Shown here: piece after piece, positions 1 to 64,000 of the stretch | How the letters are laid out: each line of letters starts with the position of its first letter | Position numbering within the stretch: position 1 is the first letter of the stretch | Source: Octopus sinensis | Taxonomy: Eukaryota | Reading direction: 5' to 3' | Length of the DNA stretch: 64,000 nt | NCBI RefSeq assembly: GCF_006345805.1 | Contig: NC_042998.1 | Coordinates: 84,320,001-84,384,000, forward strand | Program-made: the position numbers and the translations under genes | Notes under the pieces: model-generated | What the model saw: only the letters and a program-made list of their open reading frames with translations | Database searches by the model: none | Told to the model about the DNA's origin: nothing

Positions 1-1743
1 TATGTCCATTTTTCCATACCAGCATGGTTTAGACTGAAATGGTGATGATTATAATAAATTTAAAATGTCTTTAGGCGCTGAGCTGGCAGAAACGTCAGCA
101 CGCTGGGCAAAATGCTTAGCGATATTTTGTCTGTCTTTACATTCTGAGTTCAAATTTCACCGAGGTTGACTTTGCTTTCATCCTTTCGGGGTCAATAAAA
201 TAAGTACCAGTTGTGTACTGGGGTCAATTTAATCAACTGGCCTCCATCCCCAAAAATTTCGGGCCTTGTGCCTAGAGTAGAAAAGAATATATTTTAAGGC
301 ACAAGCATGATTAAAAAGTTTGCTTACTCACTACATGTTTTCAGTTCATTCCCACTGTAGCCCTAGGTCAACCAGGGCCTTGTGAGTGGATTTTGTAGAC
401 AGAAACTGAATGATGCTTGTGTATGTGTGTATGTATACTTTATCATTTTGACATCACATGATATCACTCTATCTTGCAGCTGATTACCAACAGTTCATTG
501 TGTTTTCGTGTTAGTAAAGTCATTGGTAAAAATAATAGAGCAAAATAAATGTGTTTCAGTCTTTAGTTTCAAAGCCTTGTGAGTGGATTTGGCAGATAGA
601 AACTGAAAGAAACTCATCGTAAATGTATATGTATATCTAAGTATGTTTGTGTCTTGATATCATATTATAGTTATAAATGAGGGCCACTGTCATTCCAGCA
701 ATTATTCATTTCCAATATTCTGCAAAAACATAGCTGTCCATATGGAAATTTTACCTTGCATGGAAACGGCTGGGCATCCAGCTGTAGAAAATCTGCTTCA
801 ATAAATTCTGTCCAACCTATACAAATATGGAAAAGTGAATGTTAAATGATGATGACTCTATGTTCTGAGTTCAAATTCTTTGATTGTTACTCTGCTAGAC
901 ATCCGTCTAAAGTTGCTAAAATTTATACAGTTATAAACTGGAATCAATTCAATTGGGTATATCTACCTGCCTCTCTCCACACAAACTTGTAGCCCTCTGA
1001 TAAAAAGGAGAAATCCTTACTGTTATGGTAGAATCAATACAGTGACACACTCTATTTGTTTGTGTCTCTTTGTTTTCCCTAAGTTCATATTATGGTAAAG
1101 CTCAACTTATTTTCTTCATCCTTCTGAATCTGATAAAACAAATACCAGTCCATGTATCTGGGTGAGTGCAATTAACTATCAATTTGTCGTTATCATCATC
1201 ATCTCTCACAAAATGTATAGCTTTGTACCTATTGTTAGAAATTATTATTCCTAAGGCTGTGAACTGGCAGAATCATTAGCATGCCAGGCAAAATGTGGAA
1301 TTTAGTCCATCTTTAGGTTCTGGGTTCAAATTCCTTATTTTATCAGTCCATTTTGCTGAACTGCTCAGTTATGGGAACATAAACATAGGTTATCAGGCAA
1401 TGTTTGGAGACGCACACACACCCACCCACATACATATATCATCATCATCATCATCATTCAATGTCTGTTTTCCATGTTTGCATGGGTTGGATGGTCTGAA
1501 AATGGAGCTGGCCAGACTTCAATTGTCTGTTGTGATATGGTTTCTACAGCTGGATGCCCTTCCTAATGCCAACCATTTTACAGAGTGTACTGGGTACTTT
1601 TTATGTGCCACCAGAATGGGTGCACTTATGCAGCTCCGGATGGGTGCATTCTATGTAGCACCAGCACCTAAAAGAAGCCTTTATGTGTGGAGAACAGTAA
1701 TTTTACTTTGCTTGACATGTCTTTTCAGCTGTTCTATATTTTA

Positions 1744-2064
1744 GAGATGAGGAATTTTGTACATTATTTACGTTATTTGAATTGGACGGAGATGCGTCCT
1801 CATATTGTTTGTTGTTACCACAACATTTCGGCCGATTTACTCTCCAGCCTTCTTCAGGTGTCCTGGTAGAATTTTGAACCCAACCCTTGAATAAATAATA
1901 ATATCAGCAAAAAAATATCTTAGGAATGAGAACCCAGATTTGGGTTCAAAATTCCACAAGGACACCTGATGAAGGTTGGAGAGTAAATCAGCCGAAACAT
2001 TGTGGTAACAAGAAACAAGATGAGAACAAATATCCATTCAATTTAAATAATGTAAATAATGTAC
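1744..2064. mobile_element. About 320-bp palindromic element with a hammerhead-like motif in each arm
   Basis: Arms 1759-1883 and 1939-2064 are reverse complements. CTGATGA-ggttgg/tcagcc-GAAACATT at 1966-2001 (+), with a mirror CTGAAGA...GAAATGTT on -. Confidence 0.78.
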
Positions 2065-3984
2065 GTCTTTTCAAGTACAGCAAATCACCACAACTACCAG
2101 AGAGAGAGAGAAAAGGCTTCTATATGTTTTGTCTATCAAATTCACTCACAAGATATTGGTCAGGTGTGATAAAGTACCAGTCTCAATCAGTGGACTAAAG
2201 CAATCTTTAGAGTATCCGATGGGCCACCAAAGCTTACTTGGATGGTAGACTTAAATTGTTGCTAAGTTTACTGCCACTACCTAGTCCTGTGGGGTTTTTT
2301 TCTTTTTATAGTGGAATCCACTTCAATGCAAGCATTTGGGCCAGACATCTGGTTTGCTAGTACTTTCATCCCTCATTCCCTTCTGACTAAATGGGGAAAA
2401 ACATTTTTTGAAAATAATCCATAGACAATAAGATTGTTTGAGTTTGTCACTGGTATTGTATATTATTCCTCAACAAAGACATTTTAGTGATAATGGTATT
2501 TAACTAGAGAACTACTCTGTACAGGTACAACTGACGTCTGTCAGCAACTCAGTTCATCATGTAATTGTGTCAACAATGATCAATAAAACTGATGTCACTA
2601 ATATTAAACTGGGATTGATTTAATCAGCCAAACATGTCAATCTGACAAATCTGTTTTTGTCCAACTCACCAGGCATGGCTGTGTGGATACACATTTTACT
2701 TTTTTACCATTTGGTTTTGAGTTCCATCTCATTGCATGCCTCCTTGGACAAGTGTCTTCTACAGTAGCCTTGGGATGAGCAATGCTTTGAGTGGTATTTA
2801 TAGCTGGAAACTATATAGAAGCCTGGTGTGTATATATTGTTTTGTTTGCTTTTACATTTGTTTTTTCTGTGCTTAAATGAATATATTATTGAGGCATTGT
2901 TTTACAGCTGAATGCTCTTGCTGTCACTAACCCCTATCTGTTTTTCAAGTAAGGAATATCTTATTCTACATGCCTTTGAAGATGCAAAGCCAACAGATGG
3001 CTCATTGATATGGGAAAAGACAGCAATGTTACTACACATACCAGAGTGATTTTTGGAGACACACAAATGTAATTAAACTCGTTTGTATGTATGTGTGTGT
3101 GTGTCTATGGGAATGCTTACATTTCTTGCTCCACACAAAAGCATTAAGTTAAAATCAGCAATGTTTGTTTACATTCCGTAACAAGATGATCCTGTAGTTC
3201 TGCACTTTCAAAGACAAATAGAATAAAAAATCCTTTGAAACCAATTAGGGATTATCAAGTGGATGGAAGTCTGACTGTAAAACAGTGCCTAAGTAATGTG
3301 TCTAACCCATGTGAACATAAAAAATACAGATATCAATACATGAACAAATAAGATGCAAGCAAAAATGTTGTACTGGATAGATACAGTATCACGAAGTAGA
3401 AGTGTTGTGATGAGGTTTCACTGGCTGTGCTTCACATCATAACAATTTCATTTGAAGCACTAACACAAGCCAGTAGAAAGGGTTTTGAGTTCAGACACAC
3501 TACAGGTATTTTATTGTGTATTTGGATAGTAAACATTAATTCTGCAGGTTTCTGTTCACCAAGATCTAGTAGAGATATCAGATCATAGAAGAAAGTTATG
3601 AGATGGACTGGTGTATTTTGTCATGCATGAATTGTGTAAGCTAAGCTAACAAACACTAGAGCCATCACTTGGAATCGAGGATGGCTTGGTAGTGCACACC
3701 ATGCTTTCAGTACTCCCCAACACCAATCAAAGGGACTTTGTTCTGTCTCACAATGTACTTGGTGACCCCACCAGTACTAGTGTCACAAAAAATGCACCCA
3801 GTACACTTTGTAATGTAGTTGGCACTAGGAAGGGCATCCAGCCATGGAAACCATGTCAAAACAGACAATAAATCTTGGCATAGTTCTCCAGTTTGCCAGC
3901 ATGGAAATCAGATGTTAAATGATGATGATGACGATGACAGCAGACATAACATCTTTCACAGCCCTTACACTCTTGAACTAGCAG

Positions 3985-4047
3985 AATGACCAAGATGCGA
4001 TGGCTGACTGGAGAAATGGTTGTGCCAGAACTGAGCAGGTACTTTCT
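3985..4047 (+). CDS. Possible upstream CIP2A exon (NDQDAMADWRNGCARTEQVLS)
   Basis: Tandem TAGCAG acceptor and two in-frame donors (4039, 4048). RNGCAR resembles human RKKCER at the expected position. Weak support. Confidence 0.3.
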
Positions 4048-4384
4048 GTATCGACTCTGAAATGATAAAAAGCATAATTGACTATAACAGGATTTGATCT
4101 CAGAACACAACAAATATTGTAATGCATTTTATCCAATTCTCTAGCAACCCCACAAACTGACCACCACCAGACTGGTTATAACAATGTTTCAGTTCTTGAT
4201 CAGCTTCCCTATTCTGCTACTCTGTTATTTCCACATGTTTATCTAAGTTACCAATAAAATATTCTTCACCGAAATTCTCACTCACTATGTATTCATGAAA
4301 TCTGTTTATTTGTCATTAAAATGTATATGCATTTGTAATGCATGTTGTTTTTGAATCCAAAGTTGTTCCAACCAGCCTTAACAG

Positions 4385-4539
4385 GTTCAACATATCTGCC
4401 AAGGAAGCATGTTTGTTGAAAAAATGTTATCCTATTTGCGAGTTGAAGATTTCCGCCAGCTGTTAGAGTTTCACTTCAACAACAACACCAACTTCTCTAT
4501 GAATCACACCAGAAAAGATGCCAAAAGTCAGAACTGGGG
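4385..4539 (+). CDS. CIP2A: CIP2A-like internal exon (VQHICQGSMFVEKMLSYLRVEDFRQLLEFHFNNN...SQNW)
   Basis: AG at 4383-84 with an in-frame TAA just upstream, GTGAG donor at 4540. 155 nt, phase 0 to 2, matching the next exon. Aligns loosely with human VLLTLCGDD...LIEQQF as recalled. Confidence 0.75.
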
Positions 4540-4731
4540 GTGAGTTCATCAAATAAATTTGCTTCTTCCATCTGTCAACTCCTCTTGTACGTTTAATAGA
4601 TTGTTTTTCCATCTCGTTTAGAATTTAATGTCATCATTTACACATATGTGGGTGTGGATGTTTAATTTCGCAATTTATACATTTTATATAAATACTTGTT
4701 TTTTTTTGTTTTTTTTTATTCTATTCCACAG

Positions 4732-4825
4732 TGACCTCAGTGTATCATTGGTGCTATATCTATTGAATTTCTTGTTGTTCATTAATGTGCCTGAAGTAAA
4801 ATCATTCTTTGAAAATGTCATGCAG
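4732..4825 (+). CDS. CIP2A: CIP2A-like exon (DLSVSLVLYLLNFLLFINVPEVKSFFENVMQ)
   Basis: Long poly-T tract then CAG, GTAAAG donor. 94 nt, phase 2 to 0. Corresponds to human ...VPGMEVSFYKILQ. Confidence 0.85.
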
Positions 4826-5448
4826 GTAAAGGGAGTTGTTATGCATTAGCCTTTCTCTCTCACACACTGCATGTTCTGTCTTTTACTGTCTTTCTCCCAC
4901 TCTTCTCTCTCTCTCTCCATCTCTCTGTTACTCTATCTTTCTATCAAGTTAACCATATTTCTCTTTGTAAATCTCTCTGCTTCTGAGTAAACTTTGATTT
5001 TGCCCTCTTCAATTTCATGTATAACTTCTCTGACATGATTAAATCTTTTTGTTACTATAGTTATGTTGAAATAAACTGCTGTCATTTCAGTTAATTTTCA
5101 AAATAATAAAGAATTTAGTAAAATAACTGCCAGAATTAAGGTGTTTGAAACATAATAAAGGAGCCTGGAATTTTGGTGGCAGGTTTTCATTTAGATCACT
5201 TTTAAAACACAGGGTTTGTATCATAGAACTAGGGACAGTCTCAGGTTGGTTGATAGCAAAAAATAAGCTTATTTCATCCCTAAATTAATTTTCCTTACTG
5301 CTAATGTGAAAAGTGTACGGAAAACTCTATAAAGCAATTTTTTGAAAGTAGTCTTATTTTTACAAAGATTTGTTACCTTTTAGCATTTACCATCTACTCA
5401 AATCTGGGGTTTTAAAACCTCAGTTCAATCAAAAGTTTCTTCTTTTAA

Positions 5449-5667
5449 CCCTTTAGTATTTAAACCGGCCATATCCGGCCAAAATAACTAATCTGTTTTA
5501 TGTTCAAACTGACCAGATCCAGGCTCTCACACCTACCCTACAATGTTATTCTACATTAAGTAATTACACCATCAAGATCTTGAAGATATGAGATAATGCA
5601 TGATTAATTCAAATCAATGGGAATCAATAGGCATTATGTTTGATTGAATAATCTGAACACTAAAGGG
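5449..5667. mobile_element. piggyBac-type MITE (TTAA|CCCTTTAG...CTAAAGGG|TTAA)
   Basis: TTAA duplications at 5445-48 and 5668-71 with short TIRs. Confidence 0.8.
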
Positions 5668-6711
5668 TTAAACTTCATTTGATTGGTATCTTTTTTTTTC
5701 ATTTTTTTCTCACAATGGAAGTAATCATGAATAGTTCTACAAATGTTTTCCCTCACTTCTTTGAGACAGTCAAACATGTTTTATCTTCATGTTTACATTG
5801 ATAATCTGTATTTATAAACAAAGGTGGAAAATTGGCAGAACTGTTAGTGTTGAATAGAATACGTCATATTTGATATGAACCTTTTCACTCTGAGTTCAAA
5901 TCCTACTGAAATCAGCTTTGTTTTTCCCTTCTTTTGAAGTTGGAAAGAAGAAAAAGGAAAAACTACCAGTCCAAGGCAATGGAACTGTTAGAAAATCAGG
6001 AATGGTGCCTTTTGGTATCTATTCTGGATCCTTGTATTCCAACAGCCATGTCTGGAATGAGATTGGTGTCAACCTGTACCAGTCCAAGTCATTAGGCTTT
6101 TCTTGAGACTTGCATGTGTGGACAATGACTAATTGTACTGGAAAGTCTTGCTCAAGCCTGCACATTCATGTGCATGGTCAACATTGACTGATGGAAGGGC
6201 TCTACATTTAAAAGCAAAATGATGGCTCAGCAATAGAATACAATTATAGACTGTGTAACTGAGGGGAGAACTGAGTGGTAAAAGGTTCAAATTTCTGAAT
6301 TTCTTGTCAGTTCTACTTTGAGAATTACATCATCATCATCATCATTTAGCATCCATTGTCCATGCTGGCATGGGTTGGACAATTTGACCAGGGCTGACAA
6401 GCTGGAAGGCTACACCAGGCTCCAGTCTGGTTTGGCATGGTTGGATGCCTTTCCTAAAGCCAATCACTCCAAGAGTATAATAGCTGCTTTTGCATGCCAC
6501 TGGCACAGGTGCCATTTGCATGACACCAGTATCTGCCACAACCACGATTTCACTTGGCTTCATGTGTCTACCTTCTCAAGCACAGCATATTGCCAAAGGT
6601 CTCAGCCATTTGTCATTACCTCTGTGAGGCCCAGTGCTCAAAAAGTGCTTTCTACGTGCCACCAGCATGGGTGCTAGTTACGTGACACCAGCATCGGCCA
6701 CATTGCCTCCA

Positions 6712-7797
6712 TAAGGCAAGTTACATGTCACTAACAGTGGCCACTGGAGGATGGGGATATCCAAACACCACAGATGCTCAGAAAACAGATTCCATCACAC
6801 TCAAGGGGAAGAAACTAGAAGTTGTTGAGAGCTTCTGCTACCTAGGTGACCAAGTTAGTAGTGGGGGTGGATGCGTCTACCCCTACTGGTGACAAAAGGC
6901 CTCTCGCTCAGAATGAAAGGTAGATTGTACGATGCATGCATGCAAACTGCCATGCTTCACGGTAGTGAAACATGGGCCATGACTGTGGAGTACATGCGTA
7001 GGCTCAAAAGAAATTAAGCTAGCATGATCTGCTGGATGTGTAATGTCAGTGTGCACACACAACAGAGAGTAAGCGCCCTGAGAGAAATGTTGGACATAAG
7101 AAGCATAGGATGTGGCATGCAAGAGAGCCGTTTGCCCTGGTATTGTCATGTACTATTGATGGATGAGAAGAGATGTGTTAAGAAGTGCCACTCTGAAACA
7201 GTTGAAGGAATCCGTAGTGGAGGTAGACTCAGGAAGACATGGGATGAGGTAATCAAGCATGACCAAACGTTGGGCCTCACAGAGGCAATAACAAAAGACG
7301 GAGACCTGGAGATATGCTGTGACTGCAAAGACCCAGCAAATAAAGTGAGTTCACAGCTGTATCATACAGTTTTGCATAACCAGCCCCAGCACATTCAAAA
7401 GTACCTTGGATTGTAGGGCGACCTGCTGTGCTTGAAGAGACCTATTGGGTCAAGTACATCAACATCAAAATGAAAATCAAATGGAAATTGTAGTTGTGAT
7501 ACCCATGCCAGTGGCATGTAAAAAGCACCGTCCGAACGTGGCTGGTGGCACGTAAAAAGCACCAACCAATCATGACCGTTGCCAGCCTCCTCTGGCCCCT
7601 CTGCCGGTGGCACATAAAAAGCACCCACTACACCCATGGAGTGGTTGGCGTTAGGAAGGGCTTCCAGCTGTAGAAACACTGCTAGATCAGACTGGATCCT
7701 GGTGCAGTCTCCTGGCTTCCCAGACCCCAGTTGAACCGTCCAACCCTTGCTAGCATAGAAAACTGATGTTAAACGATGATGATGATGACGACGACGA
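6712..7797 (+). mobile_element. Degenerate 3' fragment of the same RTE LINE
   Basis: KLEVVESFCYLGD, AMLHGSETW and MICWMCNVSVH...RKTWDEVIKHD motifs, same 3' UTR and GAT tail; internal deletion near 6875. Confidence 0.85.
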
Positions 7798-8582
7798 TAC
7801 AAACAGTGTTGTTTATTTGCAATCTTCAATGAAAACCTTCCTGGCTAATGCGCTGTTCATGTTTGAAGGACTGAGAAATATTACCTTGACTGGAAACTGG
7901 TGAGAGTTATTAACAGGAGAGCACTTGACCATAGACAATCTGCCTTGACAAATTTCATCTGACCATCTATGCAAGCATGAAAAAAAAATACATGAAAACA
8001 ATGATGATGACAATGGTTATGATGATTATTGGAAGGAGGTTGAGGACCATGGGAATTGAGGATTGTTTGAGGAAACTTTTCTAGGCTAGTAGCTTGGTTG
8101 CATTTACAGAAAGAGTTCTAAATCTGGGGAAATGGTCTGTAGTCCAAGTATTAACATTACAAAGGTCAACATGCTAATTTAGATCAGAAGACCTAGTATC
8201 ATTGAGGAAGTGGTTTTGTTCAGTATGTAGGAAGGAAGGTGGAACTTAACTCTATCTATTCACAAATAAACTATGAATAAACAAATGAGATTTCTGGCAA
8301 ACTGACAGAAAAGTAAGAGTTTAGATATATCAGAGGAGTAGCTAGCATTATAATCACTGTTGAAATGAAATCTCAGACAGCTGTCTCATTAGATGTAGCT
8401 GTTAAGTTTTTTATTGATGTTGACAGTAAAAGCTTTCCCTGTGGGGGAAAAGTTGTTCTGTATGAAGCATAAGTAAAACTTGTGATATGGAGCCATGGAC
8501 TTTAAATAAAGAAAATCTATGAAGGATGGAGAGAAATGAGTCAAGCATGATTCAGTGGATACTAACTTGTATGAGAAGCTGA

Positions 8583-9300
8583 TAGATCATCATCATCGTT
8601 TAATGTCTGCTTTCCATGCTGGCATGAGTTGGATGGTTTGACTGAGGACTGGCAAACCAGAAGGGTGTTTCTACAGCTGGATGCCCTTCCCACTGCCAAC
8701 CACTCTGAGAGTGTAGTGGGTGCTTTTTACATGCCACTGGCATGAGGGCCAGTCAGGTGGTACGGGCATCAACCTCACTTGAATGGTGCTTTTTATGTGT
8801 CACCAGCATGGTAGCCAGTTGAGTAGCACTGGCAGCGGCCACGCTTGGATGGTGCTTTTTACATGTCACTGGCACAGAACCAATCCGGTGGCACTGGCAT
8901 CGACCACACTTAAATGGTGCTTTTTACCTGTCACTGGCACAGGTGTTAGTCAGGTGGTACTGGCATCGGCTACAACAATGACTTCACTTGACTCAACAGG
9001 TCTTCGCAAGCACAGTTTATTGCCCAATGATTGAAGGGTTCTCTTAAATGGGCCAGCTATGCTGCACTAGCATAGGCCATGGTTATGGTCTCACTTGGCT
9101 TGCGGGGTCTTCTCAAGCACAGCATATCTCCAGAGTTTCAGTCACTTGTCATCGCCTCTTTGAGGCCCAATGTTTGAAAGTCATGCTTCACTCCCTCATC
9201 CCAGGTCTTCCTGGGTCTACCTCTTCCACAGGTTTCCTCTACTGCAAAGGTGTGACACTTTTTCATGCAGCTGTCCCTATTCCATACACAACATACATAG
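8583..9300 (-). mobile_element. RTE LINE 3' fragment, minus strand
   Basis: Reverse complement of the RTE C-terminus (RPRKTWDE...) and 3' UTR, with a CAT-repeat tail near 8585. Confidence 0.75.
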
Positions 9301-10863
9301 TAAAGGTATTGAGTAGTGTATGCAGGGAAAACAACTCTAGTGGTTATAGACTTGTGTTAAGAGGCTATGAATACCAAATGAGAAAAAAAGTGGTGAGTCA
9401 CTGACAATGAAAGGAGCTCATGGAAAAGGATAAGGTAGGATATAGTGAAGGCTAATCCGTGGACGTTGGGATTCCTTGGATCAAGACTGATGACAATTCA
9501 TCATATTACAGACTTGTCAATTGCATACATTGGAGAAATTGACATTCAAACAAATATATATATATATATATCACTGTATGTATATGCATATATATACATT
9601 GTGTGTGTGTGTATGCAACATTAGGCAAATGTCCTCTGTAGCGCTGGGCCAACTAAAGGCCTGTGAGTGCATACGGTAGCTGGCAGAAACATTAGCAGGC
9701 TGGGTGAAATGCTTAGTGGTATTTTGTCAGCTGCTACATTCTGAGTTCAAATTCTGCCGAGGTTGACTTTGTCTTTCATCCTTTCGGGGTCAATTAAATA
9801 AGTACCAGTTATGTACTGGGGTTGATGTAATCAACTTAATCCATTTGTCTGTCCTTGTTTGTCCCCTCTGTGTGTAGCCCCTTGAGGGCAGTAAAGAAAT
9901 AAGAATCTGAAAAGAAGCCTACCACCCTCCACACACACTCACACTGGGAGGGAGAGGGAGAGAGAGAGAGAGAGAATGTATGTACATGATGTGTTATGTG
10001 TCTTCTTGACTTAACATTTCATGCTAAGTATAAATACTCATCACCATTACATGATTGGTGAAGGCAGTGAGCTGGCAGAACTGTTAACATGCTGGGCAAT
10101 ATGCTTAGCAACGTTTTGTCCATCTTTACACTCTGAGTGCAAATTCCACAAGCGTCAACTTTGCCTTTCATCCTTTTGATGTCGATAAATTAAGTAACAA
10201 TCAAGAACTAGGCTCGATGTAATCAACTTGCCCCTTTCCCCCAAATTTGCTAGCCTTGTGCCAAAATTTGAAACTATTACATGGGTGGTGATGTTCCTAG
10301 GCAATCTTCTGTGAAAACAACAATCTGGTTTGGTGAAATTGCTACCATGCTAGGAAACAGATGAAGGTTGTGGAAGATTCCATTTTATTTTTTATCTTTT
10401 TATCAGAAGGGAAGGCAATACTTGTGACTCTTTACAGGGTATCTAACACTGAAGGGAAGGAGAGAGGAATATATCCTCAAATTGGAAATTTGTCCTGAAT
10501 GTTTGCAACAGAATGGACTTCACTAAAGTTACCTGGAATACCTTGTGGTGGTGTTAAACCAAGCAATAGGCAAGTATCTTCTACTATAGGCTTGGGCCCA
10601 CCAAAGTTTTGTGTGTGAATTTGATAGATGGAAACTGAATATGTATGTGTGTGTTTGCGTTTATCTTTATCTAGACATCATGTAATGGTTGCAAGTGAGT
10701 ATAATTGTCATAGCAGCAATATTGTTCATTTCCTGTCTTCCGTGAAAAATATGTCTGGCATAGGGAAATATTGTATTACCTGGAAACAAGTGAGGGTTAG
10801 CAACATGAAGGGCATCTGGTTGTAGAAAATCTACCTCAACATATCCTGGAAAAGGGACATTAA

Positions 10864-11068
10864 CCCTTTCGTTACCAACCCGGCTGAAACTGGCTCTGAC
10901 TCTGAGTACAAATGTCTTGTCTTCATAAGTTCTGAATTAAAATCTTCCACCAAACCTTAGTCACAATTTATGTTCCTAACACTAGCTGAATGATAACTAA
11001 GTTATTTTATTAAATTCTTTGTTATATTTAAAGTATTTGAAAGAAACACAGAGTATCTCAAAATAAAT
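10864..11068. mobile_element. 3'-truncated copy of the 41381-41598 TTAA MITE
   Basis: Highly similar sequence from TTAA|CCCTTTCGTTACC; the right end is replaced by an RTE-tail insertion. Confidence 0.8.
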
Positions 11069-12098
11069 CATCATCATCATCATCATCGTTTAACGTCTGC
11101 TTTCCATGCTAGCATGGGTTGGACGATTTGACTGAGGTCTGGTGAACCAGATGGCTGCACCAGACTCCAATCTGATCTGGCAGAGTTTCTGCAGCTGGAT
11201 GCTCTTCCTAACACCAACCACTCCAAGAGTGTAGTGGGTGCTTTTACGTGCCACCGGCACGAGGGCCAGTCAGGCGGTACTGGCAACAACCAATAATAAT
11301 AATAATTATTATTATTATGGTGACCATTGTCATTGTTGAAATTTATATTGTGTCTTTAAAACTCAAATAGTCTGGCTTAAAATAGGTAACATTCACTTTG
11401 TAGTTGTTTTATTGGTGTTTGGTAAAGTACTAAATTACAAACCAACACTCAACCCAAGAATTTTGTAGAAATCTCTTATCAAAGAGACCATGGAATTCAA
11501 AGTTATTTCTTCAACATTTGTTGCAAATGAATTCTAACTCTTAAACATATTCCCTGTATTTTATAGCATTTGGGTCTTAGAACAGTTTTTAATTCCAAGA
11601 GACTGAGACCTTTGGAGATATGCAGTGATTGGGAAGACCCAGCAAGTAAAGTGAGATCACAGCCATGGCCGATGCCAGTGTTGCACGACTGACCCATTTA
11701 AAAGTACCCATGAAGCGTCAGGTGATATATGTGCTTGAGAAGACCTGTTGAGTCAAGTGAAATCAAAATTGTAGTTGTGGCCAGTGCCACCTGACTGGCA
11801 CCCATGCTGGTGGCACATAATAAGCGCACCATTTGAGCTTGGGTTGATGCTAGTGCCACCTGACTGGCTCCCTGTGCCGGTGGCATGTAAAAAGTACCAC
11901 CCGAACGTGATCGATGCCAGTGCCACCTGACTGGCTCCCATGCTGGTGGCACATAAAAGCACCAAGGGCATCCAGCTGTAGAAACATTGCTAGATCAGAT
12001 TGCAACCTGGTGCAGCCTCCTGGCTTGCCAGTCTTCAGTCAAACTGTCCAACCCATGTCAGCATGGAAAGCGGACGTTAAATGATATTGATGATAGAA

Positions 12099-12331
12099 AA
12101 GGCGGCGAGTTGGCAGAAATGTTAGCACGACGGGCGAAATGCTCAGTAGTATTTCGTCTGCCGTTACGTTCTGAGTTCAAATTCTGCCGAGGTCGACTTT
12201 ACCTTTCATCCTTTCAGGGTCGATTAAATAAGTACCAGTTACACACTGGGGTCGATGTAATCGACTTAATACCTATGTCTGTCCTTGTTTGTCCCCTCTG
12301 TGTTTAGCCCCTTGTGGGTAATAAAGAAATA
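12099..12331 (+). mobile_element. tRNA-derived SINE with a 16-bp target-site duplication
   Basis: ggcggcgagttggcagaa...gagttcaaattc head; gatattgatgatagaa at 12083-98 and 12332-47. The family recurs at about 74-288, 9678-9905 and 19725-19910, among others. Confidence 0.85.
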
Positions 12332-12467
12332 GATATTGATGATAGAAGCACTTCTGAACATCTTTGAAATCATGTTAGATCATTAAATCAATTCAAACCC
12401 GTGTATTTTTCATGCCTCCAAAATATATATTTCAGTATTTCCTAAATGTAGTTAATTATGTTTTCAG

Positions 12468-12586
12468 GATTCCAATATTGTGCAATTCTTAGCGAAGGGA
12501 TTCTTGTCGTCTGATCGCAATGAAGTACATGCAGCTATAAACTTACTTTCTATTGGATCCAAGCTGGAATCGTTCCCTCATGTCGC
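12468..12586 (+). CDS. CIP2A: CIP2A exon (DSNIVQFLAKGFLSSDRNEVHAAINLLSIGSKLESFPHV)
   Basis: ttttcag acceptor, GTATGT donor. 119 nt, phase 0 to 2. Matches human [28 protein letters not shown]...FPAL. Confidence 0.9.
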
Positions 12587-15500
12587 GTATGTACACTAAT
12601 CTTTTCTTTATTGCATGTCCATCCTTGTTTCTCTATATATTAGTGCTGGCATGGTTGTGGTGGAGAAGCTTGCTTCCAAACCAGGTGGGACAAACATTAA
12701 AAAGAAATAAAATGAAATATCAAGTTTTGTTTACATTTTATATGTTTTGTCTTTGTGTTTCTTTTCAGATCAACATATTCTAAGTAGCAAGTCAGGGTTA
12801 AAAAGAATAATGAGAATTTTCAAATATTTGTTTAAGTGGACAATAACAGGAGGGATATAATGAGAAGAATTCCATGGAGAAAAGACAAAGGTCATAGGTG
12901 GAACAAATAATACAGGGAGATTGTTTAATGTTTGGTAATAAAGGAAGTGAGTAATGCTTAGAACTGACAATGAGAAATATACACAAGCGGGGAACAGAAG
13001 AATCATTAGTAAATTACTATTGTAAATTAGATTTGTCATCACAGATATAGTTGACCTTCACACATGTAATAAAACATTCCAAACCTTGTGACATGGGATT
13101 GGGAGACAACGAAGAGCAAAAAAGACAAAAAAAGACAGCTCAATAATCAAATATATATATAGTCCAACCCATGCTAGCATGGAAAGTGGACGTTAAACGA
13201 TGATGATGATGATGATATATATATATATTACCATCATCGTTTAATGTCTGCTTGCAATGCTGGCATGGGTCAAATGGTTTTTTTATTGGAACTGTTGGTG
13301 CCACATAAAAAAGCACCCAACACACCCTGTAAAATGGTTGACATTAAGAAGGGTGTAGTGGTTAAGTGTGTATCAGTATGTGTTAAGGTGAACAAATGTG
13401 GTAGGCATGTGGATGCCTTTGAAGTAAACAAAAATATGACATCAATTCATAATTAAAATAATTTATTTACTGTACTTGCATTTGCCTTTGGTATACAATA
13501 TTCTTCACTACATGTAATTGTTGACAACTGCTACGAGTTGCTAGTAATAGAATCAGGGCACATCTGTGGAGGTGATATGTCAGAACTGAATATGTTTTTG
13601 TGTGTGTATGTGTGCATCGTTCATCTGAGAAAGTAGTCTGCCAAAACCTTTCTATCTGCATCCTAGGTCTTTCTGTCTGTCTTTCTGTTGACCACGAGGG
13701 CTTCCAGCCATAGAAACAATGTCAAAATAGACAACCAGAGCCTGGTGTGGCTCTCCAGCTTGCTAACTTCTGTCAAACCATTCAGTCCATGCCAGCATGG
13801 GAAAAGGACATTAGATGATGATGATGATGGTGGTGGTGGTGGTGGTGATGATGAGTTTCAACTATACACTTTCTTCAGTGAAACTGGTCTTGCAACTCAT
13901 TCAAAAAGATTAATTAATAATCCTGCTGCATTTTAATATTTTGTGTTGTTGTTGTTGTTGTACAGCTGCTGTCAATATTGATTCATCACATTGACCCGCA
14001 GTGTGTAGAGGATTTGTGTTGGTGATTGTTCACAAGTTGTCAAGGTCCTGACCAAAACGTGTTTCACCAATCTTAGAAGAATGATAAGCCGCATTGATCC
14101 TAACATCATTTTCGACTTAAAACTCCAACAATTGGGTGGATGTTTGTCAGTTTTCATGATGAGGATTCAGATGTTTGGCCAACCAAAATATTTACTCTTT
14201 GAATGAACAGTTAAGAAGTTGGTCATCCCACTTAATATAATTCTCAGGTGAAATCCATGTGATACAATGCATGATGAGTCTATTTTTTTTTTAAATACAG
14301 GCATAATTTATATAGTGGGCTTCTTTACAGTTTCCATGTACCCAGTTTCTCTCACAAATTATTGGTCAATCCAAGACTATAGAAACTATACTGGGCCAAG
14401 ATGCCACATGGTGTGATTAAAACCAGAAGCTTTAAGGCTCTAAGTCAAAATTTTTCCCCATTCAGCCATACAATTCAGCCTATTAAAATAATTAAAATTA
14501 AATACCTTATCTTTTACTTGTTTCAGTCATTTTTTTTAATGCCTGGTACTTATTCTTTTGCCAAACTACTAAGTTACAGGGGCTTAAACAAACCAACAGC
14601 AGTCGTCAAGCAGTGGTTGGGGACAGACACACATGCACATACACATTTACAGCAGGCTTCTTTCAGTTTCTGTCTACCAAATCTACTGACAATGCTCTGG
14701 TCAGCCTGGGGTTAAAGTAGATGACATTTACCCATTCTTTGGTGAGAAGATACCACTAAAATTTGGTTTCGTTAATAGTCTCCTGCAATTCTCTAGATGG
14801 TCAGCTGTTGTTTGGCAGATAAAAGTAAAACTTAAAAACCAAAATATCTTAAGGCATGGCTGTGTGGTAAATCACATGGCTCCAAGTTCAATCCCACTGC
14901 ATCAGAAGAATTGCAAGAGACTATTAATCAAACCAAATTTTAACCCCATAGAATATTTTTGCAAAGCATTTTTGTTCATTAGGCAAAATGGGTCTGAAGC
15001 TTTTTGATTTTTATACAATGTCAAAGGGATGAGGGAATATATTCTCCTTAATACTCTCTCACTCTCTCTCTCTTTTACTTGATTCATCATTTGACTGTGG
15101 CCAATCGAAAAATCGACCTCAGGACTTATTCTTTGGAAGCCTAGTACTTATTCTATTGGTCTCTTCCGCTGAACCGCTAAGTTATGGGGACGTAAACACA
15201 CCAGCATTGGTTGTCAAGCGATGTTGGAGGACAAACACAGACACACTCACATATATATATGTACATATATACGACAGGCTTCTTTCAGTTTCTGTCTATC
15301 AAATCCACTCAAAGCTTTGGTCGGCCCGAGGCTATAGTAGAAGACACTTGCCCAAGGTGCCATGCAATGGGACTGAACCCGAAACCATGTGGACCACATA
15401 GCCCTTCCTACATTTTTTTTTTTTATATTTTAATTTTTGAAAGAAAGACTAACTTAACATTGCTTGTTCTGTTTTGTTTTTAAATTTATATTTTTCCATG

Positions 15501-17879
15501 CTGGCATGGGTTGGACAGAACTTCTTGAAATATTATTCTATGGCTGGATGCTTTTCCTGATGCCTATCTTTACTTGTTTGCAAGTCAGATCTTTGTGCAT
15601 TTTCATTGAATTGCTGATATACTGCTTACAAGAGACGTAAACAATGTCAAGCAGTGTCAACACAATGATAAACAGTCTAAAATGTGTACACACACACACA
15701 CCATCATGATGGTGATCATTATTATTTAACATCCGTCTTTCATGTTGGCAAAGGCTGGATGAGTCAACATGATGCACTGAATCAGAGAATTGCACCAAGC
15801 TCCAATATTTACTATGGCACATTTTCTATGGCTCAATACCCTTACTGTTGACCGGCTTCTCTACAGTTTCCATCTAGCAGATTTTACTCTTAAGATGTTG
15901 GTAAGCTGAAGGCTTTAGTGGAAGACAGTTGCCCAAAGTGCTCCATGGATGGGGTGGGGGGAAACAAATCTGAAACCACATGGTTGCAAAGCAAACTTCT
16001 TAACCACAGAACCATACTTGTACCTGCAAAGTAATTAAATTCTTGCCAATTACAAAATACTTTCATTGATTTTGGCAATGAGTTGTTCTCACTCCTAGTA
16101 CACTACTACCACCACCACCACCACCATCATTATCATCATCATAACGTCCACATTTCCATGCTTGCATGGATCAGATAGAATTTGCTGAGGCAGATTTCTA
16201 TGGTTGGATGTCCTTCATGTTGCCAACCCTCACTTTTTCCCAAGTAAGGTAATATTTCTACATAGATGGATATGTTTCCAAGGAAGATTGGAAAGAAAGG
16301 ATGCTGCTACAGATAAATATTTACATATTGCTGTACTGAATTACTGGGTGTTAATTGAGAAAAATCTTCTGACATACACCTTGCATCATAAAACAAAGTG
16401 TCACAAACTAGACACGCCAATGAGGATCATCAAAAACAGGCCTGATTCTCTCTCTTCTCCCCCCCCCCCCCACACACTTTGTTTTTACATTTATATTTTC
16501 GAAAGAAGAGGAGAAAGGTTTTTTGGACATTAATGTAGTTGTATATTATTGAAGCAGCTGTTCTTTCTAATGACTCAACTCAGCTATGAAGCAGGAGTGA
16601 GGCAAGGAACCTATTCTGTCTGGTGTACAGACTGAAACAAGGTATTTTGACTTCTACTGTGACATATGCAACATTTCTAAGTTACTTCTACAGATTTTCT
16701 ACAGAATTTAGAGCCAGCGCTGACAGTTAGGATGCTTCATATACTAATACGTTTGTGACTGAAGATAGAAAAATATGTAACAGATGTGTATACATATTTC
16801 AAGAATTCTTGCTCCTTCAGTACCATATCCAACCAATTAACTATCCAAGAACACATTGCTTAAATACCCAATAAGTTTATTGGTGTAACACTATTGTATA
16901 GACCAATTTACATATTAAACACATTCCTGGCAACTGGTACATCATCATCATCATCATTTAACATCCGTTGTCCATACTGGCATGTACTGGACGGTTTGCC
17001 TGGGGCTGGCAAGCTAGAAGGCTGCACCAGACTCTAATCTGATTTGATATGGTTTCTATGGCTGGATGCCCTTCCTAATGCCAACCACTCTGAGAATGTA
17101 TTGGGTACTTTTACATGCCACTTGTATGGGTGCCATTTGTGTGACACCGGTATCTGCCATGACTGTGATTTTTGCTTGGCTTGATGGGTCTTCTTCTCAA
17201 TCATGGCATAATGTCAAAAGTTTTGGTCATTGCCTCTGTGAGGCCCAATGCTCAAAAGGTGCTTTTTACATACCACCAGCATCAGCTACGACTACCATTT
17301 CACTTGGCTTGATAGGTCTTCTAAAACACAGCATATCATTATCATCATCGTCATCATCTAACGTCCATTGTCTATGCTGGCATGGGTTGGCATGCTGGGA
17401 GGCTGTGCCAGGCTCCAGTCTGATTTGGCATGGTTTTCTATAGCTGGATGCCCTTCCTAACACCAACCACTCTGAGAGTGTAATGGAATAGTTGGCATTA
17501 GGAAGGGCATCCAGCTGTAGAAAACCATGCCAAATCAGACTGGAGCCTGGCACAGACTTCCAGTGTGCCAGCCCAGTCAAACTGTCCAACCCATGCCAGC
17601 ATACATATTAATTACTCATAGGGATACCTTATTTCAATTAAGCAACCTTAATATACTACCAAACATATTAAAGTATTTAAAAGTCAATACTATATCCTAC
17701 TTTTGAGAATTTATATAGGCGCAAGAGTGGCTGTGTGGTAAGTAGCTTGCTTACCAACCACATGGTTCCGGGTTCAGTCCCACTGTGTGGCACCTTGGGC
17801 AAGTGTCTTTTACTATAGCCTCAGACTGACCAAAGCCTTGTGAGTGGATTTGGTTGATGGAAACTGAAAATGCCTGTTG

Positions 17880-17910
<31 letters not shown>

Positions 17911-20900
17911 GTGTGTGTGTGTTTGTGCGTCTGTGATTGTCCCACCACCACCATCGCTTGACAACCAATGGTGGTGTGTTTACATCCCCGTAACTTAGCG
18001 GTTCGGCAAAAGAGACCGGTAGAATAAGTACTAGGCTTCCAAAGAATAAGTCCTGGTACTGATTTGCTTGACTAAAGGTGGTGCTCTAGCATGGCCGCCG
18101 TCAAATGACTGAAACCAGTAAAAGAGAGATAGGTTAAAAGTGATTGTATAAACCTTTGATATAGCTAGTAGTATATCATGATTGCAAAATGAAATACAAT
18201 GTTCCTACCAGCAATCAATATACACAACATGGCTATAACAGTATTTGAACTCATGACCATATGGTCAGTAATATAGCAACCTTTACCACACATCAACTAT
18301 AGCTCTTGTATTTGGCTGATCAAAACTTTACCACTTCACTGACGCTGAAGGTTGATATGTGATATTTGTGCTGCAGAGTAACTCAAAGATTTCTCACGTT
18401 TTATTTGTATATGTATATTTTTTACTCATTTATCTTAACTCTTGATTAGAAAGCAATCATTTCTTCATTAACCTTAGCAGAAGTTTTGATAATTCTGTAA
18501 AGAAAACACATTTTTAACCACCCAACCTCTTACCACCATCACTCATCTCTCTTTCTCTCTCTCTCTCCCTCTCCTTTTGCCCATCCTTCTTGAGGCAGAA
18601 TTTGTTGTTTTTGCTTTTCTTTACAAATTGACATTTGAAGAACGGATAACACTGAAGTCTGTACTGTATCTCAGCACTGGCTACCAGACTCACCTCCAAG
18701 CTTTGGCACCCTGCAAACATATTAAATGAAACTTTCTGTTAAGCAAATTGGAACTTAGTTCTATTACTATTATACGGCATAGGTCGTTAACCATATCAGG
18801 AGCTGATATTCCAATTAATTTTTAAAAGATGAGGCACGTCTTATCTTTGACTGAGATTAGATTTGTTTAGCTTGAAACTGTTTGTTGTTGTTGTTGTCAT
18901 GATTCCTGTTAGCTTTTTATGTTTTCTTCTCAGACAATACACACACATCATCATCATCATCATCATCATATTTCTGCATTCAGTGCTAGTGTGGGTTGAA
19001 CATATTCATATCTCTGTTACTCTTTTACTTGTTTCAGTCATCTGACTGTGGCCATGCTGGAGCACCGCCTTTAGTTGAGGAAATCGGCCCCAGGACTTCC
19101 TCGACTTCTATAGTAGAAGACACTTGCCCAAGGTGCCACGCAATAAGACTGAACCCAGAACTATGTGGTTGGTAAGCAAGCTACTTACCACGCAGCCACT
19201 CCTGTGCTTCTATATATCTATATACATGCACACACACATATTGTGCATTAATGTTATAAGCATTTAATTTTTTTCGTTTAATTTACTTAATATTTATCTT
19301 TTGTTTGTAATTTTGTCTTAATCATAATTTCATTTTCATGTATATCTATGCCATAGGCACAGGCATGGCTGTGTGGTAAGAAGTCTGCTTCCCAACTACG
19401 TGGTTCTGGGTTCAGTCCCACTGCGTGACACCTTGGGCAAGTGTCTCCTATTATAGCGTCAGACCAACCAAAGCCTTGTGAGTGGATTGTGAAAGAAGCC
19501 CATCATGTATATGTACCACCATTGCTTTGCAACCATTGCTGTGTTTAAGTCCCCGTGACTTAGCAAAAAGGATCGATGGAATAAGTACTGGGGTCGATTC
19601 ATTTGACAAAGAATTCTTCATGGCAGTGCCTCAGAATGGTCACAGTCTAATGACTGAAACAATTAAAAGATAAAAGATAATTAAGATGGGCTTAAAACCT
19701 CTGCTAATATTTATGTTTGATCCAGAATTGTTAGCACGCCGGGCAAAATGCTTAGCAGTATTTCATCTGTCTTTACGTTCTGAGTTCAAATTCCTCCTAG
19801 GTCAACTTTGCCTTTCATCCTTTCGGGTCGATAAATTAAGTACTGGGGTCGATCTAATCAACTGGCCCCCTCCCCCAAAAATTTCGGGCCTTGTGCCTAG
19901 AGTAGAAAAGAACATTTATGTATGATTCTAAAGTGGCAAGCTGGCAGAATCATTAGCATGTTGGCTAAAATGCTTAGTGGCATTTTGTCTGTCACTACGT
20001 TCTGAGTTCAAATTCCACTAAGGTCAACTGTGCCTTTCATCATTTTGGGTTCCATTTCAGTACTTGGGGTGGTTGATGTAATCTTGTGCCAAAATTCGAA
20101 ACCAATATTTATGTTTGATCTGGGTCTATAAAGAAATCATTGCTTTCAAATGAGGACTAAAGATGAATACTCATGGCATCTGTATTGGAACACATTTGGG
20201 TTTATAAATATTGTTTGACCTCCCCAAGTTATCCCTGATTAAGCAGAGCTATCATCAAATGACTTCCAGCTGATACTATCACATCTTTTTGTTAGACAGT
20301 GTGAGCTAAGACTACATTAACCGAGATGTCCTAAGTTTTTAGATGAAAACTTGTGATATGGCTGCTATTTCTAGCAAACCAAACTTCTATCTTTAATCTT
20401 TTACTTGTTTCAGTCATTGGATTGTGACAATGTTGGGACTCTGCCTTGAAGGGTTTAGTCAAACAAATTGACCCTAGTACCAATTGTTAAGTGTGGTACT
20501 TGTTCTATTGGCCTCTTTTGCCAAACTGCTAAGTTGCAGGGACATAAACAAACCAACACCAGTTGTCCAGCAGTGATTGAATACAAACACAAAAAGGCAC
20601 ATGCATACATGCTAGCCCTGTTTATAGACTTACTATATAGGTTACATGTATTATACCATACCTTTATACTGTGTGGATTGAGATCCCTATTGTCAGGACC
20701 CTGATATTAGATAAAATGTTAATACTAATAGTATGCAAAAAATTTGTAGCTATTGAAATTGTTGCGTATAGAAGCAAATTGGCAGCTTATTTCTATGGGA
20801 TTAGTCAAATTGCTGTTGATGCCTCCTCTGATGAGAATCAATTAAGGCTATTCATTTTTTGCCAGCTGAGTGGACTTGAGCAACATGAAATGAAGTGTTT

Positions 20901-21480
20901 TGCTCAAGAACACAATGTGTCACCTGGCCCAGGAATCAAAACTACAATCTTATGATTATGAGTCTAACACCGTAACCATTAACCCATGCACCTCCACAAT
21001 ATATGTATATATCTCCCTTACAGGGCTGATCGAATTGGCTGCCGATTTCTTCGCGGGGTTCTCTTCCCCTTCTCTCCCCCTCTTTTTACATTGTCTGTCT
21101 GGACTCCTCTCTTCCTACTTCTCTCCATGGCTATGCATACTTAAGCTAGTAACCTGCCTCATTCTTGATTCCGAATTCCTTTTGCCAAGTCTGTCCGTAA
21201 ACGAAGTGATCCCAAGATAAGAAATCTTTGAACTTTAATTCACCCCGTATCTCTATTTATTATTATTTATTATGTATCATTATTCTGAGCCCCCTAGTCG
21301 CCACTCTGTTTACTATTTCAGCCTCGCCTCGTTTTTGCATATTCTGTATAATTCATTAGTTATCGTTATAGATATTTAAGATCTATCTCCCTTACAGGGC
21401 TGATCGAATTGGCCTACCCGCCCCCACCACCAATACCGGATATCTCTATTTTGCTCCAACTATACCGGATGTCGTTTCTC

Positions 21481-22270
21481 CCACCACCATTATAGGTGTC
21501 TACTCTTTGAACCCCCCTCTTCAATACGCTATTTCACCATGCATTACCCCTCTCTCGATATCCTACGTTCTACTTGCCTAGAACCTGTCCTCTGAACCAC
21601 CTCCCACTGGTGCTCCCCTATATTTCTGCACCCCCCCCACCACCATTATAGGTGTCTACTCTTTGAACCCCCCTCTTCAATACGCTATTTCACCATGCAT
21701 TACCCCTCTTTCGATATCCTACGTTCTACTTGCCTAGAACCTGTCCTCTGAACCACCCCTCCCACTGGTGCTCCTCTATATTTCTGCCCCCCCCACCACC
21801 ATTATAGGTGTCTACTCTTTGAACCCCCCTCTTCAATACGCTATTTCACCATGCATTACCCCTCTTTCGATATCCTACGTTCTACTTGCCTAGAACCTGT
21901 CCTCTGAACCACCCCTCCCACTGGTGCTCCTCTATATTTCTGCCCCCCCCACCACCATTATAGGTGTCTACTCTTTGAACCCCCCTCTTCAATACGCTAT
22001 TTCACCATGCATTACCCCTCTCTCGATATCCTACGTTCTACTTGCCTAGAACCTGTCCTCAGAACCACCCCTCCCACTGGTGCTCCCCTATATTTCTGCA
22101 CCCCCCCCACCACCATTATAGGTGTCTACTCTTTGAACCCCCCTCTTCAATACGCTATTTCACCATGCATTACCCCTCTCTCGATTTCCTACGTTCTACT
22201 TGCCTAGAACCTGTCCTCTGAACCACCCCTCCCACTGGTGCTCCCCTATATTTCTGCACCCCCCCCCCAT
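21481..22270. repeat. Tandem array of five ~156-bp near-identical C-rich units
   Basis: attataggtg at 21489, 21645, 21801, 21957 and 22115. Confidence 0.95.
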
Positions 22271-22592
22271 AAAAAGCACCATCCGAACGTGGCCGATGCC
22301 AGACCCCTCTGGCACCTGTGCAGGTGGCACGTAAAAAACACCCACTACATTCGCGGAGTGGTTGGCGTTAGGAAGGGCATCCAGCTGTAGAAACACTGCC
22401 AGACTAGACTGGAGCCTGGGGCAGTCCCGAGCTCCCCAGACCCCGGTCGAAACCGTCCAACCCGTGCTAGCGCGGAAAACGGACGTTAAACGATGATGAT
22501 GATGATATATATATATACTCAAGAATTTTAATGGAGATAAGGCTCCAGTATATAGTACAACTGTTTTTTCGCTCATATATGAGCTAAAGGTT

Positions 22593-23286
22593 AATTAAAT
22601 TTGATATAAGATAAAAATGTCAGATATCTGTCTTAAACTTTCAAACAAGCAAATTCATAATTCAGATGTATGACATGAGATATTATTCCACTCAAATAAC
22701 CACATATTTATATTAAGACATAGATGATAAAAACACAGAAATATAAGAATAGAAAAATAGAAAATATAAGGAGTACTGTGAAAGTAGAAAATATAATTAG
22801 AATAGATTAAAGGATGCAATTGAAAGGATCAGTCCAAACCTGTGGCCATTTCAGAAAAATTTTAAGGGGCTGTAGGTAATAATCTAAATTCAACTCCCTG
22901 TATAAAAACATTTCCTTACTCAGGGTTCCTTTCTTGTGGTAAAATCCAGTAAGATACTGCAGAAAATAAACCTGTAAGCACACTTCAATCCTTCATATGT
23001 TTTTATACAAGGAGTTGAATTTGAATTATTTCCTACAGCCCCTTAAAACTTTTCTGAAACAGCCGTAGGTTTGGACTGATCCTTTCAATTGCCTCCTTTA
23101 ATCTATTCTAACTATATTTTCTATTTTTATTCTTATATATCTATATTCTTATCATCTATGTCTTAATATAAATATGTGGTTATTTGAATGGAATAATATC
23201 TCATGTCATACATCTGAATTATGAATTTGCTTGTCTGAATGTTTAAGACAAATATCTGAAATTTTTATCTTATACCAAATTTTATT
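22593..23286. mobile_element. About 690-bp AT-rich foldback (arms about 300 bp, spacer about 80 bp)
   Basis: About 22593-22912 is the imperfect reverse complement of about 22996-23286. Confidence 0.85.
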
Positions 23287-23318
23287 ATATATGTGTGTGT
23301 GTGTGTATATATACATAC

Positions 23319-23368
<50 letters not shown>

Positions 23369-24685
23369 CTTGCAAAAACCTGTTGAGGCAAATGAAATCA
23401 AAATCACTGACGTGGCCGATGATAGTACCACCTGATTGGCACTTGTGGTATTGGAATGTTAAAGCACCATCCAAGTGTGATCATTGCCAGGGCCACCAAC
23501 AGGCTCCCATGCCGGTGGCACGTGAAAAACAACATTCGAGCATGGTCATTGCCAGTGCCACCTGACTGGCCCTCGTGGAAGGGCATCCAGCTGTAGAAAC
23601 TTTGCCAGTCTAACTGTCCAGCCCATGCCAGCATGGGAAGTGGACGTTAAACGACGACAATGATGATATATACACCCATTTGTAGAAATGTTCTTAGAAT
23701 ATTTTTGTGTCACTCTGTCTCTTTCCTTTACTTTGCTTCTTAATTTCCTTTCTTTCTCTGTTACCCTCCTCCCACTATCATATGACCTGTAACAACCTAA
23801 GGTGTTGACACTCTTTTTCACATTTCCTTCAACTGCACTGGTCACGATTTTCTGAGCTCCTTGCTCTTCTCCTCCCATGTCTATAGTCCTTTATGACAGT
23901 TTTCATTTCTCCTTCACATTATCCACTTTTGTCTTGTCCTACAGCCCAAAGGCTTTTTTTTTTCGTACATGTATTACCATTATTAATTGTTGACTTCATG
24001 TGGTCCTAAGCCTTTATTCTGTTGATTGTTTTGTCCCTCGTCCATCCACCAATGGTCTCATTCTCAGCAAGTTTCTTGTCGGTGCCTCCAGAGTGGAAGC
24101 TATATTATTGATAAAGGCTGAAATTGCATTTGACCCTCTGGCCGATAACTAGTGAACAGTTGGTGACCTGTGTTTTCTGTTCACCTGTCATCATTATCAT
24201 CATCGTTTAACATCTGTTTTCCATGCTGGCATGGGTTGGATGGTTTGACTTAGGTTTGGAGAGCCAGCGGCTGCACCAGGCTCCAATCTGATCTGACAAT
24301 GTTTCTACAGCTGGATGCCCTTCCTAACACCAACCACTCCAAGCATGTAGTGGGTGCTTTTTACGTGCCACCGGCACAGGAGCCGGTTAGGTAGGCCTGG
24401 CATCAATCACATTCGGATAGTGCTTTTTACATGCCACTGGCACAGGGTCAGTCAGGGGGTACTGTATTGGCCACATTTGGGTGATGCTTTTTATGTACCA
24501 CCAGCATGGGAGCGAGTTAGGTAGACCTGGCATTGACCATGTTCAGATGGTCCTTTTTACGTGCCATTGCCACGGGAGCCAGTCAGGGGGCACTGGTCAC
24601 AGCTACGATATTGGTTTTACTTGACTCATATATATGTATGTATATGTAGGTGATGATGATGATGATGATGATATATATATATATA

Positions 24686-26220
24686 TCATCATCATCATCA
24701 TCATCATCATCATTTAACGTCTGCTTTCCATGCTAGCATGGGTTGGACGGTTCAACTGGGGTCTGGGGAGCCCGAAAGCTGCACCAGTCCAGTCAGATCT
24801 GGCAGTGTTTCTACAGCTGGATGCCCTTCCTAACGCCAACCACTCCGAGAGTGTAGTGGGTGATTTTATGTGCCACCGACACAGGTGCCAGACGAGGCTG
24901 GCAAACGGCCACGCTCGGATGGTGTTTTTATGTGCCACCGACACAGGTGCCAGACGAGGCTGGCAGACGGCCACGTTCGGATGGTGTTTTTATGTGCCAC
25001 CGACACAGGTGCCAGATGAGGCTGGCGAACGGCCACGATCGGATGGTGTTTGTTACGTGCCCACAACAAGGAGGCCAGTTGATGCAGTACTGGCTACGGC
25101 TACGTTCAGATGGTTTTCTTGTGTGCCACCGGCACCACAGAGATACAAATTCCATTGATGTTCATCTATTTTGATTTGTTTTGATTTTCAGTTGCCTCAA
25201 CAGGTCTTCACAAGTGTCACAAGAAGGAAGGTATGCACAGGTGGACTGACTACGTCCCAGGTAGGGATCACAGGTTATGGCCTGACTAGTCTTGCCGGGT
25301 TTCGGATGGTGTTTTTATGTGCCACCGACACAGGTGCCAGATGAGGCTGGCGAACGGCCACGATCGGATGGTGTTTGTTACGTGCCCACAGCACGGAGGC
25401 CAGTCGGTGCGGTACTGGCTACGGCCACGTTCGGATGGTTTTCTTGTGTGCCACCGGCACTGGTACCACAAAGATACAATTCCATTAATGTTCATCTATT
25501 TTGATTTGTTTTGATTTGATTTGATTTGTTTTGATTTCATTTTGATTTTCACTTGCCTCAACAGGCCTTCACAAGTATCACAAGGAGGAAGGTATGCACA
25601 GGTTGACTGACTACGTCCCAGGTAGGGGCCATGGGATATGGCCTGACTAGTCTTGCCGGGTCTTCGGATGGTGTTTTTATGTGCCACCGACACAGGTGCT
25701 AGATGAGGCTGGCGAACGGCCACGATCGGATGGTGTTTGTTATGTGCCCACAGCACGATGGCCAGTCGATGCGGTACTGACTACGGCCACGTTCGGATGG
25801 ATTTCTTGTGTGCCACAGGCACTGGTACCACAAAGATACAAATTCCATTGATGTTCATCTATTTTGATTTGATTTGATTTGATTTTCACTTGCCTCAACA
25901 GGTTTTCACAAGTGTCACAAGAAGGAATGTATGCACAGGTGGACTGACTAGTCTTGCCGGGTCTTCGGAAGGTGTTTTTATGTGCCATCGACACAGGTGC
26001 CAGATGAGGCTGGCGAACGGCCATGATCGGATGGTGTTTGTTACGTGCCCACAGCACGGAGGCCGGTCGATGCGGAACTGGCTACGGCCACGTTCGGATG
26101 GTTTTCTTGTGTGCCACCGGCACTGGTACCACAGAGTGTGTGCCACCGGCACTGGTACCACAAAGTGTGTGTCACCGGCACTGGTACCACAAAGATACAG
26201 ATTCCATTGATGTTCATCTA
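24686..26220 (-). mobile_element. Multimeric RTE-3'UTR retro-element: about 4 units of 300-370 bp plus (TGA)n tail
   Basis: ctagtcttgccggg junctions at about 25286, 25647 and 25948; CAT tail at 24686-24712. Reverse complement of about 39420-40836. Confidence 0.9.
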
Positions 26221-29085
26221 TATATATATATATATATGAAATATACATTCAGTACAGGACATCACTGACAAATGAAAAACACATAAACACATAAGAGTTA
26301 AGTACAGGACAAAATACCAAAAGAAGTCTATCTCCTTCTCAGTTGTTGACTGTTTTACTACTCTCTATTTCGTGCTTTTAGTGAGAAGATAGGAAAACTT
26401 TATAAGACAGCAGCATCCAGAAATTTTTAAAATATAAAATTTGTGGAGAGTTAGGGCTTCAAACAAACAAACAACAACAGAATGGATGTACAAAATAAAC
26501 AGTTGACAAGGACAAACATTAATAGCTGTTAGGCCAAGACGAATTATAATGGGTAATGCCTGGGAGAAATTTTTAAAGGAAATAGAATAAATAGAAGAGA
26601 AAATATGTCGGGAGGCAAGAGAAATTACATGCAGTCCAGTGGGCGTCTTGTCCAAAAAAGACAGAGAAATGGCCTGTAGTCACATGTGAGCAACAGGCAG
26701 AGGGGAAGGGGGTCAAGAGAGAGGATGAAGGAAAGAAACAAAAGGAGTGAGGAGAAGGAATGAAAGCTAGTAGAGAGTGGGAGAAAGAGGACAGCAAAGA
26801 AGGAGGGGGAGAAGCGGAAAATATAGAGGATTATAGAGGGATAGAGAGAAAGAAAGAGAACAGTGGAGTCGCAGAAATTATATAAATGTAGGAACTACAT
26901 TTATGTACACACGCACACACACTTGATTGTGCATACCCTTGTCTAGGTATCATGTAATGGTTGTAAATCAGTTTCATTGTCATACAGGTGAGGTTATAAA
27001 CAAAATTGAATACACATACACAATGTGTGTGTGTTATTTGTTCATGAGCCAGCTGCATTTTAGGCATAAGAGAATTACACCTGATGCCTCTTATACCTAA
27101 ACTAACAACACACACCATGTGTAGGTGTGTTTGATTTTATTTATATAGCTCAAGCTGCTTCTAATTCACAAGTGAGGTTGTTCATTTCCAGTCTACTGTG
27201 TAAAACATGTCAGACCATGGGGAATATTGTTTTGCTTGGAAATGGGTGATGGTTGGCAACAGCAAGGGCATCTGGCTAAAGAAGATGTGCTTCAACAAAT
27301 TTTATCCGACACATGCAAGCATGGTAAAGTAGACGTTAGATGATGATTTTATATATCCCATTGTTGTCGTCATTGTCATCATCATCATCATCATTTAACA
27401 TCTGCTTTCCTTGGTGGCATGGGTAGGATGGTTTAACTGAGGACTTGCAAGCCAGTAGGCTGGACCTAGCTTCAATTTGATCTGGCAAGGTTTCTATAGC
27501 TGGATGCTCTTCCTAACGCCAACCACTTCGAGAGTGTAGGGGGTGCTTTTTACGTGCCACTGGCACAGGAGCCAGTCAGTGGGCACTGGCATCAACCTCA
27601 TATCTATATACAGACACACACACACACATATTTATGCACACGCATGCACACATGCAATTCTTGCATAAGGATATGTGTATGTGTGTGAATTACATTATCT
27701 TCAAATAAAGAAAAAGCAATATGCTCTGGAAAAATTCTCACCAATGAACAAAATAATCTTTGGTGAAAGATGTTGCTAAAATTAATTTCAATCAAGAGTC
27801 TCCTGCAATACTCAAGACAACATGAAAGGAAGTCTCCTACTTATAAAATGAATACAAAATAGAATTCATTATCTTATTCATTTATCATCCACTTTCTCAT
27901 GCTTGCATTGGTCAAATAGAATTTGTGGAGGAAGATTTTTCTATGGCTGGCTGCCCTTCCTGTCACAAACCTTCGTCTGTTTCCAAGCAAGGTAATATTT
28001 CCTTATGACCAGACATGTTTTATCACAGAAGACTGGAAACAAATAACCTTGCTTGTATGATGATGACACATTTACAATCATCACATGATGTGTAGCCACA
28101 AATACACATATCTACATACATACATACACACAACAATCTTCTTTCAGTTTTCCCCCTACCAAATACACTCACAAAGCTTTGGTTGGAGCTACATTAATAA
28201 ATGCTTGTCCAAGGTGCTGTACAGTAGATTTTAACCCAGGAAGATTCAGAAACAATGTTCTCAACTCCACAGCCACACCTGTGCCTATTGACTTTTTCTT
28301 AATTCCATGATATTGCACTATGTAAGCAGTAAGAAAGAATGTTCAGACATTGGGTCCCACTGAGGAGATGGCAAGGGACTGAGACCTTTGGCGATTTGCT
28401 ATGCTTGAGAAGAAATGTCAAGCTAAGTAAAACCATGGCCATCTATACATACTGGCATGTGCTGCTGTCTCTGTCTTGAAGGCTTGCAGGTGCTGGTGCC
28501 ATGTAAAGTGCAGCCATTTCAGTGTCACATAAAAAGCACCTGTGCCAGTATCACCTAAAAAAACATTCAGTACACTCTGTAAAGTGGTTGGCGTTAGGAA
28601 GGGCATCCAGCCATAGAGGCCATGCCAAAGCAGATGATTGGAGTCTGGGCAACTCTTCAGCTAGCCCGTTCCTGTCAAACTGTCTGACCCACACCAGCAT
28701 GGAAAACAGACGTTAAATGATGATGAGATAAGAAACCATCCCTGCTCTCTCCACTCCTTTATCTACCGGTTTGGCCTCACTTAAATAATGTCATCATGTT
28801 TTACCGCTTTCAGCATTCCTCAGTAATTACTTGTATTAACTGTTCTGCCAAAGCAGCTTTAAAACAGAAAGCTGCACTGATGCTGCATGCCGAGACATCT
28901 AAGCCTCTGCGTTGGCACACGTCTGGGTGACTTAGACACCACCTACTTTTGGCTTGCCATCAAGGTGTTCATCTGTTGCCGCCTTTGGTAGGCTGCAATT
29001 TTATTAGCATGCTTACACATACACATATGTATACACACAAACACAAACACACATATATATTCATTTGTATAGGCACACACACACA

Positions 29086-29088
<3 letters not shown>

Positions 29089-29152
<64 letters not shown>
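29089..29152. repeat. (TA)n microsatellite within a CA/TA-rich tract
   Basis: Direct reading. Confidence 0.95.
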
Positions 29153-29161
<9 letters not shown>

Positions 29162-30199
29162 TATACATATATATGTATACACTTACATATTAACATTTAT
29201 ACACACATATACACATACACACACTCACACACATATACCTGTGCATATACATATGTGTGTGTGTGTGTGTATATCACATCTTACTTAAGGCTGCAACAGT
29301 TGTATATTAATATCACATACACACAGACTTTGTTGATATACAGAACGTTAGTGAGCAGGCTGCAGCTTAAACTTACATCACATTATAAAACAAACATCTT
29401 TCAGATTTATGATAGCACAAACAAACATTCTGAGTACTTAGAAAAAAAAAAATCGATGTTTTATTTTTGTTTAATTTTTTTTTCTCCTTTTTATTTAGCT
29501 AAAAATGTAAAAAAAAATCATGAAGTGTAGATCTTCTAATAACATGATTAAAAAGAAGAGTGGGCAGTTAGGAAATAAATGGCAGGTTTTTGTAATATAT
29601 ACTTTTTTTTTCCTTCTGTGTCTATCGAACCAATCTGTCTCATATTTTATCGTGTTTGAAAACGAGTTAAATTATTATGAGTCATCATTGAGTTGTGATA
29701 GTAGGTATATAGCTAACCAACTATAGAGGTCACCAATAAAGGTGTGCTATGTGTGTGTGTTTGTGTGTGTTACCATATGTTCAGCATTTTGAAAATGTGT
29801 GTTTTCTAAATCTTTTGGATATTTTGTCAATAAATTAGTAAGTAGATTTAGTGTACCAAAAAAACTATGACAGGTAGCTAGTTTGTTTTTTAAGAAGAAT
29901 ATGGACTGCACATAAATAATGTTTTGTTTCAGCTGTTTTTCAAACTGGAAAAGTTGTGATATATATATTATCATCATCATGATCATCATCATTTAATGTT
30001 TGTTTTCCATGCTGGACAATTTTGACAGGAGCTGGCAAACTGGAGGGCTGCAGCAAGCTCCAATCTTCTGCTTTGGCATGGTTTCTTCCCCAACACCAAC
30101 CACTTTACAAAGTGTAGTGGATGCCTTTTGCCTGACACCAGCGCAGGTACTTTCCACATGGTACTGGCATGGGTGCTTTTCATGTGGTACCAGCATCTA

Positions 30200-31850
30200 C
30201 CAAAGGGGAGTCGATTAAATTTATAACCACCCTTTATTGATATTTATTGTCAATAATTTCGAACATTCCTCAATAACTTTTACCTCCAAATATGCTTCAG
30301 ATAGGTCCAACTTTGAAAAAATTTTCCTCCAATTTCATAAAAATTTTCTCCAGAGTTGGTAATGGGTAATTATATGGCATCAAACATTCATTTAATCCCT
30401 TTGAAAAATAAGCGCACACTCGGATTTTATTTATTTTTTTCTTAACATAAATTGTTGGGGATGCCCAATTTGTGTAATCAGTTTTTTCAATAATGCCAAG
30501 CTTTTCAAGTCTATCCAATTCTTTGTTGACTTCTTTCAACACTGCGAAAAGTACTGTTTGTTTTTGTTTAAAAACCGGTATAGCGTTTTCTTTCACTTGA
30601 AACTTCACCTCTGTTTTGGTGCAAAGACCCAATTCATCAGAAAAAACTTCGGGAAAAATATTTCATAATTCATTTTTTTTTAATCCTCTGACACCTTATT
30701 TGTACAGGTGTAAGAACCATTCACATTTTTACAAAAAGTATTTATGGGGAGGTCCCATAAGTTAACTCATTCCATCCAGTCTCTTCCAAATAAATTTGTA
30801 TTTTTCTACACTAAAACTTTGGCTTTCAAGGTTTTTCCACAAACTGTAGCATCACTTATAATTTTGCCCATAAAATGCAATTTTTTTCCCGAAACACCTC
30901 ACGCAATTTTCAAAGTTTCCTTTAATCTAGGTTTCTCTACTTTTCTCCATGTATCTTTATCTTTATCTAGTTTCAGCTCACGAGCTGTGGCCGTGCTGGG
31001 GCACTGCAATTGTATCTGTATTATTTGTCATGATATCACTGCCTGTATCCAATTGTAACTTGATATTCACATTATTCATTTTTATGGATACAAATTTTCA
31101 TTTCTGAGTCTCATTTAGAAATTTTGTTAACAATACATTCTTTCTAGAATTTTTTTTTTGTTTGACCCTGTTTTGTTTCACTGTACAATGTGAGCTTTTA
31201 TGTCCAATATTTCCATACTCAAAACATTCACGATTTTTAAAAGGACAATTACTTCTAATATGTAAACCTCTGCATACATAGCATGGATTTGGTCTTGATG
31301 TTCGTTTTTCCTTATCCGTTTCACACATGTATCTGAAAACAATTGTTTTCTTTAATTTTATCCACATTATGTCTTAAATTTATAATCCTCTGGCATTCTT
31401 CAGCTACTGCCTGTAGAGTTAATTTTTGGTCCTATTCTAATTTTGCTAATATATGGGAATATATATCAGCATCTTTTCTTGCAGTTAACCCTTGAACAAA
31501 AATTAGACAATTGAACAAATCCAGGGTTAATTTATTTAATTTGAATCTTTTACACTCTGTTAATGACCCCAGCATAGGTGATGCAATCTTCATCATCTTT
31601 TTTAACTAACTTTAAACACTGCCAACGGGTATTGAAAGGGGAACTTCTTTCACTGAAAATTCTTGATAACAAATTAATTGTTTCATCGAAACAAATCTCA
31701 CCTGATTTCTTTAACAGAATATAATTACAGTATTTTTCTTGTTTAGCAGGGGATAATTTTCTTAAAATTCTTCTCATCATTCCAATTTTTACATTCTTCT
31801 TTGAAGATTTCTTTGTATCTTCTAAAATATGCAGAAAAAGTAGTACCTTT
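30200..31850 (-). mobile_element. Ty3/gypsy LTR-retrotransposon relic (gag, double CCHC knuckle, protease, N-terminal RT)
   Basis: Gag TFSAYFRRY...RILRKLS; knuckles CYVCRGLHIRSNC and CFEYGNIGHKSSHC; protease LQLDTGSD (DTG at 31049-31041); RT ELDRLEKLGIIEK...WASP...YPLP...DLSEAY...NRLPFG. Many stops. Confidence 0.9.
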
Positions 31851-32635
31851 GGATCTTTACCTTTTGACCGACAGATTTAAAAATTAATTTTTTATAACTA
31901 AACACTTTCAAACTTCGTATACTGGTAGAATGTGTCACATAAAACATCTTTTTCTCTTAGCGTTGTTGAGACAATTCTGTATTTTGGAAGTTATTTCTTG
32001 TTAAAGTTGTATTTTGGTAATTTCAACCAATCAATGATGTGTATTCAGCTGAATAAAATTGCTGCTGTTGTTTGTCAACAACAACTTCCGGCGGTGTATA
32101 TTTCATTTGTCACTGTTATTTGTGACATATTTCGTCTCAGTTACGTTCGTATGAATAAATGAGTGTATCTGAAGCATGTTTACTTCATGGCACCACCATA
32201 ATTATTCATGCTTCATTTTTCATTTTTTTCTGTAACTCTAACCCTAAAACCCTAATGCTTAAAACCCTAACCCTAAACCCTAGCCCTAACCCTAAAACCC
32301 TAACCCCAACCCTAAAACCCTAACGCTAAAACCAGTACAAAAGTACAAATGATGTCATAAATAACATTGACAAACGAAAAATTCACCGCCGATAGTTGTT
32401 GTTGACAAACAACAGCAGTAGTTTTATTCAGCTAAATAAACGTCATTGACTGGTTGAAATTACCAAAATACTACAACTTTAACATGAAATAACTTCCTAA
32501 ATATAAGCTTTTCTCAAAAACGTTAAGAGTAAAAGATGTTTTATATGACACATTCTGCCAGTGTCCGAAGTTTGAAAGTGTTTAGTTGCAAAAATTATTT
32601 TTTAAATCTGTTGGACAAAAGGTAAAGATCCGTAC
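31851..32635. mobile_element. Foldback/MITE-like element with about 285-bp imperfect TIRs and an internal telomere-like (CCCTAA)n tract
   Basis: 31851-32135 is the imperfect reverse complement of about 32346-32631; degenerate CCCTAA/CCCTAAAA repeats at 32233-32332. Confidence 0.85.
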
Positions 32636-33040
32636 CGTCTGATGAGAATGAACCTGAAGTATTTTCAGACTTCTTCAACACTACTTCCAGTAACTGTTGG
32701 TATTGTTGTTGTATCCTAGACAAACACTGGATATATAATTTAATGAATAGAGGTAAAATCAATGTGTTCACACAATGTACTTCAAAAAACGCCCTCTCAA
32801 CAACTCCTACTGACCTCTTGTCTCAACCAATACGCTACTCTTTATAAGGGTTCAACTAGTTCATTTTTCCAATTCCCCAGGGGTGTCAATGACTGTCGCC
32901 ACAACATTGTACTAATATTTTCAACCCTGAAAGGATGAAAAGTAAAGTTGACTTTGGCAGTATTTGAACTTAGAATGTAAACAGGCAAAAGAAATGCTGC
33001 CCCAGCACACTAATAATAATAATAATATAATAATAATAAT

Positions 33041-33672
33041 AGCAATATTTACACTGGACAATGTGTCGGCATTATAAAATCAAAACCGCTTACAAATGCT
33101 ATAAACACCATCCTAAAGCTATGACTGAGAGAGAAAATGTGTCGATTCTCTGGGACTTCCTCGTACATACTGACAAAACTATGTAAGCTAATAAACTGGA
33201 TATTATTATAAAAGATCAGACAAAAGAGGTGTGTTTATTAATTGACATGAGTATCCCTTGCGATCACAATATAGTGGCGAAAGAATTTGACAAGATCAGT
33301 AAATATAAAGGCTTGCTAATAGAAATTGAAAAAATGTGGCATCTCAAGGCGACTATAGTACCAGTAATTGTAGGATCTCTAGGAATGATAAAAAAAGGTA
33401 CTGAAACCTATTTGAGAATGATACCAGGCTTACCATCCCTACAGGAAGTGCAAAAAATCGTGTTAACTGGAATGACTCATGTACTGAGAAGAGCATTATC
33501 GCTGTGAAAACAACATCCTTTCATGAATTTATTTATTTATTAATTTTTTAAATACATATTTTACCTGTGAATTTGGGTGTGTAATCTGGGAATGCATACA
33601 ATGAGCTTCTCTGTCCTAGGTGTATGGAAAACACTCGGCGAGAAACACAAGAAAATTTGAAGAAAGAAGGAA
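33041..33672 (+). mobile_element. 3' fragment of a restriction-like-endonuclease LINE (R4/Dong-like) within (TAA)n
   Basis: ILWDFLVHTDKTM*ANKLDII.KD....CLLIDMSIPCDHN...KISKY...W...IVPVIVGSLG motif; (TAA)n tracts at 33011-33040 and 33673-33706. Confidence 0.82.
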
Positions 33673-33725
33673 AATAATAATAATAATAGTAATAGTAATA
33701 ATAATACTCTAAATCATCATTTTAG

Positions 33726-33936
33726 GTTGGGTGATGCCTTGGCTGCTAACAACGTTGTCCGTGAACAAGATCATAAAACAATGAACAATTCTTCATTTGG
33801 ATGGAATAGCAATGTCCACAACTCTTACAATATTTTACCATCAAATCATGGTGGTCAGAAAGTTCCTGGAAAATCAGCATCAATTGCTGAGCAGAACATT
33901 GAAGATTTGATTGAAAAACTTCAAACTGGTTTAGAG
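33726..33936 (+). CDS. CIP2A: CIP2A exon (LGDALAANNVVREQ...NIEDLIEKLQTGLE)
   Basis: ttttag acceptor, GTTGGT donor. 211 nt, phase 2 to 0. Matches human LGESIAANNAYRQQ and NIEELIEKLQSG. Confidence 0.93.
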
Positions 33937-34309
33937 GTTGGTATATATTCCTTTCTGGTATTTACTTTCTCCAAGAAGGTCCTTAGAAAAAATGCTCAGT
34001 AATACTGTTTGTTATATTATGTCATCTACCATACACTGTTAACATTTATCCCCTTCTATTACTATCCATCACTCACACATACACTCTCTCTCTCTCTCTC
34101 TCTCTCCCTTTGCCACCCTTTCATCCCAAACATTCTGTATTAACCAAGATAGGCTAATGTCTCTTTACCTGTCATCGTTGTCTCTTCTATTCATCTCCTC
34201 AACCACAAAGCCAAAAGTTTGAATTGTCATTCCACAGATTTTTTTTTTGTTCCTACAATTTGAAATACTTTTGTATCTTTATTTATTTATCTATTTATTC
34301 CTTTTCCAG

Positions 34310-34372
34310 GTAAAAGATGTGAAGCTTTCTGAAATGATAGATGTTTATGAGCACAAGCTGCAGTCAATGCAG
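34310..34372 (+). CDS. CIP2A: CIP2A exon (VKDVKLSEMIDVYEHKLQSMQ)
   Basis: cttttccag / GTAAGA. 63 nt, phase 0 to 0. Matches human DVRISDIMDVYEMKLSTL. Confidence 0.93.
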
Positions 34373-35612
34373 GTAAGATTGGTTACCTTGAATTTGTATT
34401 GAGAAAGCCCTCTTTTTACTAAATTATTTAAACAGAATAGGAAAAAGCACTGATGCTGGTACCCCATGAAAAGCACTGGTGCTGGTACTGCATAAAAAAC
34501 ATCTGTACTAATGCAATTTAAGAAGCACCTGTACTGGTAACATGTAAAAGCACTCACTACATTCTGTAAAGTGGTTAACCCATAAAGTGCTGGGATATGC
34601 ACTTACATAGCATGGACTGCTGAGCACATTTTATGAAAATGAGACGATCATGCACATAAAAACAAAAAATATCTTCTTAGTATGTAATGGTGAAAAGTCA
34701 TTAGTTCAACTATTAGTCCTCTTGCATTCTGGTGGGTATTAGAGCGTTTGAGTGACATTAGACCTCAACAAACGCCCATAAATTAAATGCATCTATCTGG
34801 GCCATGATCGTGGCCTGTCAGCCTGTGCCTGACAGCCATGATCATGGCCTGTTGCGCTTTATGTATTAATGTTGTGAAGGACATCCAGCTGAAGAAGCCA
34901 ACCAAAACAGACTGGAGCCTGGTGCCACTTATCAGCTCCTGTCAAACCATCCAACTCCTACCAGCATGGAAAATAGACATTAAATGATGATGATGATGAT
35001 GAATTATGAGATTGTTGTTTGGGTACAGGAAGGCACCTAGTCTGTGTGGTTAGAAAATTTACTTCACAACCATGTGATTCCAAGTTCAATGTCACTATAA
35101 AGCTTTACACTATGTAATTGCAATGCTTTTATGTGTTCTGCTTAAATCTTCTTCAGGTCATCTTTGCCTTCTGTCTTTCCAGGGTCAATAAAATAAAGTA
35201 ACAGTCAAGTACTGGAGTTGATTTAATCATCTAATACTGTCTTCCCTAAATATCAGGTTTTGTGTGTAAGAAACAATTATTATTATGACTGTTGTCAAGA
35301 TGGTGAGCTGGTAGAATCGTTATCATGCTAGACAAAATGTTTAGTGGCATTTAATTAGATTTAATTCTGCCACAGTTAACTTTATCTTTCTCCTTTTGGA
35401 ATTGATAAAATAAGTACTAGTTGAACACAAGGATCAATGTAATCGACTAGCCCCCTCCCTCAAAATTTCAGGCTTTTTGCCTATAATAGAAAGGATTGGT
35501 ATGACTGTTTTTATTAAATTTCTTTAATAAAAAAAATAAGCACCAGAAAGAAGGCATCTTTAATAAGCAGTGAAAATAATGTAAATATTGAATACTTTGA
35601 TTCTTTCCTTAG

Positions 35613-35723
35613 ATGAGAGAACAGCAGCTACAAGACCTTTTGGAAGCTAAGACATTAGCAGTGGTCCGTGCTGATCGTGTCATAAGTCAATTCAGGTCTC
35701 GTCGTGCAGAAGCAGAAGCAGAG
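35613..35723 (+). CDS. CIP2A: CIP2A exon (MREQQLQDLLEAKTLAVVRADRVISQFRSRRAEAEAE)
   Basis: ttccttag / GTAAGT. 111 nt. Matches human [35 protein letters not shown]. Confidence 0.95.
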
Positions 35724-36234
35724 GTAAGTTTCTACTGGTGAAGTCTTCATAGAATTTTCATTGAAGTGGTTTAGTTTATGGTTGTAAGAAGGCCACTTCA
35801 AATATGTTTCATCTGTTATGGTTTCAAACTTCCATCCATCAAGGTGTTGTCATATCAGATGTAAACACGGGACTAATTATAAACTGTGATGGATTATCAG
35901 AATCTGTCAAACAGCAGATGGCAACATGCCTAGAAGTGTTTAGTTATATCACTTTGTCCTGAGTTCAAATCCCACTAAGGCCGGTTTTTGCCTTTCGTTT
36001 TTCTGGGGTCAGTAAAATAAGTATTTTAATCAAGATTTGTATTTTTTTACGTCAATTATTCTTCTGTGTGTTCAATAAAAATACAAATGTAAGTTAAGAA
36101 TAGGAGTTGATTAAACCTTTTTGATAACATCTGGTGACAAACACAACACTCGAATTTTACTTAGCATTTACACTTGAAGTCTCATTGGTTTTATTAAATT
36201 AATTCTCTTTATTCTTTTGAAATTTTATCTTCAG

Positions 36235-36356
36235 AACTGTAGCATACGTAATATGCTCCGAACTTTTGAAAAAAGAACAGAAGAATATCAAGAAAAGCTA
36301 CAAAATATGACTGCTCTTGAGACAAACTATAACAATTTACTGGCTGAAAAACAGAA
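36235..36356 (+). CDS. CIP2A: CIP2A coiled-coil exon (NCSIRNMLRTFEKRTEEYQEKLQ...AEKQ)
   Basis: tcttcag / GTGAGA. 122 nt, phase 0 to 2. Heptad-rich; corresponds to human LASMLREVERKNEEL. Confidence 0.88.
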
Positions 36357-37142
36357 GTGAGATGTTCTTTCTTTTTCTGGTTCTACCTTTTGGAAACTCC
36401 ATATTTGTTTCACCTTGTTTTTTTAAAAGTAAAATATATAACATTTACTTTCGTCTTCGTGTGTGTATTTCGTTTTACTTTTCTTTGCAAATGGAATGGT
36501 TAGCAGCTCTTCTAGAGTTACAACACAAGACTTCTCTGCTGACAAACCTCTTTCAAACCCTATTACTCTTCTTTGACACTTCTGATGTAATGCAGTCACA
36601 ATCCACTTGGCATTTAGCTGTCTTCAGTGGAATTTTCTCTGCAAGTAATTGGTTTACGCCTCCAGCAGGGGTTGTCATGACCTTTCAATGCACCACCTTT
36701 CTCTAATCTTTTCTGAAAAGCCGAAAACCAGAAGTAAATCTAGATGGTTCTTTTTTTTCTCCTCTTTTCCAATATCTGCAGTCTTTGTTCCAGCTCATCT
36801 TCTCTTACTACAAGTTTAGGAGGGCTTGCAAAGGTCATGGGCACAACTTTGTGGTTTGTCATAAGTGACTGTTAGAATAAATCCCAAACTTAAAAAACAA
36901 GTATTAATACTTGGGTCAATTTGTTTGACTAAACCCTACAAGCTGGTGCCACAACATGGCCACTGTTCAATGACTGAAACAATTAAAACTAAAATGCGTT
37001 TTGTTATTGCAGCTTCATTGCACCACAAACGTATTTTGTTATACTAAATTTTAACTTGTCTTCTAAATAAAATATGATTCCTACCTTACAGTATATAAAT
37101 AATATTAAAGAAAATTGTCCTTCTTTATCGTTTCAATTTCAG

Positions 37143-37205
37143 ACTGGAATTAATGGCAGAGGAACATGTGGTATTGAAAGAAAACTATAATGAACAAAGT
37201 CAAAA
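37143..37205 (+). CDS. CIP2A: CIP2A coiled-coil exon (LELMAEEHVVLKENYNEQSQ)
   Basis: tttcag / GTAAGA. 63 nt, phase 2 to 2. Matches human KLESVAEEHEILTKSY. Confidence 0.9.
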
Positions 37206-37537
37206 GTAAGATCAATCTTCTTTTCTGTTTCTGATCTACTTGCTGTTGTATCATATTAGTTTCAGATCAAGTTTAGCTAATTTTTATTTATAAGTATGTT
37301 GTTGTTCTTGTAAAGGCCAACATTAATAATCAGTGAGCATCGAATTAGCAAATGCACAGGAATAGGGTAAGTGAAATGAGAGAGAGAGAGAAAGAGAGCA
37401 GAGAGGATATCCTTTTCACCTGAGATAACCATGTCTCCCTGACAAATATATTATAAAGATGATCAGTTCAGATTTTTCTAGAAACTTAAGTTGACCCTAC
37501 CAAATGGAATAACTATGTACAGCTATTGATACTATCT

Positions 37538-37541
<4 letters not shown>

Positions 37542-37634
<93 letters not shown>
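37542..37634. repeat. (CT)n microsatellite
   Basis: Direct reading. Confidence 0.95.
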
Positions 37635-38471
37635 CAAACTGTGTGTGTATTTATTTAATTGTATTGCTTAGCTAAGTTTTAGTGCTTGATTTACTTATAA
37701 TGTATGGTATTCATAAGCAGCTGAGGTAGTGAGAATTCACATTTTTAAACCATATCATAAGTATAGAGCATAGTATTAACCCTTAAGAGATGATAGGGCC
37801 AATCTATCAGCCAAAAAGTCAAATGATGAAGATTGTATTGGTTCAATCAGTTTCCTACATGAATATATATAGTTTTATACATGTAAAGTAATTACTTTAT
37901 TTTTTATAATTTTTTTTTTTTGAAAAATAAGTGCATGCCCTCTGTAGGGCTTGTGAAAAGGGCTCCATCTTCTTGGCACTGAAACTCCAAATGAGGCTCT
38001 GTCTCCAAAGTGTTAATTAATAAATGACAAAAAAGTAGGTGTTACATAATTAAATCCATTAGCTTACAGCTGTTTTTGCTGTAAGAAATACTGTGCCCTA
38101 TAGTGAATATTAGCATGACTTCTCACAGTTTCATCAGAGCCTTTAATGATTGGACAATGTATATGAAAAAATACATCATTCAATCATTATGGGCTTTGAT
38201 GAAGATGAGATAGTGGTGGTGTTGGAAAATGTGATCCTGAGTCTTTGATAGAGATGGGATGGTCACAACCAGAATGTCATGGATTGTTGATCTGGATCAT
38301 GGATGACCTGTGTTTAAACAACATCAATAAATTAACTTAAAGTGTCTTTGTATATAATTGGGATAAAATTAATAATAATGGTTTCAAACTTTGGCAGAAT
38401 TCAGAGGGAGTGGTTTTGTCAATTACATTGGTCCCTTCTGATCAAATGGTACTCATTTTATCAAACCCAGG

Positions 38472-40806
38472 CACTTTGTGGTACCAGTGCCTGTGGCACA
38501 CAAGAAAACCATCCGAACGTGGCCGTAGCCAGTACCGCATCGACTGGCCTCCGTGCTGTGGGAACATGGTGGCACATAAAAACACCATCCGAAGACCCGG
38601 CAAGACTAGTCAGGTCATAACCCGTGGCCCCTACCTGGGACGTAGTCAGTCCACCTGTACATACCTTCCTTCTTGTGACACTTGTGAAGACCTGTTGAGG
38701 CAAGTGAAAATCAAAACAAATCAAAATAGATGAACATCAATGGAATTTGTATCTTTGTGGTACCAGCGCCGGTGGCACACAAGAATCCATCCGAACGTGG
38801 TCGTAGTCAGTACCGCATCACTGGCCATCGTGCTGTGGGCACATAACAAACACCATCCGATCATGGCCGTTCGCCAGCCTCATCTAGCACCTGTGTCGGT
38901 GGCACATAAAAAACACCATCCGAAGACCCGGCAAGACTAGTTAGGCCATAACCCATGGCCCCTACCTGGGACGTAGTCAGTCCACCTGTGCATACCTTCC
39001 TCCTTGTGATACTTGTGAAGGCTTGTTGAGGCAAGTGAAAATCAAAATCAAATCAAAACAAATCAAAATAGATGAACATCAATGGAATTTGTATCTTTGT
39101 GGTACCAGTGCCGGTGGCACACAAGAGAAAACCATCCGAAAGTGGCCGTAGCCAGTACCGCATCGACTGGCCTCCGTGCTGTGGGCACATGACAAACACC
39201 ATCCGATCGTGGCCGTTCGCCAGCCTCATCTAGCACCTGTGTCGGTGGCACATAAAAACACCATCCGAAGACCCGGCAAGACTAGTCAGGCCATAACCCA
39301 TGGCCCCTACCTGGGACGTAGTCAGTCCACCTGTGCATACCTTCCTTCTTGTGACACTTGTGAAGACCTGTTGAGGCAAGTGAAAATCAAATCAAAACAA
39401 ATCAAAATAGATGAACATCAATGGAATCTGTATCTTTGTGGTACCAGTGCCGGTGGCACACACTTTGTGGTACCAGTGCCGGTGGCACACAAGAAAACCA
39501 TCCGAACGTGGCCGTAGCCAGTTCCGCATCGACCGGCCTCCGTGCTGTGGGCACGTAACAAACACCATCCGATCATGGCCGTTCGCCAGCCTCATCTGGC
39601 ACCTGTGTCGGTGGCACATAAAAACACCTTCCGAAGACCGGCAAGACTAGTCAGTCCACCTGTGCATACCTTCCTTCTTGTGACACTTGTGAAGACCTGT
39701 TGAGGCAAGTGAAAATCAAAATCAAATCAAAATAGATGAACATCAATGGAATTTGTATCTTTGTGGTACCAGTGCCTGTGGCACACAAGAAATCCATCCG
39801 AATGTGGCCGTAGTCAGTACCGCATCGACTGGCCATCATGCTGTGGGCACATAACAAACACCATCCGATCGTGGCTGTTCGCCAGCCTCATCTAGCACCT
39901 GTGTCGGTGGCACATAAAAACACCATCCGAAGACCCGGCAAGACTAGTCAGGCCATATCCCATGGCCCCTACCTGGGACGTAGTCAGTCCACCTGTGCAT
40001 ACCTTCCTCCTTGTGACACTTGTGAAGGCCTGTTGAGGCAAGTGAAAATCAAAATGAAATCAAAACAAATCAAATCAAATTAAATCAAAATAGATGAACA
40101 TTAATGGAATTGTATCTTTGTGGTACCAGTGCCGGTGGCACACAAGAAAACCATCCGAACGTGGCCGTAGCCAGTACCGCACCGACTGGCCTCCGTGCTG
40201 TGGGCACGTAACAAACACCATCCGATCGTGGCCGTTCGCCAGCCTCATCTGGCACCTGTGTCGGTGGCACATAAAAACACCATCCGAAGACCCGGCAAGA
40301 CTAGTCAGGCCATAACCTGTGGCCCCTACCTGGGACGTAGTCAGTCCACCTGTGCATACCTTCCTTCTTGTGACACTTGTGAAGACCTGTTGAGGCAAGT
40401 GAAAATCAAAATAGATGAACATCAATGGAATTTGTATCTTTGTGGTGACACGTGGCACACAAGAAAACCATCCGAACGTGGCCGTAGCCAGTACCGCATC
40501 GACTGGCCTCCGTGCTGTGGGCACGTAACAAACACCATCCGATCGTGGCCGTTTGCCAGCCTCGTCTGGCACCTGTGTCGGTGGCACATAAAAAACACCA
40601 TCCGAGCATGGCCGTTTGCCAGCCTCGTCTGGCACCTGTGTCGGTGGCACATAAAATCACCCACTACACTCTCGGAGTGGTTGGCGTTAGGAAGGGCATC
40701 CAGCTGTAGAAACACTGCCAGATCTGACTGGACTGGTGCAGCTTTCGGGCTCCCCAGACCCCAGTTGAACCGTCCAACCCATGCTAGCATGGAAAGCGGA
40801 CGTTAA

Positions 40807-40836
<30 letters not shown>
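38472..40836 (+). mobile_element. Multimeric RTE-3'UTR retro-element: about 7 units of 300-370 bp plus (TGA)n tail
   Basis: gaagacc(c)ggcaagactag at 38591, 38922, 39267, 39633, 39929 and 40286; TGA tail 40806-40836. It interrupts an older SINE (…atcaaaccc | gaaaggatgaaaggc…). Confidence 0.92.
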
Positions 40837-40838
<2 letters not shown>

Positions 40839-41292
40839 AGGATGAAAGGCAAAGTCAACCTTTGAACCCAGCACATAAAGACAGACAAAATACTGCTAAG
40901 CATTTTGTCTGGCATGCTAATGATTCTTTCAGCTTGCTGCCTAACAACAGCAACAACAATAATAAAATTGTAGTTATAATTTCCCTAACTAGGGAATATA
41001 TAATTATGGATCGTTATTTGGTATTGTTTCTTCATCAGTTGTCTAGTAACTTGTGTAGTGCATCCGAAGATTCTTTCTCACCACTTCGTCACATGTCTTC
41101 CTGGGTTTACCCCTTCCACTGGTTCCCTCCACAATTAGAGCTCAGCAATTCTTCGTGCAGCTGTCCTCATCTATATGCATCACTCCTAAAAAGAATTGGA
41201 TTTATTAAAATTGATAAATCTAATTATAGAGAGGAACTAATGAAGTTTCATGAGATATTAGATATTTTAGAATAACTCTGCAGTTGCTTTAA

Positions 41293-41724
41293 CCCTTTTT
41301 TTTGTTGAAATATCCTGCCTTTATTTAATTAATTTAGAAAATAATGATAAATTAACTACAATAACTTTGTCGTTATTTAACCCTTTTGTTACCAACCCGG
41401 TTGAAACCAGCTCTGGCTCTGAGTACAAATGTCTTGTTTTCAAGAGTTCTGAATTAAAATCTTCCACCAAACGTTAGTCACAATTTATGTTCCTAACACT
41501 AGCTGAATGATAACTAAGTTATTTTACTAAATTCTTTGTTATATTTAAAGTAATTGAAAGAAACACAGCATCTCAAAATAAATACAGTAACGAAAGGGTT
41601 AACAGGTGCTTGAACATAAATTTACATGAGATTTTGAAGAAAGGTTTTAATTTATACCATTTTAAAACAAGGAATTTGTGTCACAGAGCCAAGTGTAGTT
41701 TCTGGTAGGTTAGCACCAAAAGGG
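41293..41724. mobile_element. Nested TTAA MITEs (inner 41381-41598 within outer 41293-41724)
   Basis: Both elements bounded by TTAA|CCCTTT...AAAGGG|TTAA. Confidence 0.8.
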
Positions 41725-41936
41725 TTAAACTGTATTTTAGCTTTTTCTATGGATGAGGCATTTAATAGATGCATTTATTTATTAACTTTGAAGGAAGGTT
41801 TTAATTTGAACCACTTTAAGCAGGGTTGATGTCAGGTGACTTGGTATCAAAAGGGTAAAAACTGTATGCTGTTTTTTGTTTTATTTTGTTTTTTTTTTAT
41901 CTGCCTTATCATTTGTTATCTGTTTCTTTGCAATAG

Positions 41937-42050
41937 GTTAGAGAATGCTGAACATATGCTCAATACTTTGAGACAGGAACATACTTCATTGACAGAGATG
42001 CATGAAATTTTACGTAAACATCATGAAACACTGAAGCAACAGAATGAAGT
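41937..42050 (+). CDS. CIP2A: CIP2A coiled-coil exon (LENAEHMLNTLRQEHTSLTEMHEILRKHHETLKQQNE)
   Basis: Long pyrimidine tract then TAG, GTAAGT donor. 114 nt, phase 2 to 2. Corresponds to human LNESLKEQNE. Confidence 0.88.
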
Positions 42051-44149
42051 GTAAGTATAACCTTTTATAAAACGATACATGTTTGTATGTGAATGTATGT
42101 ATGTATGCATGTGTGTGTGTGTGTATGTGAAACTATGTTGTAGTAGATGTCATGTGTGTGATGAATTTAATGTGGAATAGGCTGTTGAATTCAGTTATTA
42201 TATACAACCTGTAATCAAAACATACATTGCCTAGGCAACAGGCACACTCTGATTTGGTGTCAAGCTAGACATAAATTCATAATTCTTTAACTACTCAGCT
42301 ATCTTACTTTATCAAACCAAGGGGGCCATATAAAAAACATTGGTGATGGTGCTTGTGCCACATAAAAGGTACACAGTACACTCTGTAAAATGGTTGGCAT
42401 TAGGAAAGGCATCCAGCTGTAGAAACCAAGGCAAAACAGACTATAGAGCTTGGGGTGGCCCCTGGCCTTACCAACTCCTGTCAAGCCATCCAAATCATGC
42501 CAGCATGAAAAATGGATGTTAAATCATGATAAGGATGATGATGATGATATAAATATGTATATCATCATCATCATCGTTTAACGTCTGCTTTCCATGCTAG
42601 CATGGGTTGGACGATTTGACTGAGGTCTGGTGAACCAGATGGCTGCGCCAGGCTTCAATCTTGATCTGGCAGAGTTTCTACAGCTGGATACCCTTCCTAA
42701 CGCCAACCACTCCGAAAGTATAGTGGGTGCTTTTACCTGCCATTGGCACGAGGGCCAGTCAGGTGGTACTGGCAATGGGCATGCTCATATGGTGTTTTTT
42801 ACATGCCACCTGCACAGGAGCCAGTCCAGCGGCACTGGCAACAACCTCGCTCGAATGTTTTTCACGTGCCACCGGCACAAGTGCCAGTGAGGCGATGCTG
42901 GTAATGATCATGCTTGAATTATATATCCAAAAATGAGTTTAAAGGGATATATTAGCCTGGCAGTTACCGTGTTTCCTCTTAAATTGGCTTCAGATGCTGG
43001 CTAACCACAACAGTCCTTTTGTGATACCCTAGTTAGCAATAAGTTGCTAGGCTCTAGTAATTATTCTTGCTTGGTACACATTTAGTAGAGGTGAACCCTA
43101 CATCAAGATTCCTACAACTATTAATAGTAGTACCCATACTGCCTAAAAAACACTTTATTCATTCAGTTTGCTGATTCCTTCAGTTTCACTTCGAAATGGC
43201 AGCGATCAAGGACCCTGATGAAACTGCACCAACAATGAAACCAGGCTGCATATCCAAAAGTATTCAGTCGATGCAGTTAAAATGCACATAGATTTAGCTG
43301 TGTCTCGCTTAAGATCCTGAGTTGAGGTTGTCATGTTGTTATATGCCCACCTGGTTAGGGGATGAAAGATTGCTACAATTTTCAATTACTATTATCTTTC
43401 CATAATAAGAATTGCAAACATTTATAAATATAGACAAATAACTGTTGATTAAAAAAAAAAAAAAGAATTTTTCGTAGGTGAAATGAATGGATGGACAGGG
43501 ATGGATTCAGCTTCATTGGGTTCAAGACAAAGGAAGGGTAAAATATATGCAGGCTAGAAGGTCTATGGTGCAAAAGGCTGTTTAGGTAGCTAGCTTAGAT
43601 CAGGATGCGTTTACACACATCCGCACATACACCTGCTTGTACATATACTCACACAAGCGATATTGGCCCACCTTCCCATATGGTCAATTTCAGCCATAGT
43701 TCGTATAATCTATGGTTGGAAGACAACCCCACCAGAAGTCTGTCATCACAGTCACCTCAAGGCTAGGGCAGCTTGCAGACAGTCTGACTCACTCCACATT
43801 TATATCATTGAGGGTAAATCATACATCCCTACACCTATACACACATGCATACATATCCTCACATATACCTATATACATACACATGAATGTTTACTTTTAC
43901 GAAACCTTATTTTAACCATTTAATGCACCAGTTTCTCCGACTGAAACATCTAAAAAACCTAATGTGTGAAATAAATGTAATAAAAAAAAATACAATTGTC
44001 TAAAGTCTCATCTTTCTTGCTTTTGATGAGGTGCCCCCCCCCTTCAATCGGCACCCGGCGCATATGCTCTCCTTGCCCCCTCCCCCAGTTACGCTACTGG
44101 CCACACTTCATTGGCTATTTCTCTTTCTCGGTCACTATTTGCTTCTCTT

Positions 44150-44187
44150 TTTTTTCTGATGAAGGACTAATGCCTGAAACGTTAAGA
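44150..44187 (+). ncRNA. Minimal type I hammerhead ribozyme motif (Penelope-pLTR type)
   Basis: CTGATGA (44156-62), stem II agg-actaatg-cct, GAAA (44176-79), CG-TT forming palindromic AACGTT, then aaga pairing with the upstream tttt as stem I. Confidence 0.7.
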
Positions 44188-45120
44188 CACTTTCTTGTCC
44201 TATTAAAGCTAATTCCTTATTTGTTAAACTTTGTTCTCCCTGAATTAAAATTTTCAATATTTATTGTATTTACACTAGGTGCAGGAGTGGCTGTGTGGTA
44301 CGTAGCTTGCTTACCAACCACATGGTTCCGGGTTCAGTCCTGCTGCATGGCACCTTGTGCAAGTGTCTTCTACTATAGCCTCAGGCTGACCAAAGCCTTG
44401 TGAGTGGATTTGGTAGATGGAAACTCAAAGAAGCCCGTCGTATATATGTATATATGTATGTATGTGTGTGTATATGTTTGTGTGTCTGTGTTTGTGCCCC
44501 CCCCCACACCACTTGACTACTGATGCGGGTGTCTTTACATCCCCGTAACTTAGCGGTTCGGCAAAAGAGACCGATAAAATAAGTACTAGGCTTACAAAGA
44601 ATAAGTCCTGGGGTTGATTTGCTCGACTAAAGGCTGTACTCCAGCATGACCACAGTCAAATGACTGAAACAAGTAAAAGAGTAAAGAGTAGCATGGCCAC
44701 AGCTCAAGAGCTGAAACTGGAAAAACAAAAAACAAACAAAAAACATATATTCAGAAATGTAACCACACATGAAGTGTTGGTAATTTTCCTTCTTCTTTGG
44801 ACTTTTCCCTTTCTCCTTTCTTATGAAGAGCCATGCTCAAAATGTTCAAAACTCTCTCCTTTCGCTGAGTGTCAAACTAATATAATTCTTGTGCTCATCC
44901 TCACGTTTGATTTTTTTTTTCTCTTTTTGTATTCTCTCTCTTCATTTTTAATTCGTTTGTTGAATTGACTATATATACAGGGTGCGATGGATAAATTGTC
45001 TCCATTTTATATTTTTAATTTCGCACATGCGCATTATTTGTTTTTGATTTTGTTGATTACACAGTATAGTAGGGTCAGTTGAGAAAAATGACACAATTCA
45101 CTATGCCAGAAATTTGGAAA

Positions 45121-45480
45121 TTCTTGAGGCTGTGTAGGAATTCCATGTCATCTTTGGTGTAGCCTGGCACTTTTTTAGATAGGGGTTTCAGAATGATGTC
45201 TAATAAGTTGCATAGATGTTGTGTGCTTGAGGCTGGACCAGCAACAGTTGGGCATAATTTCAAATCTATCGGTTTTGGTACTTCGACATATGATGGTCAG
45301 TCCTCAAGCACACAACATTTAAGCAACTTATTAGACATCACTCTGAAACCCCTATGTAAAAAAGTACCAAGCTACACCAGAGATGATATGGAATTCCTGA
45401 ACTAAATCTCCCAGAAAGTACACCAAGACACAATCTTAGTCAGCTTTGACGTAACAATCTTATATATTAACATCCAAACT
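45121..45480. mobile_element. Two inverted fragments of a Penelope-like RT
   Basis: + strand: STQHLSNLLDITLKPLCKKVPSYTRDDMEFLN*...DTILVSFDVTILYINI. - strand: STQHLCNLLDIILKPLSKKVPGYTKDDMEFL. Confidence 0.75.
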
Positions 45481-45979
45481 GCAAACCAAACTGAGAAGCT
45501 ATATTATCAAAGAATTAAATTGGTTAGAACTATCAGTGAAGTCATTCTTTTGCTTTTTTCAAATATACCTAACTGTACCAAGAATTTCACACATTTTCCA
45601 ATATATGTATATATATGAGTGTGTATATGTATATATGTATTTGTATGTGTGCGTGTACACACACATGTTTAGAAACTTAAAAATACACATTTTATGTTTT
45701 GCTCTAAATTTTTTTTTTGAATATTATGCAAAAATAGAAAAAGAAAACTTGCCAAAAAACAAGGCCCTGGGCCACTCAATTTATCCATTTTTTTTTTGCG
45801 TGTGTGTTTTTGTTTTTCCACAATCAATACTGATAAAATAACTAGCCATTACCCCCTTCCTTTCCTTTCCTTTTTCTTTCTTTCTTGTTCCGGTAACTTA
45901 ATATTTTTGATAAGTGTTTACAATTTGTTATGATTGTTGAGGATAAGGACAGTAATCGAGTGAAGGTAACTGATAACTT

Positions 45980-47292
45980 TGTAAGCATATCTCGCAGTTC
46001 ATCTTTAGCTACATGCTCTGCCAGAGGGTCCAGATAAAATTAACATTGTTCATCTCAATCACCACACCTTCCTCTTTTTCTTGTTTTTCACTTTCTCTAA
46101 ATATCATTCCTATATCCTTGAAGGCAGTGGGTGCTTATCTATGGAAGCATCAATTAGAAATCTAAGATTTCTAGCTACAAAGTAGATGTTTGTCTTCCTT
46201 CGCAGAAATATAAACTAAACCATTACCTATCTTATCTGGGGCACCACCTTGAAAGGTGTCAGTCCAGTATCTTAAGTCTGTCTTACACTCTTTTTGCTGG
46301 TTGTCAAACAATAAGACAAACAAAGGTGTGTGTACATGCATACACATATGTATGCAGTGGGTTTCATTACAATGTCTCTGTACCAGATTCACTCACATGC
46401 TATTGATCAGTCCATTGTTGTAGTAGAAGACACTTGCACCAGGTCCCATGGAGAGGGGCTGAACACAAAACTACAAAAGTAAATTTCTTAGCTGGGTATC
46501 TAGCTGTAGAAAACCATGCCGAATCAGACTGGATCCTAGCACAGCGGTCCAGCCCAGTCAAATCATCCAACCCATGCCAGCATGGACAACAGACGTTAAA
46601 TGATGATGATGATGATGATAAACAGCCTTGCATGCATGGAAAATAAGAAACACTTTTCTTCCAAAAAATATTGGCTCAAAAAAACCACCCCTCATCCTAC
46701 ATGCTGAGTTGAGCTTCCTATAAGTTATTACTTGGTTTAAACCTCTTGCATTTAAACCAGCCATATCCAGCTCAAGTATTCTACTTGTTTTATGTTCCAA
46801 CTGTCCAGTTCTGGCCTCTCACACCTACTCTACAATGTCATTCTAAAAATATGCATTCACATCAGCAAAATCTCAAAGCTACAATGTCAACAAATAAGTA
46901 TTAAATTAAACAGAGTAATCTGAATGCACAAAAATTTAGTGTCTTTTGTGCCAATCAAATACAGTATATATTTATATATATAGATAGATAAGCACTTGTG
47001 GTGGTGCCATATAAAAGCACCCGTATGCTGGTATGTGAAGCACCTGTGCAGTGCTATGTAAAAACACCCAGCACACTCTGTAACGTGGTTGGTTTTAGGA
47101 AGGGCACCATATGTAAGCATATCTCGCAGTTCATCTTTAGCTACATGCTCTGCCAGAGGGTCCAGATAAAATTAACATTGTTCATCTCAATCACCACACC
47201 TTCCTCTTTTTCTTGTTTTTCACTTTCTCTAAATATCATTCCTATATCCTTGAAGGCAGTGGGTGCTTATCTATGGAAGCATCAATTAGAAA
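45980..47292 (+). repeat. 181-bp identical direct duplication (45980-46160 and 47112-47292)
   Basis: Base-by-base identical; the second copy interrupts an RTE-tail repeat. Confidence 0.95.
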
Positions 47293-48258
47293 CCATGCCA
47301 AGGCAGACTGGAGTTTGGTGCAGCTCCCCAACTTGCCAGCTCTAGTCAAACCGTCCAACCCATACTAGCATGGACAACGGACATTAATTGATGATGATAG
47401 CATGGAAAGTGGACGCTAAACGATGAACGATATATATAATCATCTTTGTTTAAAGTCTCTTTTCCATGATGGCAATGGCTGAACAGTTTGACAGGAACTG
47501 GCAAGTCTGAAGACTGTGCAAAGCTCTACTGTTAGCCTTGACATGGTTTCTATAGCTGGATGCCCTTCCTAATGTCAGCCACGTTACAGAGTGTGCTGGG
47601 TACTTTTTATGTAGTATCAGTAGCAATGAGGTCACCAACTGATTTACAAAATGAGACTCTTTAACTGAGCGGGAGGGAGTAGTATGTAGGAGGGTAGTTT
47701 TATGTGAAATGAGAGGTTAGAGTATGAGTAGAGGAACAGAAATAGATGTCAGCCTTTCACTGAATCACAACAATCCATAAAATTTGTTCTTATGTCTAGT
47801 TTCCATGGCATTAAGCAGATGACATGTAAATTTCCTCCAGGGTAGGACCCTGGTCTATCAGCAGAGCAGATGATATAAATTCAACTTGACAAGCCACTGA
47901 AATACTCATCTCTTCCAAATTACTGTTGTAATACATCAATCTATACTAGCTACCTGGAGTTAAGTCTCACCACAGACACAGTGAAGTGTGACAAGATATG
48001 TTTGTTTGTCTTACATCTGTTTTTCCATACTCTTTTACTTGTTTCAGTCATTTGACTCTGGCCGTGCTGGAGCACTGCCTTTAGTCGAGCAAATAGACCC
48101 CAGGACTTATTGTTTTTAAGCCTAGTACTTATTTTATTGATCTCTTTTGCTGAACCGCTAAGTTACAGGGATGTAAACACACCAGCTTTGGTTGTCAGGT
48201 GATGTTGGGGGGACAAACACAGATACACAAACATATACGCACATACATATATATATAT

Positions 48259-48554
48259 CACATGACTGACCAGACCATCAGATGTTTTACACATCGCTGG
48301 TCACAATGCGTTCGCATTGTTTTAGCCTTCGAATGATGCCACCCCACTGGCTAAGCGAGCAGGCCAACAGAAGAAAGAGAAAGAAAAAGAGTGGTGAAAG
48401 AGTACAGCAGGGATCACCACCCCCTGCCGGAGCCTCGTGGAGCTTTTAGGTGTTTTCGCTCAATAAACACTCACAACGCCCGGTCTGAGAATCAAAACCA
48501 CGATCCTACGACCACGACTCCGCTGCCCTAACCACTAGGCCATTGCGCCTCCAC
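48259..48554 (-). mobile_element. tRNA-Arg-like SINE nested in the (TA)n centre of another SINE
   Basis: Minus-strand head ggaggcgcaatggcctagtggttagggcagcgg...ttttgattctcagaccgggcg, flanked on both sides by halves of the CORE-type SINE. Confidence 0.7.
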
Positions 48555-49277
48555 ATATATATATACATATATATACGACGGGCTTCTTTCAGCTTCCGCC
48601 TACCAAATCCACACACAAGGCTTTGGTCGGCCTGAGGGTATAGTAGAAGACACTTGCCCAAGGTGCCACACAGTGGGACTAAACCCCGAACCATGTGATT
48701 GGTAACCAAGCTACTTACCACACAGCCACTCCTACGCCATGGTGACATGTGTTGCACGGAGACTTATTGAAGTAGAAGTTTAAAGCTGGATGCCCATCTT
48801 GCCACCAACCCTTACTTGAAAAACAAATAAGCAACATGAAGAGTATCTAACTGTAAAGCAGTGCCCTAATATGCATTCATCCAACACATGCTTGCATGGG
48901 GAGAGAAAAAGGAAAACAAACTTGTAAAAATGAATGAACAAATAATAAATAGAAGAAACATTTGTTGTTGACTAATGAACAATATTAATTCATTTTACTG
49001 CAGTCTGTAGTGTAATGAGTAACATACTCCATTTGGCAAGTGATAGATACTGTATTTCTGGTTGATATTGTATGTAGTGTAAACACTTTGTGTCAACATT
49101 CAAACATCACCCTTCCCAAATTCTGTTGTATTTGACATTGAATCTTTGGTCCTCCAAAGTCATCTTGGTATTCAAGTTGATCTTCCTTTTTTTGGCTGTA
49201 AAGTCTGATTTGGAAAATTGAGCTTGTATACCGAAAAATACAGTAAGTTACACATTGGTCCTTATAATAATGTATAA

Positions 49278-49582
49278 TACATTATTTACATAATTTACAT
49301 TGGATGGATGTGTGTCCTCATCTTGTTTGTTGTTGCCACAACATTTCGGCTGATTTTCTCTCCAGCCTTCATCAGGTGTCCTTGTGGAATTTTGAACCCA
49401 ACCCTGGGTTCTCGTTCCTAAGGTATTTTTTTGCTGATGTTATTATTTATTCCGAGTTGAGTTCAAAATTCCACCAGGACATCTGATGAAGCCTGGAGAG
49501 TAAATCAGCCGAAACATTGTGGTAACAGTAAAGATGAGGTCACATATCTGTCTAACGTAAATAATGTACAGAATTCCTCATC
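49278..49582. mobile_element. Second copy of the hammerhead-bearing palindromic element, opposite orientation
   Basis: Same arms; central spacer is the reverse complement of that at 1884-1938. CTGATGA at 49483-89, GAAA at 49511-14. Confidence 0.78.
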
Positions 49583-49965
<383 letters not shown>

Positions 49966-50117
49966 TATGATCGAACGTACGCATCGTCTTCTTCCAAGTA
50001 AGTTTTATTTATATATATATATAATGTATACATATATAATGACACTATACATAATGTATAGTATCATCAGCAAACTGAATTATTTCATTGATCTTTACTT
50101 TCTGTCACATTTTACAG

Positions 50118-50179
50118 GAGTCTTGAAAAGCAAGGCAAACTCTCAAGGCAACTAAAAGAATCAGAATCATTGGTTAAAT
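50118..50179 (+). CDS. CIP2A: CIP2A coiled-coil exon (SLEKQGKLSRQLKESESLVK)
   Basis: ttttacag / GTAAGT. 62 nt, phase 2 to 1, which bridges the phases of the two flanking exons exactly. Confidence 0.8.
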
Positions 50180-52740
50180 GTAAGTGATTGGTTTATTCAA
50201 TGTTCTTTGTGTTTTTGGTTCTTTTTATTATTTTGTCCCATGACTATCCTGTTATTCTGAGGATAGGATAGCCATGGGTTAATGGCTCTCTTTTTAATAT
50301 TTTGATGATGATGGTAGTTCTTTTTATGATAGGCACAAAGCCTGAAATTTAGGGAAAAGCGGGAATAGTTGATTACATCAACCCCAATGCTCAACTGGTA
50401 CTTATTGACCCCAAAAGGACAAACAGCAACAACAACATTGGTGAAATTTGAACCCAGAACTTAAGACCAGAAGAAATGCTGCTAAACATTTTTGTCTGGC
50501 ATGCTAATGATTCTTGCCAGCTTGCTGTTCTGATAATAGTCATAATAATAATAACCTGTTTCAAATTTTGGTCCAAGATCAGCAATTTTAGGGAGAAAAG
50601 GGAAACCACTTATACTGACCCCAGTGCTCTCAAAAGGTTGAAAGGCATAGTCAACCTTAGCAGAATTTGAACTCAGAACATAATGAGCTAGAAGAAATGA
50701 GAAGCATTTCTACTGACACTAACAATTCTGCCAGCTTGCTGCATTGATGATGTTAGTAATAATTATAATAACAAGGGCACTCAGAGAGCACAAATCTCTG
50801 CCAAGGGACCACCAACGTCCTCTCAATGATAAGCTAGAGATGATTTTTAAAATGAGAATATCTGAAATAAACTCAACTGTGCTCACAAATGAGGATACTA
50901 AAAATGAACCCGACCACTCTCAAAACATTGAGCAAAACTGGAAAAATAATCCAGAATTCTTGCCTGGTACCCGATCTATCCCAAAATCTAATCAGTTTGT
51001 GCCAGTTACGAGGTCAAACATCTCTGAAGGTTTCATCCGAATCCATCCAGCAGTTCTTGAGATATCCTGTTCACGGACAAACAAACAAACAAACAAACCT
51101 GACTGAAAACAATGCCTCTGCCTTCGCTAAGGTGGAGGTAATAATAATAGCCTTTTCTAATATAGGCACTAGGCCTGAAATTTGGGGAGGAGGGGACACT
51201 CGATTACATCACCCCCAGTATTCAACTGGTACTTATTTTATCGGCCCTGAAAGGATGAAAGGCAAAGTCAACCATGGCAGAATTGAATTCAGAAAGCAAA
51301 GACAGATGAAATACTGCCTAGCATTTTTGCCTGGCATGCTAACGATTCTAGCAACTCTCCACCTTAAAAATAGTAATAATAATCCTTCCTACTGGAAGCA
51401 TAAGGCCTCAAGGGAAGGGATTAAGTCAATTACATCGACCTCAGTGGAATTTGAATTCAGAACATAAAGACAGACGAAATACCACTAAGCATTTCGCCCG
51501 GCATGTTAACGATCCTGCCAGCTTGCCACTTTAAATAATAATAATAATAATATTGGTATTAAATTTTGGCACAAGACCAGTAAGTTCAAGGAAGGGGTTA
51601 AGTCGATTACATTGCCTCCCCCCACTACTCCCAGTGCTTAACTGGTACTTATTTTATCAACCCTGAGAGGATGAAAGACTGTCAACTTTGGTGGTGTTTG
51701 AACTCAGAACATCAACCCAGACGAAATGTCGCTAAGCATTTTGCCCAGCATGCTGATGATTCTGTTAGGTTGCCACCTTTTTAAAAATAATATTTGCAAT
51801 ACCATACAGGCACAGGAGTGGCTGTGTGGTGAGGAGCTTGCTTACCAACCACATGGTCCCAGGTTCAGTCCCATTGCATGTCACCTTGGTCCGACCAAAG
51901 CCTTGCTAGTGGATTTGGTACATGGAAACTGAAAGAAGCCTGTATATATATATATATATATGTTTGTGTGCCTTTGTTTGTTCCCCCACCATCGCTTGAC
52001 AACCGATGTTGGTGTGATTACATCCCCGTAACCTAGCAGTTCAGCAAAAGTATCCGATAGAATAAGGACTAAGCTTACAAAAAATAAGTCCTGGGAGTCG
52101 ATTTGTTCAACTAAAAGCAGTGCTCCAGCATAGCTGCAGTCAAGTGACTGAAGCAAATAATAGAACACAACAATAGAGTGGATACCAAAGAAATTGTGAA
52201 AATTGAAACTTATTTAGAGCTAAACGGAGAGATGAAGAGATTATGGAAGACAAAGGCGACATCTGTTCTTGTCTTAATTAGTTCATTTGGTACAAGACCT
52301 AAACTGCTACCTAAGAGGTTGAACAATATTGGAATTGAAACTGTTCCTAGTTCAAATTCTGCCAAGGTCGACATTGCTTTTCATCCTCTTGGAGGTCGAT
52401 AAGTTGAGTACTGGGGTTGATCTAATTGACTGGCCCCCTCCCCGAAAATTTTGGGCCTTGTGCCTAGAGTAGAAAAGAATATATTGAGATTGAGACTTGT
52501 ATTGTCAGTCTGCAGAAGAGTGCAATATATTAAAATGCATTGCAAACAATGATCAGCCGTTAATTCCATTCTTCAGAAATCTCAAGACAACATTCCTGCT
52601 AATGAAGGTAGCTAGTAGTGATGGCTTATATTTTCTTTATGAAGGTTGATTCTGTTCTTAATAAACCAGAAATTTTTTTATTAACTCATATTAGATTAAT
52701 ACAATTTTTCTGAAATGCATTGAAATGTTCACTTCTTCAG

Positions 52741-52880
52741 CATTACAAAAAACTGTATCAGAGATTGAAGAACAGCTGCAGAAACTGTCTAAGGAGCGTG
52801 ATGATTTAGATGAAGCCATTGAAAAAGTACGGAGAAGTTTGGACAAAACTGAAATAGAGAAAAAAGAACTACAGCAAAAG
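52741..52880 (+). CDS. CIP2A: CIP2A coiled-coil exon (LQKTVSEIEEQLQKLSKERDDLDEAIEKVRRSLDKTEIEKKELQQK)
   Basis: cttcttcag / GTAGGT. 140 nt, phase 1 to 0. Matches human [29 protein letters not shown]. Confidence 0.9.
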
Positions 52881-55215
52881 GTAGGTTGATTTAAATGTTT
52901 TCTTGTTTTATAGTTGTGGGGCGAAACCAGTGCTGCCTGACTGGCTCCTGTGCCGGTGGCACATAAAAAGCACCATTCGAGTATGGTCAATGTCAGTGCC
53001 GCCTGATTGGCCCCTGTACTGGTGGCATGTAAAAAGCACCCACTACACTCTGGGAGTGGTTGGTATTAGGGAGAGCATCCAGCTGTAGAAACCTTGCCTG
53101 AACAGATTGGAGCCTGGTGCAGTCTCCTGGCTCGCCAGTCCTCAGTCAAACCGTCCAACCCATGCCAGCATGGAAAACGGACGTTAAATGATGATGATGA
53201 TGTGGTTAAGAAGCTCACTTCCTAACCACATAGTTTTGGGTTCAGTCCCACTGTGTTACACCTTGAGCAAGTGTCCTCTATTATGGCTCCAGGCTTATCA
53301 AACAAAGGCCTGTGATAAGAACTGGTAGGTAGAACCTGAAAGAAGCTTATCATATATCTGTGTGTGTGTTTGTGTGAATGAGTTTGCATTTCTTTTATGG
53401 CCACTGGCTTATAAACAATGGCTTCTTGATGGTGTCGTTTGCTTGCAGCCTACCACTAAAGCATGTCTGGTGGAGGCGATGGCTGCTGCTGCTGTGGTTA
53501 TTGTTGTTGTTGTTAAATTCTGATGACCTCTCCATTTATATATTATCTACAGAGAACATACAAATATAACACTGTAAGCTCCTGCCTCCCCTAATTTCCA
53601 TACTTCATGCTTGTTGTTTTATTATTTTACTGATTTCAATCATTGGATTGTTGCCATGCTGGAGCACAGACCAGTGTTTCCAAACTTGGGATCCACAGAA
53701 CTCAAGGAACCCACAAAAATAGTTCTATGCATTCATAAGTTTTGTTTTAAAAGTCTGCAGCATAAAATGTGCAATTACCCAGTTACATTTGTAACTGGGT
53801 AATTATTTTAATTATATATAATTATTTTAATTATATATGTCTTTCATTTGAGAGATGGAACTGGGAAAATAAGTTTGTTGTGAGCTAATAAAATTGATTG
53901 ATCGAGTAAACAGACCTTTCATGGTCTGGAGTCCGTGGGAAAATGCATTTAAACAAAAGGGGTCATTGGTAGTGATGGAAAGGTTGGAACCATTGTTATA
54001 GACTATTGTTGATTACATTAAACCCAATTCATATTTACTTGGGCTGTTACTTATTGATCAACATTAGAAGAATCACCATCGTCAGTTATCATCCACTTTC
54101 CATGCTGGCATGGATTGGATGATTTGACTGAAGACTGGCAAGCCAGGAGGCTGCACCAGTGAAAGGCTACAAGGAATCCGGGTGGGATTTGAACTGTGTA
54201 AAGAGACATAACTAAATGTGGCAAATACCAGTTCTGGTATCCACCTGCATAACTGAATGATAGAGTGATATCAGCAATTAAATTTCTGTTTTTCTTTTCT
54301 ACACTCTGAGTTCTAATCCAACTGGGGTTAACTGTGACATTTCAAAATCTAGGCCTGTGGTTCTTCACTTTGTCAGTAACACCCACACATATACCTCAGG
54401 GATGTTGTGAGTTTACAAGGGGGTATAATGGAGCAGTGCTAAATGTTTTGAGAAGTTGTGATTTTTCTTAGGGGGAGCAATGTCATTGATAAGGTTGGGA
54501 ATGGCTATAAAGATTACTCTGACAAACTTAACTGATTGATTGATTGAACAATTAATCAAACAATTTATTAGCTAATTGTTTAAATATCTAAACAATTGAC
54601 AAATATATAATATTGAAGTGAAATAGAACCAGTGTATATACTTATTATTGGCATAATGACCCTCTCAAGATACAAATGAAGTATTTAAACCAGATATAAG
54701 ACATTTTCAGGAAGAAAAGCTGGCAGAATCGTTTGTATGCCAGACAAAATGTTTAGCGGTATTTTGTCCTTTACATTCTGAGTTCAAATTCTGCTGAGGT
54801 CGATTTGCCTTTTGGGGTCAATGAAATAGGTACCAGTTGAGCACTGGGGTTGATGTAATCAACTAATCCCCTCCCCATAAAAATCTTAGGCCTTGTGCTT
54901 ATAGTAGGAAGGATTACTATTATATCCATGTATCTATGCTTGCAGCCGGGTCATTTACTGATATCTTGCTTCTGGTAGGAACCTCTGAAGGGTTTATCTG
55001 GAGACTCTCCTACTCCTCTCACAGGAATGGGCAGACAATGAGAATAGATGAATAAATAGATGGACAAATCAGACTGGACCAGACAGATAGAGATGAAAGC
55101 AAATAGGTTCTATCAGATAATTCGTTTAAACTTTCTGTTAGGTTTGATTTTATTGAAGTTAAATTCTTTTCTTGTTTATTAATTTTTTAAAAATTCTTTT
55201 CTTGGGATATTTCAG

Positions 55216-55377
55216 ATCACTTCCCTTGAAGTTGTGTGTCAAAAACATGAACGTGTCATCAAAGAGAAAACTGGAGAATTAGAAGAAGTTAAAGATAATC
55301 TTGCCAAACATGAACAAATAGCTGCCATGATTCATAACCTAAGTAGTAGCAAAATTCCACCAAAGGTGTCTTTTTAA
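55216..55377 (+). CDS. CIP2A: CIP2A terminal coding exon (ITSLEVVCQK...KHEQIAAMIHNLSSSKIPPKVSF*)
   Basis: tttcag acceptor, TAA at 55375-77. Matches the human C-terminus [20 protein letters not shown]. Confidence 0.93.
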   Translation: MTSLEVVCQKHERVIKEKTGELEEVKDNLAKHEQIAAMIHNLSSSKIPPKVSF

Positions 55378-55439
55378 GGACTTTGCTAATAATGTCTCTT
55401 TCTATGTTTGTGTGAGTGTGGAGTATGTGCATGTGGCCA

Positions 55440-55493
<54 letters not shown>

Positions 55494-56055
55494 ATTGCTT
55501 TAACTGAGATCTTAAGTTTCACCTGAATTAATTCAACTAGACTGATGCAATGCATGTCACACAAGCAAATACATGTGTGTATGTGTGTGTATATAATTGG
55601 GTGTTTGTGTAGATGATGTGTGTTGCATGATTAAGTTTGCTTGGCTATCATGTGATTCTGAGTTCAATCCAGCTATATGGCAGGTACATTGGACAGAAGT
55701 ATTTTTTTCCCATTACTTAGAATCTGATCCAAATCTTGAGTGAAGTCCTATTGATAAAGACTGTGTGGTGGCTTATAGCATGTGCTGTATTTGTGTTTCA
55801 AAGGGTCAACTTTGTCATACTGAAAATTAAAGAGTACCAATGTGTGTAATACCTCAAGGATTATGAAAGGGACCAGTGTGTGGAATACTCAGCCACTTAC
55901 ATTAAAATTCATTATGTAGTTCTTTTGGGGTAGGTATCACTTTACATAGATTTCTCAAATTTCAATATCAAGATAAAACTTAATGAAATATTAAATTCTA
56001 AATATTACAAAATCATACACATTATTTTACTGAGTTATTTTTAAAATTTTATTTG

Positions 56056-56061
56056 AATAAA
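56056..56061 (+). terminator. Candidate CIP2A polyadenylation signal (AATAAA)
   Basis: First AATAAA I found after the stop, followed by a U-rich stretch. The motif is common in AT-rich DNA. Confidence 0.25.
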
Positions 56062-56601
56062 ATTTTTTTTTACACTTTTACCAGATACCACAACATTTTA
56101 AACACTCTTTCTTTCAAACTTTTCGGCAGAATATTTTCTTTCTTTTTCTCTCTTTGTTGCTTATCGTCCTTCTCTTTCTCTATCTCATTTACCCTGACTG
56201 TATATACTTTCCTCTTTTTTTTTTCCCTGCTCTTTATTTCTTTATTTTCTTTGTCTCTTAATCCATTTATTTCCTCCCTCTCGCCAACATTTTTATTTTC
56301 ACTCCTCTCATTCACCTCTCTCTTTCATCTCATCTCGAAATCTTTCAAATTTATATTGTACATTACAAATAGATAATTTTAACTGATATAAAGCCACATT
56401 TTTGGTATATATTCTCTCAACTCTTAAAGGAAGAAAAGCAGAATATAAACCGCTGGAAGAAATACTGCCAGATATTTCATCCAATCCTACTTACAAATAT
56501 TGTTTCTAATTTAGGTACAAAATCAGCACTTATTAGAAGAGGGTGTTTGTTCAATACCATTAACTGAATACTCAACTGGTTCTATATTACTTCTCAATAG
56601 T

Positions 56602-56634
<33 letters not shown>

Positions 56635-56637
<3 letters not shown>

Positions 56638-57020
56638 CAGGAGTGGCTGTGTGGTAAGTAGCTTGCTTACCAACCACATGGTTCCGGGTTCAGTCCCACT
56701 GCGTGGCATCTTGGGCAAGTGTCTTCTGCTATAGCCTCAGGCCGACCAAAGCCTTGAGTGGATTTGGTAGACGGAAACTGAAAAGAAGCCCGTCATATAT
56801 ATGTATATATATATATGCGTGTGTGTGTTTGTCCCCCTAGCATTGCTTGACAACCGATGCTGGTGTGTTTATGTCTCCGTTACTTAGCGGTTCGGCAAAA
56901 GAGACCGATAGAATAAGTACTGGGCTTACAAAGGAATAAGTCCCGGGGTCGAGTTGCTCGATTAAAGGCGGTGCTCCAGCATGGCTGCAGTCAAATGACT
57001 GAAACAAGTAAAAGAGTAAA
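56635..57020 (+). mobile_element. tRNA-derived CORE-type SINE (octopus OR-like family); representative copy
   Basis: A box TGGCTGTGTGG, B box GGTTCAGTCCC, CORE-like ttgggcaagtgtc. Other copies at about 17727-18125, 44278-44690, 15080-15390 (-) and 48040-48735 (-). Confidence 0.8.
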
Positions 57021-57145
57021 TATATATATATATCAGAGGTGACTCCAGGTCATCAGCATCACTTGAGCTCATCACAGATTTTGCATAAGACACAACAAGC
57101 ATCAGCAATCTGACTGTCACCTGTACTCTTGACAAGAGATGTCAG

Positions 57146-59476
57146 TTGCCACTATGAAAGGTTGCTGAATGAGGAAAATGAATGGGATAAAGAGAGTCTG
57201 CCGAATGTCGACCCAACAGAGGGACCAGCAATCTGAGTTGACAGTTCCTTAGTAGTAAGGCAATTACAAGCATGAAAACAGGGTGGGCCCCTGGCCCATC
57301 AGGAATTACTGCAGAAATGCTCAAAATATCTGGTAGTGTTGGCTATAGCCTAGTCACCCGTATAGTTAACCAGGTGATACACGAAGGAGTCATACCCAAT
57401 GACTGGTGTAGCAGCATAATAGTCAACTGCTACAAAGGTAAAGGTGACGCTCTAGATACAAATAACTACAGGGGTATCAAGCTGCTGGATCAGGTAATGA
57501 AGGTCATGGAGAGGGTTATAGCCCAACTAATTAGAGAGAGAGTTAGCTTAGATGAGATGCAGTTTGAGTTCGTGCCAGGGAAAAGTACTACTGATGCTAT
57601 ATTCTTGGTAAGACAGCTGCAGGAGAAATACCTAGCCAAAGATAAGCCCCTGTACCTGGCTTTTGTTGATATGGAGAAAGCCTTCGACAGGGTCCCCCGA
57701 TCCCTTATCTGGTGGTCAATGAGGAAACTAGGGATAGATGAATGGTTAGTGAGAGCTGTGCTAGCCATGTAAGGTGAGGGTTGGCAACGAGTACAGTGAA
57801 GAATTCCGGGTAGAGGTTGGGGGTCCACCAAGATTCAGTCCTCAGTCCCCTCCTATTTATCATAGTCCTCCAGGCAATAACGGAGGAATTCAAGACAGGA
57901 TGCCCCTGGGATCTCCTCTATGCTGATGACCTTGCTCTAATTGCTGAGTCACTATCAGAACTGGAAGAGAAGTTTCAGGTGTGGAAGCAAGGTTTAGAAT
58001 TGAAGGGCCTTAGAATCAACCTAGCCAAAACCAAAGTCCTAATAAGTAGGAAGGTAGACCAATCACAAACGCCTTCAGGTAGATGGCCCTGCTCGATCTG
58101 TAAAAAAGGCGTAGGTAGAAACTCTATAAAGTCCACCAAGTGTAAGCTATGGACACATAAGAGGTGTAGCAATGTCAAAAGAAGGCTAACTAGAAAAATA
58201 GTTTTTATCTGTGGCAGATGCTCAGGAGCAATAAACATTGAAAATGTGCAGAGACCAACTTCTACCATGTTCCAGGGAGAAAAACTAGAAGTAGTTGATA
58301 ACTTCTGCTACCTGGGTGACCGGGGGTGGGTGTGCTGAAAGTGTAACTGCTAGAGTAAGAATAGCCTGGGAAAAGTTTAGAGAGCTCTTACCCCTGCTGG
58401 TGACAAAAGGCCTCTCGCTCAGAGTAAAAGGCAGACTGTATGATGCATGTGTACGTACAGCCATGCTACATGGTAGTGAAACATGGGCTGTGACTGCTGA
58501 GGATATGCGTAAGCTCGCAAGAAATGAAGCCAGTATGCTCCGATGGATGTGTAATGTCAGTGTCCATAATCGACAGAGTGTAAGTACCTTGAGAGAAAAG
58601 TTGAACCTAAGAAGCATCAGTTGTGGTGTGCAAGAGAGATGTTTGCGCTGGTATGGTCATGTGACGAGAATGGCTGAAGATAGTTGTGTGCAAAAGTGCC
58701 ACACCCTAGCAGTTGAGGGAACCTGTGGAAGAGGTAGACCCAGGAAAACCTGGGACGAGGTGGTGAAGCATGACCTTCGAACTTTAGGTCTCACCAAAGA
58801 AATGACTAGAGACTGAGACCTATGGAAGTATGCTGTATGTGAGAAGACCCGGCAAGACTAGTGAGAACATAACCTGTGGCCTACATACCTTTCCTTCTTG
58901 GGACACAAAACTCCACTTGTGAAGACCCGTTGAGGCAAGTGAAAATCAAAATCAAAACAAATCAAATCTGATATCAGAAAGCAGAACCAAAATCGAAGTC
59001 GATCAACATCAATGGAAATTGCAGCTGTGGTACCAGTGCCGGTGACAAGTAAGCGAACCATCCGATCGTGGCCGTTGCCAGCACCGCCCCAACTGGCCTC
59101 CGTGCCGGTGACACGTAAAAGCACCATGCGTTCGTGTCCGTTGCCAGCCTCGCCTGGCCCCCATGCCGGTGGCACGTAGCACCATCCGTTCGTGGCCATT
59201 GCCAGCCTCGCCTGGCCCCCGTGCCGGTGGCACATAAAAAGTACCATCCGTCCGTGGCTGTTTGCCAGCTCCATCTGGCACCTGTGCAGGTGGCACGTAA
59301 AAAGCACCCACTACACTCACAGAGTGGTTGGTATTAGGAAGGGCATCCAGCCGTAGAAACACTGCCAGATCAGACTGGGCCTGATGCAGCCTTCTGGCTT
59401 CACAGACCCCAGTTGAACCGTCCAACCCATGCTAGCATGGAAAGCGGATGCTAAATGATGATAATGATGATGATGA
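57146..59476 (+). mobile_element. 5'-truncated, inactivated RTE-clade LINE (RT with YADD, PHD-like finger, 3' UTR, (TGA)n tail)
   Basis: ORF pieces 57272-57772, 57817-58338 and 58295-58816 carry NYRGIKLL, QFEFVPGKSTTDAIF, FVDMEKAFDRV and LLYADDL (YADD at 57919-57930). Broken by frameshifts and stops; tail of TGA repeats ends near 59476. Confidence 0.93.
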
Positions 59477-60220
59477 AAGCTCATTCGTATTAGCCCGAGT
59501 TGCCGGATAATTTTTCATTCCTTTAAGAATATTTTAGAACAGAAACTTCCCATAGATTGGAATTTAAATCCTAATCTCTATAGAAAATTATTGTTTCAAG
59601 AAAACATTGAATTTGAATTACTTTAATTTTTATGATTATAGATAACAACTTGGGTTGTAATTTCTAAGCCAGAGTCAGGCACATGTGAACGATGTCAAAA
59701 GACCATCTGCTACAAATGATATTTTTTGACACAGGGCACTTTTAAGACACCGCCAGACGCAGAACAAAAATAAACAAACTGCAACCGATAAAAGGAGCCC
59801 AAGTTATTGGCAGAAATTAAATCAGCGTGCAAATACACATTCACTTTACTAAATTTATATTCGGGCTAAGCCCAAACAGCCTGAGTACTGGAATTGCCAC
59901 TGATATATATATTTACGTAGAAAGAGAACTATGTACAGCTAAAGTGGAATATATCGTAAAATCTGATATAAAATGAAATCAGAGTAATTATCTGGGAGTT
60001 GCAAGTTGAGTGAGGTAAGCAAAAACAGGAACAAAGGAAGTTGGCAAATTGATAACTTGTTTAATCAGCAAAAATTAAGTTGATAAAAAAATTCAGTATA
60101 CTCTCTTAAATTTTTTTTTCTCACTGGGAAAAATTTGCACATATTTTTGTACATCATGATGACATTGAAAAATAAAACATTAAAAATATCTTTAATCCAA
60201 GTCCTTCAATTAGAGCGGTC

Positions 60221-60226
60221 TTTATT
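60221..60226 (-). terminator. Candidate polyadenylation signal (AATAAA) of the Cys-rich peptide gene
   Basis: tttatt on the + strand, about 40 nt after the stop codon. Confidence 0.5.
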
Positions 60227-60265
60227 GGGAATAAACCATAAGGAGATTCCATTGGTGCTGGTGTA

Positions 60266-60426
60266 TTATGGTTGAAAATTTGGTAGGGCACAGTTGCATA
60301 CAATACAGCTGGCAGTCCAAGTAGCACACGAGTACTCGTTACACTGCTCATCACTTCCTCCACAGGCAGCATTACAACTAGTCAAGCTATCATAGCAGAG
60401 TGATGTCTCCACACAAGTTACTGTAG
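60266..60426 (-). CDS. Terminal exon of the secreted Cys-rich peptide (TVTCVETSLCYDSLTSCNAACGGSDEQCNEYSCATWTASCIVCNCALPNFQP*)
   Basis: Strong acceptor (catttcttttttttccag). Only the phase-1 frame stays open, matching the upstream donor. 9 Cys in 52 codons, TAA at 60268-66, AATAAA about 40 nt downstream. Confidence 0.82.
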
Positions 60427-60548
60427 CTGGAAAAAAAAGAAATGGATACTTGGAATAATATCATCAATCATCATTTAACATCCATTTTCCATGCTGATAT
60501 GGGTTGCATGGTTTGACAGGAACTGTCAAGGCTGGGAGCCACATCAGT

Positions 60549-61907
60549 TAACTGGGAAGATAGTTTTTGTATGTGGCAAATGCTCAGGTGCTATAAACAC
60601 TGAATATGTGCAGAGAACAGCTTCTGTCACATTCCAGGGAGAAAAACAAGTAGTTTATAGTCTCCATTACCTAGGGGACCAAGTTAGTAGCAGGGATGGA
60701 TGCTCTGAAAGTGTAACTGCTAGAATAAGAATAGCCTGGGCAAAGTTCAGAGAGCTCCTACCTCTGCTGGTGACAAAGGGCCTCTCACAAAGGTAGACTA
60801 TGATGCATGTGTATGAACAGCCATGCTACATGGCAGTGAAACATGGGCCATGATTGCTGAGGACATGCGTAAGCTTGCAAGGAATGAAGCCAGTATGCTC
60901 CGCTGGATGTGTAATGTCAGTGTGCATATATAACAGAGTGTAAGTGCCCTGAGAGAAAAGTTGGATTTAAGAAGCATCAGATGTGGTGTGCAAGAGAGAT
61001 GACTGCGCTGGTATGGTCATGTGTTGTGAATGAATAAGGACAGCTGCATGAAAAAAGTGTCACACCCTAGCAGTTGAGGGAACTTGTGGAAGAGGTAGAC
61101 CCAGGAAGACCTGGGATAAGGTGGTGAAGCACAACCTTTGAACATTGAGCCTTACCAAGACAATGACCAGTGACCAAGACTTTTGGAGATATGCTGTGCT
61201 TGAGAAGATCTGACAAGCCAAGTGAGACCATAACCCATGGCCTATGCCAGTGGGCGTAACTAGCCCACATATGAATACCCTCATTCATTGGACAATAAAC
61301 TTTGCTTGCGAAGACCTAGGCAAGTGAAATCAAAATCACTGACGTGGCCGATGACTACCGCCTGATTGGCACTCGTGCCGGTGGAACATTAAAAGCACAT
61401 CCGAGCCTGGGGTGAAATCACCCCACTTATGAGTACCCCTCATTCATTGAACAATAAACTTTGCTTGTAAAGACCTATTGAGGCAAGTGAAATCAAATCA
61501 AAATCGCTGACGTGGCTGATGACAGTACCACTTGATTAGCACTAATGCCAGTGGAACGTTAATGGCACATCCGAGCGTGATTATTGCTAGGGCTACAGAT
61601 TGGCTCCCATGCTGGTGGCACGTGAAAAACAACATTCGAGTGTGGTCGTTGCTAGTGCCACTGGACTGGCTTTCGTACAGGTAGCATGTAATAAACACCT
61701 TTTGAGCGTGGTTGTTGCCAGGCCCTCCAGCTGGTGGCATGTAAAAGCACCCACTACACTGTCAAAGTGGTTGGCGTTAGGAAGGTTATCTAGCTGTAGA
61801 AACTTTGCCAGATCAGATTGGTGCCGGTGCAGCCTTCTGGCTCACCAGTCCTCAGTCAAACCATCCAACCCATGCCAGCATGGAAAGTGGACGTTAAACG
61901 ATGATGA
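60549..61907 (+). mobile_element. Degenerate 3' fragment of the RTE LINE, antisense within the peptide-gene intron
   Basis: GKIVFVCGKC...ARIRIAWAKFRELLPLLVTKG and 3' UTR homologous to 58200-59476. Confidence 0.85.
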
Positions 61908-63914
61908 ATATAAAACCCTAACATAAAATTATACCAATTAAAAACATTATTTCAAATTAAAATAAATAAGAGAAATTTACATCTATTTTTGAGGTCTGAA
62001 CCTGACATGACTTTTCACTTTATCATCAAATCCAAGAAAACTTAACAGAATTCATATATCTTTAAATTTGCAACTTATTAATTTTAATGAAATCAGAGAA
62101 AACAGATTTGTGGCAGTTTCAATATGGAGTGTTTCAATAGTTCGATTGACTGAAATACTTATGTGATTGAATTAGCATCTCTGTGGCTTACTACCCCACA
62201 AACATATGTCCCCTTAACATCATTTTCAGATGGATTAAGAATGGCATGTGTACTTTACTACTTGCATTTGCAGAGGCATTTACCTGGGGTGGGTTGAGAC
62301 AACCATGACAAATGAGTTCACCATATCCTTCACAAATGCTGACTACATCTGACGTTAGTCCACTGGGAAAGCAATCATTTTGCAAGGACACTGAACTTTT
62401 TACAGTTGAATGCCCTTCCTGTTGCCAACCCTCATCTGTTTCTAAGCAAGGTGATATGTTCCTTTAGCCAGGTATGTTTTTCAGAGAAAGAAACAACATT
62501 GCTTGTATGATACTCATCTACAACCATCACATAATGTCAAGACAAAGGTATACACACACACACCATCATCATCATTTAACATCTGTTGGCCATGCTGGTA
62601 TGGGTCGGACAGTTTGATTGGGCTGGCATGCCAGAAGGCTGCACCAGGATCCAGTCTGATTTGGCAAGGTTTTCTACAGCTGTATGCCCTTCCTAACACC
62701 AACCACTCTGAGAGTGTAATGGGTGCTTTTATGTGCCACCAGCACAGGTGCCATTTGCTTGACACCGGCATCTGCCACGACTGTGATTTTGCTCAACTTG
62801 ATGGGTCTTCTTCTCAAGCACAACATAATGCCAAAATGTTTTGGTCATTTCTTCCATGAGGCCCAACACTTGAAAGGAGCTCAGCCACTTTGCCTCCATG
62901 AGGCCCACATATATATATATATATAAAACCTATGTAGTAGGTATAGAAATAGGGCTAATTTAGCTATTTCTCCATAGATCGAAAAAATGACAAACAACAT
63001 TAATTGATTTTCAAATCTTATAAGATTCTCATCAGAGACACATCAATTTGACCATCATCATCATCATCGTTTAACGTTCGTTTTCCATGATGGATGGTTC
63101 GACTGGGGTTTGGGAAGCCAGGAGGCTGATCTGGCAGTGTTTCTACAGCTGGATGACCTTCCTAATGCCGACCACTCCGAGAGTGTAGTGGGTGCTTTTT
63201 ACATGTCACCAGCACAGGGGCTAGAAGCAGCCAATCAGTTTATATATTCAATAATTCCAGTAGCTACAGAGAATTGAAGCTACTAATTTTCATACTGTAC
63301 ATGTTAACACTTTAATATTAGGAGCCTGTTAATGGGGATATAGTCCACACAGTACTAAGGTATGATGTATGTAACCTATAGAGTAAATATATAAACAGGG
63401 CTGCTGAGACCCCTTTCAGTCATGACTGACCATGGGATTGTACCTAGAAAGTTACCCTTCCAGGTACAAGGTTGTTTATGGAAGATCAGCAGTCACCCAT
63501 GCATACCAGCCTCCCCTCTCCATGCCACCAGTGTTATCCAAGGGAAAGGCAAAGGCCGATACAGCTTGGCACCTGTGACATTGCAACTCATTTCTGCAGC
63601 TGAGTGGACTGAAGCAATGTGAAATAAAGTGTCTTGCTCAAGAACACAACATGCAGCCAACCCACAAAGCCAACGTGAGTGATGATGCCATGTAAAAAGC
63701 ACCCAATACACTGTAAAATGGAAACCCTGCCAAATCAGACTAAGAAACCTGGTAAGATCCTTGGCATTGCCAGTTCCTGCCAAGCTGTCCAACCCATGCC
63801 AGCATAGAAAACAGACATTAAATGTTGATGATGAATAGTATTTTTTCTTTATTTAGTTTCAACTTTCTTTTAGGAGTTAGTGTTATGTCAATGAATAAAG
63901 GTTTGATACGTTAC

Positions 63915-63966
63915 CAATGAGAATTGCCCCACACAGCAAAAGAATCAAGGAAATGTATTGTTTCAT
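63915..63966 (-). CDS. Signal-peptide exon of a small secreted Cys-rich peptide (MKQYISLILLLCGAILI, phase 1)
   Basis: ATG at 63966-64, 7 nt after an ttttccag acceptor (exon start 63973). Basic N-terminus plus hydrophobic core; GTAACG donor at 63914. Confidence 0.8.
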
Positions 63967-64000
63967 ATTTATTCTGGAAAATTAATAAAATCATATTTAA

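Follow-up and report, generated by a model that had tools for sequence, protein, structure and literature searches.

The CIP2A gene of Octopus sinensis carries, in the introns that flank its exons 14-18, a long inverted repeat that is real, young and species-specific, and that is the kind of feature transposons ordinarily leave in a genome rich in repeats. The account that we consider highly probable is that its two arms are recent, independent and selectively neutral insertions of a LINE tail, and that the RNA stem predicted from them would be edited by ADAR and would yield splicing by-products at most. The window analysed is a stretch of 64,000 nucleotides on O. sinensis chromosome CM016860.1, and the features discussed below are collected in Table 1.

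Table 1. Coordinates of CIP2A exons, repeat arms and related elements in the window.
Feature	Start	End	Strand	Description
CIP2A coding exon 13	12468	12586	+	Upstream partner in the hypothetical skip junction
Older LINE-tail/SINE copy	22268	22517	+	Intron 13; strongest within-intron competitor for the left arm (86%, 257 nt)
Putative left target-site duplication copy	24671	24686	.	(AT)8; ambiguous, microsatellite target
Left arm	24687	26219	-	1533 nt; CIP2A intron 13; 5'-truncated LINE 3'UTR tandem-array copy
Putative right target-site duplication copy	26220	26237	.	(AT)9; ambiguous, microsatellite target
CIP2A coding exon 14	33726	33936	+	211 nt; its first base finishes a split codon
CIP2A coding exon 15	34310	34372	+	63 nt
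CIP2A coding exon 16	35613	35723	+	111 nt
CIP2A coding exon 17	36235	36356	+	122 nt
CIP2A coding exon 18	37143	37205	+	63 nt; its last two bases open a split codon
Right arm	38470	40836	+	2367 nt; CIP2A intron 18; copy of the left arm's element
CIP2A coding exon 19	41937	42050	+	Downstream partner in the hypothetical skip junction
Degenerate LINE copy	57242	59466	+	RVT_1 ORF pieces 57242-58335; 3'UTR ~58817-59466

The coding sequence in the window is labelled 'protein CIP2A-like [Octopus sinensis]' in RefSeq (XP_029658139.1), and a model of 22 coding exons rebuilds that protein exactly. Close homologues of the gene match the Pfam family CIP2A_N (E = 1e-51 to 1e-123), among them an O. bimaculoides protein (P0001) that is 97% identical to the window's exons and scores 176 bits, above the gathering score (E = 1e-51). 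This domain and the annotated orthology make the gene a member of the CIP2A family, the identification given by the first-pass annotation of this DNA, and the alignment with human CIP2A agrees. That alignment (PDB 5UFL, residues 510-561) runs uninterrupted over the 12586/33726 junction, so the 21-kb intron 13 conceals no missing exon.

Exons 14-18 (33726-37205) had been singled out at first pass as a block that might be circularized or skipped, and the coordinates, total length (211+63+111+122+63 = 570 nt), phases and junction codons given for it all match the 22-exon model. AG/GT splice sites are present on all five exons, and the putative back-splice sites are canonical (acceptor ag/G at 33726, donor A/gtaaga at 37205). 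The codon at the hypothetical back-splice junction would be AA+G (Lys) and that at the skip junction GC+G (Ala). The block contains several ATG codons and encodes a linker and the first half of a coiled coil, in all 190 residues of a conserved protein. Its phase symmetry and the "endless" reading frame of the resulting circle had been offered as notable, but 79 of the 210 internal blocks of consecutive exons in this gene (38%) share the property, and phase symmetry was rejected as a signal. The frame of a 570-nt circle would be open merely because the block is a native in-frame piece of coding sequence with a length divisible by three.

The pairing of the two arms is a clear outlier and not a chance event, since the next unrelated inverted pair in the window reaches only 411 bits and 82% identity. 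The top BLAST match between the arms (24921-26165 with 40661-39434) extends over 1248 nt at 95.9% identity including gaps and scores 2001 bits. Global alignment of the reverse-complemented left arm with the right arm gives 98.3% identity over 1422 columns (1398 matches, 24 mismatches and 9 indels), the indels being mostly changes in sub-repeat copy number of 29, 62 and 10 nt. The tail segments at 24685-24929 and 40591-40835 are 99% complementary, and the longest perfect complementary runs between the arms measure 207, 189, 145 and 113 nt. The near-identical inverted copies reported at first pass are thus upheld, with a correction to their extent: the right copy starts at 38470 and not at about 39420, and is longer than was thought because it holds some 2.5 more tandem units. 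Its part collinear with the left arm spans 39409-40833.

The spacer between the arms is 13.2 kb long and holds exons 14-18. The left arm, whose (GAT)n tail is at its low-coordinate end, is separated from the downstream exon-14 acceptor by 7,507 nt, in agreement with the earlier figure of about 7.5 kb, while the right arm begins 1,265 nt past the exon-18 donor; there is no accepted cut-off for closeness against which these distances (7,507 nt on the left, 1,265-2,204 nt on the right) could be set. Pairing within intron 13 scores at most 318 bits and that of competitors for the left arm at most 263 bits, and no internal inverted pair was found within intron 18. Complementarity across the introns therefore outranks the competing complementarity within them.

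What kind of element are these arms? Each is a 5'-truncated copy of the 3' end of a LINE. They share a layout in which a unit of 300-360 nt is repeated in tandem (four to five units in the left arm, about seven in the right) and is followed by sub-repeats of about 62 nt, a conserved core and a (GAT)n tail, the tails lying at 24687-24713 and 40807-40836. Their 5' ends sit at different points of the array, and a simple tail is thus combined with variable 5' truncation. Their LINE origin is shown by a degenerate copy elsewhere in the window, which has open reading frame pieces matching RVT_1 (Pfam, E = 3.5e-12 and 6e-11) and then a 3'UTR with the same components, namely one copy of the unit, four sub-repeats of about 62 nt, the core and the (GAT)n tail. 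The end of the left arm (24692-25177) matches this region (59476-58990) at 82% over 493 nt. The LINE at 57242-59466 represents the autonomous family that gave rise to the arms. Apart from RVT_1, its open reading frame pieces gave just a weak PHD-finger match, below the Pfam cut-off. No complete source element bearing the amplified form of the 3'UTR was seen. A tRNA-derived SINE was also considered and set aside, as ARAGORN detected no tRNA-like sequence in the window and Rfam gave no match there at gathering thresholds; the arms are 5'-truncated, and their source may carry a tRNA-related head with a pol III promoter.

SINE and LINE families are reported to have been recently active in O. vulgaris (PMC13282606), and recent activity of both classes is described for octopus generally (PMC9115989). 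The substitution divergence between the arms is 1.7%, falling to 0.9% outside CpG contexts, and their observed/expected CpG ratio is 0.68-0.71 against 0.35 for the window. An insertion of the same family that is private to O. vulgaris is found at the orthologous locus (L001, 46176-47203). The tandem-array element derived from the LINE 3'UTR is very young and still diversifying, with insertions in CIP2A that are private to each of these species.

Several features of the arms recall RTE-type LINEs: a trinucleotide tail, frequent 5' truncation, and a tail common to the autonomous element and its short copies. Malik and Eickbush reportedly described RTE-type LINEs and their 5'-truncated or SINE derivatives in 1998. 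The sub-cut-off PHD-finger match in one piece of the window's LINE is a departure from classical RTE. A further analogy is offered by the hominid SVA elements, composite retroelements that are non-autonomous and contain an internal VNTR. Like these, the arms are non-coding, have a body of tandem units whose number varies from one insertion to the next, end in a 3' tail, are truncated to varying degrees at the 5' end and are presumably mobilized in trans. In sequence, origin and partner LINE they are unrelated to SVA. The arms also differ from the window's LINE copy, which has the 3'UTR unit once, in that the unit has been tandemly amplified. The octopus element RTE-2_OV has a 3'UTR of about 600 nt (PMC9115989), similar to the 650 nt or so of the window's LINE, a likeness drawn from the published description only.

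Among O. sinensis, O. vulgaris and O. bimaculoides, both arms were seen in O. sinensis only. The site of the right arm is precisely empty in O. vulgaris (L001:37355) and in O. bimaculoides (L002:40148); that of the left arm is empty in O. vulgaris (L001 24353-24370), and the arm is also missing in O. bimaculoides. The O. vulgaris flanks of both sites are 97.5-99.1% identical to the window. Because each orthologous site is cleanly empty in both relatives, the arms are two independent, lineage-specific insertions and not a duplication, each showing the presence/absence pattern with a precise empty site by which non-LTR insertions are recognized. The first-pass annotation had proposed retro-element copies that inserted separately and a comparison with individuals or species lacking one of them, and the two sister species bear out the proposal. 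No clear duplication of the target site flanks the right arm (0-1 nt). The left arm lies between (AT)8 and (AT)9, where O. vulgaris has just one (AT)9 run, but with a microsatellite as target this putative duplication stays ambiguous. The best inverted pair across the introns of the O. vulgaris locus is 120 nt long at 79% identity, which is essentially none.

The O. sinensis side of this comparison rests on a single assembly (GCA_006345805.1). Given that tandem-array repeats are hard to assemble, one or both arrays might have been misplaced or duplicated by the assembler. We judge this highly improbable: the junctions of both insertions are base-precise against two other species and their flanks are without loss, the window contains no runs of N, and the (AT)n flanking the left arm fits a target-site duplication. 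With 24 substitutions and 9 indels between them, and with 5' ends that do not coincide, neither arm can be a mere paste of its partner.

The high identity of the arms and their collinear higher-order array structure could also be produced by an inverted segmental duplication or gene conversion inside CIP2A in place of two transpositions. Such an origin is extremely improbable. Homology halts exactly at the ends of the element, beyond which the flanks run straight into orthologous O. vulgaris sequence; each arm has a (GAT)n tail of its own; and the unequal 5' ends are those that variable 5' truncation predicts. Inverted segmental duplication was rejected on the grounds of these boundaries and of the empty sites in the sister species. 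Gene conversion between the arms may have taken place later, but the observations are accounted for without it.

The favoured history is one of two recent retrotranspositions in the O. sinensis lineage, which would have placed 5'-truncated copies of one young non-LTR element antisense in intron 13 and in the sense orientation in intron 18, most likely as selectively neutral passengers. The arms share a transcription unit and, if intron 13 were still unspliced when intron 18 is synthesized, could pair almost perfectly into a dsRNA stem of some 1.4 kb, with 13.2 kb including exons 14-18 looped out. Kinetics may prevent such pairing in the pre-mRNA; the polymerase passes the exon-14 acceptor 5.7 kb before it reaches the part of the right arm that would pair, and for this reason intron 13 may in many cases already have been removed. 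Where a stem did form, ADAR in a coleoid would most probably hyper-edit and unwind the intronic duplex, with coding unaffected; back-splicing (37205 to 33726) and skipping of exons 14-18 would arise as by-products of splicing, and at a low level at most. Duplex formation, editing, back-splicing and skipping at CIP2A are here predictions from the genomic sequence.

Editing in octopus is concentrated in intronic and 3'UTR hairpins (PMC9699675). The potential for a long, near-perfect intramolecular duplex that characterizes intronic ADAR hyper-editing substrates is present within one transcript at this locus, both arms lying in CIP2A introns, although a loop of 13 kb greatly exceeds those of typical edited hairpins. 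Comparison of the arms with each other showed no editing footprint in the form of an A/G excess, such as edited source RNA might have left (8 A/G against 10 C/T differences). The first-pass annotation had coupled an ADAR substrate with a circRNA, and the former half of that proposal is better supported by prior knowledge than the latter.

The locus shares much with the inverted Alu pairs (IRAlus) of primates and with other animal circRNA loci: a block of internal exons with canonical back-splice sites is flanked, in its two bordering introns, by oppositely oriented members of a single retroelement family, and pairing across the introns is stronger than pairing within them. It departs from IRAlus in that its arms are LINE-3'UTR tandem arrays of 1.4-2.4 kb and not SINEs of about 300 nt, in that one arm is 7.5 kb from the splice site and the locus is known from its DNA alone, and in its coleoid host, in which circRNAs are reportedly scarce (PMC9699675). 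In mammals, according to Gruhl et al. (2021; PMC8516420), young species-specific transposon pairs arise convergently and yield circRNAs as by-products of splicing. The two very young, lineage-specific elements described here, with empty sites in sister species, resemble the mammalian circRNA hotspots, but that model is derived from mammals and only its genomic half is seen here.

Could the repeat instead drive a functional, O. sinensis-specific 570-nt circRNA that is translated by rolling circle, or a functional CIP2A isoform that lacks 190 residues? The strong repeat that spans both flanking introns and dominates its competitors, together with the canonical splice sites, symmetric phases and ATG codons of the block, would be in keeping with this, and in animals generally back-splicing is favoured where the flanking introns carry reverse-complementary repeats (PMC8516420; Ivanov et al., 2015, cited in PMC9699675). 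Such a function is nevertheless very improbable. Only 296 high-confidence circRNAs were reported from 18 O. vulgaris tissues, a paucity that the authors credit to the melting of intronic dsRNA by ADAR (PMC9699675), and with so few circRNAs and an antagonistic ADAR the literature prior is unfavourable. The supplement of that study contains no CIP2A entry, its species being O. vulgaris, which is without the repeat. The distance of the left arm from the acceptor and the commonness of phase symmetry in this gene also weigh against the idea, and a skip would remove the linker and half a coiled coil from a conserved protein. No CIP2A lacking the 190 residues was found among database relatives of 395-1256 aa or in the 90% cluster, and all octopus proteins keep the block. 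Since the insertions are younger than the split of O. sinensis and O. vulgaris, any product would be brand new and unconserved. A circularly permuted 190-aa query, meant to catch reading frames across a back-splice junction, retrieved from a collection of 5.8 billion proteins one distant relative at 36% identity and no octopus fragment, a result that is uninformative because the collection is without octopus CIP2A transcript fragments. It is extremely doubtful that a circle is translated into concatenated linker/coiled-coil repeats that interfere with CIP2A dimerization, or that a new isoform minus 190 residues is made. If true, a retroelement pair would have given rise to a de novo gene product in the short time after O. 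sinensis and O. vulgaris parted, and this in an animal where ADAR is believed to hold such events in check.

The inverted arms might alternatively act mainly at the level of DNA, where non-allelic homologous recombination would invert the 13-kb segment with exons 14-18, and a null allele of CIP2A would result in somatic cells or in the population. The 1.4-kb arms, their 98% identity, perfect runs of up to 207 nt and 13.2-kb spacer are all suited to this, but the reference arrangement is non-inverted and its open reading frame is intact and identical to the RefSeq protein, and we regard a predominant effect of this kind as improbable.

On the preferred reading, that of two neutral LINE-tail insertions whose stem would be edited, the locus documents how a young LINE-3'UTR array family has made its own insertions within CIP2A in each species. 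It also amounts to a natural plus/minus experiment, with O. sinensis carrying the 1.4-kb repeat and O. vulgaris empty sites in near-identical flanks. This contrast between species at one locus bears on whether intronic duplexes in coleoids give rise to back-splicing and exon skipping or are neutralized by ADAR.

The two arms bracketing coding exons 14-18 of CIP2A, one in intron 13 (left, minus strand) and one in intron 18 (right, plus strand), form an inverted repeat that is real and exceptional for the window. The top inverted HSP (24921-26165 versus 40661-39434) spans 1248 nt at 95.9% identity with gaps and scores 2001 bits by BLAST, a result with which a repeat finder agrees, whereas the second-best unrelated inverted pair within the window reaches 411 bits at 82%. 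In a global alignment the arms match at 1398 positions and mismatch at 24 (98.3%), with nine indels, most of which are copy-number changes of a sub-repeat. Perfect runs extend to 207, 189, 145 and 113 nt, and the arm tails (24685-24929 and 40591-40835) are 99% complementary. The long, near-identical repeat described in the first-pass annotation is therefore borne out.

The O. vulgaris (L001) and O. bimaculoides (L002) orthologues of the locus were reached via their annotated CIP2A proteins. In both species the right-arm flanks (37100-38469 and 40837-42100) adjoin at one point (L001:37355 and L002:40148), and the site tatcaaaccca/aaggatgaaagg (slash, junction) is unbroken, so the 2367 nt of window 38470-40836 were inserted precisely, and the target-site duplication is 0-1 nt. 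In O. vulgaris one (AT)9 run (L001 24353-24370) joins the left-arm flanks (23604-24686 and 26220-28500), whereas in O. sinensis (AT)8 and (AT)9 border the insert, which identifies 24687-26219 (1533 nt) as an insertion; since its target is a microsatellite, the apparent target-site duplication of ~16 nt is ambiguous. The left arm is also absent from O. bimaculoides, and the comparison with species lacking an insertion that had been proposed as a check thus finds both arms missing from both relatives. The flanks are 97.5-99.1% identical between O. sinensis and O. vulgaris. The arms diverge from one another by 1.7% (0.9% outside CpG contexts), and their CpG observed/expected ratio is 0.68-0.71 versus 0.35 across the window, values that fit copies of very recent origin. 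In O. vulgaris, intron 19 of CIP2A holds a private ~1-kb insertion of this LINE-tail family (L001 46176-47203); the corresponding O. sinensis site (window 49651/49669) is empty. CIP2A has thus received three young insertions of this family over two sister species, and the private insertions in each indicate that the family has been active in both lineages since their split. Together, these comparisons show that the arms are two lineage-specific retroelement insertions, oppositely oriented and independent of each other. They exclude an inverted segmental duplication, and they make misassembly of the arms unlikely, given insertion sites that are precise relative to two other species.

What are these elements? 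In each arm, units of 300-360 nt, partly made of a ~62-nt sub-repeat, are repeated in tandem; a core with ggaagggcatccagctgtagaaac comes next, and the tail is (GAT)n. At 57242-59466 (+) lies a degenerate LINE whose ORF pieces match RVT_1 (E = 3.5e-12 and 6e-11) and whose ~650-nt 3′UTR is made up of the arm unit (once), sub-repeats, core and tail. The arms therefore represent either the 3′ end of a LINE or a non-autonomous derivative, 5′-truncated and with an amplified 3′UTR unit, and their earlier description as a retro-element was correct. Neither a tRNA-like head nor an Rfam family was found in the arms, which show the features of a non-LTR retrotransposon insertion save an unambiguous target-site duplication. 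As published, RTE elements, octopus RTE-2_OV among them, have a similar trinucleotide tail and ~600-nt 3′UTR. The 3′ part of the partner LINE (C-terminal ORF and 3′UTR) is present as three degenerate plus-strand copies (6862-7800, 57242-59466 and 60479-61923), and its ORF piece at 57814-58335 has a weak PHD-finger match under the Pfam cut-off.

Other repeats occur in the window. Intron 13 contains a C-rich 156-nt tandem repeat (21480-22266; five copies, 97% identity) and, ~1.1 kb upstream of exon 14, a foldback-type element (31851-32631) in which an interstitial telomere-like (AACCCT)n run (32234-32333) lies between inverted arms of 282 nt (87% identity). A 106-codon open frame at 33187-33504, ~220 nt upstream of the exon-14 acceptor, resembles a putative transposon-derived protein remnant. 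Direct repeats of 181 nt (45980-46160 and 47112-47292), 100% identical, 1132 nt apart and with no extended homology around them, may mark the two ends of an element or duplication that arose very recently.

Over 57,377 overlapping bases the window shows 0 mismatches to O. sinensis assembly GCA_006345805.1 (chromosome CM016860.1, from about 84,320,001). It covers the 3′ two-thirds of the host gene, whose naming as CIP2A is confirmed. Translated exons match human CIP2A (PDB 5UFL, residues 510-561) and the end of Pfam CIP2A_N, and the human alignment passes uninterrupted over the 12586/33726 junction. A search of protein-cluster representatives matched an O. bimaculoides protein (97% identity, E = 6e-157) and ~60 metazoan CIP2A homologues, in which CIP2A_N scores E = 1e-51 to 1e-123; the 90% cluster includes XP_029658139.1 (‘protein CIP2A-like [Octopus sinensis]’), reproduced exactly by a genomic model of 22 coding exons. 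The five exons delimited in the first-pass annotation are coding exons 14-18 of this model.

Coding exons between the arms and the two hypothetical junctions (window coordinates)
Feature	Position	Source or junction sequence
CIP2A coding exon 14	33726-33936	22-exon model
CIP2A coding exon 15	34310-34372	22-exon model
CIP2A coding exon 16	35613-35723	22-exon model
CIP2A coding exon 17	36235-36356	22-exon model
CIP2A coding exon 18	37143-37205	22-exon model
Hypothetical back-splice junction	37205 to 33726	...caaagtcaaaa/gttgggtgatgcc
Hypothetical skip junction	12586 to 41937	...cctcatgtcgc/gttagagaatgct

The exact RefSeq protein is obtained only with an AT-AC junction at intron 10, which resembles a U12-type intron: its donor /ATATCCTT lies upstream of the window (L003 18745), and its 3′ end (window 4375-4392) has the acceptor AC/ at 4390-4391 and a CCTTAAC branch-site-like motif ~10 nt upstream. 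O. sinensis CIP2A is a single 898-aa model, unlike the O. vulgaris annotation, which is split into models of 162 aa (N-terminus) and 463 aa (C-terminus; CAI9718165.1 and CAI9718163.1).

Exons 14-18 sum to 570 nt, the first base closing one split codon and the last two opening another, and the predicted junction codons are right (AA+G, Lys, for the back-splice; GC+G, Ala, for the skip). The ‘endless ORF’ ascribed to the circle is indeed open, because the block is an in-frame piece of the native coding sequence, but it is not special: 79 of 210 internal consecutive-exon blocks of CIP2A (38%) are phase-symmetric, and 6 of 20 single internal exons are divisible by three. The open circular frame adds no evidence. 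No protein without the 190 residues was found among relatives of 395-1256 aa or cluster members; a permuted-block protein query matched zero octopus transcript fragments and is hence uninformative on transcripts either way.

O. vulgaris is essentially without cross-intron complementarity around exons 14-18 (best pair 120 nt at 79%), and in O. sinensis all 72 of 72 cross-intron HSPs derive from the new arms. Within-intron competition is much weaker: no competitor of the left arm exceeds 263 bits, and intron 18 has none. At the genomic level the locus resembles inverted-Alu-flanked exon blocks, a class defined by a back-splice junction, in its reverse-complementary flanking repeats, canonical splice sites at exons 14-18 and dominant cross-intron pairing. 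Together on one pre-mRNA the arms could form a near-perfect ~1.4 kb duplex, with the 13.2 kb that include exons 14-18 as its loop. The left arm lies 7.5 kb from the exon 14 acceptor, and that acceptor is transcribed 5.7 kb ahead of the right-arm segment that would pair, so removal of intron 13 may often come first, before the right arm can pair. Octopus RNA editing is concentrated in intronic and 3′UTR hairpins, and circRNA levels are low (296 high-confidence in 18 tissues, mostly single-tissue), which the authors ascribe to ADAR melting intronic dsRNA (PMC9699675). A mammalian study associates circRNAs with young, species-specific transposon pairs and reads them as splicing by-products (PMC8516420). 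On balance the arms are best read as neutral passengers; a duplex between them, when formed, would serve mainly as an ADAR substrate, with low-level back-splicing or skipping as possible by-products. It is rather unlikely that deep total RNA would reveal such junctions at all, and a functional or translated circle or skip product is highly improbable.

A consequence absent from the first-pass annotation is recombination between the arms, plausible for 1.4-kb inverted sequences that are 98% identical with ~200-nt perfect runs, which would, if real, invert exons 14-18. The unusual tandem-array LINE tail is a second point of interest; the main value of the locus is that O. sinensis, with the repeat, and repeat-free O. 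vulgaris offer a clean plus/minus contrast.

Follow-up and report, generated by a model that had tools for sequence, protein, structure and literature searches.

The two-exon gene that can be assembled on the minus strand of a 64,000-nt stretch of Octopus sinensis DNA (contig NC_042998.1, positions 84,320,001 to 84,384,000; hereafter, the window) is very probably real. We think it fairly probable that this is a genuine, single-copy protein-coding gene restricted to the Octopus lineage, and that its product is a small secreted disulfide-rich peptide. Joining the two exons named in the first-pass annotation (63966-63915 and 60426-60266, minus strand) at a phase-1 GT-AG junction reproduced its model exactly and gave a 70-aa precursor, MKQYISLILLLCGAILIATVTCVETSLCYDSLTSCNAACGGSDEQCNEYSCATWTASCIVCNCALPNFQP, from a spliced coding sequence of 213 nt. 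The features of the locus are as follows.

Coding exon 1, 63915..63966, minus strand: 52 nt (17 codons plus 1 base), running from Met1 (start codon ATG at 63966-63964) to the first base of codon 18; donor G/GTAACG.
Phase-1 GT-AG intron, 60427..63914, minus strand: 3,488 nt, mostly transposon debris.
Coding exon 2, 60266..60426, minus strand: preceded by the acceptor TTTCTTTTTTTTCCAG; end of the predicted signal peptide (ATVTC), ~48-aa acidic 8-Cys mature peptide, and stop codon TAA at 60268-60266.
Candidate 3′ splice acceptor and 7-nt leader AATAAAT before the ATG, 63967..63975, minus strand: recognised from sequence only.
Short 3′ UTR, 60191..60265, minus strand: AATAAA at 60226-60221 and ATTAAA at 60196-60191, with T/GT-rich sequence after them.

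Both flanking signals reported in the first-pass annotation are present. The AATAAA lies 39 nt beyond the TAA, within a 3′ UTR of roughly 60 nt, and the AG located 7 nt ahead of the ATG (63975-63974) stands behind a T-rich tract (TTTTATTAATTTTCC). A candidate donor (AAGCAG/GTATGC) is found 237 nt upstream of this candidate acceptor, outside the window. A 5′-UTR intron running from this donor to the AG at 63975-63974 is possible, and splicing there would remove an upstream out-of-frame ATG at 63994. The intron between the coding exons has been enlarged to 3.5 kb through LINE and SINE insertions: it contains LINE 3′ fragments at 60549-61244 and 61743-61905, both 82-89% identical to a copy at 58187-59462, and SINE-like pieces at 62561-62743 and 63123-63231. 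Scans for tRNAs and Rfam families over the whole window returned nothing.

The gene had been described as hidden from the open reading frame track. It is indeed absent from the default ORF list: the cysteine-rich frame of exon 2 lacks an ATG, and the list shows at exon 2 only an overlapping 72-aa ORF in a different frame. The description holds solely for a prokaryote-style track of this kind, however, since an orthologue from Octopus bimaculoides (A0A0L8H122) is already in UniProt.

The predicted signal peptide consists of an n-region (MKQY), a 13-residue hydrophobic core (ISLILLLCGAILI; mean Kyte-Doolittle hydropathy up to 3.3) and the residues ATVTC. Exon 1 encodes the n-region and the core, and exon 2 contributes the rest of the precursor and the stop codon. 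The precursor would enter the ER and lose its signal peptide at about residue 21-22. V-x-C occupies positions -3 and -1 ahead of Val23, in keeping with the small residues usual at these positions in secreted precursors. Cleavage after VTC, the site expected by the first-pass annotation, is doubtful as a conserved site because Cys22 is replaced in O. bimaculoides by Asn, which is a poor -1 residue; the exact cleavage position is uncertain on sequence grounds. The composition claimed for the mature peptide was right in every respect: it is anionic, with five acidic residues, no Lys or Arg and eight cysteines spaced x6, x3, x6, x4, x6, x2 and x1. Its length is ~48 aa and its net charge is -5. The eight conserved cysteines probably pair into four disulfides. 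A likeness of the CGGSDEQC loop to LDL-receptor class A repeats was considered and dropped, as there is no Pfam match and the similarity amounts to four residues only.

The O. bimaculoides orthologue is likewise 70 aa long and is identical at 58 of 70 positions with no indels. It is listed as a predicted protein only. Of the 17 whole codons in exon 1, 16 encode the same residue in both species. The cysteine frame, which the first-pass annotation had proposed looking for in other octopods, is retained in this second octopus: all eight mature cysteines are kept, as is Trp54. The mature peptide is free of Lys and Arg in both species, and its net charge is -5 in both despite differing acidic positions, with E48Q balanced by A64D.

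To read this conservation we used the mean autosomal dS between O. sinensis and O. bimaculoides, which is 0.123 (PMC10925132). In neutral simulations at this divergence, an intact ORF and splice dinucleotides were kept 12.5% of the time, and when at most 12 amino-acid changes and retention of all 8 Cys were added the figure fell to 0.5%, with indels not counted. These values are based on one species pair, ~13-34 Myr apart, and on a dS that is the genome mean rather than gene-specific; a local neutral divergence of only 0.05-0.08 would make the conservation non-significant. Taken alone, retention of the eight cysteines when 10 of 48 residues have changed has p ~0.13. The minimum dN is 0.083, so that dN over the mean dS is ~0.68. 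The comparison of the two sequences points to fast evolution around a fixed cysteine scaffold. Secreted effector and signalling peptides typically evolve fast outside their scaffold.

The same figures bear on whether the locus is functional at all. A fortuitous ORF with splice signals, or a young proto-gene in near-neutral drift, could, given how closely the two species are related, also have been called ab initio in O. bimaculoides. Cysteine richness by itself is within chance, as a 64-kb Markov window should contain on average 0.56 ORFs in which 40 aa include 8 or more Cys. The high ratio of dN to mean dS, the gene-poor and transposon-rich surroundings, the fact that the sole homologue is itself a prediction, made in a congener, and the lack of the peptide from O. 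vulgaris supplementary data and exact-product look-ups (see below) all fit a non-functional locus as well. We nevertheless regard such a locus as unlikely. A rule-based scan required an ATG, K/R, a hydrophobic stretch of 10 or more, a GTR donor, an AG acceptor with a pyrimidine tract, an in-phase ORF containing 8 or more Cys, and an AATAAA. One model was recovered from the real window, exactly the proposed gene, against none in 100 Markov windows, a result that serves as a guide and not as a strict p-value because the rules were devised with the case already known. The acceptor tract and the poly(A) signal are strong, and the start context has an A at -3. Under neutrality at dS 0.123, the observed conservation has a joint probability of only ~0.005 (indels left out), and the charge is preserved by compensating substitutions. 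The full combination of signals exceeds chance, and the orthologue in O. bimaculoides is independent support for the model.

The gene is single copy, with exon 1 DNA and exon 2 each unique in the genome. When the 2.72-Gb genome was searched for paralogues at the protein level in six frames, only the gene itself was returned; two weak matches (E 3.4 and 9.6) had no cysteine frame upon translation. Searching the genome for the exact cysteine spacing as a DNA pattern was unusable because TGY microsatellites swamp the matches (8,286, compared with 2,413 for the reversed control). Searches of 5.8 billion clustered and 1.84 billion representative proteins revealed no relative other than the orthologue; the one further match in the representative set, repeat protein P0002, was spurious. 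Neither orthologue matched a Pfam family at E ≤ 10 (hmmscan), and single-sequence and profile searches of PDB sequences gave no homologue. The earlier statement that the peptide belongs to no recognised named family thus stands, in that none of the profile searches used here assigns one. Exact-product look-ups for both orthologues gave no transcript or contig match, in collections from which records near this genome may have been withheld. The accession and the peptide strings are absent from a full-text literature corpus of 8.4 million texts, and neither occurs in the supplementary files of papers on the salivary glands and skin mucus of O. vulgaris.

We then considered which fold the mature peptide might adopt. 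The first-pass annotation had called it defensin- or toxin-like with a CS-alpha-beta signature. It would then have a fourth disulfide, and a helix carrying C35-x3-C39 would be pinned to a strand carrying C61-x-C63. Both motifs are present (C35-NAA-C39 and C61-N-C63), in the right order and 21 residues apart, and are conserved in the orthologue. A signal exon, a phase-1 intron and a mature-peptide exon are also the common layout of defensin- and toxin-type genes. The motif pair is non-specific, though: when 8 Cys are placed at random, it arises in 12-18% of cases. No Pfam model matched, all defensin and toxin models included, and a genome scan with Defensin_2 (PF01097) missed exon 2, its best matches lying elsewhere at E ~8. 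Structure prediction gave two discordant answers. In AlphaFold model 1 (pLDDT 50) SCNAAC was helical and the C-terminal cysteines lay in a beta-hairpin, as they would in this fold, whereas model 2 (pLDDT 59) had one long helix and coil with no hairpin. The two predictions are of low confidence, mutually inconsistent and uninformative about the fold, and a Foldseek search of the PDB returned no match. The peptide is, moreover, strongly anionic, unlike cationic defensins. The defensin-like label is therefore not borne out, and we regard a CS-alpha-beta peptide as distinctly unlikely.

A different assignment comes with the orthologue, which carries the automatic UniRef/UniProt name 'ShKT domain-containing protein', presumably taken from PROSITE PS51670. 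A divergent ShKT peptide would fold into the two helices of ShK, carry one additional disulfide and modulate ion channels. Besides the name, the N-terminal C-x-D-x4-C fits the consensus start of 26 ShK domains from the same genome, and when two cysteines are set aside the other six fall in roughly ShK-like order. Profile comparisons pointed the other way. Pfam ShK had no match to either protein at E ≤ 10, and the exon is not among the 55 ShK exons returned by a genome-wide scan with PF01549. An HMM built from the 26 octopus ShK domains scored the two peptides at -2.4 and -1.8 bits, values equalled by 18-23% of shuffles, and the hhalign probability was 0.9%. The C-terminus reads C-x2-C-x-C (C-IV-C-N-C) instead of the invariant C-x3-C-x2-C, and there are eight conserved cysteines instead of six. 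ShK itself has the disulfides C1-C6, C2-C4 and C3-C5 and a functional basic-aromatic Lys-Tyr dyad (PMC6409789). With no Lys or Arg, such a dyad is not possible in the octopus peptide, the dyad being a functional feature and not a criterion of ShKT membership. By these comparisons the ShKT label on the orthologue is without support from Pfam ShK, the custom octopus HMM or hhalign, and we give the ShKT reading very little credence. Genuine ShK exons number at least 55 in this genome.

Setting both known folds aside, the acidic framework C-x6-C-x3-C-x6-C-x4-C-x6-C-x2-C-x-C may be an undescribed one with a fold of its own. It would have been born in octopods, maybe de novo in transposon-rich intergenic DNA, and would serve a lineage-specific extracellular role, for example that of a water-borne pheromone, or of a salivary or venom ligand belonging to a new class. 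We put this forward tentatively, as a possibility well short of likely.

For the secreted disulfide-rich peptide that we favor, composition offers some indication of processing and role. The absence of Lys and Arg leaves no site for a prohormone convertase, and since an amidation signal is missing as well, the ~5.1-kDa, -5 peptide would be secreted essentially as encoded. For Val23-Pro70 the calculated mass is ~5,075 Da in the reduced state, which four disulfides would lower to ~5,067 Da. The lack of basic residues argues against both a membrane-disrupting cationic antimicrobial and an ShK-type blocker that plugs K+ channels with a Lys. The most likely mode of action would be that of a stable soluble ligand of a protein target, acting in chemical signalling or as a component of a secretion or venom; we suggest this with low confidence, from composition only.

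Public databases already hold a near-identical predicted protein from a second octopus, and the peptide fits neither defensins nor ShK, which together make it an ordinary lineage-restricted peptide. It is currently one orphan among many and leaves the understanding of any system unchanged. In molluscs, lineage-specific chemistry often takes the form of small secreted disulfide-rich peptides that act as venom components, immune effectors or pheromones, and annotation pipelines routinely miss or mislabel such peptides. The present case illustrates both, with a gene invisible to an ORF scan and an orthologue whose automatic 'ShKT' label fails testing. Should the gene prove to be expressed, a scaffold that is acidic, has four disulfides and lacks Lys and Arg would represent a new peptide family, one that merits structure determination and a search for its target.

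Three known systems invite comparison. ShKT modules (PF01549, PS51670) are also small, secreted and disulfide-rich, are about 35-45 residues long and start with C-x-D-x4-C; the octopus peptide differs from them in being acidic, in its 8 Cys and C-x2-C-x-C end, and in having no profile similarity. The CS-alpha-beta invertebrate defensins, 8-Cys mollusc forms (MGD, myticin) among them, share with it a gene layout in which a phase-1 intron separates the signal-peptide exon from the mature-peptide exon, a CxxxC upstream of a CxC, and four disulfides (presumed in the octopus peptide) in fewer than 50 residues. Unlike these defensins, the octopus peptide has other spacing between the motifs, no G-x-C element, a charge of -5 and no profile match. 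Aplysia attractin is an example of a small, acidic, disulfide-rich, water-borne protein pheromone of molluscs. This group has another number and pattern of cysteines and showed no similarity in any search; the analogy is functional only. Like the octopus peptide, mollusc pheromones of this kind are secreted, roughly 5-6 kDa in size, acidic, stabilized by disulfides and without internal processing sites, and they are fast-evolving and confined to a single lineage.

Reading the minus strand and splicing it by script reproduced exactly the 8-Cys gene model proposed in the first-pass annotation, with the same exon coordinates, phase-1 intron and 70-aa product. The spliced CDS of 213 nt translates to MKQYISLILLLCGAILIATVTCVETSLCYDSLTSCNAACGGSDEQCNEYSCATWTASCIVCNCALPNFQP, and a recount bore out the claimed Cys spacing (C-x6-C-x3-C-x6-C-x4-C-x6-C-x2-C-x-C), five acidic residues and absence of Lys and Arg. 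The precursor has a hydrophobic N-terminus, and its mature region contains no basic processing sites. An AG acceptor 7 nt before the ATG and an AATAAA after the stop had also been claimed, and both are present in the sequence:

63975-63974, minus strand: acceptor-like AG, 7 nt ahead of the ATG, with a T-rich tract before it
63966, minus strand: start codon ATG
63966-63915, minus strand: coding exon 1 (52 nt), ending ...ATTG|GTAACG
between exons 1 and 2, minus strand: intron of 3,488 nt, phase 1
60426-60266, minus strand: coding exon 2, preceded by TTTCTTTTTTTTCCAG; stop TAA at 60268-60266
60226-60221, minus strand: AATAAA, 39 nt past the stop
30 nt beyond the AATAAA, minus strand: second poly(A)-type motif, ATTAAA

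In genome searches, both exons and their splice sites proved to be unique sequence. The gene was said to have been missed by the ORF track, and this is true of the default ORF listing, which holds only a 72-aa ORF in a different frame over exon 2 and only a 27-aa unspliced ORF over exon 1.

Beyond the window edge, a candidate donor (AAGCAG|GTATGC, window-equivalent 64211/64210) would pair with the AG at 63975-63974 to give a 237-nt intron, and a TATA element, TATAAAAAAA (~64170-64161), lies within this putative intron. An unspliced leader from the TATA element would carry three upstream ATGs; from one of these an ORF in another frame runs across the start codon:

63994-63911, minus strand: uORF of 27 codons with an out-of-frame ATG, overlapping the main start and ending at the exon 1 donor (TGG TAA)

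Use of the acceptor at 63974 would remove this uORF from the transcript; if retained, it would be expected to dampen translation. Splicing of the leader is plausible but unproven.

The window covers G000:C2:84,320,001-84,384,000 of the assembly. The gene lies in a setting of few genes and many repeats, and the 20 kb past the window edge held repeat-like ORFs only. Its nearest neighbors are transposon-derived:

57242-58816, plus strand: decayed non-LTR retrotransposon adjoining the gene downstream, broken by frameshifts into three ORFs
60479/60549-61244 and 61743-61905, plus strand: second, 5'-truncated copy in the intron (3' half, 82-89% identical)
62561-62743 and 63123-63231: SINE-like pieces inside the intron

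The ORFs of the downstream element gave RVT_1 matches (E 3.5e-12 and 6e-11) and a weak PHD-like finger, and only ~50-120 nt separate the exon 2 acceptor from the start of the intronic copy. With this copy and the SINE-like pieces inside it, the intron is mostly transposon debris. The dispersed SINE-like repeat has a 32-nt core, GCCCTTCCTAACACCAACCACTCTGAGAGTGT, with at least seven copies in the window on both strands where none is expected (11201, 17068, 17450, 24823, 40666, 59313 and 62686); neither ARAGORN nor Rfam found a tRNA-like head. Many long but spurious ORFs of the window trace back to it ('...LDALPNANHSESVVGAF...' frames). Two local GC-rich blocks, 24001-26000 and 38001-40000 (0.47-0.49 versus a window mean of 0.39), are probably transposon bodies; overlap of the latter with repeat-derived ORFs at 40075-40806 was reported.

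We then compared the gene with chance expectation. If ORFs are counted that reach 40 aa and pack 8 or more Cys into 40 residues, a 64-kb third-order Markov window yields 0.56 on average, and the real window holds one further such ORF (9 Cys, 17830-17958), a product of TG microsatellites. Cysteine richness by itself is thus unremarkable. TG/TA/CA microsatellite tracts at 17830-17958 and 28900-29530 give rise to ORFs that look cysteine-rich but are fake, some reaching 9 Cys per 40 aa, and a genome-wide search by Cys-spacing pattern was likewise swamped by microsatellites, a caution for peptide hunts based on Cys counts in this genome. A composite scan asked for an ATG with a K/R early on, a hydrophobic stretch of 10 or more, a GTR donor, an AG within 5 kb that follows a pyrimidine tract, an in-phase ORF 25-70 aa long holding 8 Cys or more, and an AATAAA. 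The real window gave a single model, the one already proposed, and 100 simulated windows gave none, whether or not a poly(A) signal was demanded; because the rules were written after the case was seen, this result is indicative and not a strict p-value. On that indicative footing the complete set of signals is remarkable.

The one relative that a word-indexed search across 5.8 billion protein clusters turned up is A0A0L8H122 of Octopus bimaculoides (70 aa, 58/70 identical, gap-free), automatically named 'ShKT domain-containing protein' in UniRef. Exhaustive phmmer against 1.84 billion representatives added only one spurious repeat protein, and a search of the 2.72-Gb assembly (13,516 contigs) found no paralogue. 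The first-pass reading is supported only in part: the spliced gene, probably real, and its acidic 8-Cys product of predicted secreted type stand as first annotated, but the gene is not truly "hidden", its orthologue being already catalogued, and the proposed defensin/toxin class did not hold. All eight mature Cys, whose conservation in another octopod had been named as a check, are kept in both species, as is Trp54. The 12 differences are I15V, C22N, T25A, S26T, L32M, S34N, Q45H, N47S, E48Q, A52T, A64D and P70T. Net charge is -5 in both, one acidic position being lost by E48Q and another gained by A64D. Cys22 is not conserved and so falls outside the Cys framework, although the O. sinensis-type peptide could hold it as a ninth Cys. 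At position -1 Asn suits signal peptidase poorly, so Asn22 in the orthologue makes the cleavage site uncertain: candidate positions are after Thr21 or Cys22, with Ala18 less likely.

The two lineages split ~13-34 Myr ago. When neutral substitution was simulated over the CDS and splice dinucleotides, ignoring indels, at the published mean autosomal dS of 0.123 (PMC10925132), the ORF and splice sites stayed intact in 12.5% of runs. Intactness combined with at most 12 amino-acid changes held in 2.4%, intactness combined with 8/8 Cys in 1.3%, and all three conditions in 0.5%. This outcome is sensitive to the divergence chosen, being 5% at d=0.08 and 0.1% at d=0.15. Minimum dN is 0.083, ~0.68 of mean dS, and thus points to fast protein change around a fixed Cys scaffold. 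Such change is usual in secreted effector and signaling peptides; this rate pattern is also not far from neutrality. We consider it likely that the gene is both real and functional. It is a useful annotation correction and a candidate for peptidomics, of modest general interest.

The precursor would enter the ER, be cleaved near residue 21-22 and form four disulfides, and a peptide of ~5.1 kDa would be secreted without further cleavage or amidation. Judging from composition, it may be a stable soluble ligand that binds a protein target and either serves as a signal, for instance a pheromone, or forms part of a secretion or venom; we hold this mode of action with low confidence. Roles as a cationic membrane-active antimicrobial or as a Lys-plug channel blocker are unlikely.

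The peptide resembles CS-alpha-beta proteins in having CxxxC and CxC, but when 8 Cys are placed at random in 48 residues, 12-18% of the placements show this pair in that order. Exon 2 matched neither Defensin_2 nor any other Pfam model, and PDB sequence searches with the peptide were empty, so that the suggested defensin/toxin class is not demonstrable by these means. AlphaFold and Foldseek, proposed earlier as a check, gave two mutually discordant models (pLDDT 50 and 59), one a helix plus hairpin and the other a single long helix with coil, and no fold match. With no profile match and a non-specific motif pair, we consider a CS-alpha-beta/defensin identity unlikely.

The ShKT reading fared no better. 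Pfam searches with both orthologues gave no match at E<=10, and a genome-wide PF01549 scan found 55 ShK exons, exon 2 not among them. Against an HMM built from 26 aligned ShK exons of this genome the peptides scored -2.4 and -1.8 bits, equaled by 18-23% of composition-preserving shuffles, and hhalign gave 0.9% probability. A borderline PROSITE profile match is the presumed source of the UniProt 'ShKT' label. The genuine ShK exons (54 of the 55 above the Pfam cut-off), which served here as a yardstick, form tight tandem arrays, an arrangement suggestive of proteins with several ShK domains or of local gene duplication, on these contigs of the assembly:

G000:C3:89.83-89.92 Mb: ShK-exon array, PF01549 scan
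C23:25.93-25.99 Mb: ShK-exon array, same scan
C1:61.63-61.65 Mb: ShK-exon array, same scan
C3:52.72-52.73 Mb: ShK-exon array, same scan
C6121: ShK-exon array, same scan

Pfam, the PF01549 scan, the 26-domain HMM, hhalign and the Cys pattern all speak against ShKT identity. As neither family was supported, the peptide is unclassified, in agreement with the earlier remark that no named family was recognized, every profile and structure search being without a match. It is a lineage-restricted, fast-evolving, acidic Cys-rich secreted peptide, not demonstrably a defensin, toxin or ShKT. Only its opening C-x-D-x4-C is like ShK; it has eight Cys, ends C-x2-C-x-C where ShK ends in an invariant C-x3-C-x2-C, and lacks any Lys or Arg that could supply the dyad with which ShK-type peptides are described as blocking channels (PMC6409789).
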